Assembly (NCBI GenBank): GCA_035635475.1
Contig: DASQAZ010000113.1
Location: forward strand, 360 to 64,359
Source: Bacteroidota bacterium
GTDB lineage: Bacteria; Bacteroidota; Ignavibacteria; UBA10030; SZUA-254
DNA length: 64,000 nucleotides
Direction: 5' to 3'
Shown: positions 1 to 64,000 of the stretch, piece by piece
Numbering within the stretch: the first letter of the stretch is position 1
Layout: each line of letters opens with the position of its first letter
Program-made: the position numbers and the translations under genes
The notes under the pieces: model-generated
The model's input: the letters and a program-made list of their open reading frames with translations, nothing else
Databases searched by the model: none
Told to the model about the DNA's origin: nothing

Positions 1-951
1 GTCACGAATGGCTCCCTCGACGTTTATGCCGGAGAACAGGGCCTCGAGGAGTTGATCGATCGGGACGATATCGACATCGTCATCAGCTCGCTGGTGGGAT
101 TCGCCGGTCTCAAGCCGACTCTCCAGGCGATAAGGCGCGGAAAGACGATTGCGCTGGCAAACAAGGAGACCCTCGTGGTCGCGGGCGAGATCATCACGCG
201 GATGATCAAAGAGCATCATGCAACGTTGATACCAGTCGACAGCGAGCACAGCGCGATCCTTCAGTGTCTCCGCGGCGAGGATCCGGCGAGCATCGCGAAG
301 CTGATCCTCACCGCCTCGGGAGGTCCTTTTCTCGGCCTCCAGAAGTCGGAGTTCTCCCGTGTGACGGTCGAGGCGGCGCTGCGGCATCCGAAATGGAGCA
401 TGGGGAACAAGATTTCGATCGATTCGGCCACGCTGATGAATAAGGGGCTGGAGGTCATCGAAGCCCACTGGCTGTTTCACCTGCCCCCCGACAAGATCGA
501 GGTGCTGATTCATCCACAATCGATCATTCATTCGATGGTGGAATTTGTCGACGGATCCGTAAAGGCGCAGCTCGGGATGCCCGATATGAAGATTCCGATT
601 CAATACGCGCTGACATATCCGGCACGCGCCGCGTCGGTCTATGGGCGTGTAAATTTCAGCGATTTGAAGGAAATGACATTTTTGAAACCAGACTTCACAA
701 AGTTTGAGTGCCTCGGCCTCGCTTACGAGGCGATCAAGAGGGGCGGTACCGCGCCCGCCGTTCTGAATGCCGCGAACGAAATAGCCGTGGATCTTTTTCT
801 GCAGGAGAGGATCGGATTCGACTGCATCCCGGGCCTGATCCGGGAATCGCTGCAGCATGTGCGGATCACGGATACCCCTTCGCTGGACGACATCTTTGAT
901 GCTGACCGATCGGCCCGCGAATTTGCGCTTGGACTGGGCAGAAGGGTGTAG
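1..951 (+). CDS. dxr: 1-deoxy-D-xylulose-5-phosphate reductoisomerase (5' end outside window)
   Basis: Frame 1 is open from nt 1 (VTNGSLDVYAGEQGLEELIDRDDIDIV...). The listed ORF 52..951 is its downstream part. Dxr hallmarks are present: GKTIALANKETLV, PVDSEHSAI, ASGGPF, HPKWSMG, IDSATLMNKGLEVIEAHWLF. Confidence 0.93.
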   Translation, partial: VTNGSLDVYAGEQGLEELIDRDDIDIVISSLVGFAGLKPTLQAIRRGKTIALANKETLVVAGEIITRMIKEHHATLIPVDSEHSAILQCLRGEDPASIAKLILTASGGPFLGLQKSEFSRVTVEAALRHPKWSMGNKISIDSATLMNKGLEVIEAHWLFHLPPDKIEVLIHPQSIIHSMVEFVDGSVKAQLGMPDMKIPIQYALTYPARAASVYGRVNFSDLKEMTFLKPDFTKFECLGLAYEAIKRGGTAPAVLNAANEIAVDLFLQERIGFDCIPGLIRESLQHVRITDTPSLDDIFDADRSAREFALGLGRRV

Positions 952-960
952 GGGGACTCC

Positions 961-2274
961 ATGCAAGTGCTGAACATGATCATGTACACGGCCATCACGC
1001 TCGGCGTGCTGATCTTCATTCATGAACTCGGTCATTTTCTCGCCGCCAAGCTGACCGGCATGAGGGTCGACCGATTCTCCATCGGATTCCCTCCCCGCGC
1101 ATTCGGCATTAAAATCGGAGAAACGGATTACTGCATCTCCTGGATCCCCATCGGCGGCTACGTGAAGATCGCCGGCATGATTGACGAAAGCTTCGACACG
1201 GATTTCCTGCGGCATCCCCCACAACCGTGGGAATTCCGCGCCAAACCGCTCGGCGCGAAGATGCTTGTCATTTGCGCAGGGGTGGTCATGAACGTGTTCC
1301 TGGCCATTGCCATCTTCTGGGGGATCAGTTATGTCAATGGAAAGGTCACCAAGGAAACGACCGAGATCGGATATGTTGCCGAGGGGAGCCCAGCGTCACA
1401 ATCAGGTTTCCTGCCCGGCGATAAGATTTTTTCCATCAACGGCAAGCCGGTAACGAACTGGGAGGAGGTCGAGAACCTCCTCTATATTGAAAATCTCGGC
1501 AACGACATCCGTTTCGACATTGAGCGGAACGGCCATCGCCAGTCGCTCGTCGCCCCAAGAAGGAGTCCGAGCGAATCGTCCGAAAAGCCTTTCGGAATGG
1601 TAGAGGCGCATCTGGGCGCGGAGGTTAAGGCGGTCGAGCCCTCGCTCCCAGCCCAAAAACTGGGCCTGAGACCGGGCGACATTCTCGTTACCCTCGACTC
1701 CCTGCCGGTGGGCTACCCGCAGGTATCGAGCATGATCCGCGAGCGCGCCGGCCGGACAGTCACTATAAGATGGAGACGCGGCGGAGAGGTTCTCTCGGGA
1801 ACAACGACCATCCCTACCGAGGGCCGGATCGGGATCGTCATCGAGCCGGTCTATGAAGGCCCGACGAAGCGCATACACTACTCTTTTTTTGGGGCCTTGC
1901 CCGAGGGGATTGCCAAGACCGGGCAGTCTGTCTACCTCTTCTACCTCACAATAAGCAAGATCATAGCCGGGAAAGCGTCCATACGGGACTCGTTCGGGGG
2001 CCCCATTGCGATCGCCCAGCTTGCCACACGCAGCGCCGAATATGGAGTCGTCCAATTTCTTGAATTCATGGCAGTCCTCAGCATGAGCCTGGCGATCTTG
2101 AACATCCTTCCGATTCCTGCCCTGGACGGAGGACACCTGGCAATGATGCTGTACGAGAAGGCGTTCAACAGAGAAATTCCCCACCGGGTCAAACTTGTGA
2201 TCCAGCAGGCGGGCTTCATTCTCCTGCTCCTCTTCATGGCATTCGTCATTTACAACGATCTCTCCCGATTCTGA
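961..2274 (+). CDS. rseP: RIP site-2 metalloprotease RseP (M50 family) with PDZ domain
   Basis: HELGHF (HExxH) lies in the first TM helix, with central PDZ-like segments and a C-terminal NILPIPALDGGH motif. It directly follows dxr, as in many bacteria. The true start may be the internal Met at 976 or 982. Confidence 0.9.
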   Translation: MQVLNMIMYTAITLGVLIFIHELGHFLAAKLTGMRVDRFSIGFPPRAFGIKIGETDYCISWIPIGGYVKIAGMIDESFDTDFLRHPPQPWEFRAKPLGAKMLVICAGVVMNVFLAIAIFWGISYVNGKVTKETTEIGYVAEGSPASQSGFLPGDKIFSINGKPVTNWEEVENLLYIENLGNDIRFDIERNGHRQSLVAPRRSPSESSEKPFGMVEAHLGAEVKAVEPSLPAQKLGLRPGDILVTLDSLPVGYPQVSSMIRERAGRTVTIRWRRGGEVLSGTTTIPTEGRIGIVIEPVYEGPTKRIHYSFFGALPEGIAKTGQSVYLFYLTISKIIAGKASIRDSFGGPIAIAQLATRSAEYGVVQFLEFMAVLSMSLAILNILPIPALDGGHLAMMLYEKAFNREIPHRVKLVIQQAGFILLLLFMAFVIYNDLSRF

Positions 2275-2391
2275 TCACGTCGCGTGATCGAAAACACACC
2301 CCCCGTTGAATTTGGCGGTAAATTGCAGGTATATTATAGAGTAGATTGCTATAATTGACTGTATTCGGTATACTTTGCATCGGCAAAGGGA

Positions 2392-3489
2392 ATGGAGTTC
2401 GAATTTATGATCAGTTTTCGTCGTGATATCCCGGCTTCATTGATTGGCATGGCCCTGATCTTGTTCCCGGCCAAAGCGTCGGGCCAGCCGTGCTCACTAT
2501 CCATGCAGGTAAGCCATACGGCTGCAGAACAGCTATCGCTCGCCGACCTTGATTTTCCCAATTTTCACTCGACAAACCTGCTGTTCACGGTTACCTTTAC
2601 CAATAGAGGAGTAGTCGCTGCAAACGCATCGCTTCATCTGATCATGGACATAACGCTCGCCCAGGGATCGATCAATTTTCCCGGCGCCCTCGATCTTACG
2701 ACGAAGGCGTTTCCAGTTCCTCCGGGAGGCAGGACGATCACGAATTTGAACCTCGGTCCCGGCGGCGATATTCAGACGCAGACGTACAGCTTCAGCCGGG
2801 AAGCGAAAACCAAGATAGAGGACATCGCCCTTTTGACCGGCCACATGCCCGCCGGCTCGTACAATTTTCATATCGAACTGAAGGAACTGGGTTGCGCGAC
2901 GACAGTCAACGATCAAATCGAGCTTCTCCTGCAAAATCCTACACGGGTCGAGCTCAGGTCGCCTCGCGACGGTGAGACGACGAACACGTTCCCGCTCTTT
3001 GAATTCTTCCAGGACGGTTACAGAGCGGTGCTGACGGTCGCAGAGAAAAGCCCGGAACAAACGAGGGAAGATGCAATTTCGCGCAAGCCGCCCATGCTGG
3101 AGGTCGATCTCTCCGGCCGGAACTCGTTCCTGTACTCCGGAGGCAGGCCCCTGGAAGACGGGAAGACGTACGTCTGGACCGTCGTCAGCAAGGTCCGCAC
3201 GGCGGGTGGATTAGACATCGATGTTGCGAGCCCGATCGGGTTGTTTAGCGTTTCGGGATCGCTGCAGGGATCGGGCTCGTTGGGGGCGGTTGACGATGCG
3301 CTGCTCACTCAGCTTGAGGAGATTCTCGGCAGCAAGCATCACGCTGTCTTCCAACAGATCCGGTCGGGAGGATACCGTCTCACCTCGAATATGTCGTTGA
3401 ATGACTCGAAGCTGAGCGCGAGCCAGCTCCTGGATCTGCTGATCCAGTTGAGGGATCTGAGCGATTCAATCGAGTTGAGCTTTGAATGA
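2392..3489 (+). CDS. hypothetical secreted protein (signal peptide)
   Basis: 365-aa ORF with an N-terminal signal-like segment (LIGMALILFPAKASGQ). No family recognised. Its stop overlaps the next start (ATGA at 3486-3489). The start could be 2407. Confidence 0.5.
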   Translation: MEFEFMISFRRDIPASLIGMALILFPAKASGQPCSLSMQVSHTAAEQLSLADLDFPNFHSTNLLFTVTFTNRGVVAANASLHLIMDITLAQGSINFPGALDLTTKAFPVPPGGRTITNLNLGPGGDIQTQTYSFSREAKTKIEDIALLTGHMPAGSYNFHIELKELGCATTVNDQIELLLQNPTRVELRSPRDGETTNTFPLFEFFQDGYRAVLTVAEKSPEQTREDAISRKPPMLEVDLSGRNSFLYSGGRPLEDGKTYVWTVVSKVRTAGGLDIDVASPIGLFSVSGSLQGSGSLGAVDDALLTQLEEILGSKHHAVFQQIRSGGYRLTSNMSLNDSKLSASQLLDLLIQLRDLSDSIELSFE

Positions 3490-4220
3490 CGGAGGATGTG
3501 AAGATGATCAGGACAAAAACCCGAACTCGGTACATATTGAAAATCGCAGGCGTGTCGACGGCTCTGTTGCTCGCCGCCGCTGCTGCCGGCTTTACTCCAG
3601 GCAGGGGCCCTCTCGCGATGATCCTGAAGGTCATCCCGGAGGTCACAAAGCAATCCCATTCGGCAACCGATTGGGCGATAGCGTCCAAAGGCGACCCGCT
3701 CACGACCGGCGACAAGGTTCGAACGGACAAGAATTCGCTGGCCCTTATCAAATTCATGGACCGGAGCATCGTCCGGCTGAGAGAGCAATCGGTGCTGACC
3801 GTCGACACGTCAACGGTTGAGGGCAAATTCACAAAATTCATAAAACTGTGGAAGGGCGGCTTCGGTTTTGAATTCCGAAAACAGAAGGATGAACAGTTCC
3901 GCCTGACTTCCCCGACGGCCGTCGCGTCAATCCGCGGAACGCGAGGGATGTTAAGCGGGGGTGATGGATCCGATACGCTGATTGTCACCGAGGGAACGGT
4001 CAGGTTCGGAAACAACGTCTCGAACAGGGAAGTCGACGTCGCCGCCGGAAACATCGGGATCTCGAGTCAGGACGGCACGATCTCTTCGCGGCGTGCTACG
4101 ACAAAAGAGCTCGCCGAAGCAGACCGGCTGGCTACGGGCGGGACGCTGAACGAACTCAAGCTGGAGCTTCGTGATAAGCAGGGCAACAAGAAAGAGCTGA
4201 AGCTCAAGTACAAGCAGTAA
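3486..4220 (+). CDS. FecR-domain protein
   Basis: Signal/TM segment (VSTALLLAAAAAG), then the FecR-like pattern GDPLTTGDKVRTDKNSLALIKFMDRSIVRLREQSVLTV ... TAVASIRGTRG. The C-terminal tail is Lys-rich. Confidence 0.62.
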   Translation: MTEDVKMIRTKTRTRYILKIAGVSTALLLAAAAAGFTPGRGPLAMILKVIPEVTKQSHSATDWAIASKGDPLTTGDKVRTDKNSLALIKFMDRSIVRLREQSVLTVDTSTVEGKFTKFIKLWKGGFGFEFRKQKDEQFRLTSPTAVASIRGTRGMLSGGDGSDTLIVTEGTVRFGNNVSNREVDVAAGNIGISSQDGTISSRRATTKELAEADRLATGGTLNELKLELRDKQGNKKELKLKYKQ

Positions 4221-4278
4221 CAAGGGTGTCCGCTCCCCTGCGAATTTAAGAGCATTCAATCGTGACGAGGGTCCACGA

Positions 4279-6729
4279 GTGATTCGTTCTCGACGTTTTT
4301 GCATCAACGTTATACTCATTTCAGCCGCACTCCTTGGACGGGCCGCAATCGTTCACGGCCAGGTCTCCGGAAGGGTCAGCAAGATCGACATCGGGACCTT
4401 CACACCGGGCAACCCCCTCACCATCCAGGTCGAATTCTCCAACACGGCCGATCTCGACAGGGTAGAGATCGCCTTCCGCCAGTTCGGGCAGCACGACTAT
4501 AAGCGGGCAGAGATGGCTCTCGAGGGTCACACCGCGACCGCCTCAATCCCGGCGACAGAGCTCGTTCCGCCGTTCATCGAATATTATATCATCCTCTATC
4601 TTCGGAACGCCCCCACAGCCGAAACTTACCCTCTCGAAAATGCCCAGGAACATCCCTTGCGGGTGGATCTCCAGGGAACAGAATCGGGCGAGAACGCCCA
4701 GATTACTATTTTAAGCCCCGAGCCGAACGAGCGTCTCCGGAGGGAAGACGTCCTGATCTCGTTCGTCGTTTCCCCGGCCGATTCAACGCTCGACCCGAAG
4801 GCGACGAGAGTGTACCTTGACGGGCTGGATGTCTCGGGGAAAACCATCGTCACGGACCTGCTGTATGTGCTCAGGCCGGAGAATCTGTCTATTCCGCTCG
4901 GGGCCGGGAATCATGTCGCACGCGTGGAGCTCGTCGACAGGCAGGGGAAAACCGTTACCGACCGGGTCTGGAACTTCGGCGTTTTAGAAGCGGGGAATTA
5001 TGTCGAGGCCCCCTCACCCTGGCAGTACCATTACGGCGCCGTGCTTGAAACCCGGAATGAAAATATTGCCGGCGACGTCACGCCGTACAACCGCGCGACG
5101 CTGAATGCGAACGGCACATACCAGGAATTTCGCTTCGACGGGAAGCTCTATGCCACGAACGAAGAATCCGACCGGCGCCAGCCCCAGAATCGATTCTACC
5201 TCGGCGCCCAATCACCCTGGGCCCGGATCGGATACGGCGACAGCTACCCGTCGACGTTTCCCGAGTTGATCATGAGCGGAAAGCGCGTGCGCGGTCTCAA
5301 TGGAAGTCTCATGCTCGGCGCATTCAACCTGGATGTGGCGCACGGCGATATTCTGCGGCGGATCGAGAGCGACACGGTTAAGACATTTCCCGGCGACAGT
5401 CTTACCGCAGAGCAGGGAAGGGATTCGACCGGGCACTACGTGCTGTACGATCCCGGCACAGATCGTTGGGCGCAATTGAGAAGCGGAACGTTCAACCGCG
5501 AAATCACGATCGTCCATCCGAGCTTCGGCAGGGAGAACGCGCACATCGGCTTCACGTACCTGAAGTCGGCCGACGACGTGAACTCGATCCGGTACGGAAC
5601 GAGGCCGGAAGAGAACCTGGTCATCGGGAGCGATTTGACGCTCGCATTCGACCGGCACAACGTCGAAATCAACGGCCAGGCGGCGATCAGCGCGACGAAC
5701 CGCGACATCAGTCATGGGACATTCACCGATGCGGATATCGATTCGACATTTAAACCCCCCACGTACAGCGACGACGACCGGACCAACTTTCGACAGATAA
5801 GGGATCTTGTCTCCCGATTCATCACCGTCAACTCAAATCTCGTGCCGCTGTCGCTGAAAAAGCTTCAAACGCTCGCCTACGAAGGAGGATTGAATCTGAA
5901 CTACTTCGATAACTCCATCCGGTTCAGTTATATCCGTCACGGAGAGAGTTTCGAATCGTTCGGTCAGCCGTTTCTCCGCACGGATGTTGTGGGTTATAAC
6001 ATTTCCGACCGCGTGCGGCTGATGGAGAACAGAGTTTTTCTCTCGGGGGGATTCGAACGGCTCCAGGACAATACCGCGAACACAAAGGCCGCGACGACGA
6101 CGGGCACGACCGCCAATATCGGAGTGTCCTGTTTTCCACGGACCGACTTTCCCAATGTCACGGTGGCCTACCTTTTTGCCTCAAACGTGAACGACCGGAA
6201 CCTCTCGGACACGCTCTATGCCGTCGATGATCAGACGAACCGCGTTCTCATTCAACTCGGGAAGGAATTCACGTTCGGTGCGCGCCACAGCGCCAACCTG
6301 GGCATCGGCACATCGGTGAGGAATGACAATACGGTGAAACATCTCGATACGCGCAATACCACCGTCTCCCTCAGCACGAGCTCGACGTTCGAGATTCCAC
6401 TCCAGACTTCGCTGAGCATCACGGTCAATTCGAGCAAGTTTGTCACAGGGCTTGGGTCGTCGGGCGGAGAGATGACGCTCGGCTATACGACGCTCTACGG
6501 CAGCGCGCAGTACCGCCTCGCCGGTGACCGGCTCCAATTGACCGGATCGTTGAGCCCCACGTTCGGGGACATCGAACGGGTGCTCGTGAACGCCGGCGCC
6601 CAATACCGTATCATGCCGAATCTGAGCGCACAGGGGCAGATGTTTCTATTCTTCAATACGAAGCTGTTCGGAAGCTCCAATCCCACGAACGACGCAGTCT
6701 GGAGCCTGATTCTCCGCCTCGAGGTTTGA
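4279..6729 (+). CDS. large secreted/outer-membrane protein, function unknown
   Basis: 816-aa ORF with a GTG start and signal peptide (ILISAALLGRAAIVHGQ). The C-terminal half has alternating beta-strand-like segments rich in Y/G/S/T/N, suggesting a beta-barrel. No family recognised. Confidence 0.5.
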   Translation: MIRSRRFCINVILISAALLGRAAIVHGQVSGRVSKIDIGTFTPGNPLTIQVEFSNTADLDRVEIAFRQFGQHDYKRAEMALEGHTATASIPATELVPPFIEYYIILYLRNAPTAETYPLENAQEHPLRVDLQGTESGENAQITILSPEPNERLRREDVLISFVVSPADSTLDPKATRVYLDGLDVSGKTIVTDLLYVLRPENLSIPLGAGNHVARVELVDRQGKTVTDRVWNFGVLEAGNYVEAPSPWQYHYGAVLETRNENIAGDVTPYNRATLNANGTYQEFRFDGKLYATNEESDRRQPQNRFYLGAQSPWARIGYGDSYPSTFPELIMSGKRVRGLNGSLMLGAFNLDVAHGDILRRIESDTVKTFPGDSLTAEQGRDSTGHYVLYDPGTDRWAQLRSGTFNREITIVHPSFGRENAHIGFTYLKSADDVNSIRYGTRPEENLVIGSDLTLAFDRHNVEINGQAAISATNRDISHGTFTDADIDSTFKPPTYSDDDRTNFRQIRDLVSRFITVNSNLVPLSLKKLQTLAYEGGLNLNYFDNSIRFSYIRHGESFESFGQPFLRTDVVGYNISDRVRLMENRVFLSGGFERLQDNTANTKAATTTGTTANIGVSCFPRTDFPNVTVAYLFASNVNDRNLSDTLYAVDDQTNRVLIQLGKEFTFGARHSANLGIGTSVRNDNTVKHLDTRNTTVSLSTSSTFEIPLQTSLSITVNSSKFVTGLGSSGGEMTLGYTTLYGSAQYRLAGDRLQLTGSLSPTFGDIERVLVNAGAQYRIMPNLSAQGQMFLFFNTKLFGSSNPTNDAVWSLILRLEV

Positions 6730-6732
6730 TCC

Positions 6733-8913
6733 ATGCCGTCTCCGATCTCGAAATCTACGCGCACGATTCTCGACTATCTCGGCTTCAGCATTGCTGTCAG
6801 CGTGTTCGTCTTGTTTTTGACCCAGAATGTTCTCTTCCAGCGCGCCGAATCCTCCCTCGTCGATCAGCGTTTCCAGGCCCGGGGCCCGAGATCAGAAACC
6901 GCCGATTCGTCGGATATCGTCATCGTGGAGATCTCCCAGGCGTCGTTCAATTCGCTGCCGGAAAAGTGGCCCTGGCCGCGCTCGTACTATACTCACCTGA
7001 TTCGAAATTTGGAGCGCGCAGGCGCAAAAACGATCGGCCTCGACGTCATCTTCAGCACGCCGGATGTCCGTGACCCGGCGGCTGACGCCGAGTTCAAGCA
7101 GACGGTGCGCGATAACCCCAACGTCGTCCTGGCGGGGAAAATTGAAACTGAGAACCGGGGCTACACAATCCGCTCCCTCGGCGAAAACTACGGCAACATC
7201 TTTGTGGATTCAACCGTCCGGTTCGGCGTCGTCAATATCCGAACCGATGCCGACGGAGTACTGCGGAGATACATGCCTTTTACGACCGACCCCGCCGGCC
7301 GGATTCCGACGTTCTCGTTCGCGGTGCTGAATTCCTTTTTCGAGAAACCAGGTTCGCTCACGGCGCTCTACGGCGACGGATTCTTTCACTTCGCGGGTCG
7401 AACGATCCCCTGCTACGACGAAACATCCTTCCTGATTAACTACTGCGGTCCGTCGGGGACATTCCGGCGCATCCGGTTCGAAGATGTCATCGACGACAAG
7501 GATTTTCTGACCGTGGATGAAAAGAAGTATGGCCTGGAGACCAATACGTTCGACGATTCCGATTACGGATATCTGAACGACGGCACATTCAATGGTAAGA
7601 TCGTCCTTGTCGGATCTACGGTGCCGGAGGATAAGGACCTGTTTCCGGTGGCGATCGGGCAGGGCAGGCAGGAGGGGGACAATCAGATGTACGGGGCGGA
7701 AATCCATGCGAACGTCATCCAGAACATATTTCACGGAGACTTTATCATCCGCGAGTGGATCTGGATGAATGCCGCCATCGTCTTCGGCCTGAGCCTGTTC
7801 ACGTTTGTCTATACTGCCGGCCTTAAGTCGATCAAGACAAAATTCAGCTCGCTCATCGAAATTCTCGGTTTCGTCATCGTTTTATCAGAATGCTTCATCA
7901 TCTGGACCCTTTCGATGCAGTTGTTCGTCCGACACAATTTTCTCGTCGAGGAGATGAGCCCCTTCCTGGCGGTCGGATTCAGCTACGTGGCAAGCACCGT
8001 TTATCATTACCTCAACGAGCGAAAACAGAAGGTTCTGATCAGGGGGCTGTTCAGCCGGTACGTCAGCCCGACCGTCGTGGACGAGATTGTGAACAACCCG
8101 CAAAAGCTCCGGCTCGGAGGGGAGCGGAAAGAACTGACGGTTTTCTTCAGCGATATCGAAAGCTTCACGAGAATCTCGGAGAAGTTGGAGCCGGAGAATC
8201 TTGTCGCCATTCTGAATGAATACCTGAGCATGATGACCGAAGTCATCTTCGAGAACCAGGGGACCCTGAACAAGTATGAAGGCGACGCAATCGTCGCCTT
8301 CTGGGGGGCGCCCATCCCGCAGCTCGACCATGCTCTTCGTGCATGCCGCACGGCGGTCGCGATGCAGGAGAAGCTTGCTGCGGTGCGTCCGCGGTGGGAG
8401 GCGGAGGGAAAACCTTCCCTCAGAGTGCGCATCGGGATCAGCACCGGTGAGATGATTGTCGGGAACATGGGCGGGGTCGGGCACTACGATTACACCGTCA
8501 TCGGAGACAGCGTCAACATCGGCGCGAGGCTTGAAGGGGCCAACAAGCAATACCGTTCGAAGATCATCGTCAGCGACAGTACCTACGCGCAAGTCGCGGG
8601 ATATGTTATCGCGCGCGAACTCGACGTCCTGATCGTCGCGGGAAGGACGGAACCGATCCGCGTGTACGAGCTGATAGGGCTGGCGAATGGGGCCGTGGCC
8701 AGAGACCGGGTGGACCTCGTTGACTGTTTCACGAAGGGCTTGGAACTCTACCGGAGGCGCCGGTGGCTGCCCGCCATCGAGCAGTTTGAAACGACGCTGC
8801 GCCATTTCCCCCATGATTACCCGTCTCAGCTCTACATCGAGCGGTCGAAGGCTTATCTCGTATCGCCGCCCCCGGATGACTGGGACGGGGCGTTCGCTCT
8901 GAGGGAGAAATAG
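6733..8913 (+). CDS. CHASE2 sensor domain-containing class III adenylate/guanylate cyclase
   Basis: N-terminal CHASE2 pattern (IVIVEISQASFNSLPEKWPWPRSYYTHLI...GLDVIFSTPD), three TM helices after residue ~360, then cyclase motifs FFSDIESFT, GDAIVAFWGAP, RIGISTGEMIVGNMG, YTVIGDSVNIGARLE. Confidence 0.88.
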   Translation: MPSPISKSTRTILDYLGFSIAVSVFVLFLTQNVLFQRAESSLVDQRFQARGPRSETADSSDIVIVEISQASFNSLPEKWPWPRSYYTHLIRNLERAGAKTIGLDVIFSTPDVRDPAADAEFKQTVRDNPNVVLAGKIETENRGYTIRSLGENYGNIFVDSTVRFGVVNIRTDADGVLRRYMPFTTDPAGRIPTFSFAVLNSFFEKPGSLTALYGDGFFHFAGRTIPCYDETSFLINYCGPSGTFRRIRFEDVIDDKDFLTVDEKKYGLETNTFDDSDYGYLNDGTFNGKIVLVGSTVPEDKDLFPVAIGQGRQEGDNQMYGAEIHANVIQNIFHGDFIIREWIWMNAAIVFGLSLFTFVYTAGLKSIKTKFSSLIEILGFVIVLSECFIIWTLSMQLFVRHNFLVEEMSPFLAVGFSYVASTVYHYLNERKQKVLIRGLFSRYVSPTVVDEIVNNPQKLRLGGERKELTVFFSDIESFTRISEKLEPENLVAILNEYLSMMTEVIFENQGTLNKYEGDAIVAFWGAPIPQLDHALRACRTAVAMQEKLAAVRPRWEAEGKPSLRVRIGISTGEMIVGNMGGVGHYDYTVIGDSVNIGARLEGANKQYRSKIIVSDSTYAQVAGYVIARELDVLIVAGRTEPIRVYELIGLANGAVARDRVDLVDCFTKGLELYRRRRWLPAIEQFETTLRHFPHDYPSQLYIERSKAYLVSPPPDDWDGAFALREK

Positions 8914-8926
8914 CCCCGGAGGGGGA

Positions 8927-9475
8927 TTAAAAGGAAAGTGAAGAGAGCAGCGTCTGCTGCGCGGTGAACATTCTGGTGATCTCGCCTGCCGATCCCGGAC
9001 TCTTCACCGGCACTGCATCGCACTCGTAGTACCTTCCCCGGGCTGTAAAGACGACGATGCGCATGAACCTCCCCCCGGTTGAGACTTCATAGCTGCAAAA
9101 CCTGGTTCCCTTCATCTCAAACGATTTGGGTGATGCCGAGACTTCAGCGCCTTCCGAACGGTGAAGGCCCGCGCTGATGTGAGCCAGCAGCTCGAGCCCC
9201 TCCTTCTCGACACGGGATGTGGAGAGGCGGTCGAGCGTCAGCTCCTTAATCCCGATTGAGGCGGAAAGGTCATCTTTGACCAGCCAGGCCACCACGGCGG
9301 GGATCAGCGTGTCCTCCGTCGAGGAAAACCAGCCCCTGGGAATTCTTCCTCTGAAGACACCGTCGCGTGAGCGGAACATTTGTTCCGTGAGGGGGTAATC
9401 GATCCCATAGGGAAGCGATGCGGCGCAGGATATGCATAACAGCGCGGCGAGAAGCGAAACAACGTATTGCTTCAC
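8927..9475 (-). CDS. hypothetical lipoprotein
   Basis: Lipobox-like N-terminus (LLAALLCISCAAS). Its start overlaps the upstream gene's stop by 4 nt. No family recognised. Confidence 0.5.
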   Translation of the reverse strand: MKQYVVSLLAALLCISCAASLPYGIDYPLTEQMFRSRDGVFRGRIPRGWFSSTEDTLIPAVVAWLVKDDLSASIGIKELTLDRLSTSRVEKEGLELLAHISAGLHRSEGAEVSASPKSFEMKGTRFCSYEVSTGGRFMRIVVFTARGRYYECDAVPVKSPGSAGEITRMFTAQQTLLSSLSF

Positions 9476-10590
9476 CGGCTCTCTGTGGTTCGGCGGAACT
9501 GTTCCGCCTCCAGCGTGAAGGTGAGCGAAATGCGGTGAGTGTCTCCGAGGTCCTGGCTTCGATCAAACCTGGCAAATGAATAATCGATGTCCAGCTTCGG
9601 GAGGTGGATGCCGGTTCCGATGTTCAACGACTTGATGTCGCTGTATCCGATGCGCAACGCTGCGAGGTTCTTGTACTCGAATTCCACTCCGCTGTGAAAA
9701 TCCATGCTCACCCGTCCGATATGGGCGTTTGAGGCGGACTTCCGCCCTTCGAACCGGAAGTCGATGTCAATCGCGGGAGCGACCTGGCCGCCGAACAGGT
9801 CGAACAGGTACGCGGTGCCCGCCTTGAGTGTGGGGGAGATGAGCTCATTCCTTCCGGTGTTCCATGCCACGAGGGTTGTGGTGATGTCCTGCGCATTGGC
9901 GCCGATTAATAGCCGGTCTGTGGGAGCGTACTGCATCCCGAGGTCGAATCCCACACCGGTGGCCGAGGCGGTCCCGAGCTCACGCCGTATAAATTTGACG
10001 TTCGCGCCGTATGAAAACTGATCGCCCGCCTTTTTTGCATACGAGAAATAGAACGCCCAGTCAGCGGCATTGAAATACGTAATCCTCGAGGGATCGATTC
10101 CGGCGAGCTTTTGGAGCTGGTCGGGGGGGACCGGATTGCCGTTCGCGTCGACACCGGCATTCTGAGTATTGGGAATGTCATCCACGCCGAGGCGAATCAA
10201 ACTGATTCCGAAACTTGTGCTCACCCCTGCCGGGAGCGCAAAGGCCGCATAGTCGTAGTTGACCAGCCCGCCGAACCGTTCATCGTGCATCAGCGTAACC
10301 TGTGGGTACATCATCCTCGATAATCCGGCCGGATTCCAGTACCCTGCGGTGACGTCGTTTGCGAGCGCCGAATACGCGCCGCCGAGGCCGAGCGCGCGCC
10401 CACCCACGCCGATCGCTATAAATTCACCTGCGTACTTTGCTACTGCGGCTCCCGCCCTGGCTGGAACCGGGGATCCGGCGAACAAGAATACAAGGGAGGG
10501 GACGGCAATCCATTTTATAAGAGAGACACCGATGCCGCAAACATCGCGCAGGGTCCGGCCGGCGGACGGTTCATTTGCCTTCCCGCTCAC
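9472..10590 (-). CDS. PorV/PorQ-family (FadL-like) outer-membrane beta-barrel protein
   Basis: Signal peptide, then AKYAGEFIAIGVGGRALGLGGAYSALANDVTAGYWNPAGL. This resembles the N-terminal signature of the porV gene in this window (FLLLAPNARADAMGEAGGALSDDAASAFWNPAGL). Confidence 0.6.
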   Translation of the reverse strand: MSGKANEPSAGRTLRDVCGIGVSLIKWIAVPSLVFLFAGSPVPARAGAAVAKYAGEFIAIGVGGRALGLGGAYSALANDVTAGYWNPAGLSRMMYPQVTLMHDERFGGLVNYDYAAFALPAGVSTSFGISLIRLGVDDIPNTQNAGVDANGNPVPPDQLQKLAGIDPSRITYFNAADWAFYFSYAKKAGDQFSYGANVKFIRRELGTASATGVGFDLGMQYAPTDRLLIGANAQDITTTLVAWNTGRNELISPTLKAGTAYLFDLFGGQVAPAIDIDFRFEGRKSASNAHIGRVSMDFHSGVEFEYKNLAALRIGYSDIKSLNIGTGIHLPKLDIDYSFARFDRSQDLGDTHRISLTFTLEAEQFRRTTESR

Positions 10591-12332
10591 TCAACCTCCT
10601 TCGCACCAAATTCACGAATAAGAGCCTGGATCACCGGATGGCGCCGGACGGCCGGATCGTGGCTCTCTTTCGGCGGGGGTTCGGACCGGGCGACGGATGA
10701 GGCAGTGCGGGCGGTCGCAAGGATCGTATCCAACCGGACCCTCGCACCGTAGATATTCTGCGCCAGCTCGGAAATGAATTCGCGGTTCCGCCTTAGCTGG
10801 TCGAGATGAAAATCATCGGGGCAAGAGATCCTGAGACTTCCCGTGCCGACGCCGACGAGGGCCGTTTCCCGGAGCATGGTACCGACCGCGATTCTTTTTT
10901 TACACGCTTCGTCGATCAGCATGGGCCATTTTGCCTGCGCCTCGTCGATAGAGATGCCGTCCGCGCGCGGGCTTTCGTTGGCGATGACCGCCGGCCCGGC
11001 CGCGGGCATCGCAGCGGAGAGTTCTGAAAAGTTTCGAATGGGGCGGGGCGAGCCGGCGGCAGGCTGCACCATTTGTTCGGGCCGCAATACCGGCTGCGAA
11101 GCTTTAACGCTGCCCCGGACGACCGGCTTTTGAGCGCCGGTTTCGGCGAACGGAATCGCCCGCCGCACGTTATCCTCCCCGGGCACCTTTTTTTTTAGCT
11201 CATCGAGCTGCTGGAGCAAGGCATCGATCTGAATGCTGCGGTCGAGCCGGATCATCTGCAACAGCCCGATTTCCAATTTCAGGCGTCCGCCGGCCGAGGA
11301 GTGGTCCCATCGGATTGCGGCGTCGGTCTCGGCGGCAATTTTTAAAAGGCGAATCAAATCGGACGCAGTGAACGCCTTCGGCGCCTCGAGGTAGCGTTTC
11401 TTGTAGACCTCGGAGGTTTCGATCAGTTCCGCCGATTCAGTCGTGCAAACGACAAGCATGCTTCGCAGGTGCTCCATGAGCCCGCCGAGAAATTCGCGCA
11501 GATCGTATCCCCGCGATGTGATTTCCCGTATTAGCGAAAGCCCCTCGCCCGCATTCTTATTTGCGATGATGTCCGTCGTGCGGAAAAAGATTTCCTCATC
11601 GACGACGTTCAGCATGCGCGCCATCTCCTGTGTGTCGATGTTCTTGCCGCAGAATGAAACGATCTGATCGAAGATGCTCTGTGCATCGCGCAGCGAACCG
11701 TCGCTCCGCTTCGCGATCACAAACAACGCATCATCCCCGATCGTGATCTGCTCTTCCGAGGCGATGAAACGCAGCCGGCCTATAATTTCCTCAATCGATA
11801 TGCGGCGAAAATCAAATCTCTGACAGCGGGAAAGGATCGTCGAAGGAACTTTATGGATTTCGGTGGTTGCGAAGATGAAGACGATGGAGGGGGGCGGTTC
11901 TTCGAGCGTCTTGAGCAGGGCGTTGAAGGCCTCCTTCGTGAGCATGTGGACTTCATCGATGATATACACTTTATAGCGGCCCTTGGCGGGGGCGTAGCGG
12001 ACCGCCTCGCGCAAGTTGCGGATTTCGTCCACCCCGCGGTTCGAGGCCCCGTCGATCTCGAAAACATTGAGGCTGCGCCCTTCGGTAATCTCCCGGCAGA
12101 GTTCGCATTCGTTGTCGGGGTTTACGTCGACCGGATGCAGGCAGTTGATCGCCTTGGCGAGGATTCTCGCCGTCGTCGTCTTGCCGACACCGCGCGGGCC
12201 GCTGAAAATGTACGCGTGCGACAACCGGTTCGTCGCAATTGCGTTGCGCAGGGTTGTCGCGACGTGCCCCTGGCCGACGATATCCTCGAAAAGCATCGGC
12301 CGCCATTTCCTCGCTGTTACGATGTAGGTCAT
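10587..12332 (-). CDS. dnaX: DNA polymerase III subunit gamma/tau
   Basis: N-terminus YIVTARKWRPMLFEDIVGQGHV, Walker A GPRGVGKTT, zinc module CLHPVDVNPDNECELC, DEVHML, SRCQRF. Confidence 0.93.
   Translation of the reverse strand: MTYIVTARKWRPMLFEDIVGQGHVATTLRNAIATNRLSHAYIFSGPRGVGKTTTARILAKAINCLHPVDVNPDNECELCREITEGRSLNVFEIDGASNRGVDEIRNLREAVRYAPAKGRYKVYIIDEVHMLTKEAFNALLKTLEEPPPSIVFIFATTEIHKVPSTILSRCQRFDFRRISIEEIIGRLRFIASEEQITIGDDALFVIAKRSDGSLRDAQSIFDQIVSFCGKNIDTQEMARMLNVVDEEIFFRTTDIIANKNAGEGLSLIREITSRGYDLREFLGGLMEHLRSMLVVCTTESAELIETSEVYKKRYLEAPKAFTASDLIRLLKIAAETDAAIRWDHSSAGGRLKLEIGLLQMIRLDRSIQIDALLQQLDELKKKVPGEDNVRRAIPFAETGAQKPVVRGSVKASQPVLRPEQMVQPAAGSPRPIRNFSELSAAMPAAGPAVIANESPRADGISIDEAQAKWPMLIDEACKKRIAVGTMLRETALVGVGTGSLRISCPDDFHLDQLRRNREFISELAQNIYGARVRLDTILATARTASSVARSEPPPKESHDPAVRRHPVIQALIREFGAKEVE
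11170..11196 (-). other. putative programmed -1 frameshift / transcriptional slippage site in dnaX (A9G run plus -1-frame stop)
   Basis: The minus strand reads CTA AAA AAA AAG GTG (codons 379-383). The heptamer A AAA AAG is the same as the E. coli dnaX shift site. The -1 frame reads GGT GCC CGG GGA GGA TAA and stops after 5 codons. Confidence 0.45.
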
Positions 12333-12353
12333 TGTGGAAGTCTCACGGGCGCG

Positions 12354-14516
12354 CTAATCCTCCGAGCGCTGCAAGTGCCGGTGAAAGAATTCTTCGATCC
12401 GGGAATATTCGTCGTACCAGCTCTCCGGCTCGTTGAAGGAATGCGACTCCTCAGGGTAGACCATCGTTTCGAACGCCTTGCCCGATTTCTGAAGCTTCGC
12501 GATGAGTTGGGCCGCATCCTGAAAAAAAACATTATCGTCCGCCATTCCATGGAGAATCAAAAGGGGTTTTTTCAACCGGTCGGCAAACGTGAGCGGGGAA
12601 CTGATGCGGTACGCCTCCGGTTGGTCCTCGGGCTTGCCGAGGCGCGCCTCCGTGTACGATGAATTGTGGCGATAGTAGTTTTCCCAGCTTGTCACCGCCC
12701 GGAGCGCGACGCCGCACGCGTATTTGTCTGAGAGAAAGAGTCCCATCAACGTCATAAATCCGCCGTAGCTTCCTCCGTACATCCCCACGCGCGTTGAGTC
12801 AATATACCCCAAACTCCTTAGATATTCAAGGCCATCGAGCTCGTCATCAAGGTCTTTTCCCCCCAGATGCAGATAAACGTCGGTCCGGTAGTCGCGCCCA
12901 TACCCTGCGCTTCCCCGGTACTCAACCTCGAAGACGACATAGCCGAGCTGGGTCAGACGGTGGTGGAACATGTATTCGCGGTAGTAATAACTCCAGCCCC
13001 GAAAGACATTCTGGAGGTAGCCCGCCCCGTGAACGAAAACCACAACGGGATATTTCCTTGCCGGAGCAAAATCACGCGGCTTGTAAATCATGGCAGGCAC
13101 CTTCGTCCCGTCCCTGCTCCGGAAGCTGACAATCTCGGGAATGACCCAATCGACTGACTTGAATTCCTCGGGCATCGAGTGAGTGAGCCGGATTTCGCCC
13201 GAATTCCCATTGGATGCGGAACCGTCACTCGAAACGCCGGCGGCCCTTGCGTCACCCCGGGTGGGCACCGAGACAAGATCCGCCGGCTTCGCAAAGTCGG
13301 AATACCGCGCGACAATGAGCGATCCATCCTTCGACATGACCGGCGAATCGTACGTTCCCTCCAGGCGCGAGAGAGGCCTGATCTTTCTTGAAGCGAGATC
13401 GAGCGAGAAGAGCCGCCACTGGTGGTGATCGTCCTTGTTCGCAAGGAAGTAGATTTCTTCCCCCAACGGGTCGAAGTCAAACCAATGGACCTCCCATGCG
13501 CCGCTCGTCAACTGGCGAAGGTTTTTTCCGTCCGGCGACATCATATAAAGCTGGTTCCAGCCGTCCCGTTCGCTCGTTGTCACAATCCGGCTTCCGTCGG
13601 GCGCCCACCGTGTCGTTGACAGGCCCCCTTCAACCCATGCCCGATCGGATTCATTGAAAACGAGCCTCGCCTTGCCGCTGTCGGTATCGGCAACGAACAG
13701 CTCGCGTTTCTTTCGATCGGAACTGAATCGCTCAATGCAGAGCTTCGTTCCGTTGGGCGAGAGTGACACATCCCCCAGGTAGAAGCGGTCGTCGCCGGGA
13801 AGTTTGACCCAAACCGTGGCCCCGGTATCGGACGGTGCGATTCCAAACTTTGTCCTGCCGATGCCCCCCTTGAATGCGTTGGTCGAGACGTCCTTGCCGG
13901 TGTAGCGGGGCACGATAAATTCCTGCAGGCCTTCGCGATTCGATTCCGTGAAAATCACCTTCTTGTTATCCGGCGTGATGTCAATACAAGCAAGCGAGAC
14001 ATCTTTCCCCCCGGGCCTGGCAATCTCCGTGAACCCCGGCCCGGCGATGTTGACCATGCCGAGCCGGCCGTCGGAGGAGAAGATCAGATACTTTCCGTCG
14101 GGCGACCACCGCAGCGAGTTTTCCCAGACATCGGTGCGCGTGATACGCTCGTAGGTCCGGAAGCTTGTATCGGTGAGAAAGACGTCGCCCTTTCGTGTAC
14201 AGGCGACGGTCTTTCCGTCCGGCGACCACTCGACCTCGCCTAGGAGCGTATCGGAAATCATTCTCATGCCTGACCCGTCCGAACCCACGAGCCACGAGCG
14301 GTATTTATTCTGGGAGCTGCTGTCCCACCGGAATAATATGCGCCGCCCGTCGGGCGAGATTCTCTGGTCAGTCGGCCTGGTACCGGAAATGTACGGCTTG
14401 AAAAAAATCCGTTTCAGCGGCAGAACCGTCCGGGCACTTTCGCCCGCGGACAGTATAACGGCAGGACCGAAGAGGCAGCAGGCAATCGCGCTGACGCGAA
14501 GGAGCCGGATCATCAA
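12354..14516 (-). CDS. S9 family serine peptidase (prolyl oligopeptidase/dipeptidyl peptidase type) with N-terminal beta-propeller
   Basis: Repeated WSPDG/SPDG propeller motifs. The C-terminal alpha/beta hydrolase has the nucleophile elbow GGSYGGFM, and later HGMADDNV and EESHSF. Confidence 0.85.
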   Translation of the reverse strand: MMIRLLRVSAIACCLFGPAVILSAGESARTVLPLKRIFFKPYISGTRPTDQRISPDGRRILFRWDSSSQNKYRSWLVGSDGSGMRMISDTLLGEVEWSPDGKTVACTRKGDVFLTDTSFRTYERITRTDVWENSLRWSPDGKYLIFSSDGRLGMVNIAGPGFTEIARPGGKDVSLACIDITPDNKKVIFTESNREGLQEFIVPRYTGKDVSTNAFKGGIGRTKFGIAPSDTGATVWVKLPGDDRFYLGDVSLSPNGTKLCIERFSSDRKKRELFVADTDSGKARLVFNESDRAWVEGGLSTTRWAPDGSRIVTTSERDGWNQLYMMSPDGKNLRQLTSGAWEVHWFDFDPLGEEIYFLANKDDHHQWRLFSLDLASRKIRPLSRLEGTYDSPVMSKDGSLIVARYSDFAKPADLVSVPTRGDARAAGVSSDGSASNGNSGEIRLTHSMPEEFKSVDWVIPEIVSFRSRDGTKVPAMIYKPRDFAPARKYPVVVFVHGAGYLQNVFRGWSYYYREYMFHHRLTQLGYVVFEVEYRGSAGYGRDYRTDVYLHLGGKDLDDELDGLEYLRSLGYIDSTRVGMYGGSYGGFMTLMGLFLSDKYACGVALRAVTSWENYYRHNSSYTEARLGKPEDQPEAYRISSPLTFADRLKKPLLILHGMADDNVFFQDAAQLIAKLQKSGKAFETMVYPEESHSFNEPESWYDEYSRIEEFFHRHLQRSED

Positions 14517-14607
14517 GCTGGACTCACCATTGAGGGCGGATCAAGACAGAAGTCAGGGACGCACACTGGTTGTGGTAAGAGAATATACCAAGAAGGATGA
14601 AGGGAAT

Positions 14608-14615
14608 CAAGGAAG
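14608..14615. repeat. left copy of 8-bp target-site duplication CAAGGAAG
   Basis: An identical octamer abuts the outer end of each terminal inverted repeat (14608-14615 and 18433-18440). Confidence 0.7.
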
Positions 14616-14631
14616 GGTAGTGTCTCAGTTT
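14616..14631. repeat. left terminal inverted repeat GGTAGTGTCTCAGTTT
   Basis: This is the perfect reverse complement of 18417-18432. The similarity resumes (AAAATGCTT) after a 17-nt insertion on the left side. Confidence 0.8.
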
Positions 14632-14655
14632 GAAAATTAATAATCGGGAAAATGC

Positions 14656-14684
14656 TTGACCGGATAAGGAAGGTTTGCTATATT
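14656..14684 (+). promoter_or_regulatory. sigma70-like promoter just inside the left IR (TTGACC-17 nt-TATATT)
   Basis: TTGACC lies at 14656-14661, followed by a 17-nt spacer and TATATT at 14679-14684. AGGAGA (~14699) and the ATG at 14713 follow. Confidence 0.4.
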
Positions 14685-14712
14685 CCGAGCACACATTCAG
14701 GAGAGAACCCTT

Positions 14713-14910
14713 ATGCCGACCAAAATCACCGGGACGCCAGTTTATACAGGACACGGTTTCAAAATCTACGTCGGGATTCCCTCAAAGCCCAAAAAAAGGG
14801 GAAAGTCAAGAATCTGGATTTCAATTAGGCAGGATGATCCCAAGGAATGGCGCATCTATGAATCGCTGAGCTATGCGCAGGGTGCCGACGTTCAATTCGT
14901 GAAGGATTAA
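14713..14910 (+). CDS. hypothetical small protein (65 aa), transposon passenger
   Basis: The ORF is preceded by an AGGAGA Shine-Dalgarno sequence and the IR-proximal promoter. No family recognised. Confidence 0.35.
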   Translation: MPTKITGTPVYTGHGFKIYVGIPSKPKKRGKSRIWISIRQDDPKEWRIYESLSYAQGADVQFVKD

Positions 14911-14919
14911 GTCTCAGCA

Positions 14920-15150
14920 ATGAAAAAACCGAAACGACCCCGCGACACTAATCAGCTTGCGAAATTCATCGTAGACCTCTCAACCGGAGAGGCAGTCGAA
15001 CCCTCACCTCCAGAATCCACGAAAAACCCTGCCGCCGTCGCATTAGGTAGATTGGGAGGCTTAAAGGGAGGGATAGCAAGAGCCAAAAAACTTAGCGCGA
15101 AACGTAGAAGTGAAATTGCTAAACGAGCTGCAAAAAAACGGTGGGGTTAG
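14920..15150 (+). CDS. small basic protein (76 aa) with Lys/Arg-rich C-terminal motif
   Basis: N-terminus KRPRDTNQLAKFIVDLSTGE and C-terminus ALGRLGGLKGGIARAKKLSAKRRSEIAKRAAKKRW. From memory, this pattern recurs in small proteins of mobile or TA-associated loci. The start is 9 nt after the upstream stop. Confidence 0.45.
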   Translation: MKKPKRPRDTNQLAKFIVDLSTGEAVEPSPPESTKNPAAVALGRLGGLKGGIARAKKLSAKRRSEIAKRAAKKRWG

Positions 15151-15156
15151 GTTGTT

Positions 15157-15453
15157 TTATCTGTTATGCGTATCGAGAATTTCTATGAAGTGAATTTCAT
15201 TCGCTGGAATATCTGGGTTTAGATCATCTCGTAATCTAAAGATTATCCTATCTTTTCCCCTGCCTCCCCCTCCTGTGCCTGGTATATCGGCACTTCTGCT
15301 TCCAGAATATTCATGCTTTAACCGTTTTGCGTGAAGGGCTTGTGGATTCTCACAAAGTCTATCGCATAGCTCCAGAATCTTGTCCTTCTGATCACAAAAA
15401 TCGCCGTCTAATTGTTCATCAAAAAACTCTGTGTGGACTGGAACTAACGGCAT
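15157..15453 (-). CDS. RelE/ParE-superfamily-like toxin (98 aa from the internal Met)
   Basis: The C-terminal pattern KRLKHEYSGSRSADI...GKDRIIFRLRDD...EIHFIEILDTHNR resembles the RelE/ParE core. The Met at 15453 lies 11 nt downstream of the upstream gene's stop. The listed ORF 15157..15558 would overlap that gene. Confidence 0.5.
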   Translation of the reverse strand: MPLVPVHTEFFDEQLDGDFCDQKDKILELCDRLCENPQALHAKRLKHEYSGSRSADIPGTGGGGRGKDRIIFRLRDDLNPDIPANEIHFIEILDTHNR

Positions 15454-15464
15454 CGATGCACGTT

Positions 15465-16121
15465 TCAGGAACGTGCATATACGAGGCGACTTTTGGATGC
15501 CTTTTCGAAATCGGCGCGATTTGAAGGACTCAGAGCAATCGCCAACGTATCCATCCAATCGTCCGGGATTGAGATAGTAAGTTCTGATTCAGGTTGATCA
15601 AGCACCTTAGTAAAGTGGCGGTGTATGGGGGTTTCTCTAACAGTTAATTCTCTATTAGGTGCTTCTATGGTCGGGAATTTCATGTCATAGACAAGGCTCG
15701 TTAATCGGGAAGCTCGGAGGTTTGCAAATTCTCTCACCACATTGATCAAACACTCGGAAAGAAACCGATTTTCAGGAATTCCTTGCATCACTTCTTCGAT
15801 GAAACTCTTCACCAAATCCTGAGCACGTTTATTCGTGTTAGAAAGGAAATGCTTATCTCTTTTCATCAATCCAATCTTATGAAAATCATCGACAGCCGTG
15901 TAAATACCCGTGGACATTGGGCCTTTTTGATGTCGATAAAACTCAAGTGAGAATGCCTTTTTCCGCGCAAGAAATAAAGGCATAGCCACAAGAAACGATA
16001 ATTTTTGGACTTTCAACATCGACTCTAAAGTGGATCCTTGAGAAGTCAAAGAAAACAGTGACAATAGAAGCATCTTGTCTATGGTCACTTCTTCGGGGGT
16101 TCTATTTATCTCGTCACGCAT
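15465..16121 (-). CDS. Panacea (DUF4065/SocA-like) domain antitoxin candidate
   Basis: LKVQKLSFLVAMPLFLARKKAFSLEFYRHQKGPMSTGIYTAVDDF matches the remembered DUF4065 core pattern (KLqKLlY...f.A...GPv...vY). It lies immediately upstream of a small toxin-like ORF. Confidence 0.45.
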   Translation of the reverse strand: MRDEINRTPEEVTIDKMLLLSLFSLTSQGSTLESMLKVQKLSFLVAMPLFLARKKAFSLEFYRHQKGPMSTGIYTAVDDFHKIGLMKRDKHFLSNTNKRAQDLVKSFIEEVMQGIPENRFLSECLINVVREFANLRASRLTSLVYDMKFPTIEAPNRELTVRETPIHRHFTKVLDQPESELTISIPDDWMDTLAIALSPSNRADFEKASKSRLVYARS

Positions 16122-16160
16122 CTTTCGGAATTAATCCTTGACTTTTGCCCAAAAGTTTGT

Positions 16161-16200
16161 ATTATAAAAAAGGTGATCGAACCCATATTCGATCACCTTT
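16161..16200 (-). promoter_or_regulatory. 13-bp perfect inverted repeat next to a minus-strand TATAAT box (candidate TA operator or terminator)
   Basis: AAAGGTGATCGAA (16169-16181), a 6-nt spacer, then TTCGATCACCTTT (16188-16200). The minus-strand TATAAT is at 16166-16161, about 40 nt upstream of the antitoxin ATG (16121). Confidence 0.5.
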
Positions 16201-16207
16201 AAAAGTT

Positions 16208-16281
16208 GCCGCCATAGCTCAAATGGTTAGAGCTAATGCCTGGTAAGCACATGATGGAGGGTTCGATTCCCCCTGGCGGCA
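16208..16281 (+). tRNA. tRNA-Thr (anticodon GGU), no encoded CCA, with stem mismatches
   Basis: Hand-folded cloverleaf. The acceptor stem GCCGCCA/TGGCGGC is a perfect 7 bp, the D stem is GCTC/GAGC, the anticodon loop is CT-GGT-AA, and the T loop is TTCGATT. The anticodon stem (AATGC/GCACA) has A.C and A.A mispairs. The T stem (GAGGG/CCCCC) has one A.C mispair. Confidence 0.7.
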
Positions 16282-16362
16282 CTGTTTTTAGTATAATCTA
16301 TTGTGTATACAAATGTCAATAAAAACTTGTCCACACCTTAAATACTTGATAATCATAGGGTT

Positions 16363-16833
16363 ATGACAAAACTCATGGGCCAAACTTTGAGCACCAAAGA
16401 AACTCTGGAAAGCCTAAGAAGCCAAATATTGCAAAAATGGCTTCCAATAGAGGTAATTGAGGAATTCGAGGCGATTCAGGGAGCGATCGATCGGCTAAGG
16501 GCCGCAAACAATTCGCACTCGAAAAAACAGCCAGAGAAAATCGCCAGTGTTCCCGCCGTACCCTCTACTCATAGCAAAGTGGTCGAAATTGCCCTGGAAT
16601 TGATTGATAAGAGGGAAGGTCATTCGGTGAGAAATGCGGAAATCATTGAATATGCTGAACAGAAGGGAATCGACATTGGCAAGGGGGAAGACCGGGATAG
16701 CACGGTTGGACGAATTTTGCATGATGAATGGGAGAAGAAACATGGCAAATTGCGCAAAGTAAACCGTGGTTTGTGGAATAAACGGGAAAAACCTCTCGCA
16801 AATCGCTCAGTATTTATCAAAGAACCCGCCTAA
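16363..16833 (+). CDS. hypothetical protein, possible winged-helix (Mrr_N/HARE-HTH-like) domain
   Basis: 156-aa ORF in the AT-rich island. The C-terminal half (VVEIALELIDKREGHSVRNAEIIEYAEQKG...TVGRILHDEW...LRKVNRGLW) resembles winged-helix modules ending in 'R..rG.w'. The call is weak. Confidence 0.4.
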   Translation: MTKLMGQTLSTKETLESLRSQILQKWLPIEVIEEFEAIQGAIDRLRAANNSHSKKQPEKIASVPAVPSTHSKVVEIALELIDKREGHSVRNAEIIEYAEQKGIDIGKGEDRDSTVGRILHDEWEKKHGKLRKVNRGLWNKREKPLANRSVFIKEPA

Positions 16834-16940
16834 GTCATCAAAAACAGCGTTTCCAAGTAGTAAGAGCCAGCCAATAGCTTCTTCGGCTGGTGGTATAAAT
16901 CACGGAATTCATTGTATCTTTCTTAAATTGAACTTTATGC

Positions 16941-16969
16941 TTGACTTCTCAAGCAAAAAGAGTTATATT
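16941..16969 (+). promoter_or_regulatory. sigma70-like promoter upstream of the transposase (TTGACT-17 nt-TATATT)
   Basis: TTGACT lies at 16941-16946, followed by a 17-nt spacer and TATATT at 16964-16969. It shares ATGCTTGAC with the IR-proximal promoter at 14653-14661. Confidence 0.4.
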
Positions 16970-16996
16970 GATGGTAGAACAAATGAGGCTTCTGCC

Positions 16997-17821
16997 ATGA
17001 ACAGACTTCCACTTGAAAAGCGCACTCAGATCGTTCACCTTCTCTGTGAGGGTAATAGTCTCCGTGCGACCTCGCGAATCGCAGATGTGTCGATCAACAC
17101 GGTCACAAAACTTTTGGTGGAGGTGGGCGCGGCGTGTCAGAAGTATCACGACGAGAACGTTCGTGGCCTGAAATCAAAGCGCGTAGAGTGCGATGAAATA
17201 TGGTCTTTCTGCTATGCGAAACAAAAGAACGTTCCTGATGGGATGCGGGGACAATTCGGCGTAGGTGACGTATGGACATGGGTCGGCCTGGATTCAGACT
17301 CAAAGTTAATAATCGCTTGGTTGGTCGGGAATCGGGATGCGGAATATGCCAACGTATTCATGCAGGACGTTGCAGATCGTCTTACTAACCGCGTCCAGTT
17401 GACTACAGACGCGCTGAAAGCGTATCTTGAGGCAGTAGAGGGGGCTTTCGGTGCGGATGTGGACTACGCGCAATTAGTGAAGATGTACGGCGAGGCTCCG
17501 GGCGGAGAAAAACGATACAGCCCCGCAATCTGCACTGGGATTAAGAAAGAACTCATCATAGGTAATCCGAAACACAAGCTTACATCCACAAGCTACGTCG
17601 AGAGACAGAATCTCACAATGCGGATGAATATGCGGCGGTTTACACGACTAACAAACGCCTTCTCCAAGAAAGTCCAGAACCATGCCCATGCCGTCGCCCT
17701 GCATTTCATGTATTATAATTTCGTTCGGATTCACAAGACGCTGCGAGTAACGCCCGCAATGGAGGCTGGAATAGCGAAGAAACTTTGGACGGTGGAAGAT
17801 TTGACGAGGCTTATAGATTGA
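16997..17821 (+). CDS. IS1-family DDE transposase (single ORF, 274 aa)
   Basis: N-terminal HTH (NSLRATSRIADVSINTVTKLL). The IS1-type catalytic pattern is CDEIWSF ... WTWVGLD ... GNR ... LTTDALKAYL ... YVERQNLTMRMNMRRFTRLTNAFSKK ... YYNFVRIHKTL. The ATG at 16997 is the likely start, and the track's upstream extension from 16766 overlaps the previous ORF. Confidence 0.85.
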   Translation: MNRLPLEKRTQIVHLLCEGNSLRATSRIADVSINTVTKLLVEVGAACQKYHDENVRGLKSKRVECDEIWSFCYAKQKNVPDGMRGQFGVGDVWTWVGLDSDSKLIIAWLVGNRDAEYANVFMQDVADRLTNRVQLTTDALKAYLEAVEGAFGADVDYAQLVKMYGEAPGGEKRYSPAICTGIKKELIIGNPKHKLTSTSYVERQNLTMRMNMRRFTRLTNAFSKKVQNHAHAVALHFMYYNFVRIHKTLRVTPAMEAGIAKKLWTVEDLTRLID

Positions 17822-17837
17822 TTCTCGGGGGGGTTAT

Positions 17838-18308
17838 TTGTACTTTGATCGATCTAACCTCACGTACCTACCTGTGACCTGGCTTTCTGATTTAGATAAA
17901 ATTGACCGCTCTAAAGTTGCTTTCGGGCTACTCGGATTCTTAGCAACCGTCGGCCCCGGATTTCTCATAGTCTATCTATTTAAGCCAGAATTGATTGAGA
18001 AACTCGATATAGTTAAGCTCACCATATTTTCTTGTGCCCTTACGACCCCATTGTTGATGACTAATGTCCTTGCCAATATTGTAATTCAATCCAAAGAGAA
18101 CAATGAGGGAGAAATTGCTTCCGTCATGGGAACAGCCTTTGCATCTCATATTATATCAAGTTACTCGGCCATTTTTCTTGCGTACTGGTTTCATTGGGAA
18201 TTTCTTCGATTTGTTTGGTGGGCGCTTGGCTTTAGCGTCGGAGTGTCGATTCTCATATATTTTGTAGAGAAACTGCCCGGAGAGAAGCATAAAAAAAATC
18301 CAAAGTGA
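17838..18308 (+). CDS. hypothetical 4-TM membrane protein, transposon passenger
   Basis: TTG start with four hydrophobic helices (e.g. VAFGLLGFLATVGPGFLIVYLF, FVWWALGFSVGVSILIYFV). No family recognised. Confidence 0.45.
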   Translation: MYFDRSNLTYLPVTWLSDLDKIDRSKVAFGLLGFLATVGPGFLIVYLFKPELIEKLDIVKLTIFSCALTTPLLMTNVLANIVIQSKENNEGEIASVMGTAFASHIISSYSAIFLAYWFHWEFLRFVWWALGFSVGVSILIYFVEKLPGEKHKKNPK

Positions 18309-18416
18309 CCTGTAAATATATCGTTCGACCTTCCGTCTAAGCTTTCCCCTACCCCTCCGAGAAGATTTTTCCCCGTAATTCTTACCTCTTCCGTACTTGG
18401 CTGTTCTAAGCATTTT

Positions 18417-18432
18417 AAACTGAGACACTACC
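18417..18432. repeat. right terminal inverted repeat AAACTGAGACACTACC
   Basis: This is the perfect reverse complement of 14616-14631. Confidence 0.8.
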
Positions 18433-18440
18433 CAAGGAAG
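18433..18440. repeat. right copy of 8-bp target-site duplication CAAGGAAG
   Basis: It is identical to 14608-14615 and directly abuts the right IR. Confidence 0.7.
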
Positions 18441-18500
18441 GCCCCTCTTGGAACGTCCGAAGATTTTGTTATATTGTCGAAGAAGTTTTCCAGATCAGGC

Positions 18501-19646
18501 ATGGACTTCCTCGCATACACGGAGGAGCTGGACCGGAGCTACGGCACGTACAAAGTTGCGGCGTTCCCGGCGCGGCGGTTCCCTCCCGATCCTCTCCAGC
18601 GCACAATCGACGCGCTTGCGGGAGATACTCCGACGCCGTTCAACATCCGGATTGTGGGGCAATCGTTTGAAGAACGCCCGATCCGGCTCGTGACGGTGGG
18701 CAGCGGACCGACACAGGTTCTCCTCTGGTCGCAGATGCACGGGGACGAGTCGACGGCCACGATGGCGATTACCGATGTCCTGAATTATTTCCGGATAGCG
18801 CGCGGCGACGGCGCGGCCCGAAGCATACTTTCCACACTCACGATCCATTTTCTCCCGATGCTCAATCCCGACGGCGCATCCCGCTTTCAGCGACGCACAG
18901 CGCAGGGCATCGACATGAACCGCGATGCTCTCGCACTCCAAACGCCGGAGGGGCGACTCCTCAAGCAGCTCAAAGACACAATTAAGCCCGACTTCGGATT
19001 CAATCTCCATGATCAGGAACTAAGCACGGTGGGGACGACAAAAGAGCTGACTGCAATTGCTCTTCTGGCCCCTGCGTTCGACATGGAGAAATCAGACAAC
19101 GAGGTCAGAATCAGGGCGAAGCACGTCGCCTCGGTCCTCGCCGCCGCACTCAAGAGCGCGGCCCAGGGGAGGATCGCCCGCTATGACGACAGTTTTGAAC
19201 CGAGGGCGTTCGGAGACAATATGCAAAAGTGGGGCACGAGCACGATTCTTGTCGAATCCGGGCATACGCAGGGAGATCAAGAGAAGGACTCAATCCGCAA
19301 GCTCAATTTCATGGGCATCCTCGCGGGTCTTCATGTGATTGCGTCGGGTCAATACAGCGCCTGGGATCTAGGGCATTACGAACACCTTCCGTGGAATGCG
19401 AAGAAGGCCTACGACATCATCATCAGGAACGTCCAGATAACGCACGGCGACGGCCGGGTCACCCGTGCAGATCTGGGAATCTCCTATCAGGTCGACACGC
19501 ACTCGGAATCGACACCCATGCTGGCAGACCTGGGAGACCTGCATACATTCATAGGCCTCAAGGAGATCGATGGAGGGGGAAAAGCGATTCCCCGGGAATC
19601 GCTGGATCCCGGGAAACCATTTCAATGGACGCGTTTTTTCGATTGA
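18501..19646 (+). CDS. M14 family zinc carboxypeptidase
   Basis: The zinc motif is HGDEST (HxxE), followed by LNPDGA, NRD and a later ESGH. The ATG at 18501 is preferred over the TTG at 18474. Confidence 0.8.
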   Translation: MDFLAYTEELDRSYGTYKVAAFPARRFPPDPLQRTIDALAGDTPTPFNIRIVGQSFEERPIRLVTVGSGPTQVLLWSQMHGDESTATMAITDVLNYFRIARGDGAARSILSTLTIHFLPMLNPDGASRFQRRTAQGIDMNRDALALQTPEGRLLKQLKDTIKPDFGFNLHDQELSTVGTTKELTAIALLAPAFDMEKSDNEVRIRAKHVASVLAAALKSAAQGRIARYDDSFEPRAFGDNMQKWGTSTILVESGHTQGDQEKDSIRKLNFMGILAGLHVIASGQYSAWDLGHYEHLPWNAKKAYDIIIRNVQITHGDGRVTRADLGISYQVDTHSESTPMLADLGDLHTFIGLKEIDGGGKAIPRESLDPGKPFQWTRFFD

Positions 19647-19674
19647 CCGAAGGAAGGCGGAGTCGGGCCGGCCT

Positions 19675-20430
19675 CTATCTCACCCACCCGAAAAGCGATG
19701 CAGCGATCACCCAGACCGCCCAGAGTCCTAACGCGATTCCCATTCCTGTCGAAGTAGGCTTCCCCGATACCTTCGCAATCCCCTGACCGACAAGAGCCGT
19801 CTGCCACAGACCGAAAACGCCCACCGAGGCCAGCAGCTTATGCCCCAGGTTGTCGCGTTCAAAATTATTGATGACAAACAGGGAGCCGCCGAGCGAGGCA
19901 TGGACGGAATCGAACACGTGCATCAGAAGCAGCGTCACGATGGCACCGAGCACCCCAACAAGTGACGTAAGACCGTAAACCTCAAGCATCTTCTGATATG
20001 ATACGGGAGATTTTAACAGTAATTTTGTGATCAGCCAGAGTATCAGAGGGCTGCCGAAGACCGCGAGGCTCACGATCACAAGCGAGAGGCCGAAACCGAA
20101 GGCGAGAAATAACGCGGGAGACTCCATCCCTGCCACTGCGCGATCATATTGCTCCTGGGTCATTTTACCTTCGTCCACTGCCTTTTGCATTTGTTGTTGC
20201 TGGGGTTCGAGAATCTGCTGCCGGAGAGAGGGGGTGGAGGAGAGCGAATATGTGACGACAGCCGCCGCGAGCAAGGTGATCAGGTAAGGCAGCAGCCACG
20301 AAGATGTCTGTACCGGCGCCGACGCTACTTCGCTGAATAACTCGCCGGGGGACGCGAAAACCCCCATTGCTCTGGCGCCGAAGGAGGTAACGGCGGTAGA
20401 TCCGGATGAAAGAGTGGTCTGTTGGTCCAT
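19675..20430 (-). CDS. Yip1-domain multi-pass membrane protein
   Basis: The N-terminal cytoplasmic segment with GVFASPGELF is followed by five hydrophobic helices, which is the typical Yip1/DUF1282 layout. Confidence 0.55.
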   Translation of the reverse strand: MDQQTTLSSGSTAVTSFGARAMGVFASPGELFSEVASAPVQTSSWLLPYLITLLAAAVVTYSLSSTPSLRQQILEPQQQQMQKAVDEGKMTQEQYDRAVAGMESPALFLAFGFGLSLVIVSLAVFGSPLILWLITKLLLKSPVSYQKMLEVYGLTSLVGVLGAIVTLLLMHVFDSVHASLGGSLFVINNFERDNLGHKLLASVGVFGLWQTALVGQGIAKVSGKPTSTGMGIALGLWAVWVIAASLFGWVR

Positions 20431-20659
20431 GTCGTCCTTTCGGATTTTGGGCTAAAATACTCAATTCGGGTTTCAAGGTCAAGAAAGGAGCGCGACCTTG
20501 ATTTTCAGCTCTTCCTTTGTTATTTTGGCGCTGTTGACCTTCATCCGCCGTTAGCATCGATCTGCCCCGATTCATCTTTCGGTGTCCACGACAGGCGGAG
20601 AGCTGCTTACCAGAGGCGCCGGGGGGAATCGGAGTGAACCTGATGCCGAAAAGGGGTGA

Positions 20660-21271
20660 ATGCAGAAGCTGACCGTCGAGGAAATCCGCAAGCGCTTTGA
20701 GCTATCGAAAGAATTCAACGAAATTTTCGATGCTTTTGAGCAGGCAATCGGTCAGCGTCTTCAAGACATTGAGCTCTACCGCCAGCTCTTCTGGAACCAC
20801 ACTCTTACGCCGGACGAAATCTGCCTTTTCGGAGAGAAACTCTCGAAGGAACTCCCGGACCTCGCCTATGATACGTTCATGTGGATGGCGAATGTCTTTG
20901 AGGTGACCTATTCGATGTATGACAACTACGAGCTCGCCCTTCAGTATTTCAAAAAGGCTGCATCCGTCCGTCCTTCGGAGCCGGACCCATATCTCGCCGC
21001 CGCCGATTGTTACGAGCCGGATCTGAATATTCCCCCCATCGACGCCCTCATCGACTTTCTCAAACAGGGAGTGAACGGGGTCACCGCTCCGAAGTCTCTT
21101 TACCTGAAGCTCGCTCATCTGTACGAGCTAAACGGGAACGATGAGATGTATACTTATTTCCGGAAGAAAGGCGAAGAGACTCCACCCGGGCCGGCTCCCC
21201 CCGGATCGACTTCTCCCGGTCCGACGCCTCCCGGACCGGCTCCTCCCGAACAACCCTCGCCCCCGCAATGA
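20660..21271 (+). CDS. hypothetical helical protein with Pro-rich C-terminal tail
   Basis: 203-aa ORF with TPR-like helical content. The tail is PPGPAPPGSTSPGPTPPGPAPPEQPSPPQ. No family recognised. Confidence 0.45.
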   Translation: MQKLTVEEIRKRFELSKEFNEIFDAFEQAIGQRLQDIELYRQLFWNHTLTPDEICLFGEKLSKELPDLAYDTFMWMANVFEVTYSMYDNYELALQYFKKAASVRPSEPDPYLAAADCYEPDLNIPPIDALIDFLKQGVNGVTAPKSLYLKLAHLYELNGNDEMYTYFRKKGEETPPGPAPPGSTSPGPTPPGPAPPEQPSPPQ

Positions 21272-21359
21272 GATATGCCGCCGAAGCGGCCTTCGCCTCA
21301 AGGCGCCGCACCGGCACCATGATGGCCGCCCCGGGGTTCGAGGTGCAGGGAAACCCGAA

Positions 21360-21938
21360 TTGACCGAGCGCCGCCGGGAAAAAATGCTCGCTGTTCTCAG
21401 GCATCGTCAGCCGGGACTCAGCGTCATTCTCGAAGGGATTCACGATCCCCATAATGTGAGCGCGATTTTGCGGACGGCCGACGCCGCGGGGGTCTTGGAA
21501 GTCCAGCTCATTTACGAAAACGAACTCTTTCCCCGCCTCGGGAAGAAGAGCTCGGCAAGTGCAGTCAAGTGGATCAAGCGCCGGCCGTTCGCGTCGATCC
21601 GGGAGTGCTACGAATCGCTCCACCGCCAGGGATTCCTGATCTACGCGACGCGATTGGACGCATCTTCGAAATCCCTCTATGATCTGGACCTGACTGGCAA
21701 GATCGCCTTCGTCTTCGGCAATGAGCATCGCGGGGTATCGGGAAAGGCCGCGGAACTGGCGGATGGAAACTTTCAGATCCCGATGCTGGGGATGATTCAA
21801 AGCCTGAATGTCTCGGTTGCATGTGCCGTTGCTCTCTTTGAGGCGTTCCGCCAGCGCCAGATCGCCGGGTTATACCGAAAGCCCGCGATGAGCGCGGAAG
21901 CGATGCAACTTTTATATGAGGCATGGACGAAACGGTAG
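21360..21938 (+). CDS. TrmH/SpoU-family RNA 2'-O-ribose methyltransferase
   Basis: LAVLRHRQPGLSVILEGIHDPHNVSAILRTADAAGV, VFGNEHRGVS and IPMLGMIQSLNVSVA are SpoU motifs. The TTG at 21360 gives an N-terminus collinear with E. coli TrmH, and the ATG at 21384 is the alternative. The track ORF from 21141 overlaps the previous gene. Confidence 0.8.
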   Translation: MTERRREKMLAVLRHRQPGLSVILEGIHDPHNVSAILRTADAAGVLEVQLIYENELFPRLGKKSSASAVKWIKRRPFASIRECYESLHRQGFLIYATRLDASSKSLYDLDLTGKIAFVFGNEHRGVSGKAAELADGNFQIPMLGMIQSLNVSVACAVALFEAFRQRQIAGLYRKPAMSAEAMQLLYEAWTKR

Positions 21939-22804
21939 GATTCACCGACCGTTATGTCCGGGCCGGCGGCCTGAGGGTGCACGTGCTCGAGGGGGGCGCG
22001 GGACCTCCCCTGCTTCTGATTCATGGTCTCGGAGGGCCGCTCATGTGGCAGAGGGTGCTCGGACCCTTATCGAAACGGTTCCGTGTGATGGCGGTCGATC
22101 TTCCCGGCTTCGGTGAATCCGATCCCGTCTCGTGGAATCCCGCCGAGCGGGACCCCATGGGACGCGACGCCTCTTTCAACGGGTACGGTGAGTTCCTCTT
22201 CGAAGTTACGGAACACATGGAGGTGAGAAACGCCATCGTCTGCGGAATCTCATGGGGTGGACAGCTGGCGGTTCAGCTCGCCGATCTCCATCCTGACCGC
22301 GTCGAGAAATTGATTCTTATCTGCACTACGGGGCTGCGCTGCCATCCATTGGCGCGCAATTCTTTGGTCAGAATAATTCTGCCGCCGATGCTAGAAAACA
22401 CGGTTCTTCGAAGCAGATTCCTGATCGATTATTTCAGCCGCCGAAGCTTTTACAATATCGAAAACCGCCCGCCCGATCTCTGCACGCAATTCCAGAAGGG
22501 GCTTCGGCGCGAGGGGAGGAGCGGCGCGTTCCTGGCCGCCCTGCTTGACGCCGCGGCCGGGGATCCCGGCTTCCTGGAAAGGCTTTCCCGCTTGAGAATC
22601 CCCTCATTGATCATCTGGGGGAAAAACGATTTGATCGCCCCGACGGAAGACGCGTATCGAATCGGGGGCGCGATACCCAATGCCATCGTAAGGATTTTCC
22701 CCGAGTGCGGCCATTCTATCCCCCTCGAGAAGCCGCGTGAACTTGTCGATGCCTTTTTCGTGTTCAAAGGACAGGAGGGATTGCCCCACGGCGTCAATTC
22801 CTGA
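21923..22804 (+). CDS. alpha/beta-fold hydrolase
   Basis: LLLIHGLGG, the nucleophile elbow GISWGG, and the C-terminal GHSIPLE (catalytic His region). Confidence 0.8.
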   Translation: MDETVGFTDRYVRAGGLRVHVLEGGAGPPLLLIHGLGGPLMWQRVLGPLSKRFRVMAVDLPGFGESDPVSWNPAERDPMGRDASFNGYGEFLFEVTEHMEVRNAIVCGISWGGQLAVQLADLHPDRVEKLILICTTGLRCHPLARNSLVRIILPPMLENTVLRSRFLIDYFSRRSFYNIENRPPDLCTQFQKGLRREGRSGAFLAALLDAAAGDPGFLERLSRLRIPSLIIWGKNDLIAPTEDAYRIGGAIPNAIVRIFPECGHSIPLEKPRELVDAFFVFKGQEGLPHGVNS

Positions 22805-22832
22805 ACGGTAAACCACTATTAGAGGAAACCCC

Positions 22833-23375
22833 ATGCCCGAAACAACCCTGAAACTCACCGAACGTCTCCCTGAATTCCGGAATCTGCCGGGAGTCGAGGG
22901 AAAATCGCATTCATCGAAGGAATACTCCGGCGAGAACATTCTCGTCGTTGTCTTCTCCTGTAACCACTGTCCGTATGTCCGGGCCTATGAAAACAGGATG
23001 ATCGCACTGCAAAGGGAATACGGACCCAAGGGCGCGCAGGTCATTGCGATCAACTCCAATGATACGAAGAACTATCCGGAGGACAGCTTCGACAAGATGG
23101 TCCTGCGCGCGAAGGAGAAGGGATTCAATTTCCCGTACCTCCGCGACGAGGATCAGTCGGTTGCAGAAGCCTTCGGCGCGACTCACACGCCGCAGTTTTT
23201 TGTCTTCGACCGTGAACGGAAGCTTAGGTATTCCGGGAGGATGGACGACAACTGGGAACATCCCGCGGCGGTTAAAGAGAATTATTTGCGCGACGCCCTG
23301 GATGCCCTGCTTGCCGGGAAGGATGTGCCGGTCCCCGAAACCTACTCGATCGGATGCACGATCAAGTGGGGATGA
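22833..23375 (+). CDS. thioredoxin-fold (AhpC/TSA/redoxin-like) protein
   Basis: CxxC motif in VVVFSCNHCPYV, with conserved THTPQFFVFD and YSGRMDDN typical of this thioredoxin-like family. Confidence 0.7.
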   Translation: MPETTLKLTERLPEFRNLPGVEGKSHSSKEYSGENILVVVFSCNHCPYVRAYENRMIALQREYGPKGAQVIAINSNDTKNYPEDSFDKMVLRAKEKGFNFPYLRDEDQSVAEAFGATHTPQFFVFDRERKLRYSGRMDDNWEHPAAVKENYLRDALDALLAGKDVPVPETYSIGCTIKWG

Positions 23376-23396
23376 CCCCGGCCGGGGCGACCGGAG

Positions 23397-24368
23397 CTAC
23401 TTGCTTCGCTCCAGCACGAAACCTACGAAACCCCTGAGCGCTTCTTTAGAAGGCGATTCGGGGAGCGGTTCGATCGCCTCCAGAGCCAGGTTTGAATAGA
23501 GTTCCGCTTTCCTCGTGGTATAGTCGATGCCGCCGAATTCGTGGGCGAACTCGACGATGCTCTGCAGCTCCTTTTTGCTCGATCCATTCTTGATGATGCG
23601 CAGGATCGCCCTCGTCCGGCCGTGAGGCGCGTTCGAGAATGAGTGGATGAGCGGGAGCGTCAGCTTTTTTTCCTTCATGTCGAGTCCCGTCGGTTTGCCG
23701 GTAATGCTCTTCCGGCCCGTGTAATCGAGCAGGTCGTCGCGGATCTGGAATACCATCCCGATGTTTTCCCCGAATTCCTTCAGCCGACGAAGCATTTCCT
23801 CGTCGTGCGTCACGCTGGCTCCGCCGATCTGGCAGCACGTCGAGAGCAGCGAAGCGGTCTTGTCGGATATGATCTTCAGATACGTCGCCTCGTCGATATC
23901 GAGGTCCCGGCTCTTGGCAATTTGAAGAATCTCCGCCTCGCTCATTCTCCGGACCGCGTCCGACGTGATTTTCAGGAACTGGAAGTCATTGTGATCGAGA
24001 GAGAGGAGCAGCCCTTTGGCGAGCATGTAATCTCCCATGAGGACTGCAATTTTGTTTTTCCATACTGCGTTGATCGAGGCGAGGCCGCGGCGGGTGTCGG
24101 CATCATCCACGACGTCGTCGTGAATGAGCGTTGCCGTGTGCAGGATCTCGACGAGCGACGCGCCGCGGTAGGTGCTGTCGTTGACCATTCCGCACGCCTT
24201 GGCCGTCAGGAGCACGAGCGCGGGCCGGATCCGTTTCCCCTTTTGCCGGATAATGTAGCGCGCGATCAGGTCGACGAATGCGACCTTTGAACGCATCGCG
24301 CTGCGGAAGAAGTGATTGAACTCCTCCAGCTCTTCGGCAACCGGTCGGGTGATCTCCTCTAGCTTCAT
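23397..24368 (-). CDS. polyprenyl diphosphate synthase (IspB-like, long-chain trans-prenyltransferase)
   Basis: The first and second Asp-rich motifs are LIHDDVVDD and FQIRDDLLD, with GKRIRP near the N-terminus. Confidence 0.88.
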   Translation of the reverse strand: MKLEEITRPVAEELEEFNHFFRSAMRSKVAFVDLIARYIIRQKGKRIRPALVLLTAKACGMVNDSTYRGASLVEILHTATLIHDDVVDDADTRRGLASINAVWKNKIAVLMGDYMLAKGLLLSLDHNDFQFLKITSDAVRRMSEAEILQIAKSRDLDIDEATYLKIISDKTASLLSTCCQIGGASVTHDEEMLRRLKEFGENIGMVFQIRDDLLDYTGRKSITGKPTGLDMKEKKLTLPLIHSFSNAPHGRTRAILRIIKNGSSKKELQSIVEFAHEFGGIDYTTRKAELYSNLALEAIEPLPESPSKEALRGFVGFVLERSK

Positions 24369-24376
24369 GGTCGCTG

Positions 24377-25186
24377 TCAGGCCTCCGCTGCGCGGGCCTC
24401 CTCGCGCTTACGCTGGGCGATTTTCGCGATCCAGATGCTGATTTCGAACAGGAGGAACATCGGCAGGGCGAACACCGTCATCGTGATCGGATCGGTCGTG
24501 GGGGTGACGAACGCGGCGATGATGAGGATAACCACGATCGCGTGCCTGCGATAGTGCCTCATGAACGCCGGGGTCACGATCCCGAACCGCGCGAGAAAAT
24601 ACGAGACCATCGGAAGCTCGAAGATCAGCCCGGAGAGCAGGATCAATTGAAGGACGAAACTCATGTATTCGCTGATCGAGATCATGTTCTGGATGTCGAG
24701 CGTTCCAAACGTTGCGAAAAACTGCAGCATGTACGGCAGCATGATGAAGTAGGCGAACGCGACACCGGCGAGAAAACAGAGCGTCGTGCAAGCGACGATG
24801 CCTGATATATATTTTCGCTCTTTAAGTAAAAGACCCGGCTCGACGAACTTCCAGAGCTGATACAGAATCCAGGGAGAGCTGAGGATGAGTCCGCCCACGA
24901 TGACGACCATCATGTAGAACGTGACCTGGCCGTAGGGAACGGTATTGATGAGGTGGAGAGGCGGAGTGATGGTCCTGCTGGGCCGCAGAATGAAATCGTT
25001 CACGAGCCGGTCGGCAAAAATCCCGCAGAGAAGGACTCCCACCAGGAGTCCGAGCAGCGCTTTGATCAGCCGCCACCTGAGCTCCTCCAGGTGATCGAGG
25101 AAGGACATCTCTTTCCCGCCGCCGGCATGCTCTTCGGACTCGCGGTCCTCAAGCTCCTGGTCGATTTGTTCGGACTTCTCGGGCAA
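24377..25186 (-). CDS. tatC: twin-arginine translocase subunit TatC
   Basis: MSFLDHLEELRWRLIK, six TM segments, and a conserved FVTP..DP region. Confidence 0.9.
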   Translation of the reverse strand: MPEKSEQIDQELEDRESEEHAGGGKEMSFLDHLEELRWRLIKALLGLLVGVLLCGIFADRLVNDFILRPSRTITPPLHLINTVPYGQVTFYMMVVIVGGLILSSPWILYQLWKFVEPGLLLKERKYISGIVACTTLCFLAGVAFAYFIMLPYMLQFFATFGTLDIQNMISISEYMSFVLQLILLSGLIFELPMVSYFLARFGIVTPAFMRHYRRHAIVVILIIAAFVTPTTDPITMTVFALPMFLLFEISIWIAKIAQRKREEARAAEA

Positions 25187-25189
25187 TGG

Positions 25190-26494
25190 CTACCTTTCTC
25201 CGTCCGGAAGAGGGTAGAGAGGAAATTTGGCGCACAGTTCGCCGGCGCTCTTTTCAATGTCCTTGTAGACGCTTACGTTACCGATCCTGGTGAGCACGCG
25301 ATCGATCATTCCCCCCACTATCTCCATTTCGGGTTCCCGCATGCCGCGGGTTGTGAGGGCAGGGGTGCCGATGCGGATGCCACTGGTAATAAGCGGGCTC
25401 TTGTCGTCGAACGGAACTGCATTCTTATTCAGCGTAATGCCCGCAAGGTCGAGAGCTTCCTGCGCGTCTTTTCCAGTGAGGTCCTTGTTTCTCAGGTCGA
25501 TCAGCATCAGGTGGTTGTCTGTTCCTCCCGAAATGACGTTGTATCCGAGCGCCATCAGCTTTGCGGAGAGCGCCTGAGCGTTCCTGATCACCTGCTTCGC
25601 ATATAATTCGAAGTCGGGGTGGAGATTTTCAAGAAATCCGACCGCCTTCGCGGCGATGACGTGCATGAGCGGCCCTCCCTGGATCCCGGGAATCACCATC
25701 GAGTCGACCAGCTCGGACATCATTTTCGTCCTGCCCGACTTCGGCGCCTTCGTGCCGAACGGGTTCTCATAGTCCCTGCCGATAAGGATCAGCCCGCCCC
25801 TCGGTCCCCGCAGCGTCTTGTGGGTGGTCGAAGTCACGACATGGCAGTGAGGCAGGGGGTCGTCGAGGAGTTTCTTCGCGATCAGGCCTGCCGGATGCGC
25901 GATGTCGGCGAAGAGAAACGCTCCGACCTTATCGGCAATCGTGCGGAACGCCCGATAATCGATGTTTCGCGAATAGGCGCTGGCCCCCACCGTGATCATC
26001 TTCGGTTTTTCACGGGACGCGACGGCCTCCACCTCGTTGTAGTCAATCCGCCCCGTCTCTTTTTTCACGCCGTAGGCCACAAACTTGTAGAGCTGGCCGG
26101 AAAAGTTCACCGGCGACCCATGCGTCAGGTGGCCGCCGTGAGAAAGATTCATCCCCATGACCGTATCTCCGGGCTTCACAAACGTGAAGTACACTGCCAT
26201 ATTTGCCTGCGAGCCGGAGTGCGGCTGGACGTTTGCGTACCCGGCGGAGAATAATTCTTTCACCCGGTCGCGGGCGAGGTTTTCTGCAATATCGACGAAC
26301 TCGCAGCCGCCGTAATAGCGTTTTCCGGGGTAGCCTTCAGCGTACTTGTTTGTCAGCACCGAGCCCAGTGCTTCCAGCACGGCAGCGCTGACAAAGTTCT
26401 CGGAAGCGATCAGCTCGAGCTTTGTATTCTGCCGCCGCGTCTCGCTGCGGATGGCGCTGTGGACAGCCGGATCCTGATCGTGAAGGGACTTCAT
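25190..26494 (-). CDS. glyA: serine hydroxymethyltransferase
   Basis: [25 protein letters not shown], and the PLP lysine region [16 protein letters not shown]. The Met at 26494 (MKSLHDQDP) is preferred, because the track start at 26551 would overlap the upstream gene. Confidence 0.95.
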
Positions 26495-26547
26495 TGTGCT
26501 CCCGTGTTGCGGTTCTAGTATGAGCGCTGCGGGCCGCGCCCCAGAGT

Positions 26548-27798
26548 TCATTCCTGCGGAGCGTGGACGAACCAGCGTTCGCTCGCGCTGAACGTGACCG
26601 AGAGGCGGAATATCCGGTCTTTTTCGAGATCGGCAGTCCCCCGGAAGCTATATTCCGCCGCGATGTGCATCCGCGTGTCGGCGAGAATCGGAATGCCGAA
26701 ACCGCCCGCGATGCCGGCCTCGTCGATGGGTTCACCCTTGATATTGTAGTAGGAGGCATCGTAGAAAAATCCCAGCCGGTATGAAAGCCGCTGGAAGAAT
26801 GGCGCCGAAGATTCCTTTTTCGGGACCAGTTCGGCGCCGAGACTGAACCGGTAGCTGTCGCGAAGGTCTGATACGCTCGAATCGTGAAGCGCAAACATCG
26901 ACCAGTTCTGGTAATAGAGGTCGCTCGCGAGCGTGTAACGGTCGGTTCCAAACGATATTCCTCCGCCGGCGGCGAAGGGGAGCCGGCTTTTCCCCTCGGG
27001 ATAGACGACGGTGTCGCGGGTCGTCAGTGAAGTGTTCGTGTACGCATAGTAACGCTCCTCGGCCGAGTTCATGGACGATATCGTCGAAAAAACAGCGCCG
27101 ACATTAAGAAATTGATCCGGTGGAAGATTCATCAGCTTTTTCATTCCGCCGTACATCACTCCGAATGTCGCGCCGATGCCATCGAGACGTGTGAGCCGCA
27201 CATCCTGCGCGTTTGTGTACGAGTTCGACGGGAATGTCTGGCTCACGGTGTTCCGGAGAGTCCCGAAGTAGTAATTCAGCTTGACGCCGATCATGAGATT
27301 ACTGTCGGGTGCGGCGGAGACGCCGAGATGCCCCTGCGAAATCCCGCCCTCGCCCTCATACCGGGCGGTGTAGTCGAAACCGTTTTGGGAGCCCGGAACG
27401 AGAATATTGTAATTGACTCTGCTGAAAGGAGTAATACCCGCCCCGAGGATGACTCCCCAGGAGGGGATAACAGGGACTGCTAACATCAAGCCGTTAAACT
27501 TCGCGCTGCTCAGATAGGTCGAGCTTGTCTGATCGGTTCCGGCGAAACCTTCGTACAATGCGCTGACGGAAAACTGCGTGCGGCTGATCACCGCCCAGGT
27601 CGCCGGGTTGAGCGGGTCAATCGTTCCGGAGGGAAGGAGCGCAATTCCCACACCGCCCATGCCCAGGCCGCGACCGAACGACCCGTATTGCAGGTCGCCG
27701 AGGCCGTGCCGTGAGTAGCCGGAGCCGCCGCTTCCGGCGAGTCCGGTTGATGACCCTACGATCAAGAAGAGAAACGCGATTCGCGTTGATCTGCGCAT
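26548..27798 (-). CDS. outer-membrane beta-barrel protein (FadL/PorV-like), function unknown
   Basis: Signal peptide, Gly-rich N-terminal region [13 protein letters not shown]...DPLNPA, and alternating beta-strand pattern throughout. Confidence 0.5.
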
Positions 27799-27802
27799 GT
27801 GC

Positions 27803-28939
27803 CTAAGGAAGAACTGTGTAGGAGACAGTCAACTTCGGCCTGAGATTCGCTGCGGCCGCCGGCCCATAGACCGCGAAGCGATCGAGCGTCGTGAAGTCGC
27901 CGTACGTGTGCAGGACGAACCCTTTATTGGGCTCCCGGCCGATCCACTGCTGGACGATATTGGTGACATCCCCCTTGTAAAACTTCCGGGTTCCGACGAT
28001 CTGCGGGCTGCAAATCGACGGGAACGCCAGAGAATCGTACGGATAGACATCTTTCCTCGAGAGAAACGCGATGAGGGAATCGCGCGAGAACGTGTTGATG
28101 AATGATGACGGTTGATCGACCGAAACTTCAAGATAGGCCTTCAGAACGCTCACCTTCGGAGGGATGGGGAGCGAATCGAAGCGGAGCAATCCGGAATAAC
28201 GAACCCCCGCCTGAATGAACGTAACTTGCGGCGGCGAAGGGAGCGATGCGTTCGCGACAAAGATGGCCTGTGAAGCGCGCGCGGTCGATGTTACGGTTGT
28301 ATCCGCGGTGTCGCGATAGCTTATTGTTAAAAGCGGCCGGGTATCGCCGCCGTTTGTCAAATTCGAGAAACCGAGGACAAGCCGGGTGGTGAGCGACGGG
28401 ATGAGCATGATGGAACCTGAGCCGGCCTGCGACCACTGCCGGACGAGGGCGGTGTCGATATGAATTCTGACGGCAGTATCGGAACCGGTTATCGTCGTCA
28501 GGAATGTTCCGGCATTGGTGATATCGTACGAACCCGCGAGTGAGTCCCACGTGTACGACGTTGCGCTCCAGGAATGAAGCATGTTGTGCGCGGTAAGCCC
28601 GTATTCTCCCGTTGAATCCTTGAAACGGTAATCAATTTTCAGGAAGACGGTTGCAGAATCGATTTTCACGCCGGGACCGAATCCGGGAATTCCGGAGAAT
28701 TCCATGATCGTACGGGCTTCGAGATCCTGATAGAGGCCCAAAAGCGTCCGGCCGGAGTTTCCGTTGATTCGATTGAGAAAATTGGATGTCGAAGTTCCGG
28801 GTATTCCCCTCGTCTCGAGATGGAGCGTATCCTGATCCGTCAACAAGCCCTTGCCGACCTCGCCGGGGTCTTCGCTGCAGCCCGAAGGGAGGAGCATGAG
28901 AAAAAGCAATACCGCGGACGCGATACTACGGGCAGCCAT
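27803..28939 (-). CDS. hypothetical lipoprotein (DUF4270-like by position)
   Basis: Lipobox LLPSGCSE. It lies downstream of a short glycogen-synthase-like gene, an arrangement I recall from Bacteroidota. The domain call rests on synteny memory only. Confidence 0.4.
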   Translation of the reverse strand: MAARSIASAVLLFLMLLPSGCSEDPGEVGKGLLTDQDTLHLETRGIPGTSTSNFLNRINGNSGRTLLGLYQDLEARTIMEFSGIPGFGPGVKIDSATVFLKIDYRFKDSTGEYGLTAHNMLHSWSATSYTWDSLAGSYDITNAGTFLTTITGSDTAVRIHIDTALVRQWSQAGSGSIMLIPSLTTRLVLGFSNLTNGGDTRPLLTISYRDTADTTVTSTARASQAIFVANASLPSPPQVTFIQAGVRYSGLLRFDSLPIPPKVSVLKAYLEVSVDQPSSFINTFSRDSLIAFLSRKDVYPYDSLAFPSICSPQIVGTRKFYKGDVTNIVQQWIGREPNKGFVLHTYGDFTTLDRFAVYGPAAAANLRPKLTVSYTVLP

Positions 28940-28948
28940 TCACGGTGT

Positions 28949-29536
28949 TTAGTAGTTTTGCTCTTGATTAATAGTCTGCTTGATGAACTGTACGGCGTCG
29001 TGGAGGTTGTCTGCAACGTGTCCGATCGGGACCTCGTTCTCGCGGCATAGTTTCAATTCCTGTTTGCCGTACCCTGTAAGAACGAGAATGGAAGTCGCGC
29101 CGCTGTTGTTGCCGGTCTGGACATCAATCATCCGATCGCCGATGACAAACGATTTTTTGACGTCGATCCCAAGCGTCTTTGCGGCGGAGTCGACCATGCC
29201 GGTGTTCGGTTTCCGGCAGTTGCAGATTGTGCGGTAGGGAGGAACCCCGAAGTCGGGGTGATGGGGGCAATAGAGTATTGCGTCCACGCGGGCGTCGTGT
29301 TCGAGAAGCTTAGAGAGGAGGGCAGTGTGGATTTCCGCCAATTGATCCTCGGTCAGGATACCCCGGGCGATCCCGGACTGATTGGTGATGATGACAACCT
29401 TGAATCCCGACTCGTTTGCGTCGTGGATGGCGTCGGCGGAACCGGGAATCAGACGGAGATCAAGGGGAGATGAGAGGTAATCGACTTCCTCGTTGATGGT
29501 GCCGTCGCGGTCGAGGAAAATCCCGATATGGCTCAT
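28949..29536 (-). CDS. gmhB: D-glycero-D-manno-heptose 1,7-bisphosphate phosphatase (HAD-IIIA)
   Basis: FLDRDGTIN (DxDxT), the Zn-binding CPHHP...CNCRKPNTGM, and GDRMIDVQTG. Confidence 0.8.
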   Translation of the reverse strand: MSHIGIFLDRDGTINEEVDYLSSPLDLRLIPGSADAIHDANESGFKVVIITNQSGIARGILTEDQLAEIHTALLSKLLEHDARVDAILYCPHHPDFGVPPYRTICNCRKPNTGMVDSAAKTLGIDVKKSFVIGDRMIDVQTGNNSGATSILVLTGYGKQELKLCRENEVPIGHVADNLHDAVQFIKQTINQEQNY

Positions 29537-30399
29537 CGGCCGTTTTTTGCCAGCTCGCGGTACACGTCGATGAATTTCATTGCGAGGAGGCCCTGACCGT
29601 TTCCATTGTGTGAGGCATTGCCCATCGGAACGATGCTGTTCTTCCGGGCCTGGAGCACCCTGTCGACGTCGTCCTGGGGAGAGATCCGGATTCCCCGGTC
29701 GGCCCTGTTGCCGAGGGTCGTAATGACGTCGGCAAACGCAAGGCCCGCAGTGAGGAAATTGAGGCGTCCGAGACTGTCACCATATTCCCCGTAGAGCTGG
29801 GGCGGAAGCCCTGCCTTTTCGAATGAATTCTTCGGGAACGACCCGTGAGAAGCGAGGCTGAAAACGCTGAAGACCGTCTTGACGTTCTTGAAAAATGGAT
29901 CGTTCTTGTAGATCGAGTTAAGGTACGCCGGTATCAGCCCGCACTGCCAGTCGTTGCAGTGAATGATCTGCGGCTGCCAGCGGAGCTTTTTCAGGGTTTC
30001 CAGGACCCCGCGGCAAAAGAAAATGAACCGCTCATCGTTATCGGCGAAGTACTTCTTGGTCGTGGGATGGAAATACAGGCCCTCTCTATTAAAGTAGCGA
30101 TCATTGGCGAGAAAATACACCAGAACCTTCTGATTCTCGCTGTTGAGGTAGGAAGACCTCACGCTTGCCTGTTCACTTCGCCCGCTCACCGGGATCCCGA
30201 AATCTTTCATCCGGAGCAGGTTGTGGATCTGGAAGCGCCGGCAGTTGATGCTGCTGTAACCGGGCAGCATGACCCGGATGTCATGCCCCATTGCCTTGAC
30301 GGTTTTTGGTAGGCTGCCGGCAAGGTCGCCAATCGACCCTGACTTAATGAAGGGATCTGCCTCGCTCGCAACATAAAGGATATCGATCGGCTTGGGCAT
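29533..30399 (-). CDS. short glycogen/starch-synthase-like protein (GT5 N-terminal domain only)
   Basis: ILYVASEADPFIKSGSIGDLAGSLPKTVKAMGHDIRVMLPGY matches the GlgA N-terminus. At 288 aa it lacks the C-terminal GT1 half. Confidence 0.7.
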   Translation of the reverse strand: MPKPIDILYVASEADPFIKSGSIGDLAGSLPKTVKAMGHDIRVMLPGYSSINCRRFQIHNLLRMKDFGIPVSGRSEQASVRSSYLNSENQKVLVYFLANDRYFNREGLYFHPTTKKYFADNDERFIFFCRGVLETLKKLRWQPQIIHCNDWQCGLIPAYLNSIYKNDPFFKNVKTVFSVFSLASHGSFPKNSFEKAGLPPQLYGEYGDSLGRLNFLTAGLAFADVITTLGNRADRGIRISPQDDVDRVLQARKNSIVPMGNASHNGNGQGLLAMKFIDVYRELAKNGR

Positions 30400-30477
30400 T
30401 GAGATACCGAAGAAGTACTAAAATCACTAGAATTTCATCTAATTTACATATTCTGCGCGTTAAAATCAACTCGGCTA

Positions 30478-30506
30478 TTGACAATCCGGTGAACTTTCTA
30501 TATATT
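30478..30506 (+). promoter_or_regulatory. consensus sigma70-like promoter (TTGACA-17 nt-TATATT) with no ORF behind it
   Basis: TTGACA lies at 30478-30483, followed by a 17-nt spacer and TATATT at 30501-30506, within the AT-rich divergent intergenic region. Confidence 0.4.
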
Positions 30507-30664
30507 TAAGCGAAATTATTTTGTTCTATAATAGGGCGACTGCATAGAGTTTTTGTTAAAGGTTCTTGTTCCGGTTAAAATCTAGCTTGTGCCGGAATGA
30601 ATTCGGCCTATAAAGCCGGGTTCTGCTGATTCAAACGAGAAACCTTTGACAATCGATTGCGGGC

Positions 30665-30706
30665 AGACCGAATGTCAGGGTTACCTGTCATTCGGTCTTT
30701 TTATTT
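30665..30706 (+). terminator. intrinsic terminator-like hairpin plus T-tract, 21 nt upstream of the porU start
   Basis: AGACCGAATGTCAGG (30665-30679), loop GTTA, CCTGTCATTCGGTCT (30684-30698). This gives 14 bp with one T.T mismatch, followed by TTTTATTT. Confidence 0.6.
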
Positions 30707-30726
30707 CTATCCGGTCATGGACAACA

Positions 30727-33700
30727 TTGAAATTTTATCGGCGCAATATTGCTACGAAGCTGACAGGGATGGCGTTCATCCTGTCTTCAATATTTGTGAA
30801 TTCCGCTTTCTCTCAATCAGGCGACGTGAAGATTTTGCAGTCTGACCGGAACGGGATCACAATCCAGTATCTTCCCCAGCTCCGGCCTCCGTCGACAGTC
30901 ACCTCGGGCGCGGAGCAATTCGTACGTTACGATTTTGGAGGCGGCCGACTCAGAGCCCGGCAGCATTCGGGTTATCCCGAGCTGCCGGAAAGGGATGTAT
31001 GCCTCCGGTTGACCGCCAGTACGGGCAACACGGTTGAAGTTCTCTCCGCGGATTACGAAGACATTCGCGGCGTGACGCTCGCCCCGGTACCCGATGTCCA
31101 CCGGGACAATATGGATGGGATCCGCAGTTATCGGCTCGATCCGGCGGCGTACTCCATTGCGGAGTTTGTTCCGGCGGCCGTCGCTTCCATTGTGAATGCG
31201 GGTGAAACACGAGGGATCGTTCTCGGAGATCTCTCGATAAGTCCTCTTCAGTATAACGCGGCCAGTCGAACGCTGAGGCGCTTTTCCCGGATCGTGGTGC
31301 GGGTGAATTTTGCTCCATCCCGCGCTCAGGGACCCCCCGGCGACGCCCTCACCAAGGGTGTTGCCATTAATGATCAGGCCTTCACCGGGAGCGTTTCAAT
31401 CGCTGCCAGGCAGGCGGTGCTGGCGAACAGCGTCCTGAGTTCAGGGATCTGGTTCCGGTTTCCGATCCCGGCCGACGGAATGTACAAGCTGACAGGTCAG
31501 GTCCTGTTGGCCGCCGGGATACCATCCGGCGTTGATCCGCGAACGATCAGAATCTTCGGCAACGGCGGTTACGAGCTCCCAGGCGACCCTGCATCAGCTT
31601 CCATCGACGACCTTCTGGAAAGCGCCGTCTTTGTGAACGATGCCGGGACGATGGGGACGTTGGACCCTAACGATTATATCGTTTTTTACGGGAAGGGTAC
31701 ACGCGGCTGGAAATATAACCCCGCGAGCCGGACTTTCGGACACTATCTGAACCATTTCACCGAGACAGACTACTACTGGCTGACGTTCGGGAACGGACCC
31801 AGCAGGCCGATGGCTCTCGTGCCGTCACTGAATCAGCAGCCGGTTCCCGCCCCGTCTACCGTCCTCGGAAAGGTGTTCCGTGAGGATGACCGTGTCAACC
31901 TTCTGTCTTCGGGGCTGGAATGGCTCGGCCCTCCGTTGACCAACGGGGATGAGATGACCGACGTGCTGGGGACTCCGGGAGTGGACACATCACAGCTCGT
32001 TCAATACCGGTTCCACCTCGGCGCACAATCGAATTCGTTCTCGACATTTACAATCAGCGAGCATGGCGTCCAGCTCGGTTCTTCCGTGGGCATCAACAGA
32101 ACCGACGTTGGAAACGAGTTTGCCAGGCAATTGGTCGACGCCTTCGTCAATCGATCCCTGCTGCCTTCGTTTTCAGACGAACGGAGCCAGCTTCGCTTTT
32201 CGTATTCTACCTCGAGCTCGGGAGGGACGGGCTATGTCGACTGGTACGAGGTCTTCTACCAGCGGAAGCTGAAGGCGGTCAACGATTTGTTTAGTTTTCA
32301 TACACTGGATACGTCGGCGATCGTCGAGTACGATGTCACCGGTATGAGCGGCGGACCCGTGTCGGTATTTGACGTGACGAGATTCGACAGCGCCGCGGTG
32401 ATCTCAAACCCCCGGATATCGGCGGACACCTGCTCTTTTCAGATTCAGCTTGCCGCCGGTTCGGCGAAGGAATTGTATGTGGTCGGGCAGAACGGATACA
32501 TGACACCGGGACCCCTGACGAGAGTGGCGAACCAGAATCTTCACGGCGACCCGACCGAAGCCGACGAGGTAATCATCACCCATTCGGACTTCGCGCCCGC
32601 CGCTCAGCGCCTCAAGGCGTTCAGAGATCAGCAACCGGGCCGTCCCGTCAGGACGCTGGTTGCCGATGTCGATATGATTTATAACGAATTTGGCGGAGGC
32701 CTGCCGAGCCCGGCTGCGATCAGGAATTACTTGCGGTACCTTTACAATAACTGGTCGAAACCTCCTCTCTACGCTCTCCTTTTTGGCGACGGCGATTACG
32801 ATTACCGCCGCATCATCGCGACGGGTCCGAACTGGATTCCCGCGTGGGAAACTGCGGAATCGTACGATCCCCTCTATAGCTATGCGAGTGACGATGATTT
32901 TGTCATCCTCGGGAATACTTCGCGCGTTGGTCTGGGCGTCGGCCGCCTCACGGCGCGTTCGCCGGAGGAAGCAAATGTTATGGTGGATAAGATCATCGAG
33001 TATGAGTCGGGTCCGGTCGATGATCCCTGGAAGATCCGGGTGACCTTCGTAGCAGACGACGCGCTCGCGGGATCCCAGCCCAACGGCACGATCGAAAACG
33101 ACTATAGCATCCACGTCGCACACGCCGAGGCAGTCGCGCTCGAGGTTCCCGCGCTCTTTGAACTCAAGAAGATCTATGAGTTCGAGTTCCCGACCGTCTT
33201 CACGCCTGAAGGACGAAGAAAGCCGACCGTCAACGCGGCAATTGAGAATCAGGTAAACCAGGGTACGCTGATCCTCAACTATTCCGGCCACGGCAACCCG
33301 CACCTCTGGGCTCACGAGCATGTGCTCGTGAAGGAAACGGATTTTTCGCAGTTTCATAATAAGGGCAAATATTTCTTTCTCGTGGCGGCAACGTGCAACT
33401 TTTCCGCATTCGACCAGGTGAACGAACAGAGCGGGGGGGAGGTCCTTCAGGCGATGCCCGGTGCGGGCGCGATCGCAACACTCTCGGCCACGCGGCCCGT
33501 CTACGCCGCCCAGAACCGGGCTCTCAACGATACGCTTTTTCGGTACCTCTTTCAGCTCGGCCCCACCGGGCGCGTCCTGCCTCAGCGGCTTGGCGATGTC
33601 GTCTACCGCACGAAACAGCTACTCGTGAGCGACAATGACAGAAAGTATTTCCTGCTCGGAGATCCGGCGGTGAGCATCGCCTTTCCGAGACTCTTTGCAA

Positions 33701-34752
33701 CCGTCGACAGCATCAATCACCAGTCCCTGACTCTGCCCGTTCAGCTGCAGGCGCTCAGCCGTTCATCGGTATCTGCCACCGTCCGCGATACCGCTTCATC
33801 CGGGATCCTGAACGTCTCAGGGGCGGCGCAGATTGTCGTGAACGATGCGATCCGCACGGTTTCAATAAACGATCCGGATGCCGGACTCGTGACATGGCGA
33901 ACGGGAGGAAGCGTCCTGTTTCGCGGCGATCAGTCGGTTAACAGCGGATTGATCAGCTCCAGCTTTGTCGTGCCGAAGGATATTTCCTATGGTAACGATT
34001 TCGGCCGCATCACAATCTATTTCTGGAACGCCGCGACGGACGGGGTGGGCTACACGACAAATGTCCGCGTCGGCGGATCTGATTCAACGGCGGTTGCCGA
34101 TTCGGCGGGACCGGTCATGCAGCTCTATCTCGACAGCCGGGGATTTCGTCCAGGCGACGTCGTAAGTGCGTCTCCGACGCTCATTGCCGATCTATCAGAT
34201 GCGAGCGGCATCAATACGTCCGGGGCGGGGGTCGGCCATCGCCTTGAGGCATGGCTCGATGACCAGGCGCAGAGCGTCGATCTGAGCGATTACTACAGGA
34301 GCAAGCCGAATACGTATCAGGAGGGAACGGTCGACTATCAGTTCGGCACCCTCGCATCCGGGAGTCACAAGCTCAGGATGCGCGCGTGGGACACCTATAA
34401 TAACTCCTCGACGAAGGAGACGGTTTTTGACGTGCTGACCGGATCGGGCCTGAACGTCTCGAATGTATACAACTTCCCGAACCCCTTCGCGTCTTCCACG
34501 CTGTTCACGTTTCAGCAAAATCAGGTTGTCAGCATCGACTCCGAAATCAAGATCTACACGGTCGCCGGCCGCCTGGTCCAGTCGCTGAAAAAGGACAATA
34601 TCATCGCCCATTTTGTGGAGATTCCCTGGGACGGACGGGACAAAGAGGGGGACGCGCTGGCAAACGGAGTGTACCTGTACAAGTTGATTGCCCGCACGCA
34701 GGATGGCCGGTTTTCGAGCGAAGTTTTGGGAAAATTGAGCATTCTAAGATAA
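30727..34752 (+). CDS. porU: type IX secretion system sortase PorU (peptidase C25, gingipain family) with T9SS C-terminal domain
   Basis: C25 His/Cys regions LNYSGHGNPHLWAHE and FLVAATCNFSAFD. The CTD is NFPNPFASSTLFTF...IYTVAGRLV...WDGRDKEGDALANGVYLYKL. It is adjacent to porV. The TTG at 30727 gives signal peptide MKFYRRNIATKLTGMAFILSSIFVNSAFSQ, and the ATG at 30769 is the alternative. Confidence 0.85.
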   Translation: MKFYRRNIATKLTGMAFILSSIFVNSAFSQSGDVKILQSDRNGITIQYLPQLRPPSTVTSGAEQFVRYDFGGGRLRARQHSGYPELPERDVCLRLTASTGNTVEVLSADYEDIRGVTLAPVPDVHRDNMDGIRSYRLDPAAYSIAEFVPAAVASIVNAGETRGIVLGDLSISPLQYNAASRTLRRFSRIVVRVNFAPSRAQGPPGDALTKGVAINDQAFTGSVSIAARQAVLANSVLSSGIWFRFPIPADGMYKLTGQVLLAAGIPSGVDPRTIRIFGNGGYELPGDPASASIDDLLESAVFVNDAGTMGTLDPNDYIVFYGKGTRGWKYNPASRTFGHYLNHFTETDYYWLTFGNGPSRPMALVPSLNQQPVPAPSTVLGKVFREDDRVNLLSSGLEWLGPPLTNGDEMTDVLGTPGVDTSQLVQYRFHLGAQSNSFSTFTISEHGVQLGSSVGINRTDVGNEFARQLVDAFVNRSLLPSFSDERSQLRFSYSTSSSGGTGYVDWYEVFYQRKLKAVNDLFSFHTLDTSAIVEYDVTGMSGGPVSVFDVTRFDSAAVISNPRISADTCSFQIQLAAGSAKELYVVGQNGYMTPGPLTRVANQNLHGDPTEADEVIITHSDFAPAAQRLKAFRDQQPGRPVRTLVADVDMIYNEFGGGLPSPAAIRNYLRYLYNNWSKPPLYALLFGDGDYDYRRIIATGPNWIPAWETAESYDPLYSYASDDDFVILGNTSRVGLGVGRLTARSPEEANVMVDKIIEYESGPVDDPWKIRVTFVADDALAGSQPNGTIENDYSIHVAHAEAVALEVPALFELKKIYEFEFPTVFTPEGRRKPTVNAAIENQVNQGTLILNYSGHGNPHLWAHEHVLVKETDFSQFHNKGKYFFLVAATCNFSAFDQVNEQSGGEVLQAMPGAGAIATLSATRPVYAAQNRALNDTLFRYLFQLGPTGRVLPQRLGDVVYRTKQLLVSDNDRKYFLLGDPAVSIAFPRLFATVDSINHQSLTLPVQLQALSRSSVSATVRDTASSGILNVSGAAQIVVNDAIRTVSINDPDAGLVTWRTGGSVLFRGDQSVNSGLISSSFVVPKDISYGNDFGRITIYFWNAATDGVGYTTNVRVGGSDSTAVADSAGPVMQLYLDSRGFRPGDVVSASPTLIADLSDASGINTSGAGVGHRLEAWLDDQAQSVDLSDYYRSKPNTYQEGTVDYQFGTLASGSHKLRMRAWDTYNNSSTKETVFDVLTGSGLNVSNVYNFPNPFASSTLFTFQQNQVVSIDSEIKIYTVAGRLVQSLKKDNIIAHFVEIPWDGRDKEGDALANGVYLYKLIARTQDGRFSSEVLGKLSILR

Positions 34753-34874
34753 ACGGGGAGTGTGATGCCTGTCGTTGCGTCTGTTGCATCTGAAGCCGAA
34801 ACGGGGTACATTATAATCCCCGAACGCATTTTCAAATCATCATCTCATGTTTTTACAATAGAAGGATAAAGGCC

Positions 34875-36011
34875 ATGATTTCAAATGGAATGAGGAGAAC
34901 TCTAATATGGGCAGCGGTTGTCGCCGTGTTCTGTCTACTCACGATGCCCCAGGCATCAGTAGCACAGGGAGAATCGGCGGTGCCGTTTTTGCTGCTCGCA
35001 CCAAACGCGCGGGCGGATGCGATGGGCGAAGCCGGCGGCGCGTTGTCGGATGATGCGGCTTCTGCGTTCTGGAACCCGGCCGGGCTGGCGTTCCTGCTCG
35101 GTCAGGAAGTCAGCATCACGCACTCCAATTTGCTGCCGCAGTTTCAGCAGAGCGATTTGTTCTACGATTACCTGGCCTACCGCAACCACATTGCCGATAT
35201 CGGCGGGACGATCTCCGCAACGCTGACGTATGAGAGCCTCGGCGAGTTTGTCGAAACTGACGCCAGCGGCCCGACGCCGATCAGCACGTTCAGGGCGTAC
35301 GAGTTTGGGATCACGGCCGGATATGCCACGAGGATCCTGAGCGACCTCGGAGTGGGATTGAATCTGCGGTACATCCGGAGCGTGCTCGCGCCGTTCAATG
35401 TGCAGGGGCAAGGGCGCCAGGGTATCGCCTCGACGATCAGCTTCGACGTTGCGACGCTCTGGAAGCCGGCCATGTTCGACAATCGGCTCGGCGTGGGTGT
35501 CAACCTGTCGAATCTCGGGCCAAAACTGACATACATCGATGAAGCCCAGGCTGACCCCCTTCCGACGAATCTGCGCCTTTCATTCGCCGGCCAGGTTTTC
35601 AAGAGCGAATACAATAATATCAATGTCGTGCTGGATTTCACGCGCATCCTCGTCCGGCGCCGGCCTGAGATTGTCGATTCTGCCACGCAGTTGGTGGTGC
35701 AGGAAGCTTCGGTTGATAAACTGCCAAAGGCATTGTTCAGTGCATGGGGCGACGGGGGGATAAAAAAGGTGGATATTGGGACCGGCCTGGAGTACTGGTA
35801 TGGAAGTCCCCGCCTGATCGCGATTCGGTTCGGCTACTTCTACGAGAACCCTAACTATGGAAACCGCAAGTTCCTGACCTACGGTGCCGGCGTCCGTTAT
35901 GACGTCTACGGCTTCGACTTCAGCTACCTGTCTGCGGTTGAAGAAAATCACCCGCTTGACGGGACACTTCGATTCAGCCTCCTGATCGCGTGGGGCGGGA
36001 ATAAGGAATAG
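34875..36011 (+). CDS. porV: type IX secretion system outer-membrane shuttle protein PorV (LptO)
   Basis: Signal peptide, then AVPFLLLAPNARADAMGEAGGALSDDAASAFWNPAGLAFL, and a beta-barrel pattern. It lies immediately downstream of porU, the canonical arrangement. Confidence 0.8.
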   Translation: MISNGMRRTLIWAAVVAVFCLLTMPQASVAQGESAVPFLLLAPNARADAMGEAGGALSDDAASAFWNPAGLAFLLGQEVSITHSNLLPQFQQSDLFYDYLAYRNHIADIGGTISATLTYESLGEFVETDASGPTPISTFRAYEFGITAGYATRILSDLGVGLNLRYIRSVLAPFNVQGQGRQGIASTISFDVATLWKPAMFDNRLGVGVNLSNLGPKLTYIDEAQADPLPTNLRLSFAGQVFKSEYNNINVVLDFTRILVRRRPEIVDSATQLVVQEASVDKLPKALFSAWGDGGIKKVDIGTGLEYWYGSPRLIAIRFGYFYENPNYGNRKFLTYGAGVRYDVYGFDFSYLSAVEENHPLDGTLRFSLLIAWGGNKE

Positions 36012-36024
36012 AGTTCAGTGTGAT

Positions 36025-39000
36025 GTGAATTTTCGCACAATCGTTCTAGGCGCTTCCTCCATTCTCATTTCGGCTGCGCTCGGTGATGCGCAGACCCAAC
36101 GCCAGCCGGTCTTCAACCATCCTCTGACGACCTTTCGTGACCTGAGCGGGTCCCGGGGCGGCGGGATCTCCGCTCCCGCTGCGGGACCGGAGACGCTCCG
36201 GATTCTCACGGCAATGGTTGCATTCCAGGAGGACAGCGATCCCCGGACGACCGGCAGCGGCAGCTTCGACACCACGACGCCCACCAAGAATCTTCTCGAC
36301 CCGCCTCCGCATGACAGTGCCTATGTTCAAAATCATCTGGCATTCGCCGCGAATTACTTCCGGAAAGTCTCCGATGGCAGGTTAATCGTGACCGGAGAGG
36401 TCCTCGGGCCGGTGTACCGGCTTCCCTACCCGATGCAGCATTACAGTCCGACAAGGAGCAGCGCAAACAACGTCGAGATCGGTCTCCTCATGCGCGATTC
36501 CTGGCATCTGATCGACTCTGTTACGCCGGGCATATCATTCGGAAAGTATCAGGTTTTTCTTCTCGTTCACGCCGGCGCGGGGAGGGACATCGATCTCACC
36601 AGCATTTATGGCTTCGACCCGACGCCGTTCGACATACCGTCGATCTATCTGAATCTGGCGTCGCTGAAGAAAATGTTCGGCAATTCCTATGATGGCGTTC
36701 CGGTAGCCGGAGGAACCTTCCTCATCCCCAATTCGATCATTCTTCCTGAGACCGAGAGCCGCATTTTAGAATCTGCTGTGGGATCCTCTCTGCTGCAGCT
36801 CGGGATAAACGGTTTACTCGCCGCCAGCGTCGGGAGCCATCTCGGCCTCCCCGACCTTTTCGACACGAAGACCGGAGCTTCCGGAATCGGGCGCTTCGGC
36901 CTGATGGACGGCCAATCGATTTTCAGTTGGAGCGGTCTCTTTCCGCCCGAACCCTCCGCATGGGAGCGCGCTTTCCTGGGATGGCTGCAGCCGATCGCGG
37001 TCACCGGAGGCAACGCCGTCTATGCGCTTCCGGCCGTGACGCTGCCGCAAGACTCGGTCTACCGGGTTCTCATCTCCGCCAAGGAATATTTCCTTGTCGA
37101 GAACCGGAACCGCGACGCGAACCGCGACGGGGCGACTGTGACCATGGTACGAAACGGCCAGCCCGTCGTCCGGACATGGTCGCGCGATACCGTGGGTTTC
37201 AATGCCTTTAATCCCGACTCGTTGTATGGGGTCGTCACAGATGTTGACGAGTTCGACTGGAGCCTGCCGGGCGGCGTCAGCGCCCGCACGGGCGAGTTGT
37301 TCGACGGAGGCATCCTGATCTGGCATGTCGATGAGAATGTCATCGAAGCGAACTACGATGCCGATGCCGTGAACGGAGATCCTGACCGGCGGGGTGTCAA
37401 TCTCGAAGAGGCGGACGGGTCGCAGGATATCGGCCAGACCTATGGCCTGATCAGTCCGGGCGCCGGAAGCGAAAGCGGGACCGTCCTCGATTTTTGGTAT
37501 GCCGGGAACAAGGCCCCCTTGCGCCTGCAGTCGAATGAGTTCACGCCCACTTCCCATCCGAGCAGCCTGAGCAATGATCATGCGGAGAGCCACGTCTATA
37601 TCAGAGAGTTTTCCGCGCGCGCGCCGAGAATGACCGCAAGAATTCAGGTTGGGGATAATCAGGTGGAGCTGGTCCCGGGCTTTCCCAAGAATGTCGGCCG
37701 CATATTCGGGCGCAATTCGATTACTGCCGTGGACCTGTTTACCGGAGGCACCGGTGCAATTCTTGTCGCGACTTCAGGTCTGACTCCCAATAGCCTGCAG
37801 CCGGGACGGATCGTGCCCGGTTCGACTGCTCTACCGTACGTGTATGGCTGGAAATCGGATGGGGGCCCGATTGGTCAGTTTTTCTCGTCCGGGAGGATCG
37901 CGCAAGCCAGCGGACTCGGCACCTGCAACACCTTCACCGGAAAACCTGTCGCGGGCGATTTCAATCGAGACAATGTGCCCGACCTGGCCGTGACCGGCCT
38001 GTTTCGATTTATAAATGATCCAATCCCGGCTTCGATTGCCGTTGGCTGGAGGGCGCAGGATAATAATAATGACAGTCTCGCGGATCAGGCGTTCCTGGTT
38101 GCAGAAGCGCCGGGGCCCCAGATCACGACGTCGCTGGCCGCGGGTGATACAGATCTTGCGTTCGGCACCAGGAACAATGACATAGTGTTCCTGTCCGGCA
38201 GCGGGAATTTTGATTCTCTCCAGCAATTGAGTCCGGGGGACACATCTTCGATCGTGGGGGTGAGCCGATGGAGCCGGGGAGACACGGTTGTTGCCGTGTC
38301 GGCGAGCGGAACGGTGGGAATCGTCACTCCGCGCGGCGTTGTGATTAAAAGAAGTTTCGCTCATCCGATGAGTTCTCCGGCGGTCGCAGGAACGATTTCT
38401 TCCGGAATCGGCAGGCGGATCGTCTTCGCAACGACAGACGGATATGTCTATTCCGTTGATGGCAGCCTGAAGACAGCGGACAGATTCCCGGTTTCGACAG
38501 GAGGAGAGATTCTGAACGCCTGTGCGCTTGCCGATATCGACGGCGATGGCGTTAAAGATATCGTTGTCTTCAGCGGCAGAAAGGTTTTTGCTTATAATGC
38601 CGTCGGCTCCGTACTTGACAACTTTCCCATCATCGCGCCGTCCTCGAAAAGCCTTCTGACATCACCGATCATCGCGGATCTCAACGGCGACGGCCGGCCC
38701 GATATTGTGGGCGTTACGCAGGAGGGTCTGGTCTTCGCCTATGACCGGTCCGGAACAATGCTTCCCGGATTTCCGATCCTCGGAGGGGTTAATGCGGGCT
38801 CAACCCCCGCTGCTTTCTACATTCCGAGCGGCTGTCTGAGCTGCTCGGACATCGGTCTGGCTGTTGCTTCCGATGACGGGAACGTCTACGCGTGGAGGAC
38901 CGGTACGGTGGTGACAGGCCCGTCGTCGCCGCCGGAACAGCCCTGGCCGCAGTATCTACACGACGCCAGAAACAGCGGATTATCGGACACGCTTCTTTAC

Positions 39001-39312
39001 CAGCCGGCGCAGAACGGTGAATTCTTTCCCGCCTCCCGCGCCTATAACTGGCCGAACCCCGTGGATAAGGCGCACGGCTATAAAACCCACATTCGCTACT
39101 ATGTGAAAAACCCCGCGAACGTCCACATACGTATTTTTGATCTTGCGGGAGACCAGGTCACCGAATTCGACGGGCCCGGGGCGGGAGGGCTGGATAATGA
39201 GGTCGACTGGAGTGTTGACAACATCCAGAGCGGGATTTATTTTGCGCGCATCGAGGCCGTAGGATCAGGCGGCGGCGGTTCCGCCGTCATTAAAATTGCA
39301 GTCGTGAAATGA
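36025..39312 (+). CDS. T9SS cargo-type protein: M6 (InhA)-like domain with degenerate zinc motif, FG-GAP repeats and T9SS C-terminal sorting domain
   Basis: GTG start with signal peptide. The M6-like segment is LLVHAGAGRD ... AASVGSHLGLPDLFDT (where M6 has HExxH.LGLPD). FG-GAP-like repeats are DFNRDNVPDLAV, DIDGDGVKDIVV and DLNGDGRPDIVG. The CTD is YNWPNPV...IRIFDLAGDQV...IQSGIYFARIEA. Confidence 0.7.
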   Translation: MNFRTIVLGASSILISAALGDAQTQRQPVFNHPLTTFRDLSGSRGGGISAPAAGPETLRILTAMVAFQEDSDPRTTGSGSFDTTTPTKNLLDPPPHDSAYVQNHLAFAANYFRKVSDGRLIVTGEVLGPVYRLPYPMQHYSPTRSSANNVEIGLLMRDSWHLIDSVTPGISFGKYQVFLLVHAGAGRDIDLTSIYGFDPTPFDIPSIYLNLASLKKMFGNSYDGVPVAGGTFLIPNSIILPETESRILESAVGSSLLQLGINGLLAASVGSHLGLPDLFDTKTGASGIGRFGLMDGQSIFSWSGLFPPEPSAWERAFLGWLQPIAVTGGNAVYALPAVTLPQDSVYRVLISAKEYFLVENRNRDANRDGATVTMVRNGQPVVRTWSRDTVGFNAFNPDSLYGVVTDVDEFDWSLPGGVSARTGELFDGGILIWHVDENVIEANYDADAVNGDPDRRGVNLEEADGSQDIGQTYGLISPGAGSESGTVLDFWYAGNKAPLRLQSNEFTPTSHPSSLSNDHAESHVYIREFSARAPRMTARIQVGDNQVELVPGFPKNVGRIFGRNSITAVDLFTGGTGAILVATSGLTPNSLQPGRIVPGSTALPYVYGWKSDGGPIGQFFSSGRIAQASGLGTCNTFTGKPVAGDFNRDNVPDLAVTGLFRFINDPIPASIAVGWRAQDNNNDSLADQAFLVAEAPGPQITTSLAAGDTDLAFGTRNNDIVFLSGSGNFDSLQQLSPGDTSSIVGVSRWSRGDTVVAVSASGTVGIVTPRGVVIKRSFAHPMSSPAVAGTISSGIGRRIVFATTDGYVYSVDGSLKTADRFPVSTGGEILNACALADIDGDGVKDIVVFSGRKVFAYNAVGSVLDNFPIIAPSSKSLLTSPIIADLNGDGRPDIVGVTQEGLVFAYDRSGTMLPGFPILGGVNAGSTPAAFYIPSGCLSCSDIGLAVASDDGNVYAWRTGTVVTGPSSPPEQPWPQYLHDARNSGLSDTLLYQPAQNGEFFPASRAYNWPNPVDKAHGYKTHIRYYVKNPANVHIRIFDLAGDQVTEFDGPGAGGLDNEVDWSVDNIQSGIYFARIEAVGSGGGGSAVIKIAVVK

Positions 39313-39319
39313 GGCGCCC

Positions 39320-39976
39320 GTGCGACGAGCACTCTTGATAGGTTTGTGCGCTCTCCTTTTCTCCTGTCGCGACATTCAGCCCTTTCAGACGACTTCATCG
39401 ATCCAGGGATATCAACTGGACGGCACGGTGACATCCCCGAACGGGATTCCCCTTGACAGCGTCATCGTGCGGCTGTACTATAATTACGATGTCGTGAGCG
39501 ATACCCCCGTCGATACCCAGCAAGTCATCGTAACCGACCCCAACAAGATCGTGGATGTGGCGGTGTATACGCCGGGCTACGTGTTTGTTCGGCAGCTCTT
39601 TTTGAACTACCTTCCGAGGGGACCGGTCCCGCATTTTCTTTGGGACGGGCGTGACCTGCACGGCGCAATCGCTCCCAGCGGCGAGTATCTCGTCCGGTAT
39701 GCCATCGACTCCGTGATCGTCAAGTATTCGATCGTCGTCATTGACGCGCAGGCCTCGGCGACAACCGACCCCCTGGGACATTTTATCCTGACAGGCGACC
39801 GGCTGCCCGTCGGGACGGTATTCGATTCGTACACCACAGACAACGTTTACAATAGAACTCTTCAGGTTCGATCGGACCTCGAACTCATACTCATCAGGCT
39901 GACGCTCCGGGCCGACTACCCGTCTGTTCAATTGAAGAAGGATCAACGTACGACCGCAGGATTCACCCTCGGATGA
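39320..39976 (+). CDS. hypothetical lipoprotein with FlgD-Ig/CarboxypepD_reg-like features
   Basis: GTG start with lipobox LLFSCRD. GTVTSPNGIPLDSVIVRLYY and FLWDGRDLHGAIAPSGEYLVRY resemble Ig-like fold modules. Its stop overlaps the next start (ATGA). Confidence 0.5.
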   Translation: MRRALLIGLCALLFSCRDIQPFQTTSSIQGYQLDGTVTSPNGIPLDSVIVRLYYNYDVVSDTPVDTQQVIVTDPNKIVDVAVYTPGYVFVRQLFLNYLPRGPVPHFLWDGRDLHGAIAPSGEYLVRYAIDSVIVKYSIVVIDAQASATTDPLGHFILTGDRLPVGTVFDSYTTDNVYNRTLQVRSDLELILIRLTLRADYPSVQLKKDQRTTAGFTLG

Positions 39977-42900
39977 ATGGACCGGGATTTCGTCTTTTAT
40001 TATTGATGCTGATTGTCGTCACCGCAGGCGCCGCCCAGGATGAATTTTATCATCCCGAGCTGACGTGGCGGACCATCGAGACGGAGCATTTCTACGTGCA
40101 CTATCATGCCGGCACCGAGCGAACCGCCCGCGTCGTCGCGAAGGTCGCGGAGGATATTTACGCGCCGGTGACGGCGCTGTACCATCACCAGCCCGACGGG
40201 AAGGTCAGTTTCGTTATCAAAGACTATGACGATTTCTCGAACGGGGCGGCATATTTTTTCGACAACAAGGTCGAGATCTGGGCATCGTCCCTCGATTTCG
40301 ACCTCCGCGGGACGCACAACTGGCTGCGCAACGTGGTCACCCATGAATTCACTCACATCGTTCAGATTCAAACCTCCCTGAAATTCGGGAGAAAGTTTCC
40401 GGCTTTTTATCTTCAGTGGCTTCAGTATGAATCGGAGCGGAGACCGGACGTATTGTACGGCTATCCCAACGGGATCGTTTCTTATCCCATCTCCGGTTTT
40501 TCCGTGCCAAGCTGGTTCGCCGAGGGGGTCGCGCAGTACAACCGCCGGGAACTCGGCTACGACTCCTGGGACGCCCACCGCGACATGATCCTAAGGATGT
40601 ATGCTCTTGACAACAATTTATTAAGCTGGAACGAAATGGCGGTCTTCGGCAAGACGAGCCTCGGGAACGAATCGTCGTATAATGCCGGGTTCGCTTTCGT
40701 CCGCTATATCGGGGAGCGCTACGGCGACGACAAGCTTGAAATCATTTCCCGGAATCTTTCTTCTTTGACCCGAATGACGATCGACGGCGCTATCGAGGCG
40801 GCAATCGGCAAGAGCGGCGGCGATCTATACAACGAGTGGAAGGAATCCCTCCGGACGGATTACGCGTCCCGCACCGCGGAAATCAAAAACTCTCTTGTCC
40901 AGGGGGAAACAATCGCCGACGTGGGATTCGGAAATTTCTATCCTTCGTTCTCGCCCGACGGCAAGAAGCTCGCGTACGTGTCGAACAAGGGTGCGGATTA
41001 TTTTTCGCTCTCATCGCTGTATCTTTATGATCTTTCCGCGAAGACGGAACGGCTTCTTCAATCCGGGATCCGTTCCAGTTTCTCATGGTCTCCGGACGGC
41101 GGCAAGATCTATTATTCAAAGATCAGCAGGCACAACGATCACTGGTCGGACCTCGCCGATCTCTATGTGTTCGATGTCGAGAAGGGCGAGGAAACCCGTC
41201 TGACCAGAGCACTGCGCGCGAGCTCCCCGGCGGTTTCGCCGGACGGAAAGAGGATCGCCTGCGTTGCGGGGAGCGACGGGACGTTGAACCTTTACACGAT
41301 GAAAATTGACGGATCGGATGTACGAAAGATTACTGAATTTGCACAGGGCGAGCAGGTGTACAATCCAAAATGGTCGCCGGATGGCGCCCAGATTTTGTTT
41401 GACTACTCGTTGAAGGATGGACGGGATCTTGCCCTCGTGTCTGCCGATGGCGGGCCGGTGACATTTCTCCTCGCCACGCCCGAGGATGAACGGAACGCTG
41501 TTTTTACGGCCGACGGATCGAAGGTTATCTTTGCGTGCGACAAGACGGGCATTTTCAATATCTATGAATATGACCTCAAATCAAAGGCCGCCGTTCAACT
41601 GACGAATGTGCTCGGCGGCGCCTTCATGCCGGCGGTGGGCCGGTCGGGCGAGCTGGCGTATGCGACCTACACGTCGAGCGGTTACAAAATCGCCCTGATG
41701 AAGGAAGCCCGACCGCTCCCGGCTCCGGCCGTCTACAAGCGGGCTGAACGGACTGACGTTGCGATGATCTCCCCCGGGCTCGCATCCGACGGCTCGGAGA
41801 AGGACCGGTTCGACTGGAAGTCGCTGCGTTCGTACGACGACAGCAAGATTCCCGCCTATTCCGATACGACCTACAGGAACATCGCTTCCGATATCGCCTT
41901 CGTTCCATTTCTCCGCGTCGATAATTACAATCCCAAGAACAAGGGCATCGACATCCTGAAGCTGGGCGTGTATGCCTATTCCTACGATGTCCTGGACCGG
42001 TACGGTTTCTTCGCGGGCGGCGCCTTCAATAAGAAGGGTGAGCGCGACCTGTTTTTTAACTTCGATTACCGGGGAAAGATCCCCGGGCTTTTCCAGCTTG
42101 GGTTCGAGCCGGCGCTGTCGCTGGAAGCGTATAACATCACCCGCACGACCGACTCTAGAATCACGCTTCCCTTGGACACGATCGGGGTGGATGTTTCTTA
42201 TAATCTTCTCGAGTTCGACGTCGCGCTCAAGCAAAAAATCTTCAGCGAGGCATTGGAGATGGAGCTGCGGTACGCTCACAGCCGTTACACGGCGTCGGTC
42301 GGTGTGTTCATTCTGCCCGATGTCGCTCCCCCCAACAACCTCGTCCAGGCGTTCAGCGAGCTGTACCTGATCGGGAACGACATTTCAATGACGCTGAATC
42401 TTGAAAATATCTATCCTTCGCGGACGCAGGAGATCAATCCGGTGGGGCGGAAAATCCGGCTGAGGTATGACTATGAATTTAATAAGTTCAATCCGTCGAG
42501 CGAGTATGATTTTTCGAGCGGAATTCCGGTGCCGAAATACCGGCATATCAACTTCCACCGGCTCGATATCGGGTGGCGGGAATCGCAAAAGCTTCCCGGC
42601 TGGAACCACACGCTGAGCGCACACCTCCGGGGCGGGTCAATCCTCAACTGGCCGGTTGATGACTTTTTCGATTTTTATATCGGCGGCCTCGCGGGAATGA
42701 AAGGGTATCCCTTCTATTCACTCGGCGGAAATCAGTTTGCCTACGCAAACCTGACCTACCGCTTCCCGGTCTTACAGCATATCGACCTGCGCCTCCTGCA
42801 GATGTATTTCGATAAACTCTACGCGGCGTTGTACGGGGATGTGGGTGAAGCCTGGACCGGGGGAAGGTTGCAGGATCAGAGGTTTAAGAAAGACGCGGGA

Positions 42901-43077
42901 GTCGAGCTCCGTCTTGAGGCGTTTTCGTACTATGCATTCCCGACGCGGATCTTCTTTAATGCAACCTATGGATTCGACCAATTCAACCGCTATTTCAGCA
43001 ACTCCGGATCGACCGTCACGTACGGGAAGGAATGGAACTTTCACTTCGGCGTTCTGTTCGGATTCGACCTGGACTAA
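39973..43077 (+). CDS. fusion protein: HExxH (MA-clan-like) peptidase domain + TolB-type PD40 beta-propeller repeats + C-terminal Omp85/surface-antigen (D15) beta-barrel
   Basis: Signal peptide and VVTHEFTHIVQ. There are five PD40-like repeats (FSPDGKKLAYVS, WSPDGGKIYYS, VSPDGKRIACVAG, WSPDGAQILFD, FTADGSKVIFACD). The C-terminus FYIGGLAGMKGYPFYSLGGNQFAYANLTYRFPV...GVELRLEAF...FHFGVLFGF is typical of Omp85 barrels. Confidence 0.7.
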   Translation: MNGPGFRLLLLMLIVVTAGAAQDEFYHPELTWRTIETEHFYVHYHAGTERTARVVAKVAEDIYAPVTALYHHQPDGKVSFVIKDYDDFSNGAAYFFDNKVEIWASSLDFDLRGTHNWLRNVVTHEFTHIVQIQTSLKFGRKFPAFYLQWLQYESERRPDVLYGYPNGIVSYPISGFSVPSWFAEGVAQYNRRELGYDSWDAHRDMILRMYALDNNLLSWNEMAVFGKTSLGNESSYNAGFAFVRYIGERYGDDKLEIISRNLSSLTRMTIDGAIEAAIGKSGGDLYNEWKESLRTDYASRTAEIKNSLVQGETIADVGFGNFYPSFSPDGKKLAYVSNKGADYFSLSSLYLYDLSAKTERLLQSGIRSSFSWSPDGGKIYYSKISRHNDHWSDLADLYVFDVEKGEETRLTRALRASSPAVSPDGKRIACVAGSDGTLNLYTMKIDGSDVRKITEFAQGEQVYNPKWSPDGAQILFDYSLKDGRDLALVSADGGPVTFLLATPEDERNAVFTADGSKVIFACDKTGIFNIYEYDLKSKAAVQLTNVLGGAFMPAVGRSGELAYATYTSSGYKIALMKEARPLPAPAVYKRAERTDVAMISPGLASDGSEKDRFDWKSLRSYDDSKIPAYSDTTYRNIASDIAFVPFLRVDNYNPKNKGIDILKLGVYAYSYDVLDRYGFFAGGAFNKKGERDLFFNFDYRGKIPGLFQLGFEPALSLEAYNITRTTDSRITLPLDTIGVDVSYNLLEFDVALKQKIFSEALEMELRYAHSRYTASVGVFILPDVAPPNNLVQAFSELYLIGNDISMTLNLENIYPSRTQEINPVGRKIRLRYDYEFNKFNPSSEYDFSSGIPVPKYRHINFHRLDIGWRESQKLPGWNHTLSAHLRGGSILNWPVDDFFDFYIGGLAGMKGYPFYSLGGNQFAYANLTYRFPVLQHIDLRLLQMYFDKLYAALYGDVGEAWTGGRLQDQRFKKDAGVELRLEAFSYYAFPTRIFFNATYGFDQFNRYFSNSGSTVTYGKEWNFHFGVLFGFDLD

Positions 43078-43093
43078 CAAGAGAAAGGAACGG

Positions 43094-44077
43094 ATGATGA
43101 GCCATCGAGCAGGAGGGACCCGGGGAGGCTTGACGCTGTCGGTCTTGCTTCTCTCGTCCGGTCTCTGGAGTATAACCGCCCTCGCCGGCGAAAAGCCCGC
43201 GATTTCTTTGACTGGTCACGCGAGCACCGATTTTTTCGGTACCGCGCTCGCGATACACTGCGATCAATGGTCTCCCACGCATCCGTCGCCGATGTTCGAC
43301 CAGGAGACTCCTCCGGACGAAGAGAAGTCGCCGTGGCTTGCCGGCACCCTTTCCCTTGCGGTTCCCGGCACCGGGGAGTTTTACTCGAACAGCTACCTCA
43401 AAGCGGGAATGTTCGTGGCGTTTGAAGCGGCGTCGTGGATCGTCGCCTATACGTATAATAAGAAGGGCGACCGGCAAACCGGGGATTTTCAAACCTTTGC
43501 GAACGAACACTACAGCGCGTGGCGGTATGCGAAATGGACGCTCGACAATGTCGGCGGTCTCACGAATGGGGCGCACAGCTCAGCCGACTACGATCCGCTT
43601 CGGGACGGGCCGGACGCCCCCTGCAACGCGCCATTCGCCTGCGTCAATTGGGTAGAACTCAACAGAATGGAGCGGGATATCTCGAGTGTCTTAAGCCCCC
43701 CGACCGGATACACGCATCAAATGCCGTACTTCGGCGAACAGCAGTACTATGAATTGATCGGAAAGTACGATCAGTTTAGCCGGGGATGGGATGACGCCGA
43801 TCTGGGGCCCTACACCCAGCAGCCGACAGGCATCAAGAGCAACTCAAAATTATTTTACCAATACTCCGCGATGCGCGCCAAGGCGAACAGCTATTACGAT
43901 GTCGCCAGCACCTGGGTGAGCGTGGTTGTGGTCAACCACATTGTCAGCGCTCTCGACGCTTTCTGGTCCGCGACCCGGTTTAATAAGTCGCTGCACGCAG
44001 ACGTGAAAATGAGAGTTCAGCCCACGCCGTTCGGCGTTGTCCCCGTCACCGAAGCGAGGATCGAGTACACGTTTTGA
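43094..44077 (+). CDS. hypothetical secreted/membrane protein
   Basis: AAGGA lies upstream of the ATG at 43094, which is followed by a signal peptide (LTLSVLLLSSGLWSITALAG). The track ORF from 42839 overlaps the preceding gene. No family recognised. Confidence 0.45.
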   Translation: MMSHRAGGTRGGLTLSVLLLSSGLWSITALAGEKPAISLTGHASTDFFGTALAIHCDQWSPTHPSPMFDQETPPDEEKSPWLAGTLSLAVPGTGEFYSNSYLKAGMFVAFEAASWIVAYTYNKKGDRQTGDFQTFANEHYSAWRYAKWTLDNVGGLTNGAHSSADYDPLRDGPDAPCNAPFACVNWVELNRMERDISSVLSPPTGYTHQMPYFGEQQYYELIGKYDQFSRGWDDADLGPYTQQPTGIKSNSKLFYQYSAMRAKANSYYDVASTWVSVVVVNHIVSALDAFWSATRFNKSLHADVKMRVQPTPFGVVPVTEARIEYTF

Positions 44078-44108
44078 TGCCGCACGGCGGGACCAAGTGG
44101 GAGGGATC

Positions 44109-45197
44109 TTATTTCTCCACTCGCACCAGGTTGTAAATTCCCGCGGCGAGGAAGATGATATTCGCCAGCCAGGCCGTCACGAGCGGGTCAAGATCTCCGT
44201 TGTATCCGAACGCCTGGCTCACCTTCAGGAATATCATGTAAATAAAACAGACGGCGAGCGCGATCCCGAACTCCACGCCCAGTCCGCTGCGGCGCTTCAC
44301 CGAAGAGAACGGGATTCCGAAAATGACCACGATGACGCTCGCGAACGGAAAGGCGATCTTGCCGTAGAAATCGACAAGCCAGCGCGCCACCTCCTGTCCG
44401 CCGCGCTGCTGATTCGTGATAAACTGCTTCAGGTCGTTGTAATCCATTTCATCGGGCTTCTCCTGCTTTTTCCGGATATCCTCCGCCGAAAAATTGAGCG
44501 CTGCGATCGGCCGGGCCGCGAATGCGTCGAGGTATTCCTTTCCCCGATCGAACCTCCGTTCTGTTCCATTGATGAGCGTCCAGGATTTCTGCACGGGGTC
44601 CCAACGCATTTCGCTTGCGTCGTAGCGTCCGACGAGGGTGGTGGGATCCTTCGCGTCGAAGTCCTGTATGCTGACCCGCCGCGCTACCTGCCGGCTGTCG
44701 TCGAACATCGCGATCGAGAGGATCCTGGTGGGGGAATCCTGAATGAAAATATTGTTTTCGGAGACAAATTCGATGTTCTTCTGAAAGTAGCTCCTGCCGA
44801 GCTCGAGTTTTTTCTTATTGGCAAACGGCACGACCCAGCCGTTGAAGTAGATAGAGGCCCCGCTCACGATGAACGCAAAAATCACGAGCGGAGCCATAAA
44901 ACGGTAGAGGCTCATGCCGCTTGATTTCAGCGTGGTCAGCTCATTGAAGGTGGATAACCGTCCTGTCGTGAAGAGTGCGGAGAGGAGCATCGCCACAGGG
45001 ATCATGAGCTTGGCGATTTCAGGAAGAAAATAAAGATAATAGGTTGCGATGATGCCGAATCCTGCACTGCGGTCCAGAAAATCATCCAGGTTCTCCATCA
45101 TGTCCACGACGACGAAGAGAACCATGAACGCTGCAAGAGCCGCGACCGCCGTGATGATGAATTGACGGAGTACGTACCGGTCGATGGTGTTCATCAT
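44109..45197 (-). CDS. LptF/LptG-family LPS export permease
   Basis: MNTIDRYVLRQFI is the N-terminus typical of YjgP/YjgQ permeases, with a TM3 / periplasmic domain / TM3 layout. The start overlaps the upstream stop (ATGATGA at 45191-45197). Confidence 0.75.
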   Translation of the reverse strand: MMNTIDRYVLRQFIITAVAALAAFMVLFVVVDMMENLDDFLDRSAGFGIIATYYLYFLPEIAKLMIPVAMLLSALFTTGRLSTFNELTTLKSSGMSLYRFMAPLVIFAFIVSGASIYFNGWVVPFANKKKLELGRSYFQKNIEFVSENNIFIQDSPTRILSIAMFDDSRQVARRVSIQDFDAKDPTTLVGRYDASEMRWDPVQKSWTLINGTERRFDRGKEYLDAFAARPIAALNFSAEDIRKKQEKPDEMDYNDLKQFITNQQRGGQEVARWLVDFYGKIAFPFASVIVVIFGIPFSSVKRRSGLGVEFGIALAVCFIYMIFLKVSQAFGYNGDLDPLVTAWLANIIFLAAGIYNLVRVEK

Positions 45198-46627
45198 TGG
45201 CCGGATTGACCTTCGCCGGGCGGCTCGGGATTCCGCAAGGAACGGGGGAGGAACTTCCGGAACCACCGCCAGTTTATGAATAAATTTTCGCGGCCCATGC
45301 GTAGCGTCAGGTAAATCCCAAGGCAGCCGATCAGGATATTTGCCCCCCACATCCCGACCCAGGGGGGGATAATCGCGCGGTCGGCCAGTTTCTCCCCGCC
45401 GATGAGGGACGCCCAGTAGAGAAGAAAAAATCCAAAGCTCATCGATGCGGCAACGGCAAACGTTCCGCGCCTCGCCATGATGCCGAGAGGCGCGCCGATG
45501 AACACGAAGACAATGCAGGCAACGGGAATCGCATACTTCTTGTGGATCTCTACTACATACTGGTTGATCTGGTCCCGATTGTATTTGATAAGCATCATCT
45601 GATTGTCGACGGCGTTCGCCATCGAATGCGCCCTATTAAGCGCGAGCTGAACGGCCTGCTCGTGGACCGGGGCGGTGACCGCGGGAGGACCGCCGGGCCG
45701 CGGAGCCGGCACCTCATGGAACGCCTGGCCTCCGTTTCGCCGGTCCGGCATCCCGAAGCCGGAAAATGGGTACGATTCGTTCCGGACAACCTGGTCGAGC
45801 GCGGCGGCATTCGCCTGCTCAAGACTGTCGACGAGATGTTGCATGTCCTGCGCGCTGAGTTCCCTGTCCCCCCGGCCAAATGCATTTTCATTCGAGCGCT
45901 CGAAATCGAATCCCTCCGCGTTCATGACGATGCGATGGCGGACGTAACGCATTTTCCGGTATTCCTGGAGAGTGGTTGTGCCGAGCTGGTGAATCTCACC
46001 GTTGTACAAATCCATGATGAGTTTCCGCTGATCCGGCGTAAAGGTTACAGTTCCCCGCTCCGCGGTGACCACGACATTCGTCCCGGGATCGGTGTAGTCG
46101 TAGATCGTGATTCCCTCGAGGTCGTTCGAGTGTTCGAATGTCTTGCGCGCAAGGATGCTGTAGCCGGCGATATTCTGGGAAAACAATCCGGAGTTGATCG
46201 CGAGTGTCGGCTTCACTTTTCGGATATCGACCATCAGAACCTTGACCCGGTGATTCGCCTCCGGCAGGACGTTGTTATCAAATTGAATCAGGAGAGCCGT
46301 CAGAAGTATCGAGGCGATGAATACCGGGGCGATCATCCGGTACAGGCTCATGCCACCCGCCTTCATGGCCGTAACCTCGTTCTGTGCCGACAGCGAGCCG
46401 AATGCCATCAGGGCGGATACCAGGACGGCCATGGGCACGGCAAGCACCACCATCCAGGCGAGGCTCAGCGTTATCAACTCGCCGATCACCAGGGAGCTCA
46501 GGCCCTTCCCGACAAGCTGATCCGCAAATTTCATTAAAAATTGAAGCAGGAACACGAACATCAAGGTCACACATGAGAACAGGAACGGACCGGCATGTGC
46601 CTGAAGGATGTGGAATGAGAGCCGCAT
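45194..46627 (-). CDS. LptF/LptG-family LPS export permease (with enlarged periplasmic insert)
   Basis: LSFHILQAHAGPFLFSCVTLMFVFLL...EVTAMKAGGMSLYRM matches the YjgP/YjgQ family. It is paired with the downstream paralog. Confidence 0.75.
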   Translation of the reverse strand: MRLSFHILQAHAGPFLFSCVTLMFVFLLQFLMKFADQLVGKGLSSLVIGELITLSLAWMVVLAVPMAVLVSALMAFGSLSAQNEVTAMKAGGMSLYRMIAPVFIASILLTALLIQFDNNVLPEANHRVKVLMVDIRKVKPTLAINSGLFSQNIAGYSILARKTFEHSNDLEGITIYDYTDPGTNVVVTAERGTVTFTPDQRKLIMDLYNGEIHQLGTTTLQEYRKMRYVRHRIVMNAEGFDFERSNENAFGRGDRELSAQDMQHLVDSLEQANAAALDQVVRNESYPFSGFGMPDRRNGGQAFHEVPAPRPGGPPAVTAPVHEQAVQLALNRAHSMANAVDNQMMLIKYNRDQINQYVVEIHKKYAIPVACIVFVFIGAPLGIMARRGTFAVAASMSFGFFLLYWASLIGGEKLADRAIIPPWVGMWGANILIGCLGIYLTLRMGRENLFINWRWFRKFLPRSLRNPEPPGEGQSGQ

Positions 46628-46895
46628 AATGAAATATAGCGTCAGAAGAGGCGATTTCCAAGCCCCTTTGCTGCCGCCGAGTGACCGGAGATAAGCTCAC
46701 CGAAAGGGTACTTGCTTATGAAGACGCATTTGGCTACCTTTTTCAAGCACTCAATGGAGCGAAAGGAGCCGTTTAGTATCGAATCTTGGTGACTGTTTAA
46801 TTGTGCCCACGGGTTTTCCCGTGTAACGTCACAATTTTGTAGACAACAGGACGATAATACTAAGTTTGGCCGACATTCGCTCACCCCTGCGCGGG

Positions 46896-49800
46896 ATGAT
46901 CCCGCCTCCCTATACCCGCGCTCATACCCGTGTAATCCTCCTTGCGTTGGCGCTCAATGCCGTCGCTTTGTTATTGCCGACGCCCGCCGGGGCGCAGGTC
47001 CCGCCGGCGGTTGCCGACTCGCTGCGCCTCGACAGTCTGCAGAGAGGCCTCATCTTTCCATTCCCCGGCATCAACGATACGACCAATGTGCGCCTGCGCG
47101 GAAGGGGCCGTGACTCGCTTCACGCGGGGCGCGACTCTCTGGGATTCCTCCGCGACTCACTCCGCGGCCGCGGCGAATCGGGCGTGAAGATCGATACGGC
47201 CTGGGTCCCGTATCTCGATTCGACGTCGCGATTGCAGCAGTTTATACACCGGCGATCCGATATGCCGATGGTGGAACTATTTCCGCGCGAGAATTACAGC
47301 CTTTACCTGGACGTGCGTTCGGCCGCATACAACCGGCGATTCGAACTCGATTCCGCCGGCCGCTCGGTCACCGTGCGGGAACAGGTCAACGGCAAGGACG
47401 TAAAAATCCCGGTGTCGGTGCCGCTGGAAGATTATATCGGGCTCCGATCCCGCGAGGAAAAGAGACGATCGTGGCGTGAGCTCGTGACACGGTACCAGTA
47501 CAAAGAGACCCAGGACCAGCTCGGAGGATTTCTCTCTTCGCTCACGAATATCGAAATACCCGTTCCTGCAAACCCGATCCTCAGCATCTTCGGCGGCCGG
47601 GGAATAAAACTCAATGTTTCGGGCGCAGTGGATATCCGGGGGGCGTTCCGCAACCAGTCGTCGGATCAGGTGACGCTCTCGCGCCAGGATCAATCGCGAA
47701 GCGAGCCGGATTTCAACCAGACCGTTCAGGTGAACGTCAACGGGACGATCGGAGACAAGCTGAATATCCTCGCCGACTGGAACACACAGCGCACATTCGA
47801 GTACGAGAACCAGCTCAAGATCAAGTACACGGGATACGAGGACGAAGTCGTTCAGAGCGTGGAGGCGGGCAATGTCTCCCTCCAGACTCCTTCGCTCGTC
47901 GGGGGCGGGCAGGCGCTCTTCGGCATCAAGGCGAGAATGCAGGCAGGACCCCTGACGCTCACCACGCTTGTCTCGCAGAAGAAGGGGCAGACGAAGGAGC
48001 TCACGCTCACCGGCGGAGCCCAATCGAGCGAGTTCCCCGTTCTTCCGACGTCGTACGCAAAGAACTACTACTTTGTCGATACACTGTATCGAAAATTCTA
48101 CGCGAATCTTCACAGCTCACCCGCACCGACGATCGGCCCCGACGTGACGGAGAATCAAATCCTGCAGATTGACGTCTGGCAGAGTCTCCTCAATAATACT
48201 CCGAGCGCCACCGGAACGTACGTCACGGCCTCTGCGTATGTCAATCTGCCCGGGCACCCGAGCGATGTTTCGTATGCCCCCGATTTTGTCGCCACCTTTG
48301 ATACCACCTCGCCCGGCAACTATAAGAGAGGGTACTGGACGAGACTCGATCCGACGAAGGACTACCGCTATGACAAGTCCGCGGGCACGGTTACGCTTCT
48401 TACAAGCGTCGTCGATGCGCAGGCGATTGCGGTGAATTACACCATCGTCGGCGCGGGCGGAAGAAATCAAGTCTACGGCGACAGCGTCGGACATAATTTG
48501 TATCTCAAGCTCATCAAACCGGAAAACATTCAGGACCATCCGGGTTATAAGCCGGCGTGGGACCTCATGTTGAAAAATATCTATCCGCTCGGGGGGAGGG
48601 ACCTGAAAGAGGAGGGCTTTAAGTTCAAGGTTCTGCGGCACAGAGACGGCACGACGGACGATTTTCAGATTTACGGTACGAACCTCCTGGCGGTGCTCGG
48701 ACTCGACCGATTTGATGCGGCGAAAACCCCAAAGGCCGGCGGTGACGGTGAGTTCGATTTTATTAAAGGCGTGACCGTCGACGTGGAACGGGCCGAGATC
48801 ATTTTTCCCTCGCTGCGTCCGTTCGATTCGACCATCGTCCAGTATTTCAGGGGCATCGGAAAGGCGATTTCCGATTCCCTTCTCTTTAGCGATATCTATG
48901 ATACGACGGCGACAGCGGCACAATACAACGCGGTGAAAAACCGCTACTTCATGCAAGTTACGTCATCGACATCCCAATCGAGCCGATATCAGCTTGGGTT
49001 TAACCTCGTGGAGGGAAGCGTTCAGGTGCTCTGGAACGGCACGCCCCTGCTGCCGACCGTCGACTACACGGTGGATTACATCGTGGGGGAGGTCATTATT
49101 CGCAAGCCCGAAGCACTCCTTCCGGGTGCGAGCGTTCAGGTGAAGTACGAGCAAAACGATCTGTTTCAGCTTGCGTCCAAAACGCTGATCGGAGCTCGCG
49201 GCGAGATGGTAAACCTGTTTCCCAATACCAACATTGGTTTTACGGTCATGAGCCTCTCCCAGGCCACGCTGAGCGATAAAGTGCGATTGGGCGAGGAACC
49301 CACCAGTAATATGATCATGGGGTTCGATGCTTCGACATCATTCAACCTGCCGTTTCTGACGCAGGCAATTGACGCGCTTCCGTTCATCCGCACCCGGGAA
49401 ATGTCGAGCATCAGATTCGGCGGTGAAGCAGCGTACGTCCTTCCCAATCCAAATACGAAGACCAGCACCATCACCGATGATAACGGTGCGAGCATCGCCT
49501 ACCTCGATGATTTTGAAGGAGCCAGGAGGACGATCCCTCTGCCGATCAGCTACTCAGCCTGGCATCTGGCCAGCGCGCCTGCGTATAGCTTGTTGGGAGC
49601 AGGCCTGACGAACGAAAAAAAGACATATGCCAAGGGAAGGCTGGTTTGGTACAACCGGCTGCCAAGTGACGTGGTCTCCCAGGAGATCTGGCCGCACCGG
49701 GAAGTGCGGACAGGCGAAAACCTCGTGACGGTATTGAATCTTGACTATGATCCCCGTCATCGGGGGATGTACAATTTTTCGCCGAAACTCGATTCCACGC

Positions 49801-52800
49801 TTCACCGCCCGGGAGGGGGATATGATTTCCCCGACACCGATGGCCGGAAGCTCCGGCAAAGGAACTGGGGAGGCATCATGCGGTACATTTCGAACGCGGC
49901 AGGGCTTATCGACCAGAACATCGCCTACCTCGAGCTCTGGATAAAACCCATAACCCCCGATCAGCAGGATCTCAGGCACGGAAAGTTGTTCATCGACCTC
50001 GGCCGCGTCAATGAAGATGTCATACCCAACGGGAGCTTGAATTCAGAAGACATCATCAAGACGCCGCAAAATCCTGAGGGAATTCCAAACGGCGTGCTCA
50101 ACACCGGCGAGGATGTCGGCCTCGACATGCTTGCCGACAGCGCCGAGCAGCGCGTGTACGCGGGTTTTGTCGCTTCCAATAGCGGCGATCCGGATGTCAA
50201 TCCGAACGACCCGAGCGGTGACGATTGGTCTTATGCCACGGGGGACTCGAATTTCAGCAAGATCAACGGAGTCGAGGGGAATGTCAACGGTGTCGACGGC
50301 CGCCTGCCCGATACGGAGGATCTGAATAGCAATGGCGCGGTGGACCAGGTGGATCAATACAATGAATACGAAGTGCCGCTCGACAGTGTGTATTACGATT
50401 CGCTGGGGATTGAACAGCGAAACACGTTGATTGTCGGGGGCGACACATGGCACCAGATTCGCATACCGCTCTTCAGTCCGTCCCGAATCATCGGCGGGGA
50501 TCGCTCGGCAGGATCGGTGCTGAGCGAGGTGCAGTACGTTCGGCTCTGGATGTCGGGGTTCGAGAGTCCCGTGCGCCTTCGGATTGCAGAGATGAATTTC
50601 GTCGGTAATCAGTGGATCCAGAGGTCGACGGGGGACTCGACGCTTAAAGTCTCTGTTGTGAACATCGAAGATAACCCGAGCTACACAAGCCCGCCCGGAG
50701 TCATCCGCGAACGCGATAAGACCCAGCCCGACAGGATCATCTTCGGCAACGAACAATCCCTTTCCCTCGTCCTGAATGGGCTGCGCCGGGGGGAAACGCG
50801 TCAGGTTTATCGTTCGTTCGCCGTGAGACCTCTGGACCTTTTCAACTATAAGACAATGAAGATGTTCGTGCACGGCGACCCGGCGATTGGATACTATGCG
50901 CCGGACCGCTACGACGCGGAGGCTTTCATCCGCTTCGGCTCAGACTCGCTGAACTTCTACGAATACCGCCAGCCGATCCGGCCGGGGTGGGATCCGCTCA
51001 ACGACATGAATATCATCTTTTCACAACTCACGTCTGTCAAGGCGACGCGTGACTCGCTGAATAAGTTATACAGGATTGACGTGCCGAATGGCCATCCGGG
51101 AGCGACCTATGGCGTACAGGGAAACCCGTCCCTGAGGCAAATCCGCGAGATTTCTATCGGGATTACAAATCCGGCGCTCCAGGGGGGCACTGTCCCTCTC
51201 GTCGGCCAGATCTGGGTCAACGAACTGCGGCTAACCGATGTGGATAATTCCAAAGGATTCGCGTATCGCTTCGACACGCAGGTCAAGCTGGCGGACCTGG
51301 GCGGCGTGAGCTTCAACTATTCGAAAACAGATCCTTTCTTCCACGGCCTCGATCAGCGGTTCGGCGGCCAGACCACGCAGGTGAACTGGGGTGTGAATGC
51401 GAATGCCTCTCTCGAGCATTTCTTTTCGCAGGATTGGCAGGGAACGACGATCCCGGTCGGCTATTCGCATTCAGAGGGCCTCATCAAGCCGAGGTATCTG
51501 CCGAACAGCGATGTGGTCGTCGTCGAAGCTGCGAATCTCGCCGCGAGGGGCGCTGCACCTGATCACGCTGCTGCGGTTACCGACAGCGTTGTCACGACCT
51601 CACAAACGCTCCACGTGCAGGACTCCTACTCGATTCCGAATTTCCGTCTGGCGCTTCCGAGCCAGGCATGGTATGTGCGCGATACCTTCAGCAAGCTTTC
51701 CTGGGCGTTCAATTATTCGACTTCCCACGATCGGGATCCTGCCATTACGATGAGGAGGAGCTGGCAATGGAACTTCAAGCTCAGTTATGGCGTCGCCCTG
51801 CCTTCCGATTATTACATCCAGCCGTTCAAACATCTGTTCAACGGGATCTTCATCCTGGATTCCTACAAGGATTGGAAATTTTATTTACTGCCGATCACGA
51901 GCCTCTCGGCGAATGTCGGCGCGCAGCGTTCGCGCACCTATGAGGTGTCACGCGATCCCGCGAGTACACCCCGCGATTCCCGGAATTTCTCCGGCGGAAA
52001 GTCGTTCGGCTTCGGATGGAAATTGACTGAAGGCGGGCTCTCCGGACTCTCCGGCGATTACGGCCTGTCACTCGATCGCAATCTGTTAGTCCTGGACAAC
52101 GATTCGGCGGGCCGCGGCCTCTCATCAATATTCAAGGATATCTTTTTCAAGGGCGCCGACAGCCGTTATGGTCAACGGGTGACGTTCAATTCAAAGCCTA
52201 GAATTCCCGATGTGTTCGATATTCCGAAGTATCTCACGCTGAATGCAGGGTATGCCGTCAACTACGCCTGGCAGAACGCATTTCAGAATGGGGATATCGG
52301 GAAGAGCGCGGGATTCGATAATAATGTGACGCTCTCGTTCGACTTCCGGCTAAAGTCGCTCTTCGATCCGTTGTTTCAGTCGAAGGCCGAACCCGTCCCG
52401 GCAGCCCCCAGGAGCCCGTCGGATTCAACGGCCGGCAAGGGAGAAAAGAAGGATAACCTCGGCTCCCTGCTTGCAGGCCTGAAAACGGCGGCGACCATCT
52501 TTCTGAAGATTCCGTTCCTCGATTATGAGACGATCAACATCTCCTTTGCGCAGACAAATCATGCCGCCAATAGCGGCGTCGTTGGATCGACCGGATTCCG
52601 GAATTTCTGGGGGCGATTGCCCTTTCAGGGATCGGTGCCCGAGTACGGCCCGTCGCGGCTGTATCAGTTGGGACTGATCTCCGATCCGAGCGGCTCCCTC
52701 CGGTTCAGCCCACATTCAGGCTTCCCGTATTTTGGATGGTCAACGGTGCCCGGGGTAAGGGCTCCGAACGCTCAGCTTGCCGACCAGTACGGTCAGACGA

Positions 52801-53840
52801 ACAGCATCGCGCTCAGGACAAATCGGCCGCTTTGGCCGGGGGCGACACTCGAGGTAAACTGGAAGGTTGGGTGGCAATTCCAGAAGAGCACGACGTTTCT
52901 GACCGATGCATTCGGCAACAGGGCGGAAACAACCACCGACGCATCCGGGAATCTCGTAGCCGCCGTGCCGACGATCGCAACGCAGGGGAGTATCGAGAGG
53001 TCGTTCCTTACTCTTCCTCCGGTCTTCTTCCTGAAGGTGTTCAAGAGCAATCTCGAGGACGTGGGGAAAAAATATAACCGTTTGAACGATCTCGACAAAG
53101 ACCCAACCCATTACGCGGAACACCTTGCCGAGTCGTTTGAGAAGGGGCTCGAGGCATTGCCGTTTCTGAACAGGGTGTTGGGACAATATGTACCGCGGCC
53201 GAACTGGAGCCTGCGCTGGGATGGTCTCGAAAAAATAGCCGGTATCGGATCCGTGGTGGAGAGGATGTCATTGGAACACGCGTACACGGCGAGCTTTCGT
53301 CGGGATTTCCGGGGAGATATTTCCGGCGGGGAGAGGACCGATATCGAACGCGTGCAGTACGGTTTTGCTCCGCTCGCAGGCATCAATGCGACATTTAAGG
53401 AATTTCTCAAGGGAAACATGACGGGCACGCTGAGGTACAACTCGTCGACCGCCTACGATTTGAACCTCGCCGCGCAAAACATCACCGAGACCGCATCGCA
53501 GGAGATTTCGCTCTCGCTCTCGTATTCCCGGCGCGGTTTTAAATTCCCCCTCTTCGGACTAACCCTGTCCAACGACGTGGATGTCTCTCTTACGTTTTCG
53601 CGGACGAAGAACTCGCGGCGTTCGCACGATCCGAACTTTTTGGACGTCAACCAGGAAGGAACCCCGATTGAAGGCAGTACGCGAACATCGGCGGAGCCGC
53701 GCATCCGGTATGTCCTCAGCACGCGGGTGTCGGCGGCGCTCTTTTATCGATTCACGAAAGTAGCGCCCGATGAGGGAGGTTCGCTCATTACCGGAACCAC
53801 GACCAACGAAGCCGGTGTTGAGATTCATATAACGATTTGA
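46896..53840 (+). CDS. sprA: T9SS outer-membrane translocon SprA (Sov)
   Basis: The product is about 2300 aa, a size characteristic of SprA, with a signal peptide (VILLALALNAVALLLPTPAGAQ). Beta-strand-rich composition runs throughout, with motifs such as GGFLSSLTNIEIPVPANPILSIFG and AEIIFPSLRPFD. The ATG at 46896 is preferred over the TTG at 46866. Confidence 0.85.
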   Translation: MIPPPYTRAHTRVILLALALNAVALLLPTPAGAQVPPAVADSLRLDSLQRGLIFPFPGINDTTNVRLRGRGRDSLHAGRDSLGFLRDSLRGRGESGVKIDTAWVPYLDSTSRLQQFIHRRSDMPMVELFPRENYSLYLDVRSAAYNRRFELDSAGRSVTVREQVNGKDVKIPVSVPLEDYIGLRSREEKRRSWRELVTRYQYKETQDQLGGFLSSLTNIEIPVPANPILSIFGGRGIKLNVSGAVDIRGAFRNQSSDQVTLSRQDQSRSEPDFNQTVQVNVNGTIGDKLNILADWNTQRTFEYENQLKIKYTGYEDEVVQSVEAGNVSLQTPSLVGGGQALFGIKARMQAGPLTLTTLVSQKKGQTKELTLTGGAQSSEFPVLPTSYAKNYYFVDTLYRKFYANLHSSPAPTIGPDVTENQILQIDVWQSLLNNTPSATGTYVTASAYVNLPGHPSDVSYAPDFVATFDTTSPGNYKRGYWTRLDPTKDYRYDKSAGTVTLLTSVVDAQAIAVNYTIVGAGGRNQVYGDSVGHNLYLKLIKPENIQDHPGYKPAWDLMLKNIYPLGGRDLKEEGFKFKVLRHRDGTTDDFQIYGTNLLAVLGLDRFDAAKTPKAGGDGEFDFIKGVTVDVERAEIIFPSLRPFDSTIVQYFRGIGKAISDSLLFSDIYDTTATAAQYNAVKNRYFMQVTSSTSQSSRYQLGFNLVEGSVQVLWNGTPLLPTVDYTVDYIVGEVIIRKPEALLPGASVQVKYEQNDLFQLASKTLIGARGEMVNLFPNTNIGFTVMSLSQATLSDKVRLGEEPTSNMIMGFDASTSFNLPFLTQAIDALPFIRTREMSSIRFGGEAAYVLPNPNTKTSTITDDNGASIAYLDDFEGARRTIPLPISYSAWHLASAPAYSLLGAGLTNEKKTYAKGRLVWYNRLPSDVVSQEIWPHREVRTGENLVTVLNLDYDPRHRGMYNFSPKLDSTLHRPGGGYDFPDTDGRKLRQRNWGGIMRYISNAAGLIDQNIAYLELWIKPITPDQQDLRHGKLFIDLGRVNEDVIPNGSLNSEDIIKTPQNPEGIPNGVLNTGEDVGLDMLADSAEQRVYAGFVASNSGDPDVNPNDPSGDDWSYATGDSNFSKINGVEGNVNGVDGRLPDTEDLNSNGAVDQVDQYNEYEVPLDSVYYDSLGIEQRNTLIVGGDTWHQIRIPLFSPSRIIGGDRSAGSVLSEVQYVRLWMSGFESPVRLRIAEMNFVGNQWIQRSTGDSTLKVSVVNIEDNPSYTSPPGVIRERDKTQPDRIIFGNEQSLSLVLNGLRRGETRQVYRSFAVRPLDLFNYKTMKMFVHGDPAIGYYAPDRYDAEAFIRFGSDSLNFYEYRQPIRPGWDPLNDMNIIFSQLTSVKATRDSLNKLYRIDVPNGHPGATYGVQGNPSLRQIREISIGITNPALQGGTVPLVGQIWVNELRLTDVDNSKGFAYRFDTQVKLADLGGVSFNYSKTDPFFHGLDQRFGGQTTQVNWGVNANASLEHFFSQDWQGTTIPVGYSHSEGLIKPRYLPNSDVVVVEAANLAARGAAPDHAAAVTDSVVTTSQTLHVQDSYSIPNFRLALPSQAWYVRDTFSKLSWAFNYSTSHDRDPAITMRRSWQWNFKLSYGVALPSDYYIQPFKHLFNGIFILDSYKDWKFYLLPITSLSANVGAQRSRTYEVSRDPASTPRDSRNFSGGKSFGFGWKLTEGGLSGLSGDYGLSLDRNLLVLDNDSAGRGLSSIFKDIFFKGADSRYGQRVTFNSKPRIPDVFDIPKYLTLNAGYAVNYAWQNAFQNGDIGKSAGFDNNVTLSFDFRLKSLFDPLFQSKAEPVPAAPRSPSDSTAGKGEKKDNLGSLLAGLKTAATIFLKIPFLDYETINISFAQTNHAANSGVVGSTGFRNFWGRLPFQGSVPEYGPSRLYQLGLISDPSGSLRFSPHSGFPYFGWSTVPGVRAPNAQLADQYGQTNSIALRTNRPLWPGATLEVNWKVGWQFQKSTTFLTDAFGNRAETTTDASGNLVAAVPTIATQGSIERSFLTLPPVFFLKVFKSNLEDVGKKYNRLNDLDKDPTHYAEHLAESFEKGLEALPFLNRVLGQYVPRPNWSLRWDGLEKIAGIGSVVERMSLEHAYTASFRRDFRGDISGGERTDIERVQYGFAPLAGINATFKEFLKGNMTGTLRYNSSTAYDLNLAAQNITETASQEISLSLSYSRRGFKFPLFGLTLSNDVDVSLTFSRTKNSRRSHDPNFLDVNQEGTPIEGSTRTSAEPRIRYVLSTRVSAALFYRFTKVAPDEGGSLITGTTTNEAGVEIHITI

Positions 53841-53848
53841 TCCCGCAC

Positions 53849-53877
53849 GGTCCCGCGGGGCGGGACGTGGCGGGACC
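53849..53877 (+). terminator. GC-rich nested hairpin after the sprA stop (weak terminator candidate)
   Basis: GGTCCCGC (53849-53856) can pair with GCGGGACC (53870-53877). Alternatively the inner GTCCCGC-GGG-GCGGGAC can form. Only a weak T-rich tail follows. Confidence 0.3.
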
Positions 53878-53916
53878 TATCCGTTGATTCTCTTTCCCGA
53901 ATTACTTACTATTAGA

Positions 53917-55506
53917 ATGGAGCATAACACAATGAATGTCATGACCGCGACGAAGGGCAGAATCCTGTGGATCGACGACGAAATCGAACTCCTTCGGTCC
54001 CATATTCTGCTCCTCTCCGAAAAGGGATATACCGTTGAAACGGCGACAAACGGCGAAGATGCGATCGAGCTTGTCAAGGAACATCCGATCGATCTCGTTT
54101 TTCTGGATGAAATGATGGCGGGGATCGGGGGACTGAAGACGTTGTCCAAGATCAAGGATATCCGGCCCGAACTGCCCGTCGTCATGATCACGAAGAATGA
54201 GGACGAGGGTCTGATGGAAGAGGCGATCGGCGTGAAGATAAGCGATTACCTCACCAAGCCGGTCAATCCGAGCCAGGTCCTGCTGGCCTGCAAGAAATTC
54301 CTGGAAGGCAAAAAAATCACCGGCGCGCAGATATCGAGGGATTACATCAAGGAGTTTAATCAGATATCGCTCGCCCTTCAGCAAAACCTGACCGCCGATG
54401 ACTGGACGTCGATTTACGCGAAGCTGGTCGACTGGTCGATGGAGCTGGATCATCACCCGGAGCTTGGCCTGAAGCAGACGCTGACCGATCAGTTTCGCGA
54501 GTGCAACGTCGAGTTTTCGAAATTCATCGAACGCAATTACCGTCAGTGGCTCGGACAAAAGAGCCGGCCGACGCTTTCGATCGACATCGTCGAGAAGTAT
54601 CTCATACCCCAACTCACGCCCGATCGGTCGGTCTTCTTCTTCGTGATCGACTGCCTCCGCCTGGACCAGTGGATGGCTATGGAATCGGTGCTGCGCGAAT
54701 ATTTCGATATCACCCGAGATTATTATTACTCCATTCTGCCGACGGCGACGCCGTACTCGCGCAATGCGATCTTCAGCGGTGCCTTCCCGGACGAGATTGA
54801 AGTCCGGTTCCCGGAGATCTGGGAGCAGTGGGAGGACGACGACAACAGCCGGAACAGATACGAGCACCAGTTCCTCGAGAATTTGCTCGAGCGCCGGAAG
54901 ATTCAATTGAAACCGGAGTCGAAGTATGTCAAAATACTCGACCCGGAGTTCGGCCGCAGCATCGAGCAGAATATCAATTCCTATACGAAAAACCGGCTTA
55001 CTTCGATCGTCGTCAACTTCGTCGATATGTTGGCGCACGGACGTTCCGACTCTCAAATTTTAAAGGAGATCGCTCCGGACGAAGCCGCCTACCGGTCGCT
55101 CACCCAGTCGTGGTTCATGCATTCGTCGCTTTTGGGAATGCTGCAGACGCTGTCGCGGCAGAAGAATGTCAAAATTGTGCTGACCACCGATCACGGAAGT
55201 ATCCGCAGCTTGCGCAGCACGAAGGTCATCGGCGATCGGGAAGCATCGACGAACCTTCGGTACAAATACGGCCGGAATCTGAAGTGCGATGAACGGCATG
55301 CTATCTTCGTTAAGAATCCGTCCGACTTCAGGCTGCCCAAGCGCAGCGTGACGATCAATTACCTGGTCGCCAAGGAAGACTATTACTTTGTCTATCCGAC
55401 GGAATTCCACAAGTACGTCAACCAGTACCGCGACAGCTTTCAACACGGCGGCATCTCGATGGAAGAAATGATTTTGCCCGTCGTGACGCTCGAGCCGAAA
55501 AAATGA
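53917..55506 (+). CDS. porX: T9SS response regulator PorX (receiver domain + PglZ/alkaline-phosphatase-superfamily domain)
   Basis: The receiver domain is ILWIDDEIELLRSHILLLSEKGYTVETATNGEDAIE...DLVFLDEMM...ITK. The PglZ-like C-terminus is FFFVIDCLRLDQW...PTATPYSRNAIFSG...VNFVDMLAHG...TTDHGS. Alternative starts are 53932 and 53941. Confidence 0.8.
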   Translation: MEHNTMNVMTATKGRILWIDDEIELLRSHILLLSEKGYTVETATNGEDAIELVKEHPIDLVFLDEMMAGIGGLKTLSKIKDIRPELPVVMITKNEDEGLMEEAIGVKISDYLTKPVNPSQVLLACKKFLEGKKITGAQISRDYIKEFNQISLALQQNLTADDWTSIYAKLVDWSMELDHHPELGLKQTLTDQFRECNVEFSKFIERNYRQWLGQKSRPTLSIDIVEKYLIPQLTPDRSVFFFVIDCLRLDQWMAMESVLREYFDITRDYYYSILPTATPYSRNAIFSGAFPDEIEVRFPEIWEQWEDDDNSRNRYEHQFLENLLERRKIQLKPESKYVKILDPEFGRSIEQNINSYTKNRLTSIVVNFVDMLAHGRSDSQILKEIAPDEAAYRSLTQSWFMHSSLLGMLQTLSRQKNVKIVLTTDHGSIRSLRSTKVIGDREASTNLRYKYGRNLKCDERHAIFVKNPSDFRLPKRSVTINYLVAKEDYYFVYPTEFHKYVNQYRDSFQHGGISMEEMILPVVTLEPKK

Positions 55507-55540
55507 AATCGGGAGGAGCATCCTCCTCATCCCCCCTCGA

Positions 55541-55978
55541 ATGGAATCGTATACGACACTCTCAGAGAGCGAAACGATGGCGCTTGGCGCCAGGTTTTCC
55601 GAGCGCCTCCGGCCCGGCGATGTGGTCGCGGTCTCCGGCGACCTGGGGACCGGAAAGACGCGCTTTGTTCAAGGCGTCTGCAAGGCACTCGGCGTCGGCG
55701 GTCATGTCGCAAGCCCCACGTTCACGATCGTCAATGAGTATCGCACTCCCCGAACGGTCGTCTACCACATCGATTTTTATAGAGTGAACTCATCGGCGGA
55801 AATCCGCGATCTTGGATTCGAGGAGTACGTGTCGGGAAAAGGAATCTGCCTCATCGAATGGGCGGAAAAGGCGGCCGGTTTCCTCCCGCGGCCCCGGTAC
55901 GACGTGTCTCTCAATTTTGGGAAGGGTGTCGACACGCGGCAGGTACGGATTGAAGAAATCATCGAGGTTCCGGCATGA
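55541..55978 (+). CDS. tsaE: tRNA t6A37 biosynthesis ATPase TsaE
   Basis: GDLGTGKTRFVQG (P-loop), SPTFTIVNEY and HIDFYR. Confidence 0.88.
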   Translation: MESYTTLSESETMALGARFSERLRPGDVVAVSGDLGTGKTRFVQGVCKALGVGGHVASPTFTIVNEYRTPRTVVYHIDFYRVNSSAEIRDLGFEEYVSGKGICLIEWAEKAAGFLPRPRYDVSLNFGKGVDTRQVRIEEIIEVPA

Positions 55979-56691
55979 CGATCCTTGCCATTGAAACTGC
56001 GACCGAAGTCTGCGGCGCCGCCGTGATTGGAAACGGCGCTGTGATCGGAGAATCAAGCATCACCGCCCCGCACGTTCATTCTGAAAAGCTCATCGGCCTC
56101 GTGGATGAAGCGCTCCGGCGTGCCGCGATCGACCTCGGCGGGATCGACGGGATCGCTGTATCGATCGGACCCGGTTCATTCACCGGGCTGCGCATCGGGT
56201 TAAGCGTGGCAAAAGGACTTGCCTTCGCCTGCGGCAAGCCGGTTGTCCCCGTGCCGACTCTCAAAGGTCTCGCCGCACGGGCCGGCCGCGAGTCTCTCGT
56301 AAGCTCTCCAAGCCTCGTTCTCGCGATGATCGATGCCGGGCGGGATGAAATCTACTTTGCCGCTTACCGCGACATGAAAGAAGTCGCTCAACCCCGGGCT
56401 GCGGCGCGGGAAGAGGTCGTCGGGCTCTTTGCCGATGAAAGTCGCATAGTTATTATGGGAGACGGAGCGGACAAATTCCAGCCGTGGCTTGCGGCCGCGC
56501 ACCCCTCGCTCTCACTCCGGTTCCTGTTTCCACCGCGCGCTCGCCGCCTGTGCAGCGCCGCCGCAGTCGGACTCATCGGTGAGGAGGAGCTGGCAGCCGG
56601 GCACACCGCCGATCTTGCTGCTCTTGAGCCGGTCTATATTAAAGACTTCCGGTCGCTCATTCGAGAACATCATCCGGAGGTGCACTCCTGA
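55975..56691 (+). CDS. tsaB: tRNA t6A37 biosynthesis protein TsaB
   Basis: ILAIETATEVCGAAV, IAVSIGPGSFTGLRIGLSVAKGLA. It overlaps tsaE by 4 nt. Confidence 0.85.
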   Translation: MTILAIETATEVCGAAVIGNGAVIGESSITAPHVHSEKLIGLVDEALRRAAIDLGGIDGIAVSIGPGSFTGLRIGLSVAKGLAFACGKPVVPVPTLKGLAARAGRESLVSSPSLVLAMIDAGRDEIYFAAYRDMKEVAQPRAAAREEVVGLFADESRIVIMGDGADKFQPWLAAAHPSLSLRFLFPPRARRLCSAAAVGLIGEEELAAGHTADLAALEPVYIKDFRSLIREHHPEVHS

Positions 56692-57533
56692 TGGCGTGGT
56701 TTCGCCGGTCTAAAGCGAGTATTACCGCCGAGCCCCAGCGCAAGGACACCCCGGACGGGATGTGGACGAAGTGCCTAAGCTGCGGCGAGATTGTTCACCG
56801 AAAACAGCTCGAGCAGCAGCTCTTCACGTGCGCCAAATGCAATTACCATTTCCGGATCGGCAGCAAGGAATATCTCGCGATTCTCATCGACGAAGGGACT
56901 TTTAAGGAAATGGATCGGAAGATGAAATCCACCGACCCACTTCAATTTCAAGATACAAAACGCTACAAAGACCGGATCAGGGAGACGATCCGGAAGACCG
57001 GCCTCAACGACGCGATACGGACAGGCACGGGGAAGATCGGCGGCATTGAGGTTGCAGTCGGCGTGATGGATTTCAGTTTCATCGGCGGGAGCATGGGTTC
57101 GGTCGTCGGAGAAAAAGTGGCCCACGCGATCCACAGAGCCAGGAAGGCGAAAATACCCCTCGTGATCGTTTCTTCAAGCGGGGGCGCGCGTATGATGGAA
57201 GGCGCTCTTTCCCTGATGCAGCTTGCGAAGACGAGCGCGAAGCTGGCCCAGCTATCCGACGCCGGAATCCCCTATATTTCCGTCATGACCGATCCGACCA
57301 CCGGGGGGGTGACGGCGAGCTACGCTATGCTCGGCGATATTAACATTGCCGAGCCCGGGGCTCTTATCGGCTTCGCAGGTCCGCGGGTTATAAAACAGAC
57401 GATCGGCAAGGACCTGCCGGAGGGGTTCCAACGGTCGGAGTTCCAGCTTGAGCACGGTTTTGTCGATGCCGTTGTCCACCGGAAAGACATGAAGGAGACG
57501 ATCACGAGGCTCTTAAAGTTGATGTGGGTGTAA
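56691..57533 (+). CDS. accD: acetyl-CoA carboxylase carboxyltransferase subunit beta
   Basis: Zinc ribbon WTKCLSCGEIVHRKQLEQQLFTCAKCNYHFRI, plus GGSMGSVVGEK and GARMMEG. Confidence 0.93.
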   Translation: MAWFRRSKASITAEPQRKDTPDGMWTKCLSCGEIVHRKQLEQQLFTCAKCNYHFRIGSKEYLAILIDEGTFKEMDRKMKSTDPLQFQDTKRYKDRIRETIRKTGLNDAIRTGTGKIGGIEVAVGVMDFSFIGGSMGSVVGEKVAHAIHRARKAKIPLVIVSSSGGARMMEGALSLMQLAKTSAKLAQLSDAGIPYISVMTDPTTGGVTASYAMLGDINIAEPGALIGFAGPRVIKQTIGKDLPEGFQRSEFQLEHGFVDAVVHRKDMKETITRLLKLMWV

Positions 57534-57763
57534 ACGCCCTTTCCCTACAGGTTGTCTCAGTAGCATGCTCCCGATCGCTCCCCAGCACCCCCAGCATCCC
57601 GTTTTACCCGGTCCCGCCCTTCGTACTCCCGCTTTACGCACTCCCGCCGTGCGGTAGCTAGCGTCATCCACGCAGCCGAAAGGCTCTAACCTCAACCAAT
57701 ACTTTCATTTAAGCCCGGAAGGTATTGTAACTAAAATAAATATTTATTAACTTGGATTCCATC

Positions 57764-58669
57764 ATGACGATCCATATCATAGGTGTTCCGATGGATCTCG
57801 GGGCCGGACGGCGTGGAGTCGACATGGGGCCTTCCGCGATCAGAATCGCAGGTATCGGCCCTCGGCTCGTTGATCTCGGATATAAGGTCATCGATGAGGG
57901 CGATCTCTCGATCAAGACGCAGGAAGAACAGAAGATCAAGGATCCCCACGCGAAGTATCTGCCGGAAATCACGCGGGTTGCCGGTATCCTGAGCCGAAAG
58001 GTCGAAAAGATACTCCACCATGGGCATTTCCCCCTGGTGCTCGGCGGAGATCATTCGATTGCGATCGGGACTATCAGCGGGGTAGCCGTAGAGGCTCGAA
58101 GGAAACGCTTGAAAGTCGGCGTGCTCTGGGTCGATGCACATGCCGATTTCAACACACCGGAGAGCTCGCCGTCGGGGAACATCCATGGAATGCCCCTGGC
58201 GGCCTGCATCGGGCTTGGTCCGAGGGCACTTACCCGGATCGGCGGAGTGTTTAAGAAAGTAGAGCCGCAAAACGTTGCGATTGTCGGACTTCGCACGCTC
58301 GACAAAGGTGAGCGTGCAAACATTTTACGGTATGGAGTGAAGATCTTTACGATGGAAGACATCGATAAATATGGCATCCACCACGTGATGAACGAATTCC
58401 ACCGGCGTATCGGAAAGAAGGTCGACCACCTCCACGTCAGCTTTGATCTTGACAGCGTCGATCCGGTCTATGCTCCCGGAGTTGGCACGCCGGTGAAGGG
58501 GGGATTGGACTACCGTGAGGCACATTTAATAATGGAAATGGTCGCAGAATCAAAGAAGATGCGGTCCCTCGAGCTCGTTGAGGTGAATCCCATCCTCGAC
58601 AATCGTAACCAATCAGCAGAGTTTGCCGTAGAGTTGATGCAGTCGGCTTTCGGTAAGAAGATCCTGTAA
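57764..58669 (+). CDS. rocF: arginase
   Basis: Ureohydrolase Mn-binding motifs GGDHSIAIGT, VDAHADFNTPESSPSGNIHGMPLA and SFDLDSVDP. The ATG at 57764 is preferred over the TTG at 57752. Confidence 0.85.
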   Translation: MTIHIIGVPMDLGAGRRGVDMGPSAIRIAGIGPRLVDLGYKVIDEGDLSIKTQEEQKIKDPHAKYLPEITRVAGILSRKVEKILHHGHFPLVLGGDHSIAIGTISGVAVEARRKRLKVGVLWVDAHADFNTPESSPSGNIHGMPLAACIGLGPRALTRIGGVFKKVEPQNVAIVGLRTLDKGERANILRYGVKIFTMEDIDKYGIHHVMNEFHRRIGKKVDHLHVSFDLDSVDPVYAPGVGTPVKGGLDYREAHLIMEMVAESKKMRSLELVEVNPILDNRNQSAEFAVELMQSAFGKKIL

Positions 58670-58707
58670 TGGGATGGCGGCCTGGCGATCTGGCGGGGAA
58701 CTGAGGA

Positions 58708-59478
58708 TTGAGGAAATCGTATTTTTCGGAGAAAGACTTCCGGCCGATCCGGCTGATCGCGCTCCTGAGCAGTCTCGTGCTCCACATGCTGATCATCCTG
58801 GGGCTATTATATTATGTGCAGCGGCAGGCGGAGCAGGCGCGCCAGGAGGAGATGCTCTGGGGGAGCAGCGGCGGAGGGGGCGGGGAAGGTGAACAAGACT
58901 ACATCATACAATTCGGACCTCAAAGCAATCCCGAGCAAGGCAAACCGGCGCAAGAGAACACCACCACGGCACAGTTCAAGCTGATCGATATCCACGTGTA
59001 CAGCGAGCATCCGCACGCCCTGCCGGTCGTTGAGAAGATCCCGCCCAAGCCCGTCGCGAAGAAGCAAAAGAAGCGGCAGACGATCATTGCGGAGAATTTG
59101 CCCACCCGGTGGATCCGGCATGGTTCAGGGCCCGGGTCCGGCGGAGGCGCGGGGGGTGGGAGCGGAGGCGGCGTCGGAAAATCAACGGGATATTCGATTG
59201 ACTGGGGGGGCACCGGGTCACGGCGGCTCCTCAGCGGGCGCATCCCGCGCTACCCGGAGGGAACCGACAAGCAGATGGCGGTAATCCTGAGGTTCACCGT
59301 CCTTCCCGACGGGTCGGTGGACGCAATCCTTCCCGCACGCAAAACCGATGAACTTCTTGAAAGCGCGGCGATCGACGCGCTGCGAACCTGGAGATTCGAT
59401 CCGCTCCCCGAACAGATGCAACCTGAATCTCAGACCGGGAGGGTTACCTTCGTTTTCAAACTCGAGCTTTCCAAATAA
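58708..59478 (+). CDS. TonB-family energy transducer (C-terminal TonB domain)
   Basis: N-terminal TM anchor (LIALLSSLVLHMLIILGLLYY), a Pro/Gly-rich linker, and C-terminal ILRFTVLPDGSVDAILPARKTDELLESAAIDALRTWRFDP. The start is TTG. Confidence 0.6.
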   Translation: MRKSYFSEKDFRPIRLIALLSSLVLHMLIILGLLYYVQRQAEQARQEEMLWGSSGGGGGEGEQDYIIQFGPQSNPEQGKPAQENTTTAQFKLIDIHVYSEHPHALPVVEKIPPKPVAKKQKKRQTIIAENLPTRWIRHGSGPGSGGGAGGGSGGGVGKSTGYSIDWGGTGSRRLLSGRIPRYPEGTDKQMAVILRFTVLPDGSVDAILPARKTDELLESAAIDALRTWRFDPLPEQMQPESQTGRVTFVFKLELSK

Positions 59479-61394
59479 TGAAAGGTGAAATGCATCCCAT
59501 GAAACTTAGAACAGCGAACGAAAGATTTATCAGAGCACTCTTTACGCTCGCCGTTGTCTTATCGCAGACTCTCGCCAGCGCCCAGGGATCGAGGAGGCTT
59601 GAGCCACAGTGGTGGTTTGGGGGCGAGGTCGGACCGAACTTTAATTCCTACAGCAGCGATATCAGCCAGCAGCAATTCGGATTGGCGGGCGCGCCGAATT
59701 TCACTCAAGGGTCGGGGGCCGGGGTCTTTCTTTCACCGCTCCTCGAATACCGCCCGGACCCGATCTGGGGCGGGATGCTCGCGCTCGGTTTTGACGGGCG
59801 GGGCGGGTCGTTCACGGATGTGGCGAGCGGGGGTTCCAATTACTCACTCCGGACATCGATGAACTATATCAGTCTCGAGCCGAGCGTGAGGGCCACACCG
59901 TTCATCGTGCCGTTCTATTTCTTCGCCGGCCCGCGATTCGGCTTCACCGTCGCCAAGTCGTTCACCCATACGGTCTCCCCGGGAACGGAGACGAACGGGG
60001 AATGGACGAATGCGCGGGGCACGGTGCTTGGGGCACAGCTCGGGGCCGGATATGATATTCCATTATCTGATCCGAATTCTCCGAGCCAGCTCGACCTCTC
60101 GCCATTTGTCGCATTTCATTTCGGGCAGGGGCCGAGGTCCGAAGAGCGGTGGTCGTTGACCACGGTGCGGCTGGGTCTTGCGATGAAAATCGGCTCGACC
60201 GGCGGAGTCAGAAGAGCCGTTGAGACCGGCGTGCAGTTTTCGGTGCGTGCGCCGAAGCTGATTCCCGTCGAACGAAAGGTCAAAGAAACGTTTCCCATCA
60301 GGAACTTTATCTTTTTTGACGAAGGGTCGAATGCGATTCCGGCGAGATACATAAAGCTCGCACACGAAGAAGCGGCGCGGTTCAGAGAAGAACAGCTCGT
60401 TCAACCCGAGCCGAAAGACCTCTCCGGCCGCTCCCGCAGACAGTTGACAGTTTATCACAACATTCTCAACATCCTCGGGGACCGAATGCGCCGGCACCCG
60501 TCGGCGAGTGTGAAGCTGATCGGCTCGTCGGAGCAGGGAACGGCGAACGGACGCGAGCTGGCAGAGGCCGTGAAGAGATACCTGGCGGACGCTTTCGGCA
60601 TCGAGGAACAACGAATCCTTACGGAGGGAAGATCGAAACCCGAGATTCCCTCGATGCAGCCGGGGGCGACGCGCGAGCTCGAACTCGTTCGCCCGGAAGA
60701 CCGGCGCGTCGACATCACGAGTGCCGAGCCCCAGCTCCTTGAGCCCGTGCAGATCATATCGCTGCAGGAAGACCCGCTCGACAGCGACGTTCTCCTGACG
60801 GTCACAGGCGCCGAGGATCTGCTCGCTTCCTGGTCGGTTGCCGCCACCGATGAGAACGGAGCAACGAAACGGTATGGGCCATTTACTTCGCCGGAAGAAC
60901 GCATCTCCGGAAAAACGATCCTCGGCGACCGGATGCAGGGACGGTACACCGTGGTCCTCGATGGCATCACAAAATCGGGACAAACAGTCGAGAAGGAACA
61001 AACCATCCGGCTCGTGCGCTCGGACCAGCCGGAAGAAGAGCCCGGCCTGCGGTTTAGTATTCTTTTCGAGTTCGACCAGTCGAAGACGGTCTCCACCTAT
61101 GAACGGTTTCTTACCGGCACCGTCGCTCCCCTGATTCCCGAAGGGGGGAGTGTCATCATCCACGGCCATACCGATATCATCGGAGAAGAGAGTCACAATC
61201 TGAAACTCGCGCGCGACCGGGCTCAGGAGACGATGGCAGTTCTCCAGCGGGAGCTCGCGAAAGCCGGGAAACGCCGCGTGAAATTCGACACGTACGGGTT
61301 CGGCGAGGACGTCCGGCGCGCACCCTTCGATAACCGATTGCCCGAGGAACGGTTTTATAATCGCACGGTGATTATTGATATTCTGCCGGAATAA
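59478..61394 (+). CDS. OmpA-family outer-membrane protein (N-terminal barrel-like region, C-terminal OmpA_C-like domain)
   Basis: Signal peptide (LFTLAVVLSQTLASAQG). The C-terminus is IIHGHTDIIGEESHNLKLARDRAQETMAVL...YGFGE, matching the peptidoglycan-binding OmpA domain. Confidence 0.75.
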   Translation: MKGEMHPMKLRTANERFIRALFTLAVVLSQTLASAQGSRRLEPQWWFGGEVGPNFNSYSSDISQQQFGLAGAPNFTQGSGAGVFLSPLLEYRPDPIWGGMLALGFDGRGGSFTDVASGGSNYSLRTSMNYISLEPSVRATPFIVPFYFFAGPRFGFTVAKSFTHTVSPGTETNGEWTNARGTVLGAQLGAGYDIPLSDPNSPSQLDLSPFVAFHFGQGPRSEERWSLTTVRLGLAMKIGSTGGVRRAVETGVQFSVRAPKLIPVERKVKETFPIRNFIFFDEGSNAIPARYIKLAHEEAARFREEQLVQPEPKDLSGRSRRQLTVYHNILNILGDRMRRHPSASVKLIGSSEQGTANGRELAEAVKRYLADAFGIEEQRILTEGRSKPEIPSMQPGATRELELVRPEDRRVDITSAEPQLLEPVQIISLQEDPLDSDVLLTVTGAEDLLASWSVAATDENGATKRYGPFTSPEERISGKTILGDRMQGRYTVVLDGITKSGQTVEKEQTIRLVRSDQPEEEPGLRFSILFEFDQSKTVSTYERFLTGTVAPLIPEGGSVIIHGHTDIIGEESHNLKLARDRAQETMAVLQRELAKAGKRRVKFDTYGFGEDVRRAPFDNRLPEERFYNRTVIIDILPE

Positions 61395-64000
61395 GGGCCG
61401 GAGTAAAGAGCCCGGCTGCAGCGCGATCCACCCGCGGAGGCTGTGGGCGGCGGGATTTACTTTTTTGCTGTTCGCTGCAACGTGTTTTTGCCAGATCCCT
61501 CCCCTAAAGACCGCGGATCTCACCGGCGAGGCGACCGATTGGATGGAGGCGGGAGCGTATCATGTCGCCATTCAAAAGCTTGCGGAAATCCTTCGCGCTT
61601 CATCCTTCACCGAGCAGAATCGGGATGTCCTCTTCTGGCTCGTGCAGTCGAGCTTCAAGGACCAGCAATATGAGGAGGCCTATCAATGGGGGACGGAGTT
61701 CTTACAGGAAAACCCCAACGATGTCCGGCGTGTGGGCGTGCTCTTCATGCAGGGCGTGAGCGCCTATCACACGCGGAGGCTGGATGATGCAACGAGGTCC
61801 CTGGGCGAGTATCTTAAAGAGGGGGGAGATCATCCCGAGCGAGGCGCAGGCTGTTTCTGGCATGCGATGGCGGAGCTTGACAAAGGTGACACGGCGGCCG
61901 CGCAGAATGACATTCAGCGCTGCATGGACGACCCATCCTCCCGGGCGTACCGTGACTACATTCTCATGGGTTGGGCGCTCTCATTGGAGCGCCGGGGGAA
62001 TCTCGATGAGGCCGCCGATCGTCTCGATCGACTGCTGTCGGAATATCCTCAAAGCGAACTTGCCACGGATGCGCGCCTGCGCATTGCCTCGATTTCACTG
62101 AGGCAGGGCAGGTTGGCCCGCACCCTTAAGATGTTGGATGAAACTTCCCCCTCCCTTCCGTCGCAGCACCAGGAGTATCTTTTGTTAAGAGCCGAGGCGA
62201 ATCTCCGCCTGGGCCGATATTCCGCGGCACACGACGCGTACGAGGAGTTCACCTCGAAGTACGAGGACAGCCCGTACGAGAGAAACGCGCGGTACGGCCT
62301 CGCCTGGTCGCTCGTCAAGCTCCACGATTACTCGACTGCGCAAATCGTCTTCGACTCTCTCAGTACGGGGAAGGACTCGCTGGCGTTCGCGTCGATGTAT
62401 CAGAGCGGGATTCTTTCGCTCCTGCGGGGGAAGATGAGCACAGCGTTGACAACGCTCGATTCGCTGACCTCGCTCTCTCCGTATGACCGGGACGCGGTCA
62501 GCGCTTACTATCAAATGGGAATGATCGAATACCGGAGCAAGCATTACCGGGAAGCCCGCCGGTACTTCCAGCTTGCCGCGCGGCTCTTCCCGGAGAGCAA
62601 CCTGCGCGCCGCGGCGTATCGCATGCTGGGAGAGAGCAATATGGCGATCGGCGACTTCTCCAATGCCCAGTATGCCTTCGGCCAGGTGAGGCATTTGAAC
62701 GCCCAGGCGGAACTGCTCGCACCTTCGCTTTTTCAGGAGGGGGTGTCGCTCTATCACCTCGGACGGTTCAGGACCTGTGAGGAGCGATTCAAAGAATTCC
62801 TCGACCAGTATCCGGGCAATCCGAGGGCCGGCGAGGCCTACGTTTGGCGGGGAGAGGCGCTCTATCAGGACAGCCGCTTTCCGGAAGCCGAGCGATCCTA
62901 TTCCGATGCCCTCCGCCTTTTCCCGAAAAACCCGAGGCAGGCGCAAGCGTCGTATGGATATGCATGGTCCCTCTTTGAGGAGAAGAGGTTTTCCCCGGCG
63001 GCGGACGCCTTCGAGCGCTTCTCGAAGTCATATCCGAACGATGCCCACACCCTCGATGCGAAACTTCGAAAGGCCGACTGCTATTTTGCCACCGGAGAAT
63101 ATGACAAGGCGGAGGGGCTCTATGCGTCCCTTGCCACCGAAAAAGCAAGCAGCCGCCAGGTTGAGTATGCCGCATTCCAGCTCGCCATGTCGTACATTCA
63201 GCGTGGGGAGTCCGACCGGGGTATCGGACAGCTCCGGGACTTTCTGGGCCGCTATCCCTCCTCGATGTATGCAGAGATTGTGCAATTCAATATCGGCTGG
63301 ACCTATTTTTCAAGAGAACAATATACGGATGCAGTGACCGAACTGAAGACGGTCTTGCGCAAGTACGGCGACAGCCAGATTCTGCCCCGCGTGCTGTTCA
63401 ATCTGGGGGACGCCTATTACAATTTGAAGCAGTATGATAGCGCGAGGGTGTATTATCAGCGCGTCATAAAAGAATACCCTTCAAGCCTGCTCGTTGCCGA
63501 CGCGCTCTCGGGCCTTCAGTACACGTATGAGGCGGAGGGAAAGCCTGCGGGAGCCCTCGCAGAAATTGAAAAGGTGATCCGGGATAAACCCGCCGGTGCG
63601 CCGGAGGAGGAATTACTTCTGAAGAAAGGGGATATCCTGTTCGGTCAGGGCGACTTTGCCGGGGCAATCGGCGAATACCAGCGGGTGCTCGCGATGAAGA
63701 CGGCGCCCTTGGTCAAGGGGAAGGCGCTCTACCAGCTTGGCCGGTCCTACGAGCAGGAAGATAACCCCCTGCGTGCGATCTCGTTCTACGAGCAGGTTCC
63801 GACAGAAGCGCCGGGCACGGACATTATTCCCCAGGCGGCGCTTGCGCTCGGGCTGGCTCATCTGAAAGCGAAGCATTACGCGCGCGCCGCCGACGCGCTG
63901 AAAGACTTCGGACGCCGCTTCCCGGATTCGCCGCTGCTCGCCGAAGCGCAGTATCAGCTCGGCACTGCCCTCTCGAATACAGCCGACAAGGAAGGGGCGG
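61375..64000 (+). CDS. tetratricopeptide-repeat protein (3' end outside window; not in the ORF track because no stop is reached)
   Basis: Frame 1 is open from the stop at 61369-61371 to nt 64000 by my own translation. It has a signal-like LWAAGFTFLLFAATCFCQ, then many TPR/YbgF-like units (e.g. ARYGLAWSLVKLHDYSTA, AYYQMGMIEYRSKHYREARRYFQ, FNLGDAYYNLKQYDSARVYYQRVIKEYP). The start is unresolved (TTG 61375 or CTG 61441). Confidence 0.75.
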   Translation, partial: MIFCRNKGRSKEPGCSAIHPRRLWAAGFTFLLFAATCFCQIPPLKTADLTGEATDWMEAGAYHVAIQKLAEILRASSFTEQNRDVLFWLVQSSFKDQQYEEAYQWGTEFLQENPNDVRRVGVLFMQGVSAYHTRRLDDATRSLGEYLKEGGDHPERGAGCFWHAMAELDKGDTAAAQNDIQRCMDDPSSRAYRDYILMGWALSLERRGNLDEAADRLDRLLSEYPQSELATDARLRIASISLRQGRLARTLKMLDETSPSLPSQHQEYLLLRAEANLRLGRYSAAHDAYEEFTSKYEDSPYERNARYGLAWSLVKLHDYSTAQIVFDSLSTGKDSLAFASMYQSGILSLLRGKMSTALTTLDSLTSLSPYDRDAVSAYYQMGMIEYRSKHYREARRYFQLAARLFPESNLRAAAYRMLGESNMAIGDFSNAQYAFGQVRHLNAQAELLAPSLFQEGVSLYHLGRFRTCEERFKEFLDQYPGNPRAGEAYVWRGEALYQDSRFPEAERSYSDALRLFPKNPRQAQASYGYAWSLFEEKRFSPAADAFERFSKSYPNDAHTLDAKLRKADCYFATGEYDKAEGLYASLATEKASSRQVEYAAFQLAMSYIQRGESDRGIGQLRDFLGRYPSSMYAEIVQFNIGWTYFSREQYTDAVTELKTVLRKYGDSQILPRVLFNLGDAYYNLKQYDSARVYYQRVIKEYPSSLLVADALSGLQYTYEAEGKPAGALAEIEKVIRDKPAGAPEEELLLKKGDILFGQGDFAGAIGEYQRVLAMKTAPLVKGKALYQLGRSYEQEDNPLRAISFYEQVPTEAPGTDIIPQAALALGLAHLKAKHYARAADALKDFGRRFPDSPLLAEAQYQLGTALSNTADKEGA

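Follow-up and report, generated by a model that had tools for sequence, protein, structure and literature searches.

The window analysed here, a stretch of DNA of 64,000 nucleotides, contains a gene (39973..43077, + strand, ATG start) that encodes a protein of 1034 amino acids made up of a zincin domain, a TolB-like propeller and an Omp85 barrel, and that shows a strong genomic association with genes of the type IX secretion system (T9SS). We put at roughly 0.5 the probability that this protein is an outer-membrane-anchored, periplasm-facing metallopeptidase working with the T9SS sorting module. The three-part architecture, which an earlier sequence-only reading of the same DNA had taken to be unusual, is neither rare nor new: it is that of a published subfamily, the WD40-like Omp85 proteins (PMC4104836), and the taxonomic survey which that reading had proposed found the family to be widespread, in at least 584 GTDB species representatives. 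What is new here is genomic, namely the conserved linkage of a WD40-like Omp85 gene with T9SS sorting genes.

Domains of the encoded protein

The whole protein was modelled by AlphaFold2 with a pLDDT of 82 and a pTM of 0.78. Its N-terminus reads as a Sec-type signal peptide, MNGPGFRLLLLMLIVVTAGAA (39973..40035, + strand), with a putative cleavage site and without a lipobox cysteine. The alpha/beta gluzincin (clan MA) peptidase domain that follows (residues ~26-305; 40048..40887, + strand) was matched by the Pfam model Peptidase_MA_2 (PF13485) with 35.8 bits (gathering score 32.4). It was also modelled separately (pLDDT 77); the Foldseek matches of the domain were the catalytic domains of M1, M61 and M9 peptidases (E 5e-5 to 3e-3), a weak structural similarity (TMq about 0.35 at E 5e-5), and profile searches against PDB sequences gave no match for the N-terminal domain or for the barrel.

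The zinc-binding and catalytic motif HEFTH (H124, E125 and H128; residues 124-128; 40342..40356, + strand), already noticed as a zincin motif from the sequence, is accompanied by WFAEGVAQY (40513..40539, + strand), in which E184 would supply the third zinc ligand by analogy with gluzincins, although its spacing of 55 residues past H128, with a beta-hairpin inserted between, is atypical for HExxH and glutamate. In an alignment of 60 diverse relatives at 26-57% identity, all 60 sequences keep H124, E125, H128, E184 and Y236, along with W181, G185 and Q188, and of 16 invariant columns 15 fall in the peptidase domain and one in the barrel. By its HExxH motif, downstream glutamate and profile match, the protein is classed as a clan MA(E) gluzincin of the Peptidase_MA_2 type. 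Membership of peptidase family M1 was rejected, since the upstream segment NGAAYFFDN has no conserved glutamate (compare GxMEN) and the 55-residue spacing differs from HExxH-X18-E; the likeness to M1 is one of fold only, and weak. The active site appears catalytically intact, and the protein is predicted to be proteolytically active.

Residues 312-576 (40906..41700, + strand) are predicted to form a six-bladed beta-propeller of the TolB/PD40 type, for which the earlier reading had proposed at least five repeats, with the blades counted from the DSSP strands of the AlphaFold2 model. PD40 matched with 72.5 bits in Pfam, TIGR02800 matched the propeller part only (145.9 bits; cut-off 343.15), and the top Foldseek matches for the propeller were TolB structures (E 2e-15). 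Identity with TolB of the Tol-Pal system was rejected because TIGR02800 stayed below its cut-off and the N-terminal domain of TolB is missing; no tol or pal genes were found near the gene in the window. The linker to the barrel (residues 577-641; 41701..41895, + strand) is largely disordered in the AlphaFold2 model (pLDDT below 50 at residues 593-611), with a helix of five residues and a strand of three as its only elements and without a POTRA fold. Pfam gave no PF07244 match in the protein, which agrees with the absence of POTRA domains suspected from the sequence. A canonical member of the BamA, TamA or TpsB type was rejected on this ground and because most of the ~65 residues joining propeller to barrel are disordered.

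Predicted structure, motifs and the PF01103 matches of orthologues identify the C-terminal region (residues 642-1031; 41896..43065, + strand), which ends in a conserved LFGF, as a 16-stranded Omp85-type beta-barrel, in keeping with the original proposal. The AlphaFold2 model has 16 long strands within residues 642-1029 (pLDDT mostly 80-95), and the Foldseek matches of the barrel are BamA structures (8xnb_A, E 6.9e-9, TMt 0.63; 9hiv_A, E 4.6e-9). The Pfam check suggested for the three parts gave matches to Peptidase_MA_2 and PD40; PF01103 had no match at E<=0.1 in the protein itself. PF01103 was matched by 14 of 48 C-terminal homologues (best E 1.8e-8), with 26.5-37.1 bits in the orthologues that pass, some of them at 57-60% identity and others more distant. 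Full-length orthologues score above the gathering score of 24 (P0118, 33.5 bits; P0250, 37.1 bits; P0128, 32.6 bits), and membership of the Omp85 superfamily therefore follows by orthology.

The L6 loop motif GGLAGMKGYPFY (42682..42717, + strand), which was recognized by alignment and sits between predicted strands 11 and 12 of the AlphaFold2 model, is the counterpart of the Omp85 motif (V/I/L)RG(F/Y). Its core is MKGY (residues 909-912) here and LRGY in distant relatives; most of the 60 relatives have [LMIV][RK]GY (52/60 with R or K in second place, 57/60 with Y), and Y912 is kept in 76 of 76 close relatives. The strand-13 motif LYGDVGEAW (42829..42855, + strand), also found by alignment, matches the FxDxG of Omp85 proteins, with YGDVG at residues 954-958 in this protein and FxDxG in its relatives (G958 in 55/60; F or Y at position 954 in 51/60). 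In BamA, both motifs matter for function.

Subfamily and comparison with known systems

Heinz & Lithgow described the WD40-like Omp85 subfamily in 2014 (Front Microbiol 5:370; PMC4104836). The protein is a member, as judged by comparing its architecture, which is identical, with Table S3 of that paper. The table already lists barrel, TolB and aminopeptidase matches for these proteins: the Phyre2 matches are 4k3b/4c00 for the barrel, 2w8b for the TolB-like propeller and aminopeptidase- or collagenase-like structures (1z5h, 4kxd, 4ar1) for the N-terminus, with no POTRA (PMC4104836). Accession prefixes indicate that Ignavibacterium album and Melioribacter roseus are represented among its members (PMC4104836), and the 50%-identity loci of the present analysis also include both genera (L069 and L071). 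Heinz & Lithgow view the class as a BamA-BamB-like fusion; their text does not discuss the peptidase domain, examine active-site conservation or report linkage to T9SS genes (PMC4104836). No experimental study of any member of the subfamily was found in the literature. At E<=1e-30 there are 1701 matching clusters (50% identity), some of which may match via the propeller alone. The database name "biopolymer transporter Tol" for such proteins is a misnomer.

PlpD likewise joins an Omp85 barrel to an N-terminal enzyme domain, but PlpD is homodimeric, and its enzyme is a patatin lipase accompanied by a single POTRA domain (PMC11116518), whereas the present protein has a zincin and a propeller and no POTRA. 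PlpD had been cited from the sequence as an example of a fusion without POTRA, for which it is a poor choice. Membership of the type Vd/PlpD family was rejected, as Pfam gave neither a patatin nor a POTRA match. BamA and TamA share the 16-strand barrel, the (V/I/L)RG(F/Y) of L6 and the FxDxG of strand 13 (Foldseek E about 5e-9), whereas the present protein has no POTRA, falls below the threshold of PF01103 and coexists with the organism's normal BAM components. BepA, likewise an HExxH zinc protease, is periplasmic and takes part in the quality control of outer-membrane proteins at an Omp85 machine, but it is of family M48 rather than M1/MA_2-like, carries TPR instead of a propeller and is a separate soluble protein without fusion to a barrel.

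TolB, the best structural match, shares the six-bladed PD40 propeller but has an additional N-terminal domain and a Tol-Pal gene context. A PD40 or similar propeller next to a peptidase is also known from the S9 prolyl oligopeptidase/DPP-IV family and from tricorn with its M1 factor F3, and the Foldseek matches include tricorn (1k32), an S9 structure (8wt1) and F3 (1z1w); the S9 and tricorn enzymes are, however, soluble serine peptidases without a membrane anchor. PorE (PG1058; PMC5053529), a T9SS protein, resembles the predicted arrangement in being outer-membrane-anchored and periplasmic with a TolB/WD40-like propeller, but is a lipoprotein with TPR, CRD and OmpA_C and has neither peptidase nor barrel; no sequence relationship between the two was detected.

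Linkage with T9SS genes

The gene lies in the T9SS/LPS-transport (Lpt) neighbourhood that had been described from the sequence; the genes named below are all on the + strand. The cluster begins with the genes for the T9SS sortase PorU (30646..34752; NF033707, 926.7 bits) and the outer-membrane shuttle PorV (34875..36011; NF033709, 285 bits; PF19572), followed by M6i, a T9SS-dependent M6-like inactivated metalloprotease (36025..39312; NF052323, 838.7 bits) that has FG-GAP repeats and a T9SS C-terminal sorting domain and no HExxH in its sequence. Next comes a putative lipoprotein of 218 residues (39320..39976), with the lipoprotein-type signal CTCGGATGAATGG and an LLFSC lipobox, whose TGA stop overlaps the ATG of the gene in the ATGA noted earlier. 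Downstream are a DUF5683-like gene (43094..44077, with the start set at the methionines of MMSHRAGG, 43094/43097; PF18935, E 5e-5, below the gathering score) and the gene of the SprA/Sov T9SS translocon (46866..53840; TIGR04189, 1078.7 bits). Intergenic gaps in the cluster are 13, 7 and -4 nt, with 16-19 nt to the DUF5683-like gene according to its start.

Across 82 loci the conserved neighbours keep the same order and strand: M6i, the most constant, is upstream in 79, the DUF5683-like gene is present in 72, PorV in 66 and PorU in 62, and the order PorU, PorV, M6i, peptidase-barrel gene and DUF5683-like gene is kept in ~80 Ignavibacteria-type loci. SprA/Sov (22/82) is a neighbour within Ignavibacteria-type loci only, and the 218-residue lipoprotein gene, being present in only 27/82, is not considered part of the core. 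The core order recurs in nine of ten more distant relatives sampled, from Marinimicrobia, KSB1, Zixibacteria, Rhodothermales, Latescibacteria (M6i only) and four other lineages. An M6i-sized protein is encoded directly upstream in nine of these ten loci, in most cases with a T9SS sorting domain, FG-GAP repeats or both, and a downstream DUF5683 match was also found in KSB1, Zixibacteria, Rhodothermales and two other lineages. The linkage with M6i holds from 92% to ~35% identity and over at least six named phyla or classes, with completely changed flanking genes. A YfiO/BamD-like gene is located just downstream in two lineages, and a BamG homologue is present in the same 64-kb window. None of the NCBIfam T9SS models matches the protein itself.

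Proposed function and alternatives

From the co-inheritance of the gene with PorU, PorV, the M6i cargo and the DUF5683-like gene across the FCB superphylum, we infer a role in type IX secretion. After Sec export, the C-terminal barrel would insert in the outer membrane and tether the propeller and the gluzincin on the periplasmic side via the flexible linker. This orientation is predicted from strand parity: in the AlphaFold2 model the long L6 loop joins strand 11 to strand 12, and long loops come after odd-numbered strands, so that the N-terminus of strand 1 would be periplasmic, as is canonical for Omp85. The enzyme domain of PlpD, the only studied enzyme-Omp85 fusion, has been located in the periplasm experimentally (PMC11116518). 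By analogy with the S9 family and tricorn, the propeller probably lets only unfolded or extended polypeptide segments reach the active site. The protein would work at the outer membrane on its periplasmic side, where its most likely activity would be trimming or clearing of T9SS-related polypeptides; cargo that has stalled or been mis-sorted, or parts of the PorV/M6i module, are speculative candidate substrates. PorU, M6i and PorV-bound cargo are located on the cell surface. A direct substrate link is not obvious, since these partners act there and the peptidase is predicted to be periplasmic.

Of the two functions guessed from the sequence, the substrate-capturing insertase variant still stands as a rival. 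The main rival to a periplasmic T9SS peptidase, possible but unlikely in our estimate, is a dedicated Omp85-type assembly or quality-control factor for outer-membrane and surface parts of the T9SS (PorV, SprA, the M6i anchor), in which the barrel would be a BamA/TamA-like insertase and the propeller a BamB-like scaffold, and the zincin would act like BepA on stalled clients. Such a role is consistent with the retention of L6 and FxDxG in a canonical barrel, with the fusion view of Heinz & Lithgow (PMC4104836), with the action of BepA and other M48 zinc proteases at BAM (PMC13067283), with the YfiO/BamD-like gene in two lineages and with the synteny with T9SS outer-membrane genes; but there is no POTRA to bind clients or partners, invariant columns are concentrated in the peptidase domain rather than the barrel, and PlpD provides a precedent for an Omp85 scaffold that serves as an anchor without insertase activity (PMC11116518).

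It is rather improbable that the protein is a general housekeeping or nutritional peptidase of the periplasm, tethered to the outer membrane and adjacent to porU and porV through conserved operon history. To our knowledge, some carriers of WD40-like Omp85 proteins, for example among Vibrio and Myxococcota, lack a T9SS. Members from both appear in Table S3 (PMC4104836), and one or more paralogues are unlinked to T9SS genes, so the ancestral function cannot be T9SS-specific; a propeller combined with a peptidase is moreover typical of oligopeptide degraders, such as the S9, tricorn and F3 matches. The order with M6i is, however, kept over the identity range and lineages given above amid wholly different flanks, and conservation so deep is normally maintained by function.

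The surface-tethered protease suggested by the sequence-only reading is disfavoured, and we hold it to be quite doubtful that the peptidase and propeller are exported via or with their own barrel, in the manner of type Vd, to act beside PorU and M6i. The surface location of the genomic partners and the long, disordered linker would suit such export, but the N-terminus is predicted to be periplasmic by Omp85 strand parity, the conserved L6/FxDxG lock suggests an occluded lumen as in BamA and TamA, the passenger would be ~570 folded residues without POTRA and without an energy source, and the type Vd paradigm PlpD keeps its enzyme domain in the periplasm (PMC11116518).

The ORF is a real gene, neither a fusion nor a frameshift artefact: more than 100 orthologues at 57-99% identity, whose sequences come independently from JGI, ENA, NCBI and Logan, are of equal length with a query coverage of 98-100%, and ~100 cluster representatives at 30-57% identity are likewise full length. 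The fusion of separate peptidase, TolB-like and Omp85 genes by assembly or annotation, a possibility raised at the outset, is refuted by these orthologues and has a negligible probability, although one homologous locus (L002) has the gene as two ORFs of 320 and 719 residues; the two pieces result from a frameshift in a long-read assembly, and coding continues in another frame.

Domain architecture of the 1034-aa protein

The six-frame ORF list of the window includes an ATG-initiated gene (39973..43077, + strand) that encodes a protein of 1034 aa. An upstream ORF of 218 aa, which opens with a lipoprotein-type signal (…LLFSC), ends in a stop codon that overlaps the start codon of this gene (…CTCGGATGAATGG…). 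More than 6600 matches to the protein were found in a collection of 5.8 billion proteins, and nearly all of the best 120 have a length of about 1020-1060 aa, with 57-99% identity and 98-100% query coverage. When 1.84 billion cluster representatives were searched exhaustively with HMMER, 1701 clusters matched at E<=1e-30, and about 100 of these have full-length representatives with 30-57% identity. Relatives are encoded in at least 584 species among the GTDB species representatives scanned. Among genome records the closest is VBOC01000018.1, an Ignavibacteria MAG from soil with 92% identity, and the window accordingly derives from a bacterium of the class Ignavibacteria.

An AlphaFold2 model derived from a 76-sequence alignment (mean pLDDT 82, pTM 0.78) comprises an alpha/beta domain (aa ~30-305), a propeller (aa 312-576) with six blades counted from the strand pattern, a mostly disordered segment (aa 577-641, with pLDDT <50 at aa 593-611) and sixteen long strands (aa 642-1029). 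PD40 repeats were recognised by Pfam (72.5 bits), and TolB structures were the top Foldseek matches of the whole model against the PDB (E 2e-15); the NCBIfam match to the TolB propeller is partial and below threshold (145.9 bits, cut-off 343). No POTRA match was found in direct Pfam and NCBIfam scans, and the disordered segment is not a POTRA fold, because its only secondary structure is a 5-residue helix and a 3-residue strand. This anatomy shows that "biopolymer transporter Tol" and "TolB", under which proteins of this type are commonly listed in databases, are wrong names.

The protein from the window alone has no match to PF01103 in the Pfam scan or to Omp85 in the NCBIfam scan, so that the nature of the barrel had to be established from orthologues, the AlphaFold2 model and motifs; a profile of the C-terminal domain likewise found nothing at E<=10 among PDB sequences. 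PF01103 is matched by 14 of 48 homologous C-terminal domains (best E 1.8e-8), and four full-length orthologues exceed its gathering score of 24 bits (P0118, 33.5; P0128, 32.6; P0250, 37.1; P0497, 26.5), with alignments that cover the profile region containing L6 and strands 12-14. In the PDB, Foldseek matched the BamA barrels 9hiv_A of Bacteroides thetaiotaomicron (E 4.6e-9) and 8xnb_A of Deinococcus radiodurans (E 6.9e-9, TMt 0.63). The long loop between predicted strands 11 and 12 bears GGLAGMKGYPFY, where the consensus of relatives is [LMIV][RK]GY, the (V/I/L)RG(F/Y) motif of Omp85 L6. Strand 13 has YGDVG, the counterpart of FxDxG in relatives, and a conserved LFGF aromatic forms the end of many distant members. 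The C-terminal PF01103 matches, the orthologue scores, L6 and the strand-13 motif together establish the barrel as Omp85. Long loops follow odd-numbered strands of the model (L4, aa 776-794; L5, 839-857; L6, 891-921; L8, 1000-1021) and turns after even-numbered strands are mostly short, a pattern that matches canonical Omp85 parity, in which the N-terminus of strand 1 is in the periplasm. With this parity the peptidase and propeller are expected to be periplasmic.

Every part of the sequence-only reading of this structure, a zincin domain, a TolB-like propeller and an Omp85 barrel in one ORF, was correct; its description as a rare fusion does not hold, for the three-part architecture is known and common. 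Ten subfamilies of the Omp85/TpsB superfamily were distinguished by Heinz & Lithgow 2014 (PMC4104836), including a "WD40-like" one that their text likened to a BamA-BamB fusion. Their Table S3 (PMC4104836) has columns for "best WD40 hit" and "best aminopeptidase hit", and lists for each member matches to the BamA/TamA barrel (4k3b/4c00) and TolB (2w8b/2ivz), and for most members an aminopeptidase or collagenase match (1z5h, 4kxd, 4ar1, 3qnf). The accession prefixes in that table indicate Ignavibacterium album, Melioribacter roseus, Rhodothermus marinus, Salinibacter, Caldithrix and Chloroherpeton, as well as several Bacteroidota, Myxococcota and Vibrio/Photobacterium (PMC4104836). Three subfamilies in the 2014 catalogue carry enzyme or propeller domains other than POTRA, and since then only the patatin-like fusion PlpD has been studied, in work that overturned the mechanism assumed until then. 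Hanson et al. 2024 still called three subfamilies, metalloprotease, WD40-like and patatin-like, "not well characterized". Full-text literature searches found no functional study of this class beyond the 2014 catalogue entry and the one-line 2024 mention. The protein is a further member of a known, functionally uncharacterised Omp85 subfamily, and its architecture would not surprise a specialist.

The peptidase domain

The N-terminal domain contains HEFTH at residues 124-128 and is matched by Peptidase_MA_2 in Pfam (35.8 bits, gathering score 32.4). Among 60 aligned, diverse relatives with 26-57% identity, the invariant columns are W32, R112, W117, H124, E125, H128, W181, E184, G185, Q188, D200, R208, E233, Y236, G239 and G665, all but the last of which lie in the N-terminal domain. 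E184, within WFAEGxAQY, is likely to be the third zinc ligand, which would make the domain a gluzincin, and from these residues the peptidase looks active.

The whole-model Foldseek search was swamped by propeller matches, and a separate model of aa 1-311 (pLDDT 77) was therefore made. Its matches, all of them weak (E 5e-5 to 3e-3, TMq ~0.35), are to catalytic domains of several M1 aminopeptidases (IRAP, ERAP1/2, LTA4H and tricorn-interacting factor F3), of an M61 aminopeptidase and of the collagenase ColH; a search of the N-terminal domain against PDB sequences found nothing. Membership of family M1 was rejected on two grounds: GxMEN is missing, the corresponding segment being NGAAYFFDN, and the distance from HExxH to the glutamate is 55 residues, not 18, with a hairpin inserted.

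Linkage to type IX secretion genes

The gene lies within an unusually dense set of type IX secretion (T9SS) genes that occupies about 25 kb (30646-55506). PorU (30646-34752), PorV (34875-36011), a T9SS-dependent M6-like inactivated metalloprotease designated M6i (36025-39312; NF052323, 838.7 bits) and the lipoprotein (39320-39976) precede it on the + strand, with gaps of 13, 7 and -4 nt from PorV onwards. Downstream on the same strand are a DUF5683-like gene (43094-44077; gap of 16-19 nt for starts at 43094/43097), SprA (46866-53840) and PorX (53884-55506), with LptG and LptF (44109-46627) inserted on the opposite strand. M6i combines FG-GAP repeats with a C-terminal sorting domain (CTD) of the T9SS and is devoid of HExxH, with AASVGSH / AASVGSHLGLPD at the site of the M6 HEFGH. 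M6i also weakly matches the C-terminal part of the PorZ model; it could be a PorZ-like partner, and no literature on it was found. Features of the DUF5683-like protein are a signal peptide, hydrophobic helices and …IEYTF at the C-terminus, and a literature search for DUF5683 returned nothing relevant.

Neighbours of the gene were sought by tblastn at 82 homologous loci, all of the Ignavibacteria type, and counted where order and strand were the same. M6i is the most constant (79/82), followed by the DUF5683-like gene directly downstream (72/82), PorV (66/82), PorU (62/82), LptG and LptF (37 and 35 of 82), the small lipoprotein (27/82) and SprA (22/82); most absences are at contig ends. The LptF/LptG adjacency was rejected as a functional clue: it is confined to Ignavibacteria-type loci and absent in other phyla, and this limitation to one class, together with the opposite strand, suggests that it is incidental.

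Gene order was also sampled in ten more distant relatives. PorV, an FG-GAP/CTD protein and the peptidase-propeller-barrel protein are consecutive in Marinimicrobia (L083; then 255 aa and a YfiO-like protein, 13764-14552) and in KSB1 (then DUF5683). Zixibacteria have PorU, two PorV, an M6/FG-GAP/CTD protein, 310 aa, the homologue and DUF5683; a relative with a 5.4-Mb genome has PorU, PorV, an FG-GAP protein, 409 aa, the homologue, 349 aa and DUF5683; and Rhodothermales have PorU, PorV, 1029 aa, the homologue, AhpC and DUF5683. The homologue is preceded by PorV and a CTD protein and followed by 322 aa and a YfiO-like protein (14241-15008) at another distant locus (L087), by PorU, PorV and a CTD protein in a relative with 35% identity, and by an FG-GAP/CTD protein and 125 aa in Latescibacteria, and it lies between a 950-aa protein and DUF5683 in another distant relative. 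T9SS neighbours are absent at the tenth locus (L088, 8001-11183), which encodes a peptidase-propeller paralogue with a divergent barrel/C-terminal region (P0263); the subfamily therefore includes T9SS-linked and unlinked clades. Thus, the constant core consists of an M6i-like protein and the homologue, usually with PorU-PorV before and a DUF5683-like gene after. The YfiO/BamD-like TPR gene, one small gene past the homologue at L083 and L087, hints at outer-membrane protein assembly.

Full-text searches for T9SS, Omp85 and PD40 found no report of a T9SS link for this class, and as far as the literature searches show, the linkage of WD40-like Omp85 proteins to T9SS is new. PorF/PG0534, considered as a known T9SS equivalent, was rejected, being modelled as a TonB-dependent-receptor-like barrel.

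Possible role and alternatives

The best-supported reading, with a probability of about 0.5, is that the barrel anchors a propeller-gated zinc peptidase at the outer membrane, facing the periplasm, and that proteins of this orthogroup would work with the PorU/PorV/M6i sorting module of T9SS. The most plausible task of the peptidase would be to trim or clear polypeptides related to T9SS on the inner side of the outer membrane, its substrate being a matter of speculation. Architecture, conserved active site, Omp85 hallmarks and synteny are directly shown by the analysis, while location, activity and the T9SS role are inferred. A difficulty for this reading is the predicted position of the enzyme inside the outer membrane, whereas PorU, M6i and cargo bound to PorV function outside the cell. 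In addition, some bacteria with relatives of the protein lack T9SS, to our knowledge, so that a T9SS role would be the specialisation of one clade. More broadly, it is tentatively proposed that the WD40-like Omp85 orthogroup of Ignavibacteria, Rhodothermales, KSB1, Marinimicrobia, Zixibacteria, Latescibacteria and related FCB bacteria might be a previously unrecognised conserved part of a T9SS cargo-sorting/attachment module, PorU-PorV-M6i-X-DUF5683, in which the Omp85 scaffold would have been repurposed to anchor a periplasmic propeller-gated zinc peptidase needed for T9SS.

The main alternative is a device like BamA/BamB/BepA that would be dedicated to the assembly and quality control of outer-membrane components of T9SS. 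This alternative, unlikely on balance, is favoured by the intact L6 and FxDxG motifs of the protein and by the BamD-like genes nearby in two lineages. It is rather improbable that the protein is a housekeeping peptidase whose linkage to T9SS genes is historical only; the flanking genes are wholly different between lineages, which argues for selection on the linkage. A surface-displayed protease, as the sequence-only reading had suggested, is disfavoured by the modelled topology and, by analogy, by the precedent of PlpD, and seems very unlikely. An assembly artefact is a negligible prospect: the one homologue seemingly split into two ORFs (320 aa and 719 aa; L002, 9005-12160) was rejected as a natural gene split, since it reflects a frameshift in a long-read metagenome assembly and the protein goes on in another frame.

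Widely distributed across the FCB superphylum, the WD40-like subfamily has no assigned function, and deep linkage in multiple phyla to porU, porV and an M6-like T9SS cargo is its first concrete, testable functional context. This linkage and the invariant active site make an orphan Omp85 subfamily a testable candidate T9SS-associated protease. It is also suggested that, beyond the well-studied Bacteroidia, T9SS has further conserved parts in the 1034-aa protein, M6i and the DUF5683-like protein. Should the link be confirmed, models of T9SS would gain a component, and a second case of an Omp85 barrel anchoring a periplasmic enzyme would be at hand.

Elsewhere in the window, a homologue of BamG is encoded (26548-27798, - strand; NF053685, 258.6 bits, cut-off 250). 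In the BAM complex of the Bacteroidota type, BamG is the FadL-like subunit of the outer membrane (PMC12611786), and the homologue indicates that the organism has an FCB-type BAM. Two further envelope or peptidase genes encode a 638-aa protein (59478-61394, + strand) with an OMP_b-brl_2 and an OmpA domain, and an S9 peptidase of 720 aa (12354-14516, - strand) with a PD40/DPP-IV propeller of its own. The region 14000-18300 has a GC content of 0.45-0.49, versus about 0.57 elsewhere, and contains a tRNA gene (16208-16281, + strand) and four ORFs with no Pfam match; it may be a small island inserted beside the tRNA gene.
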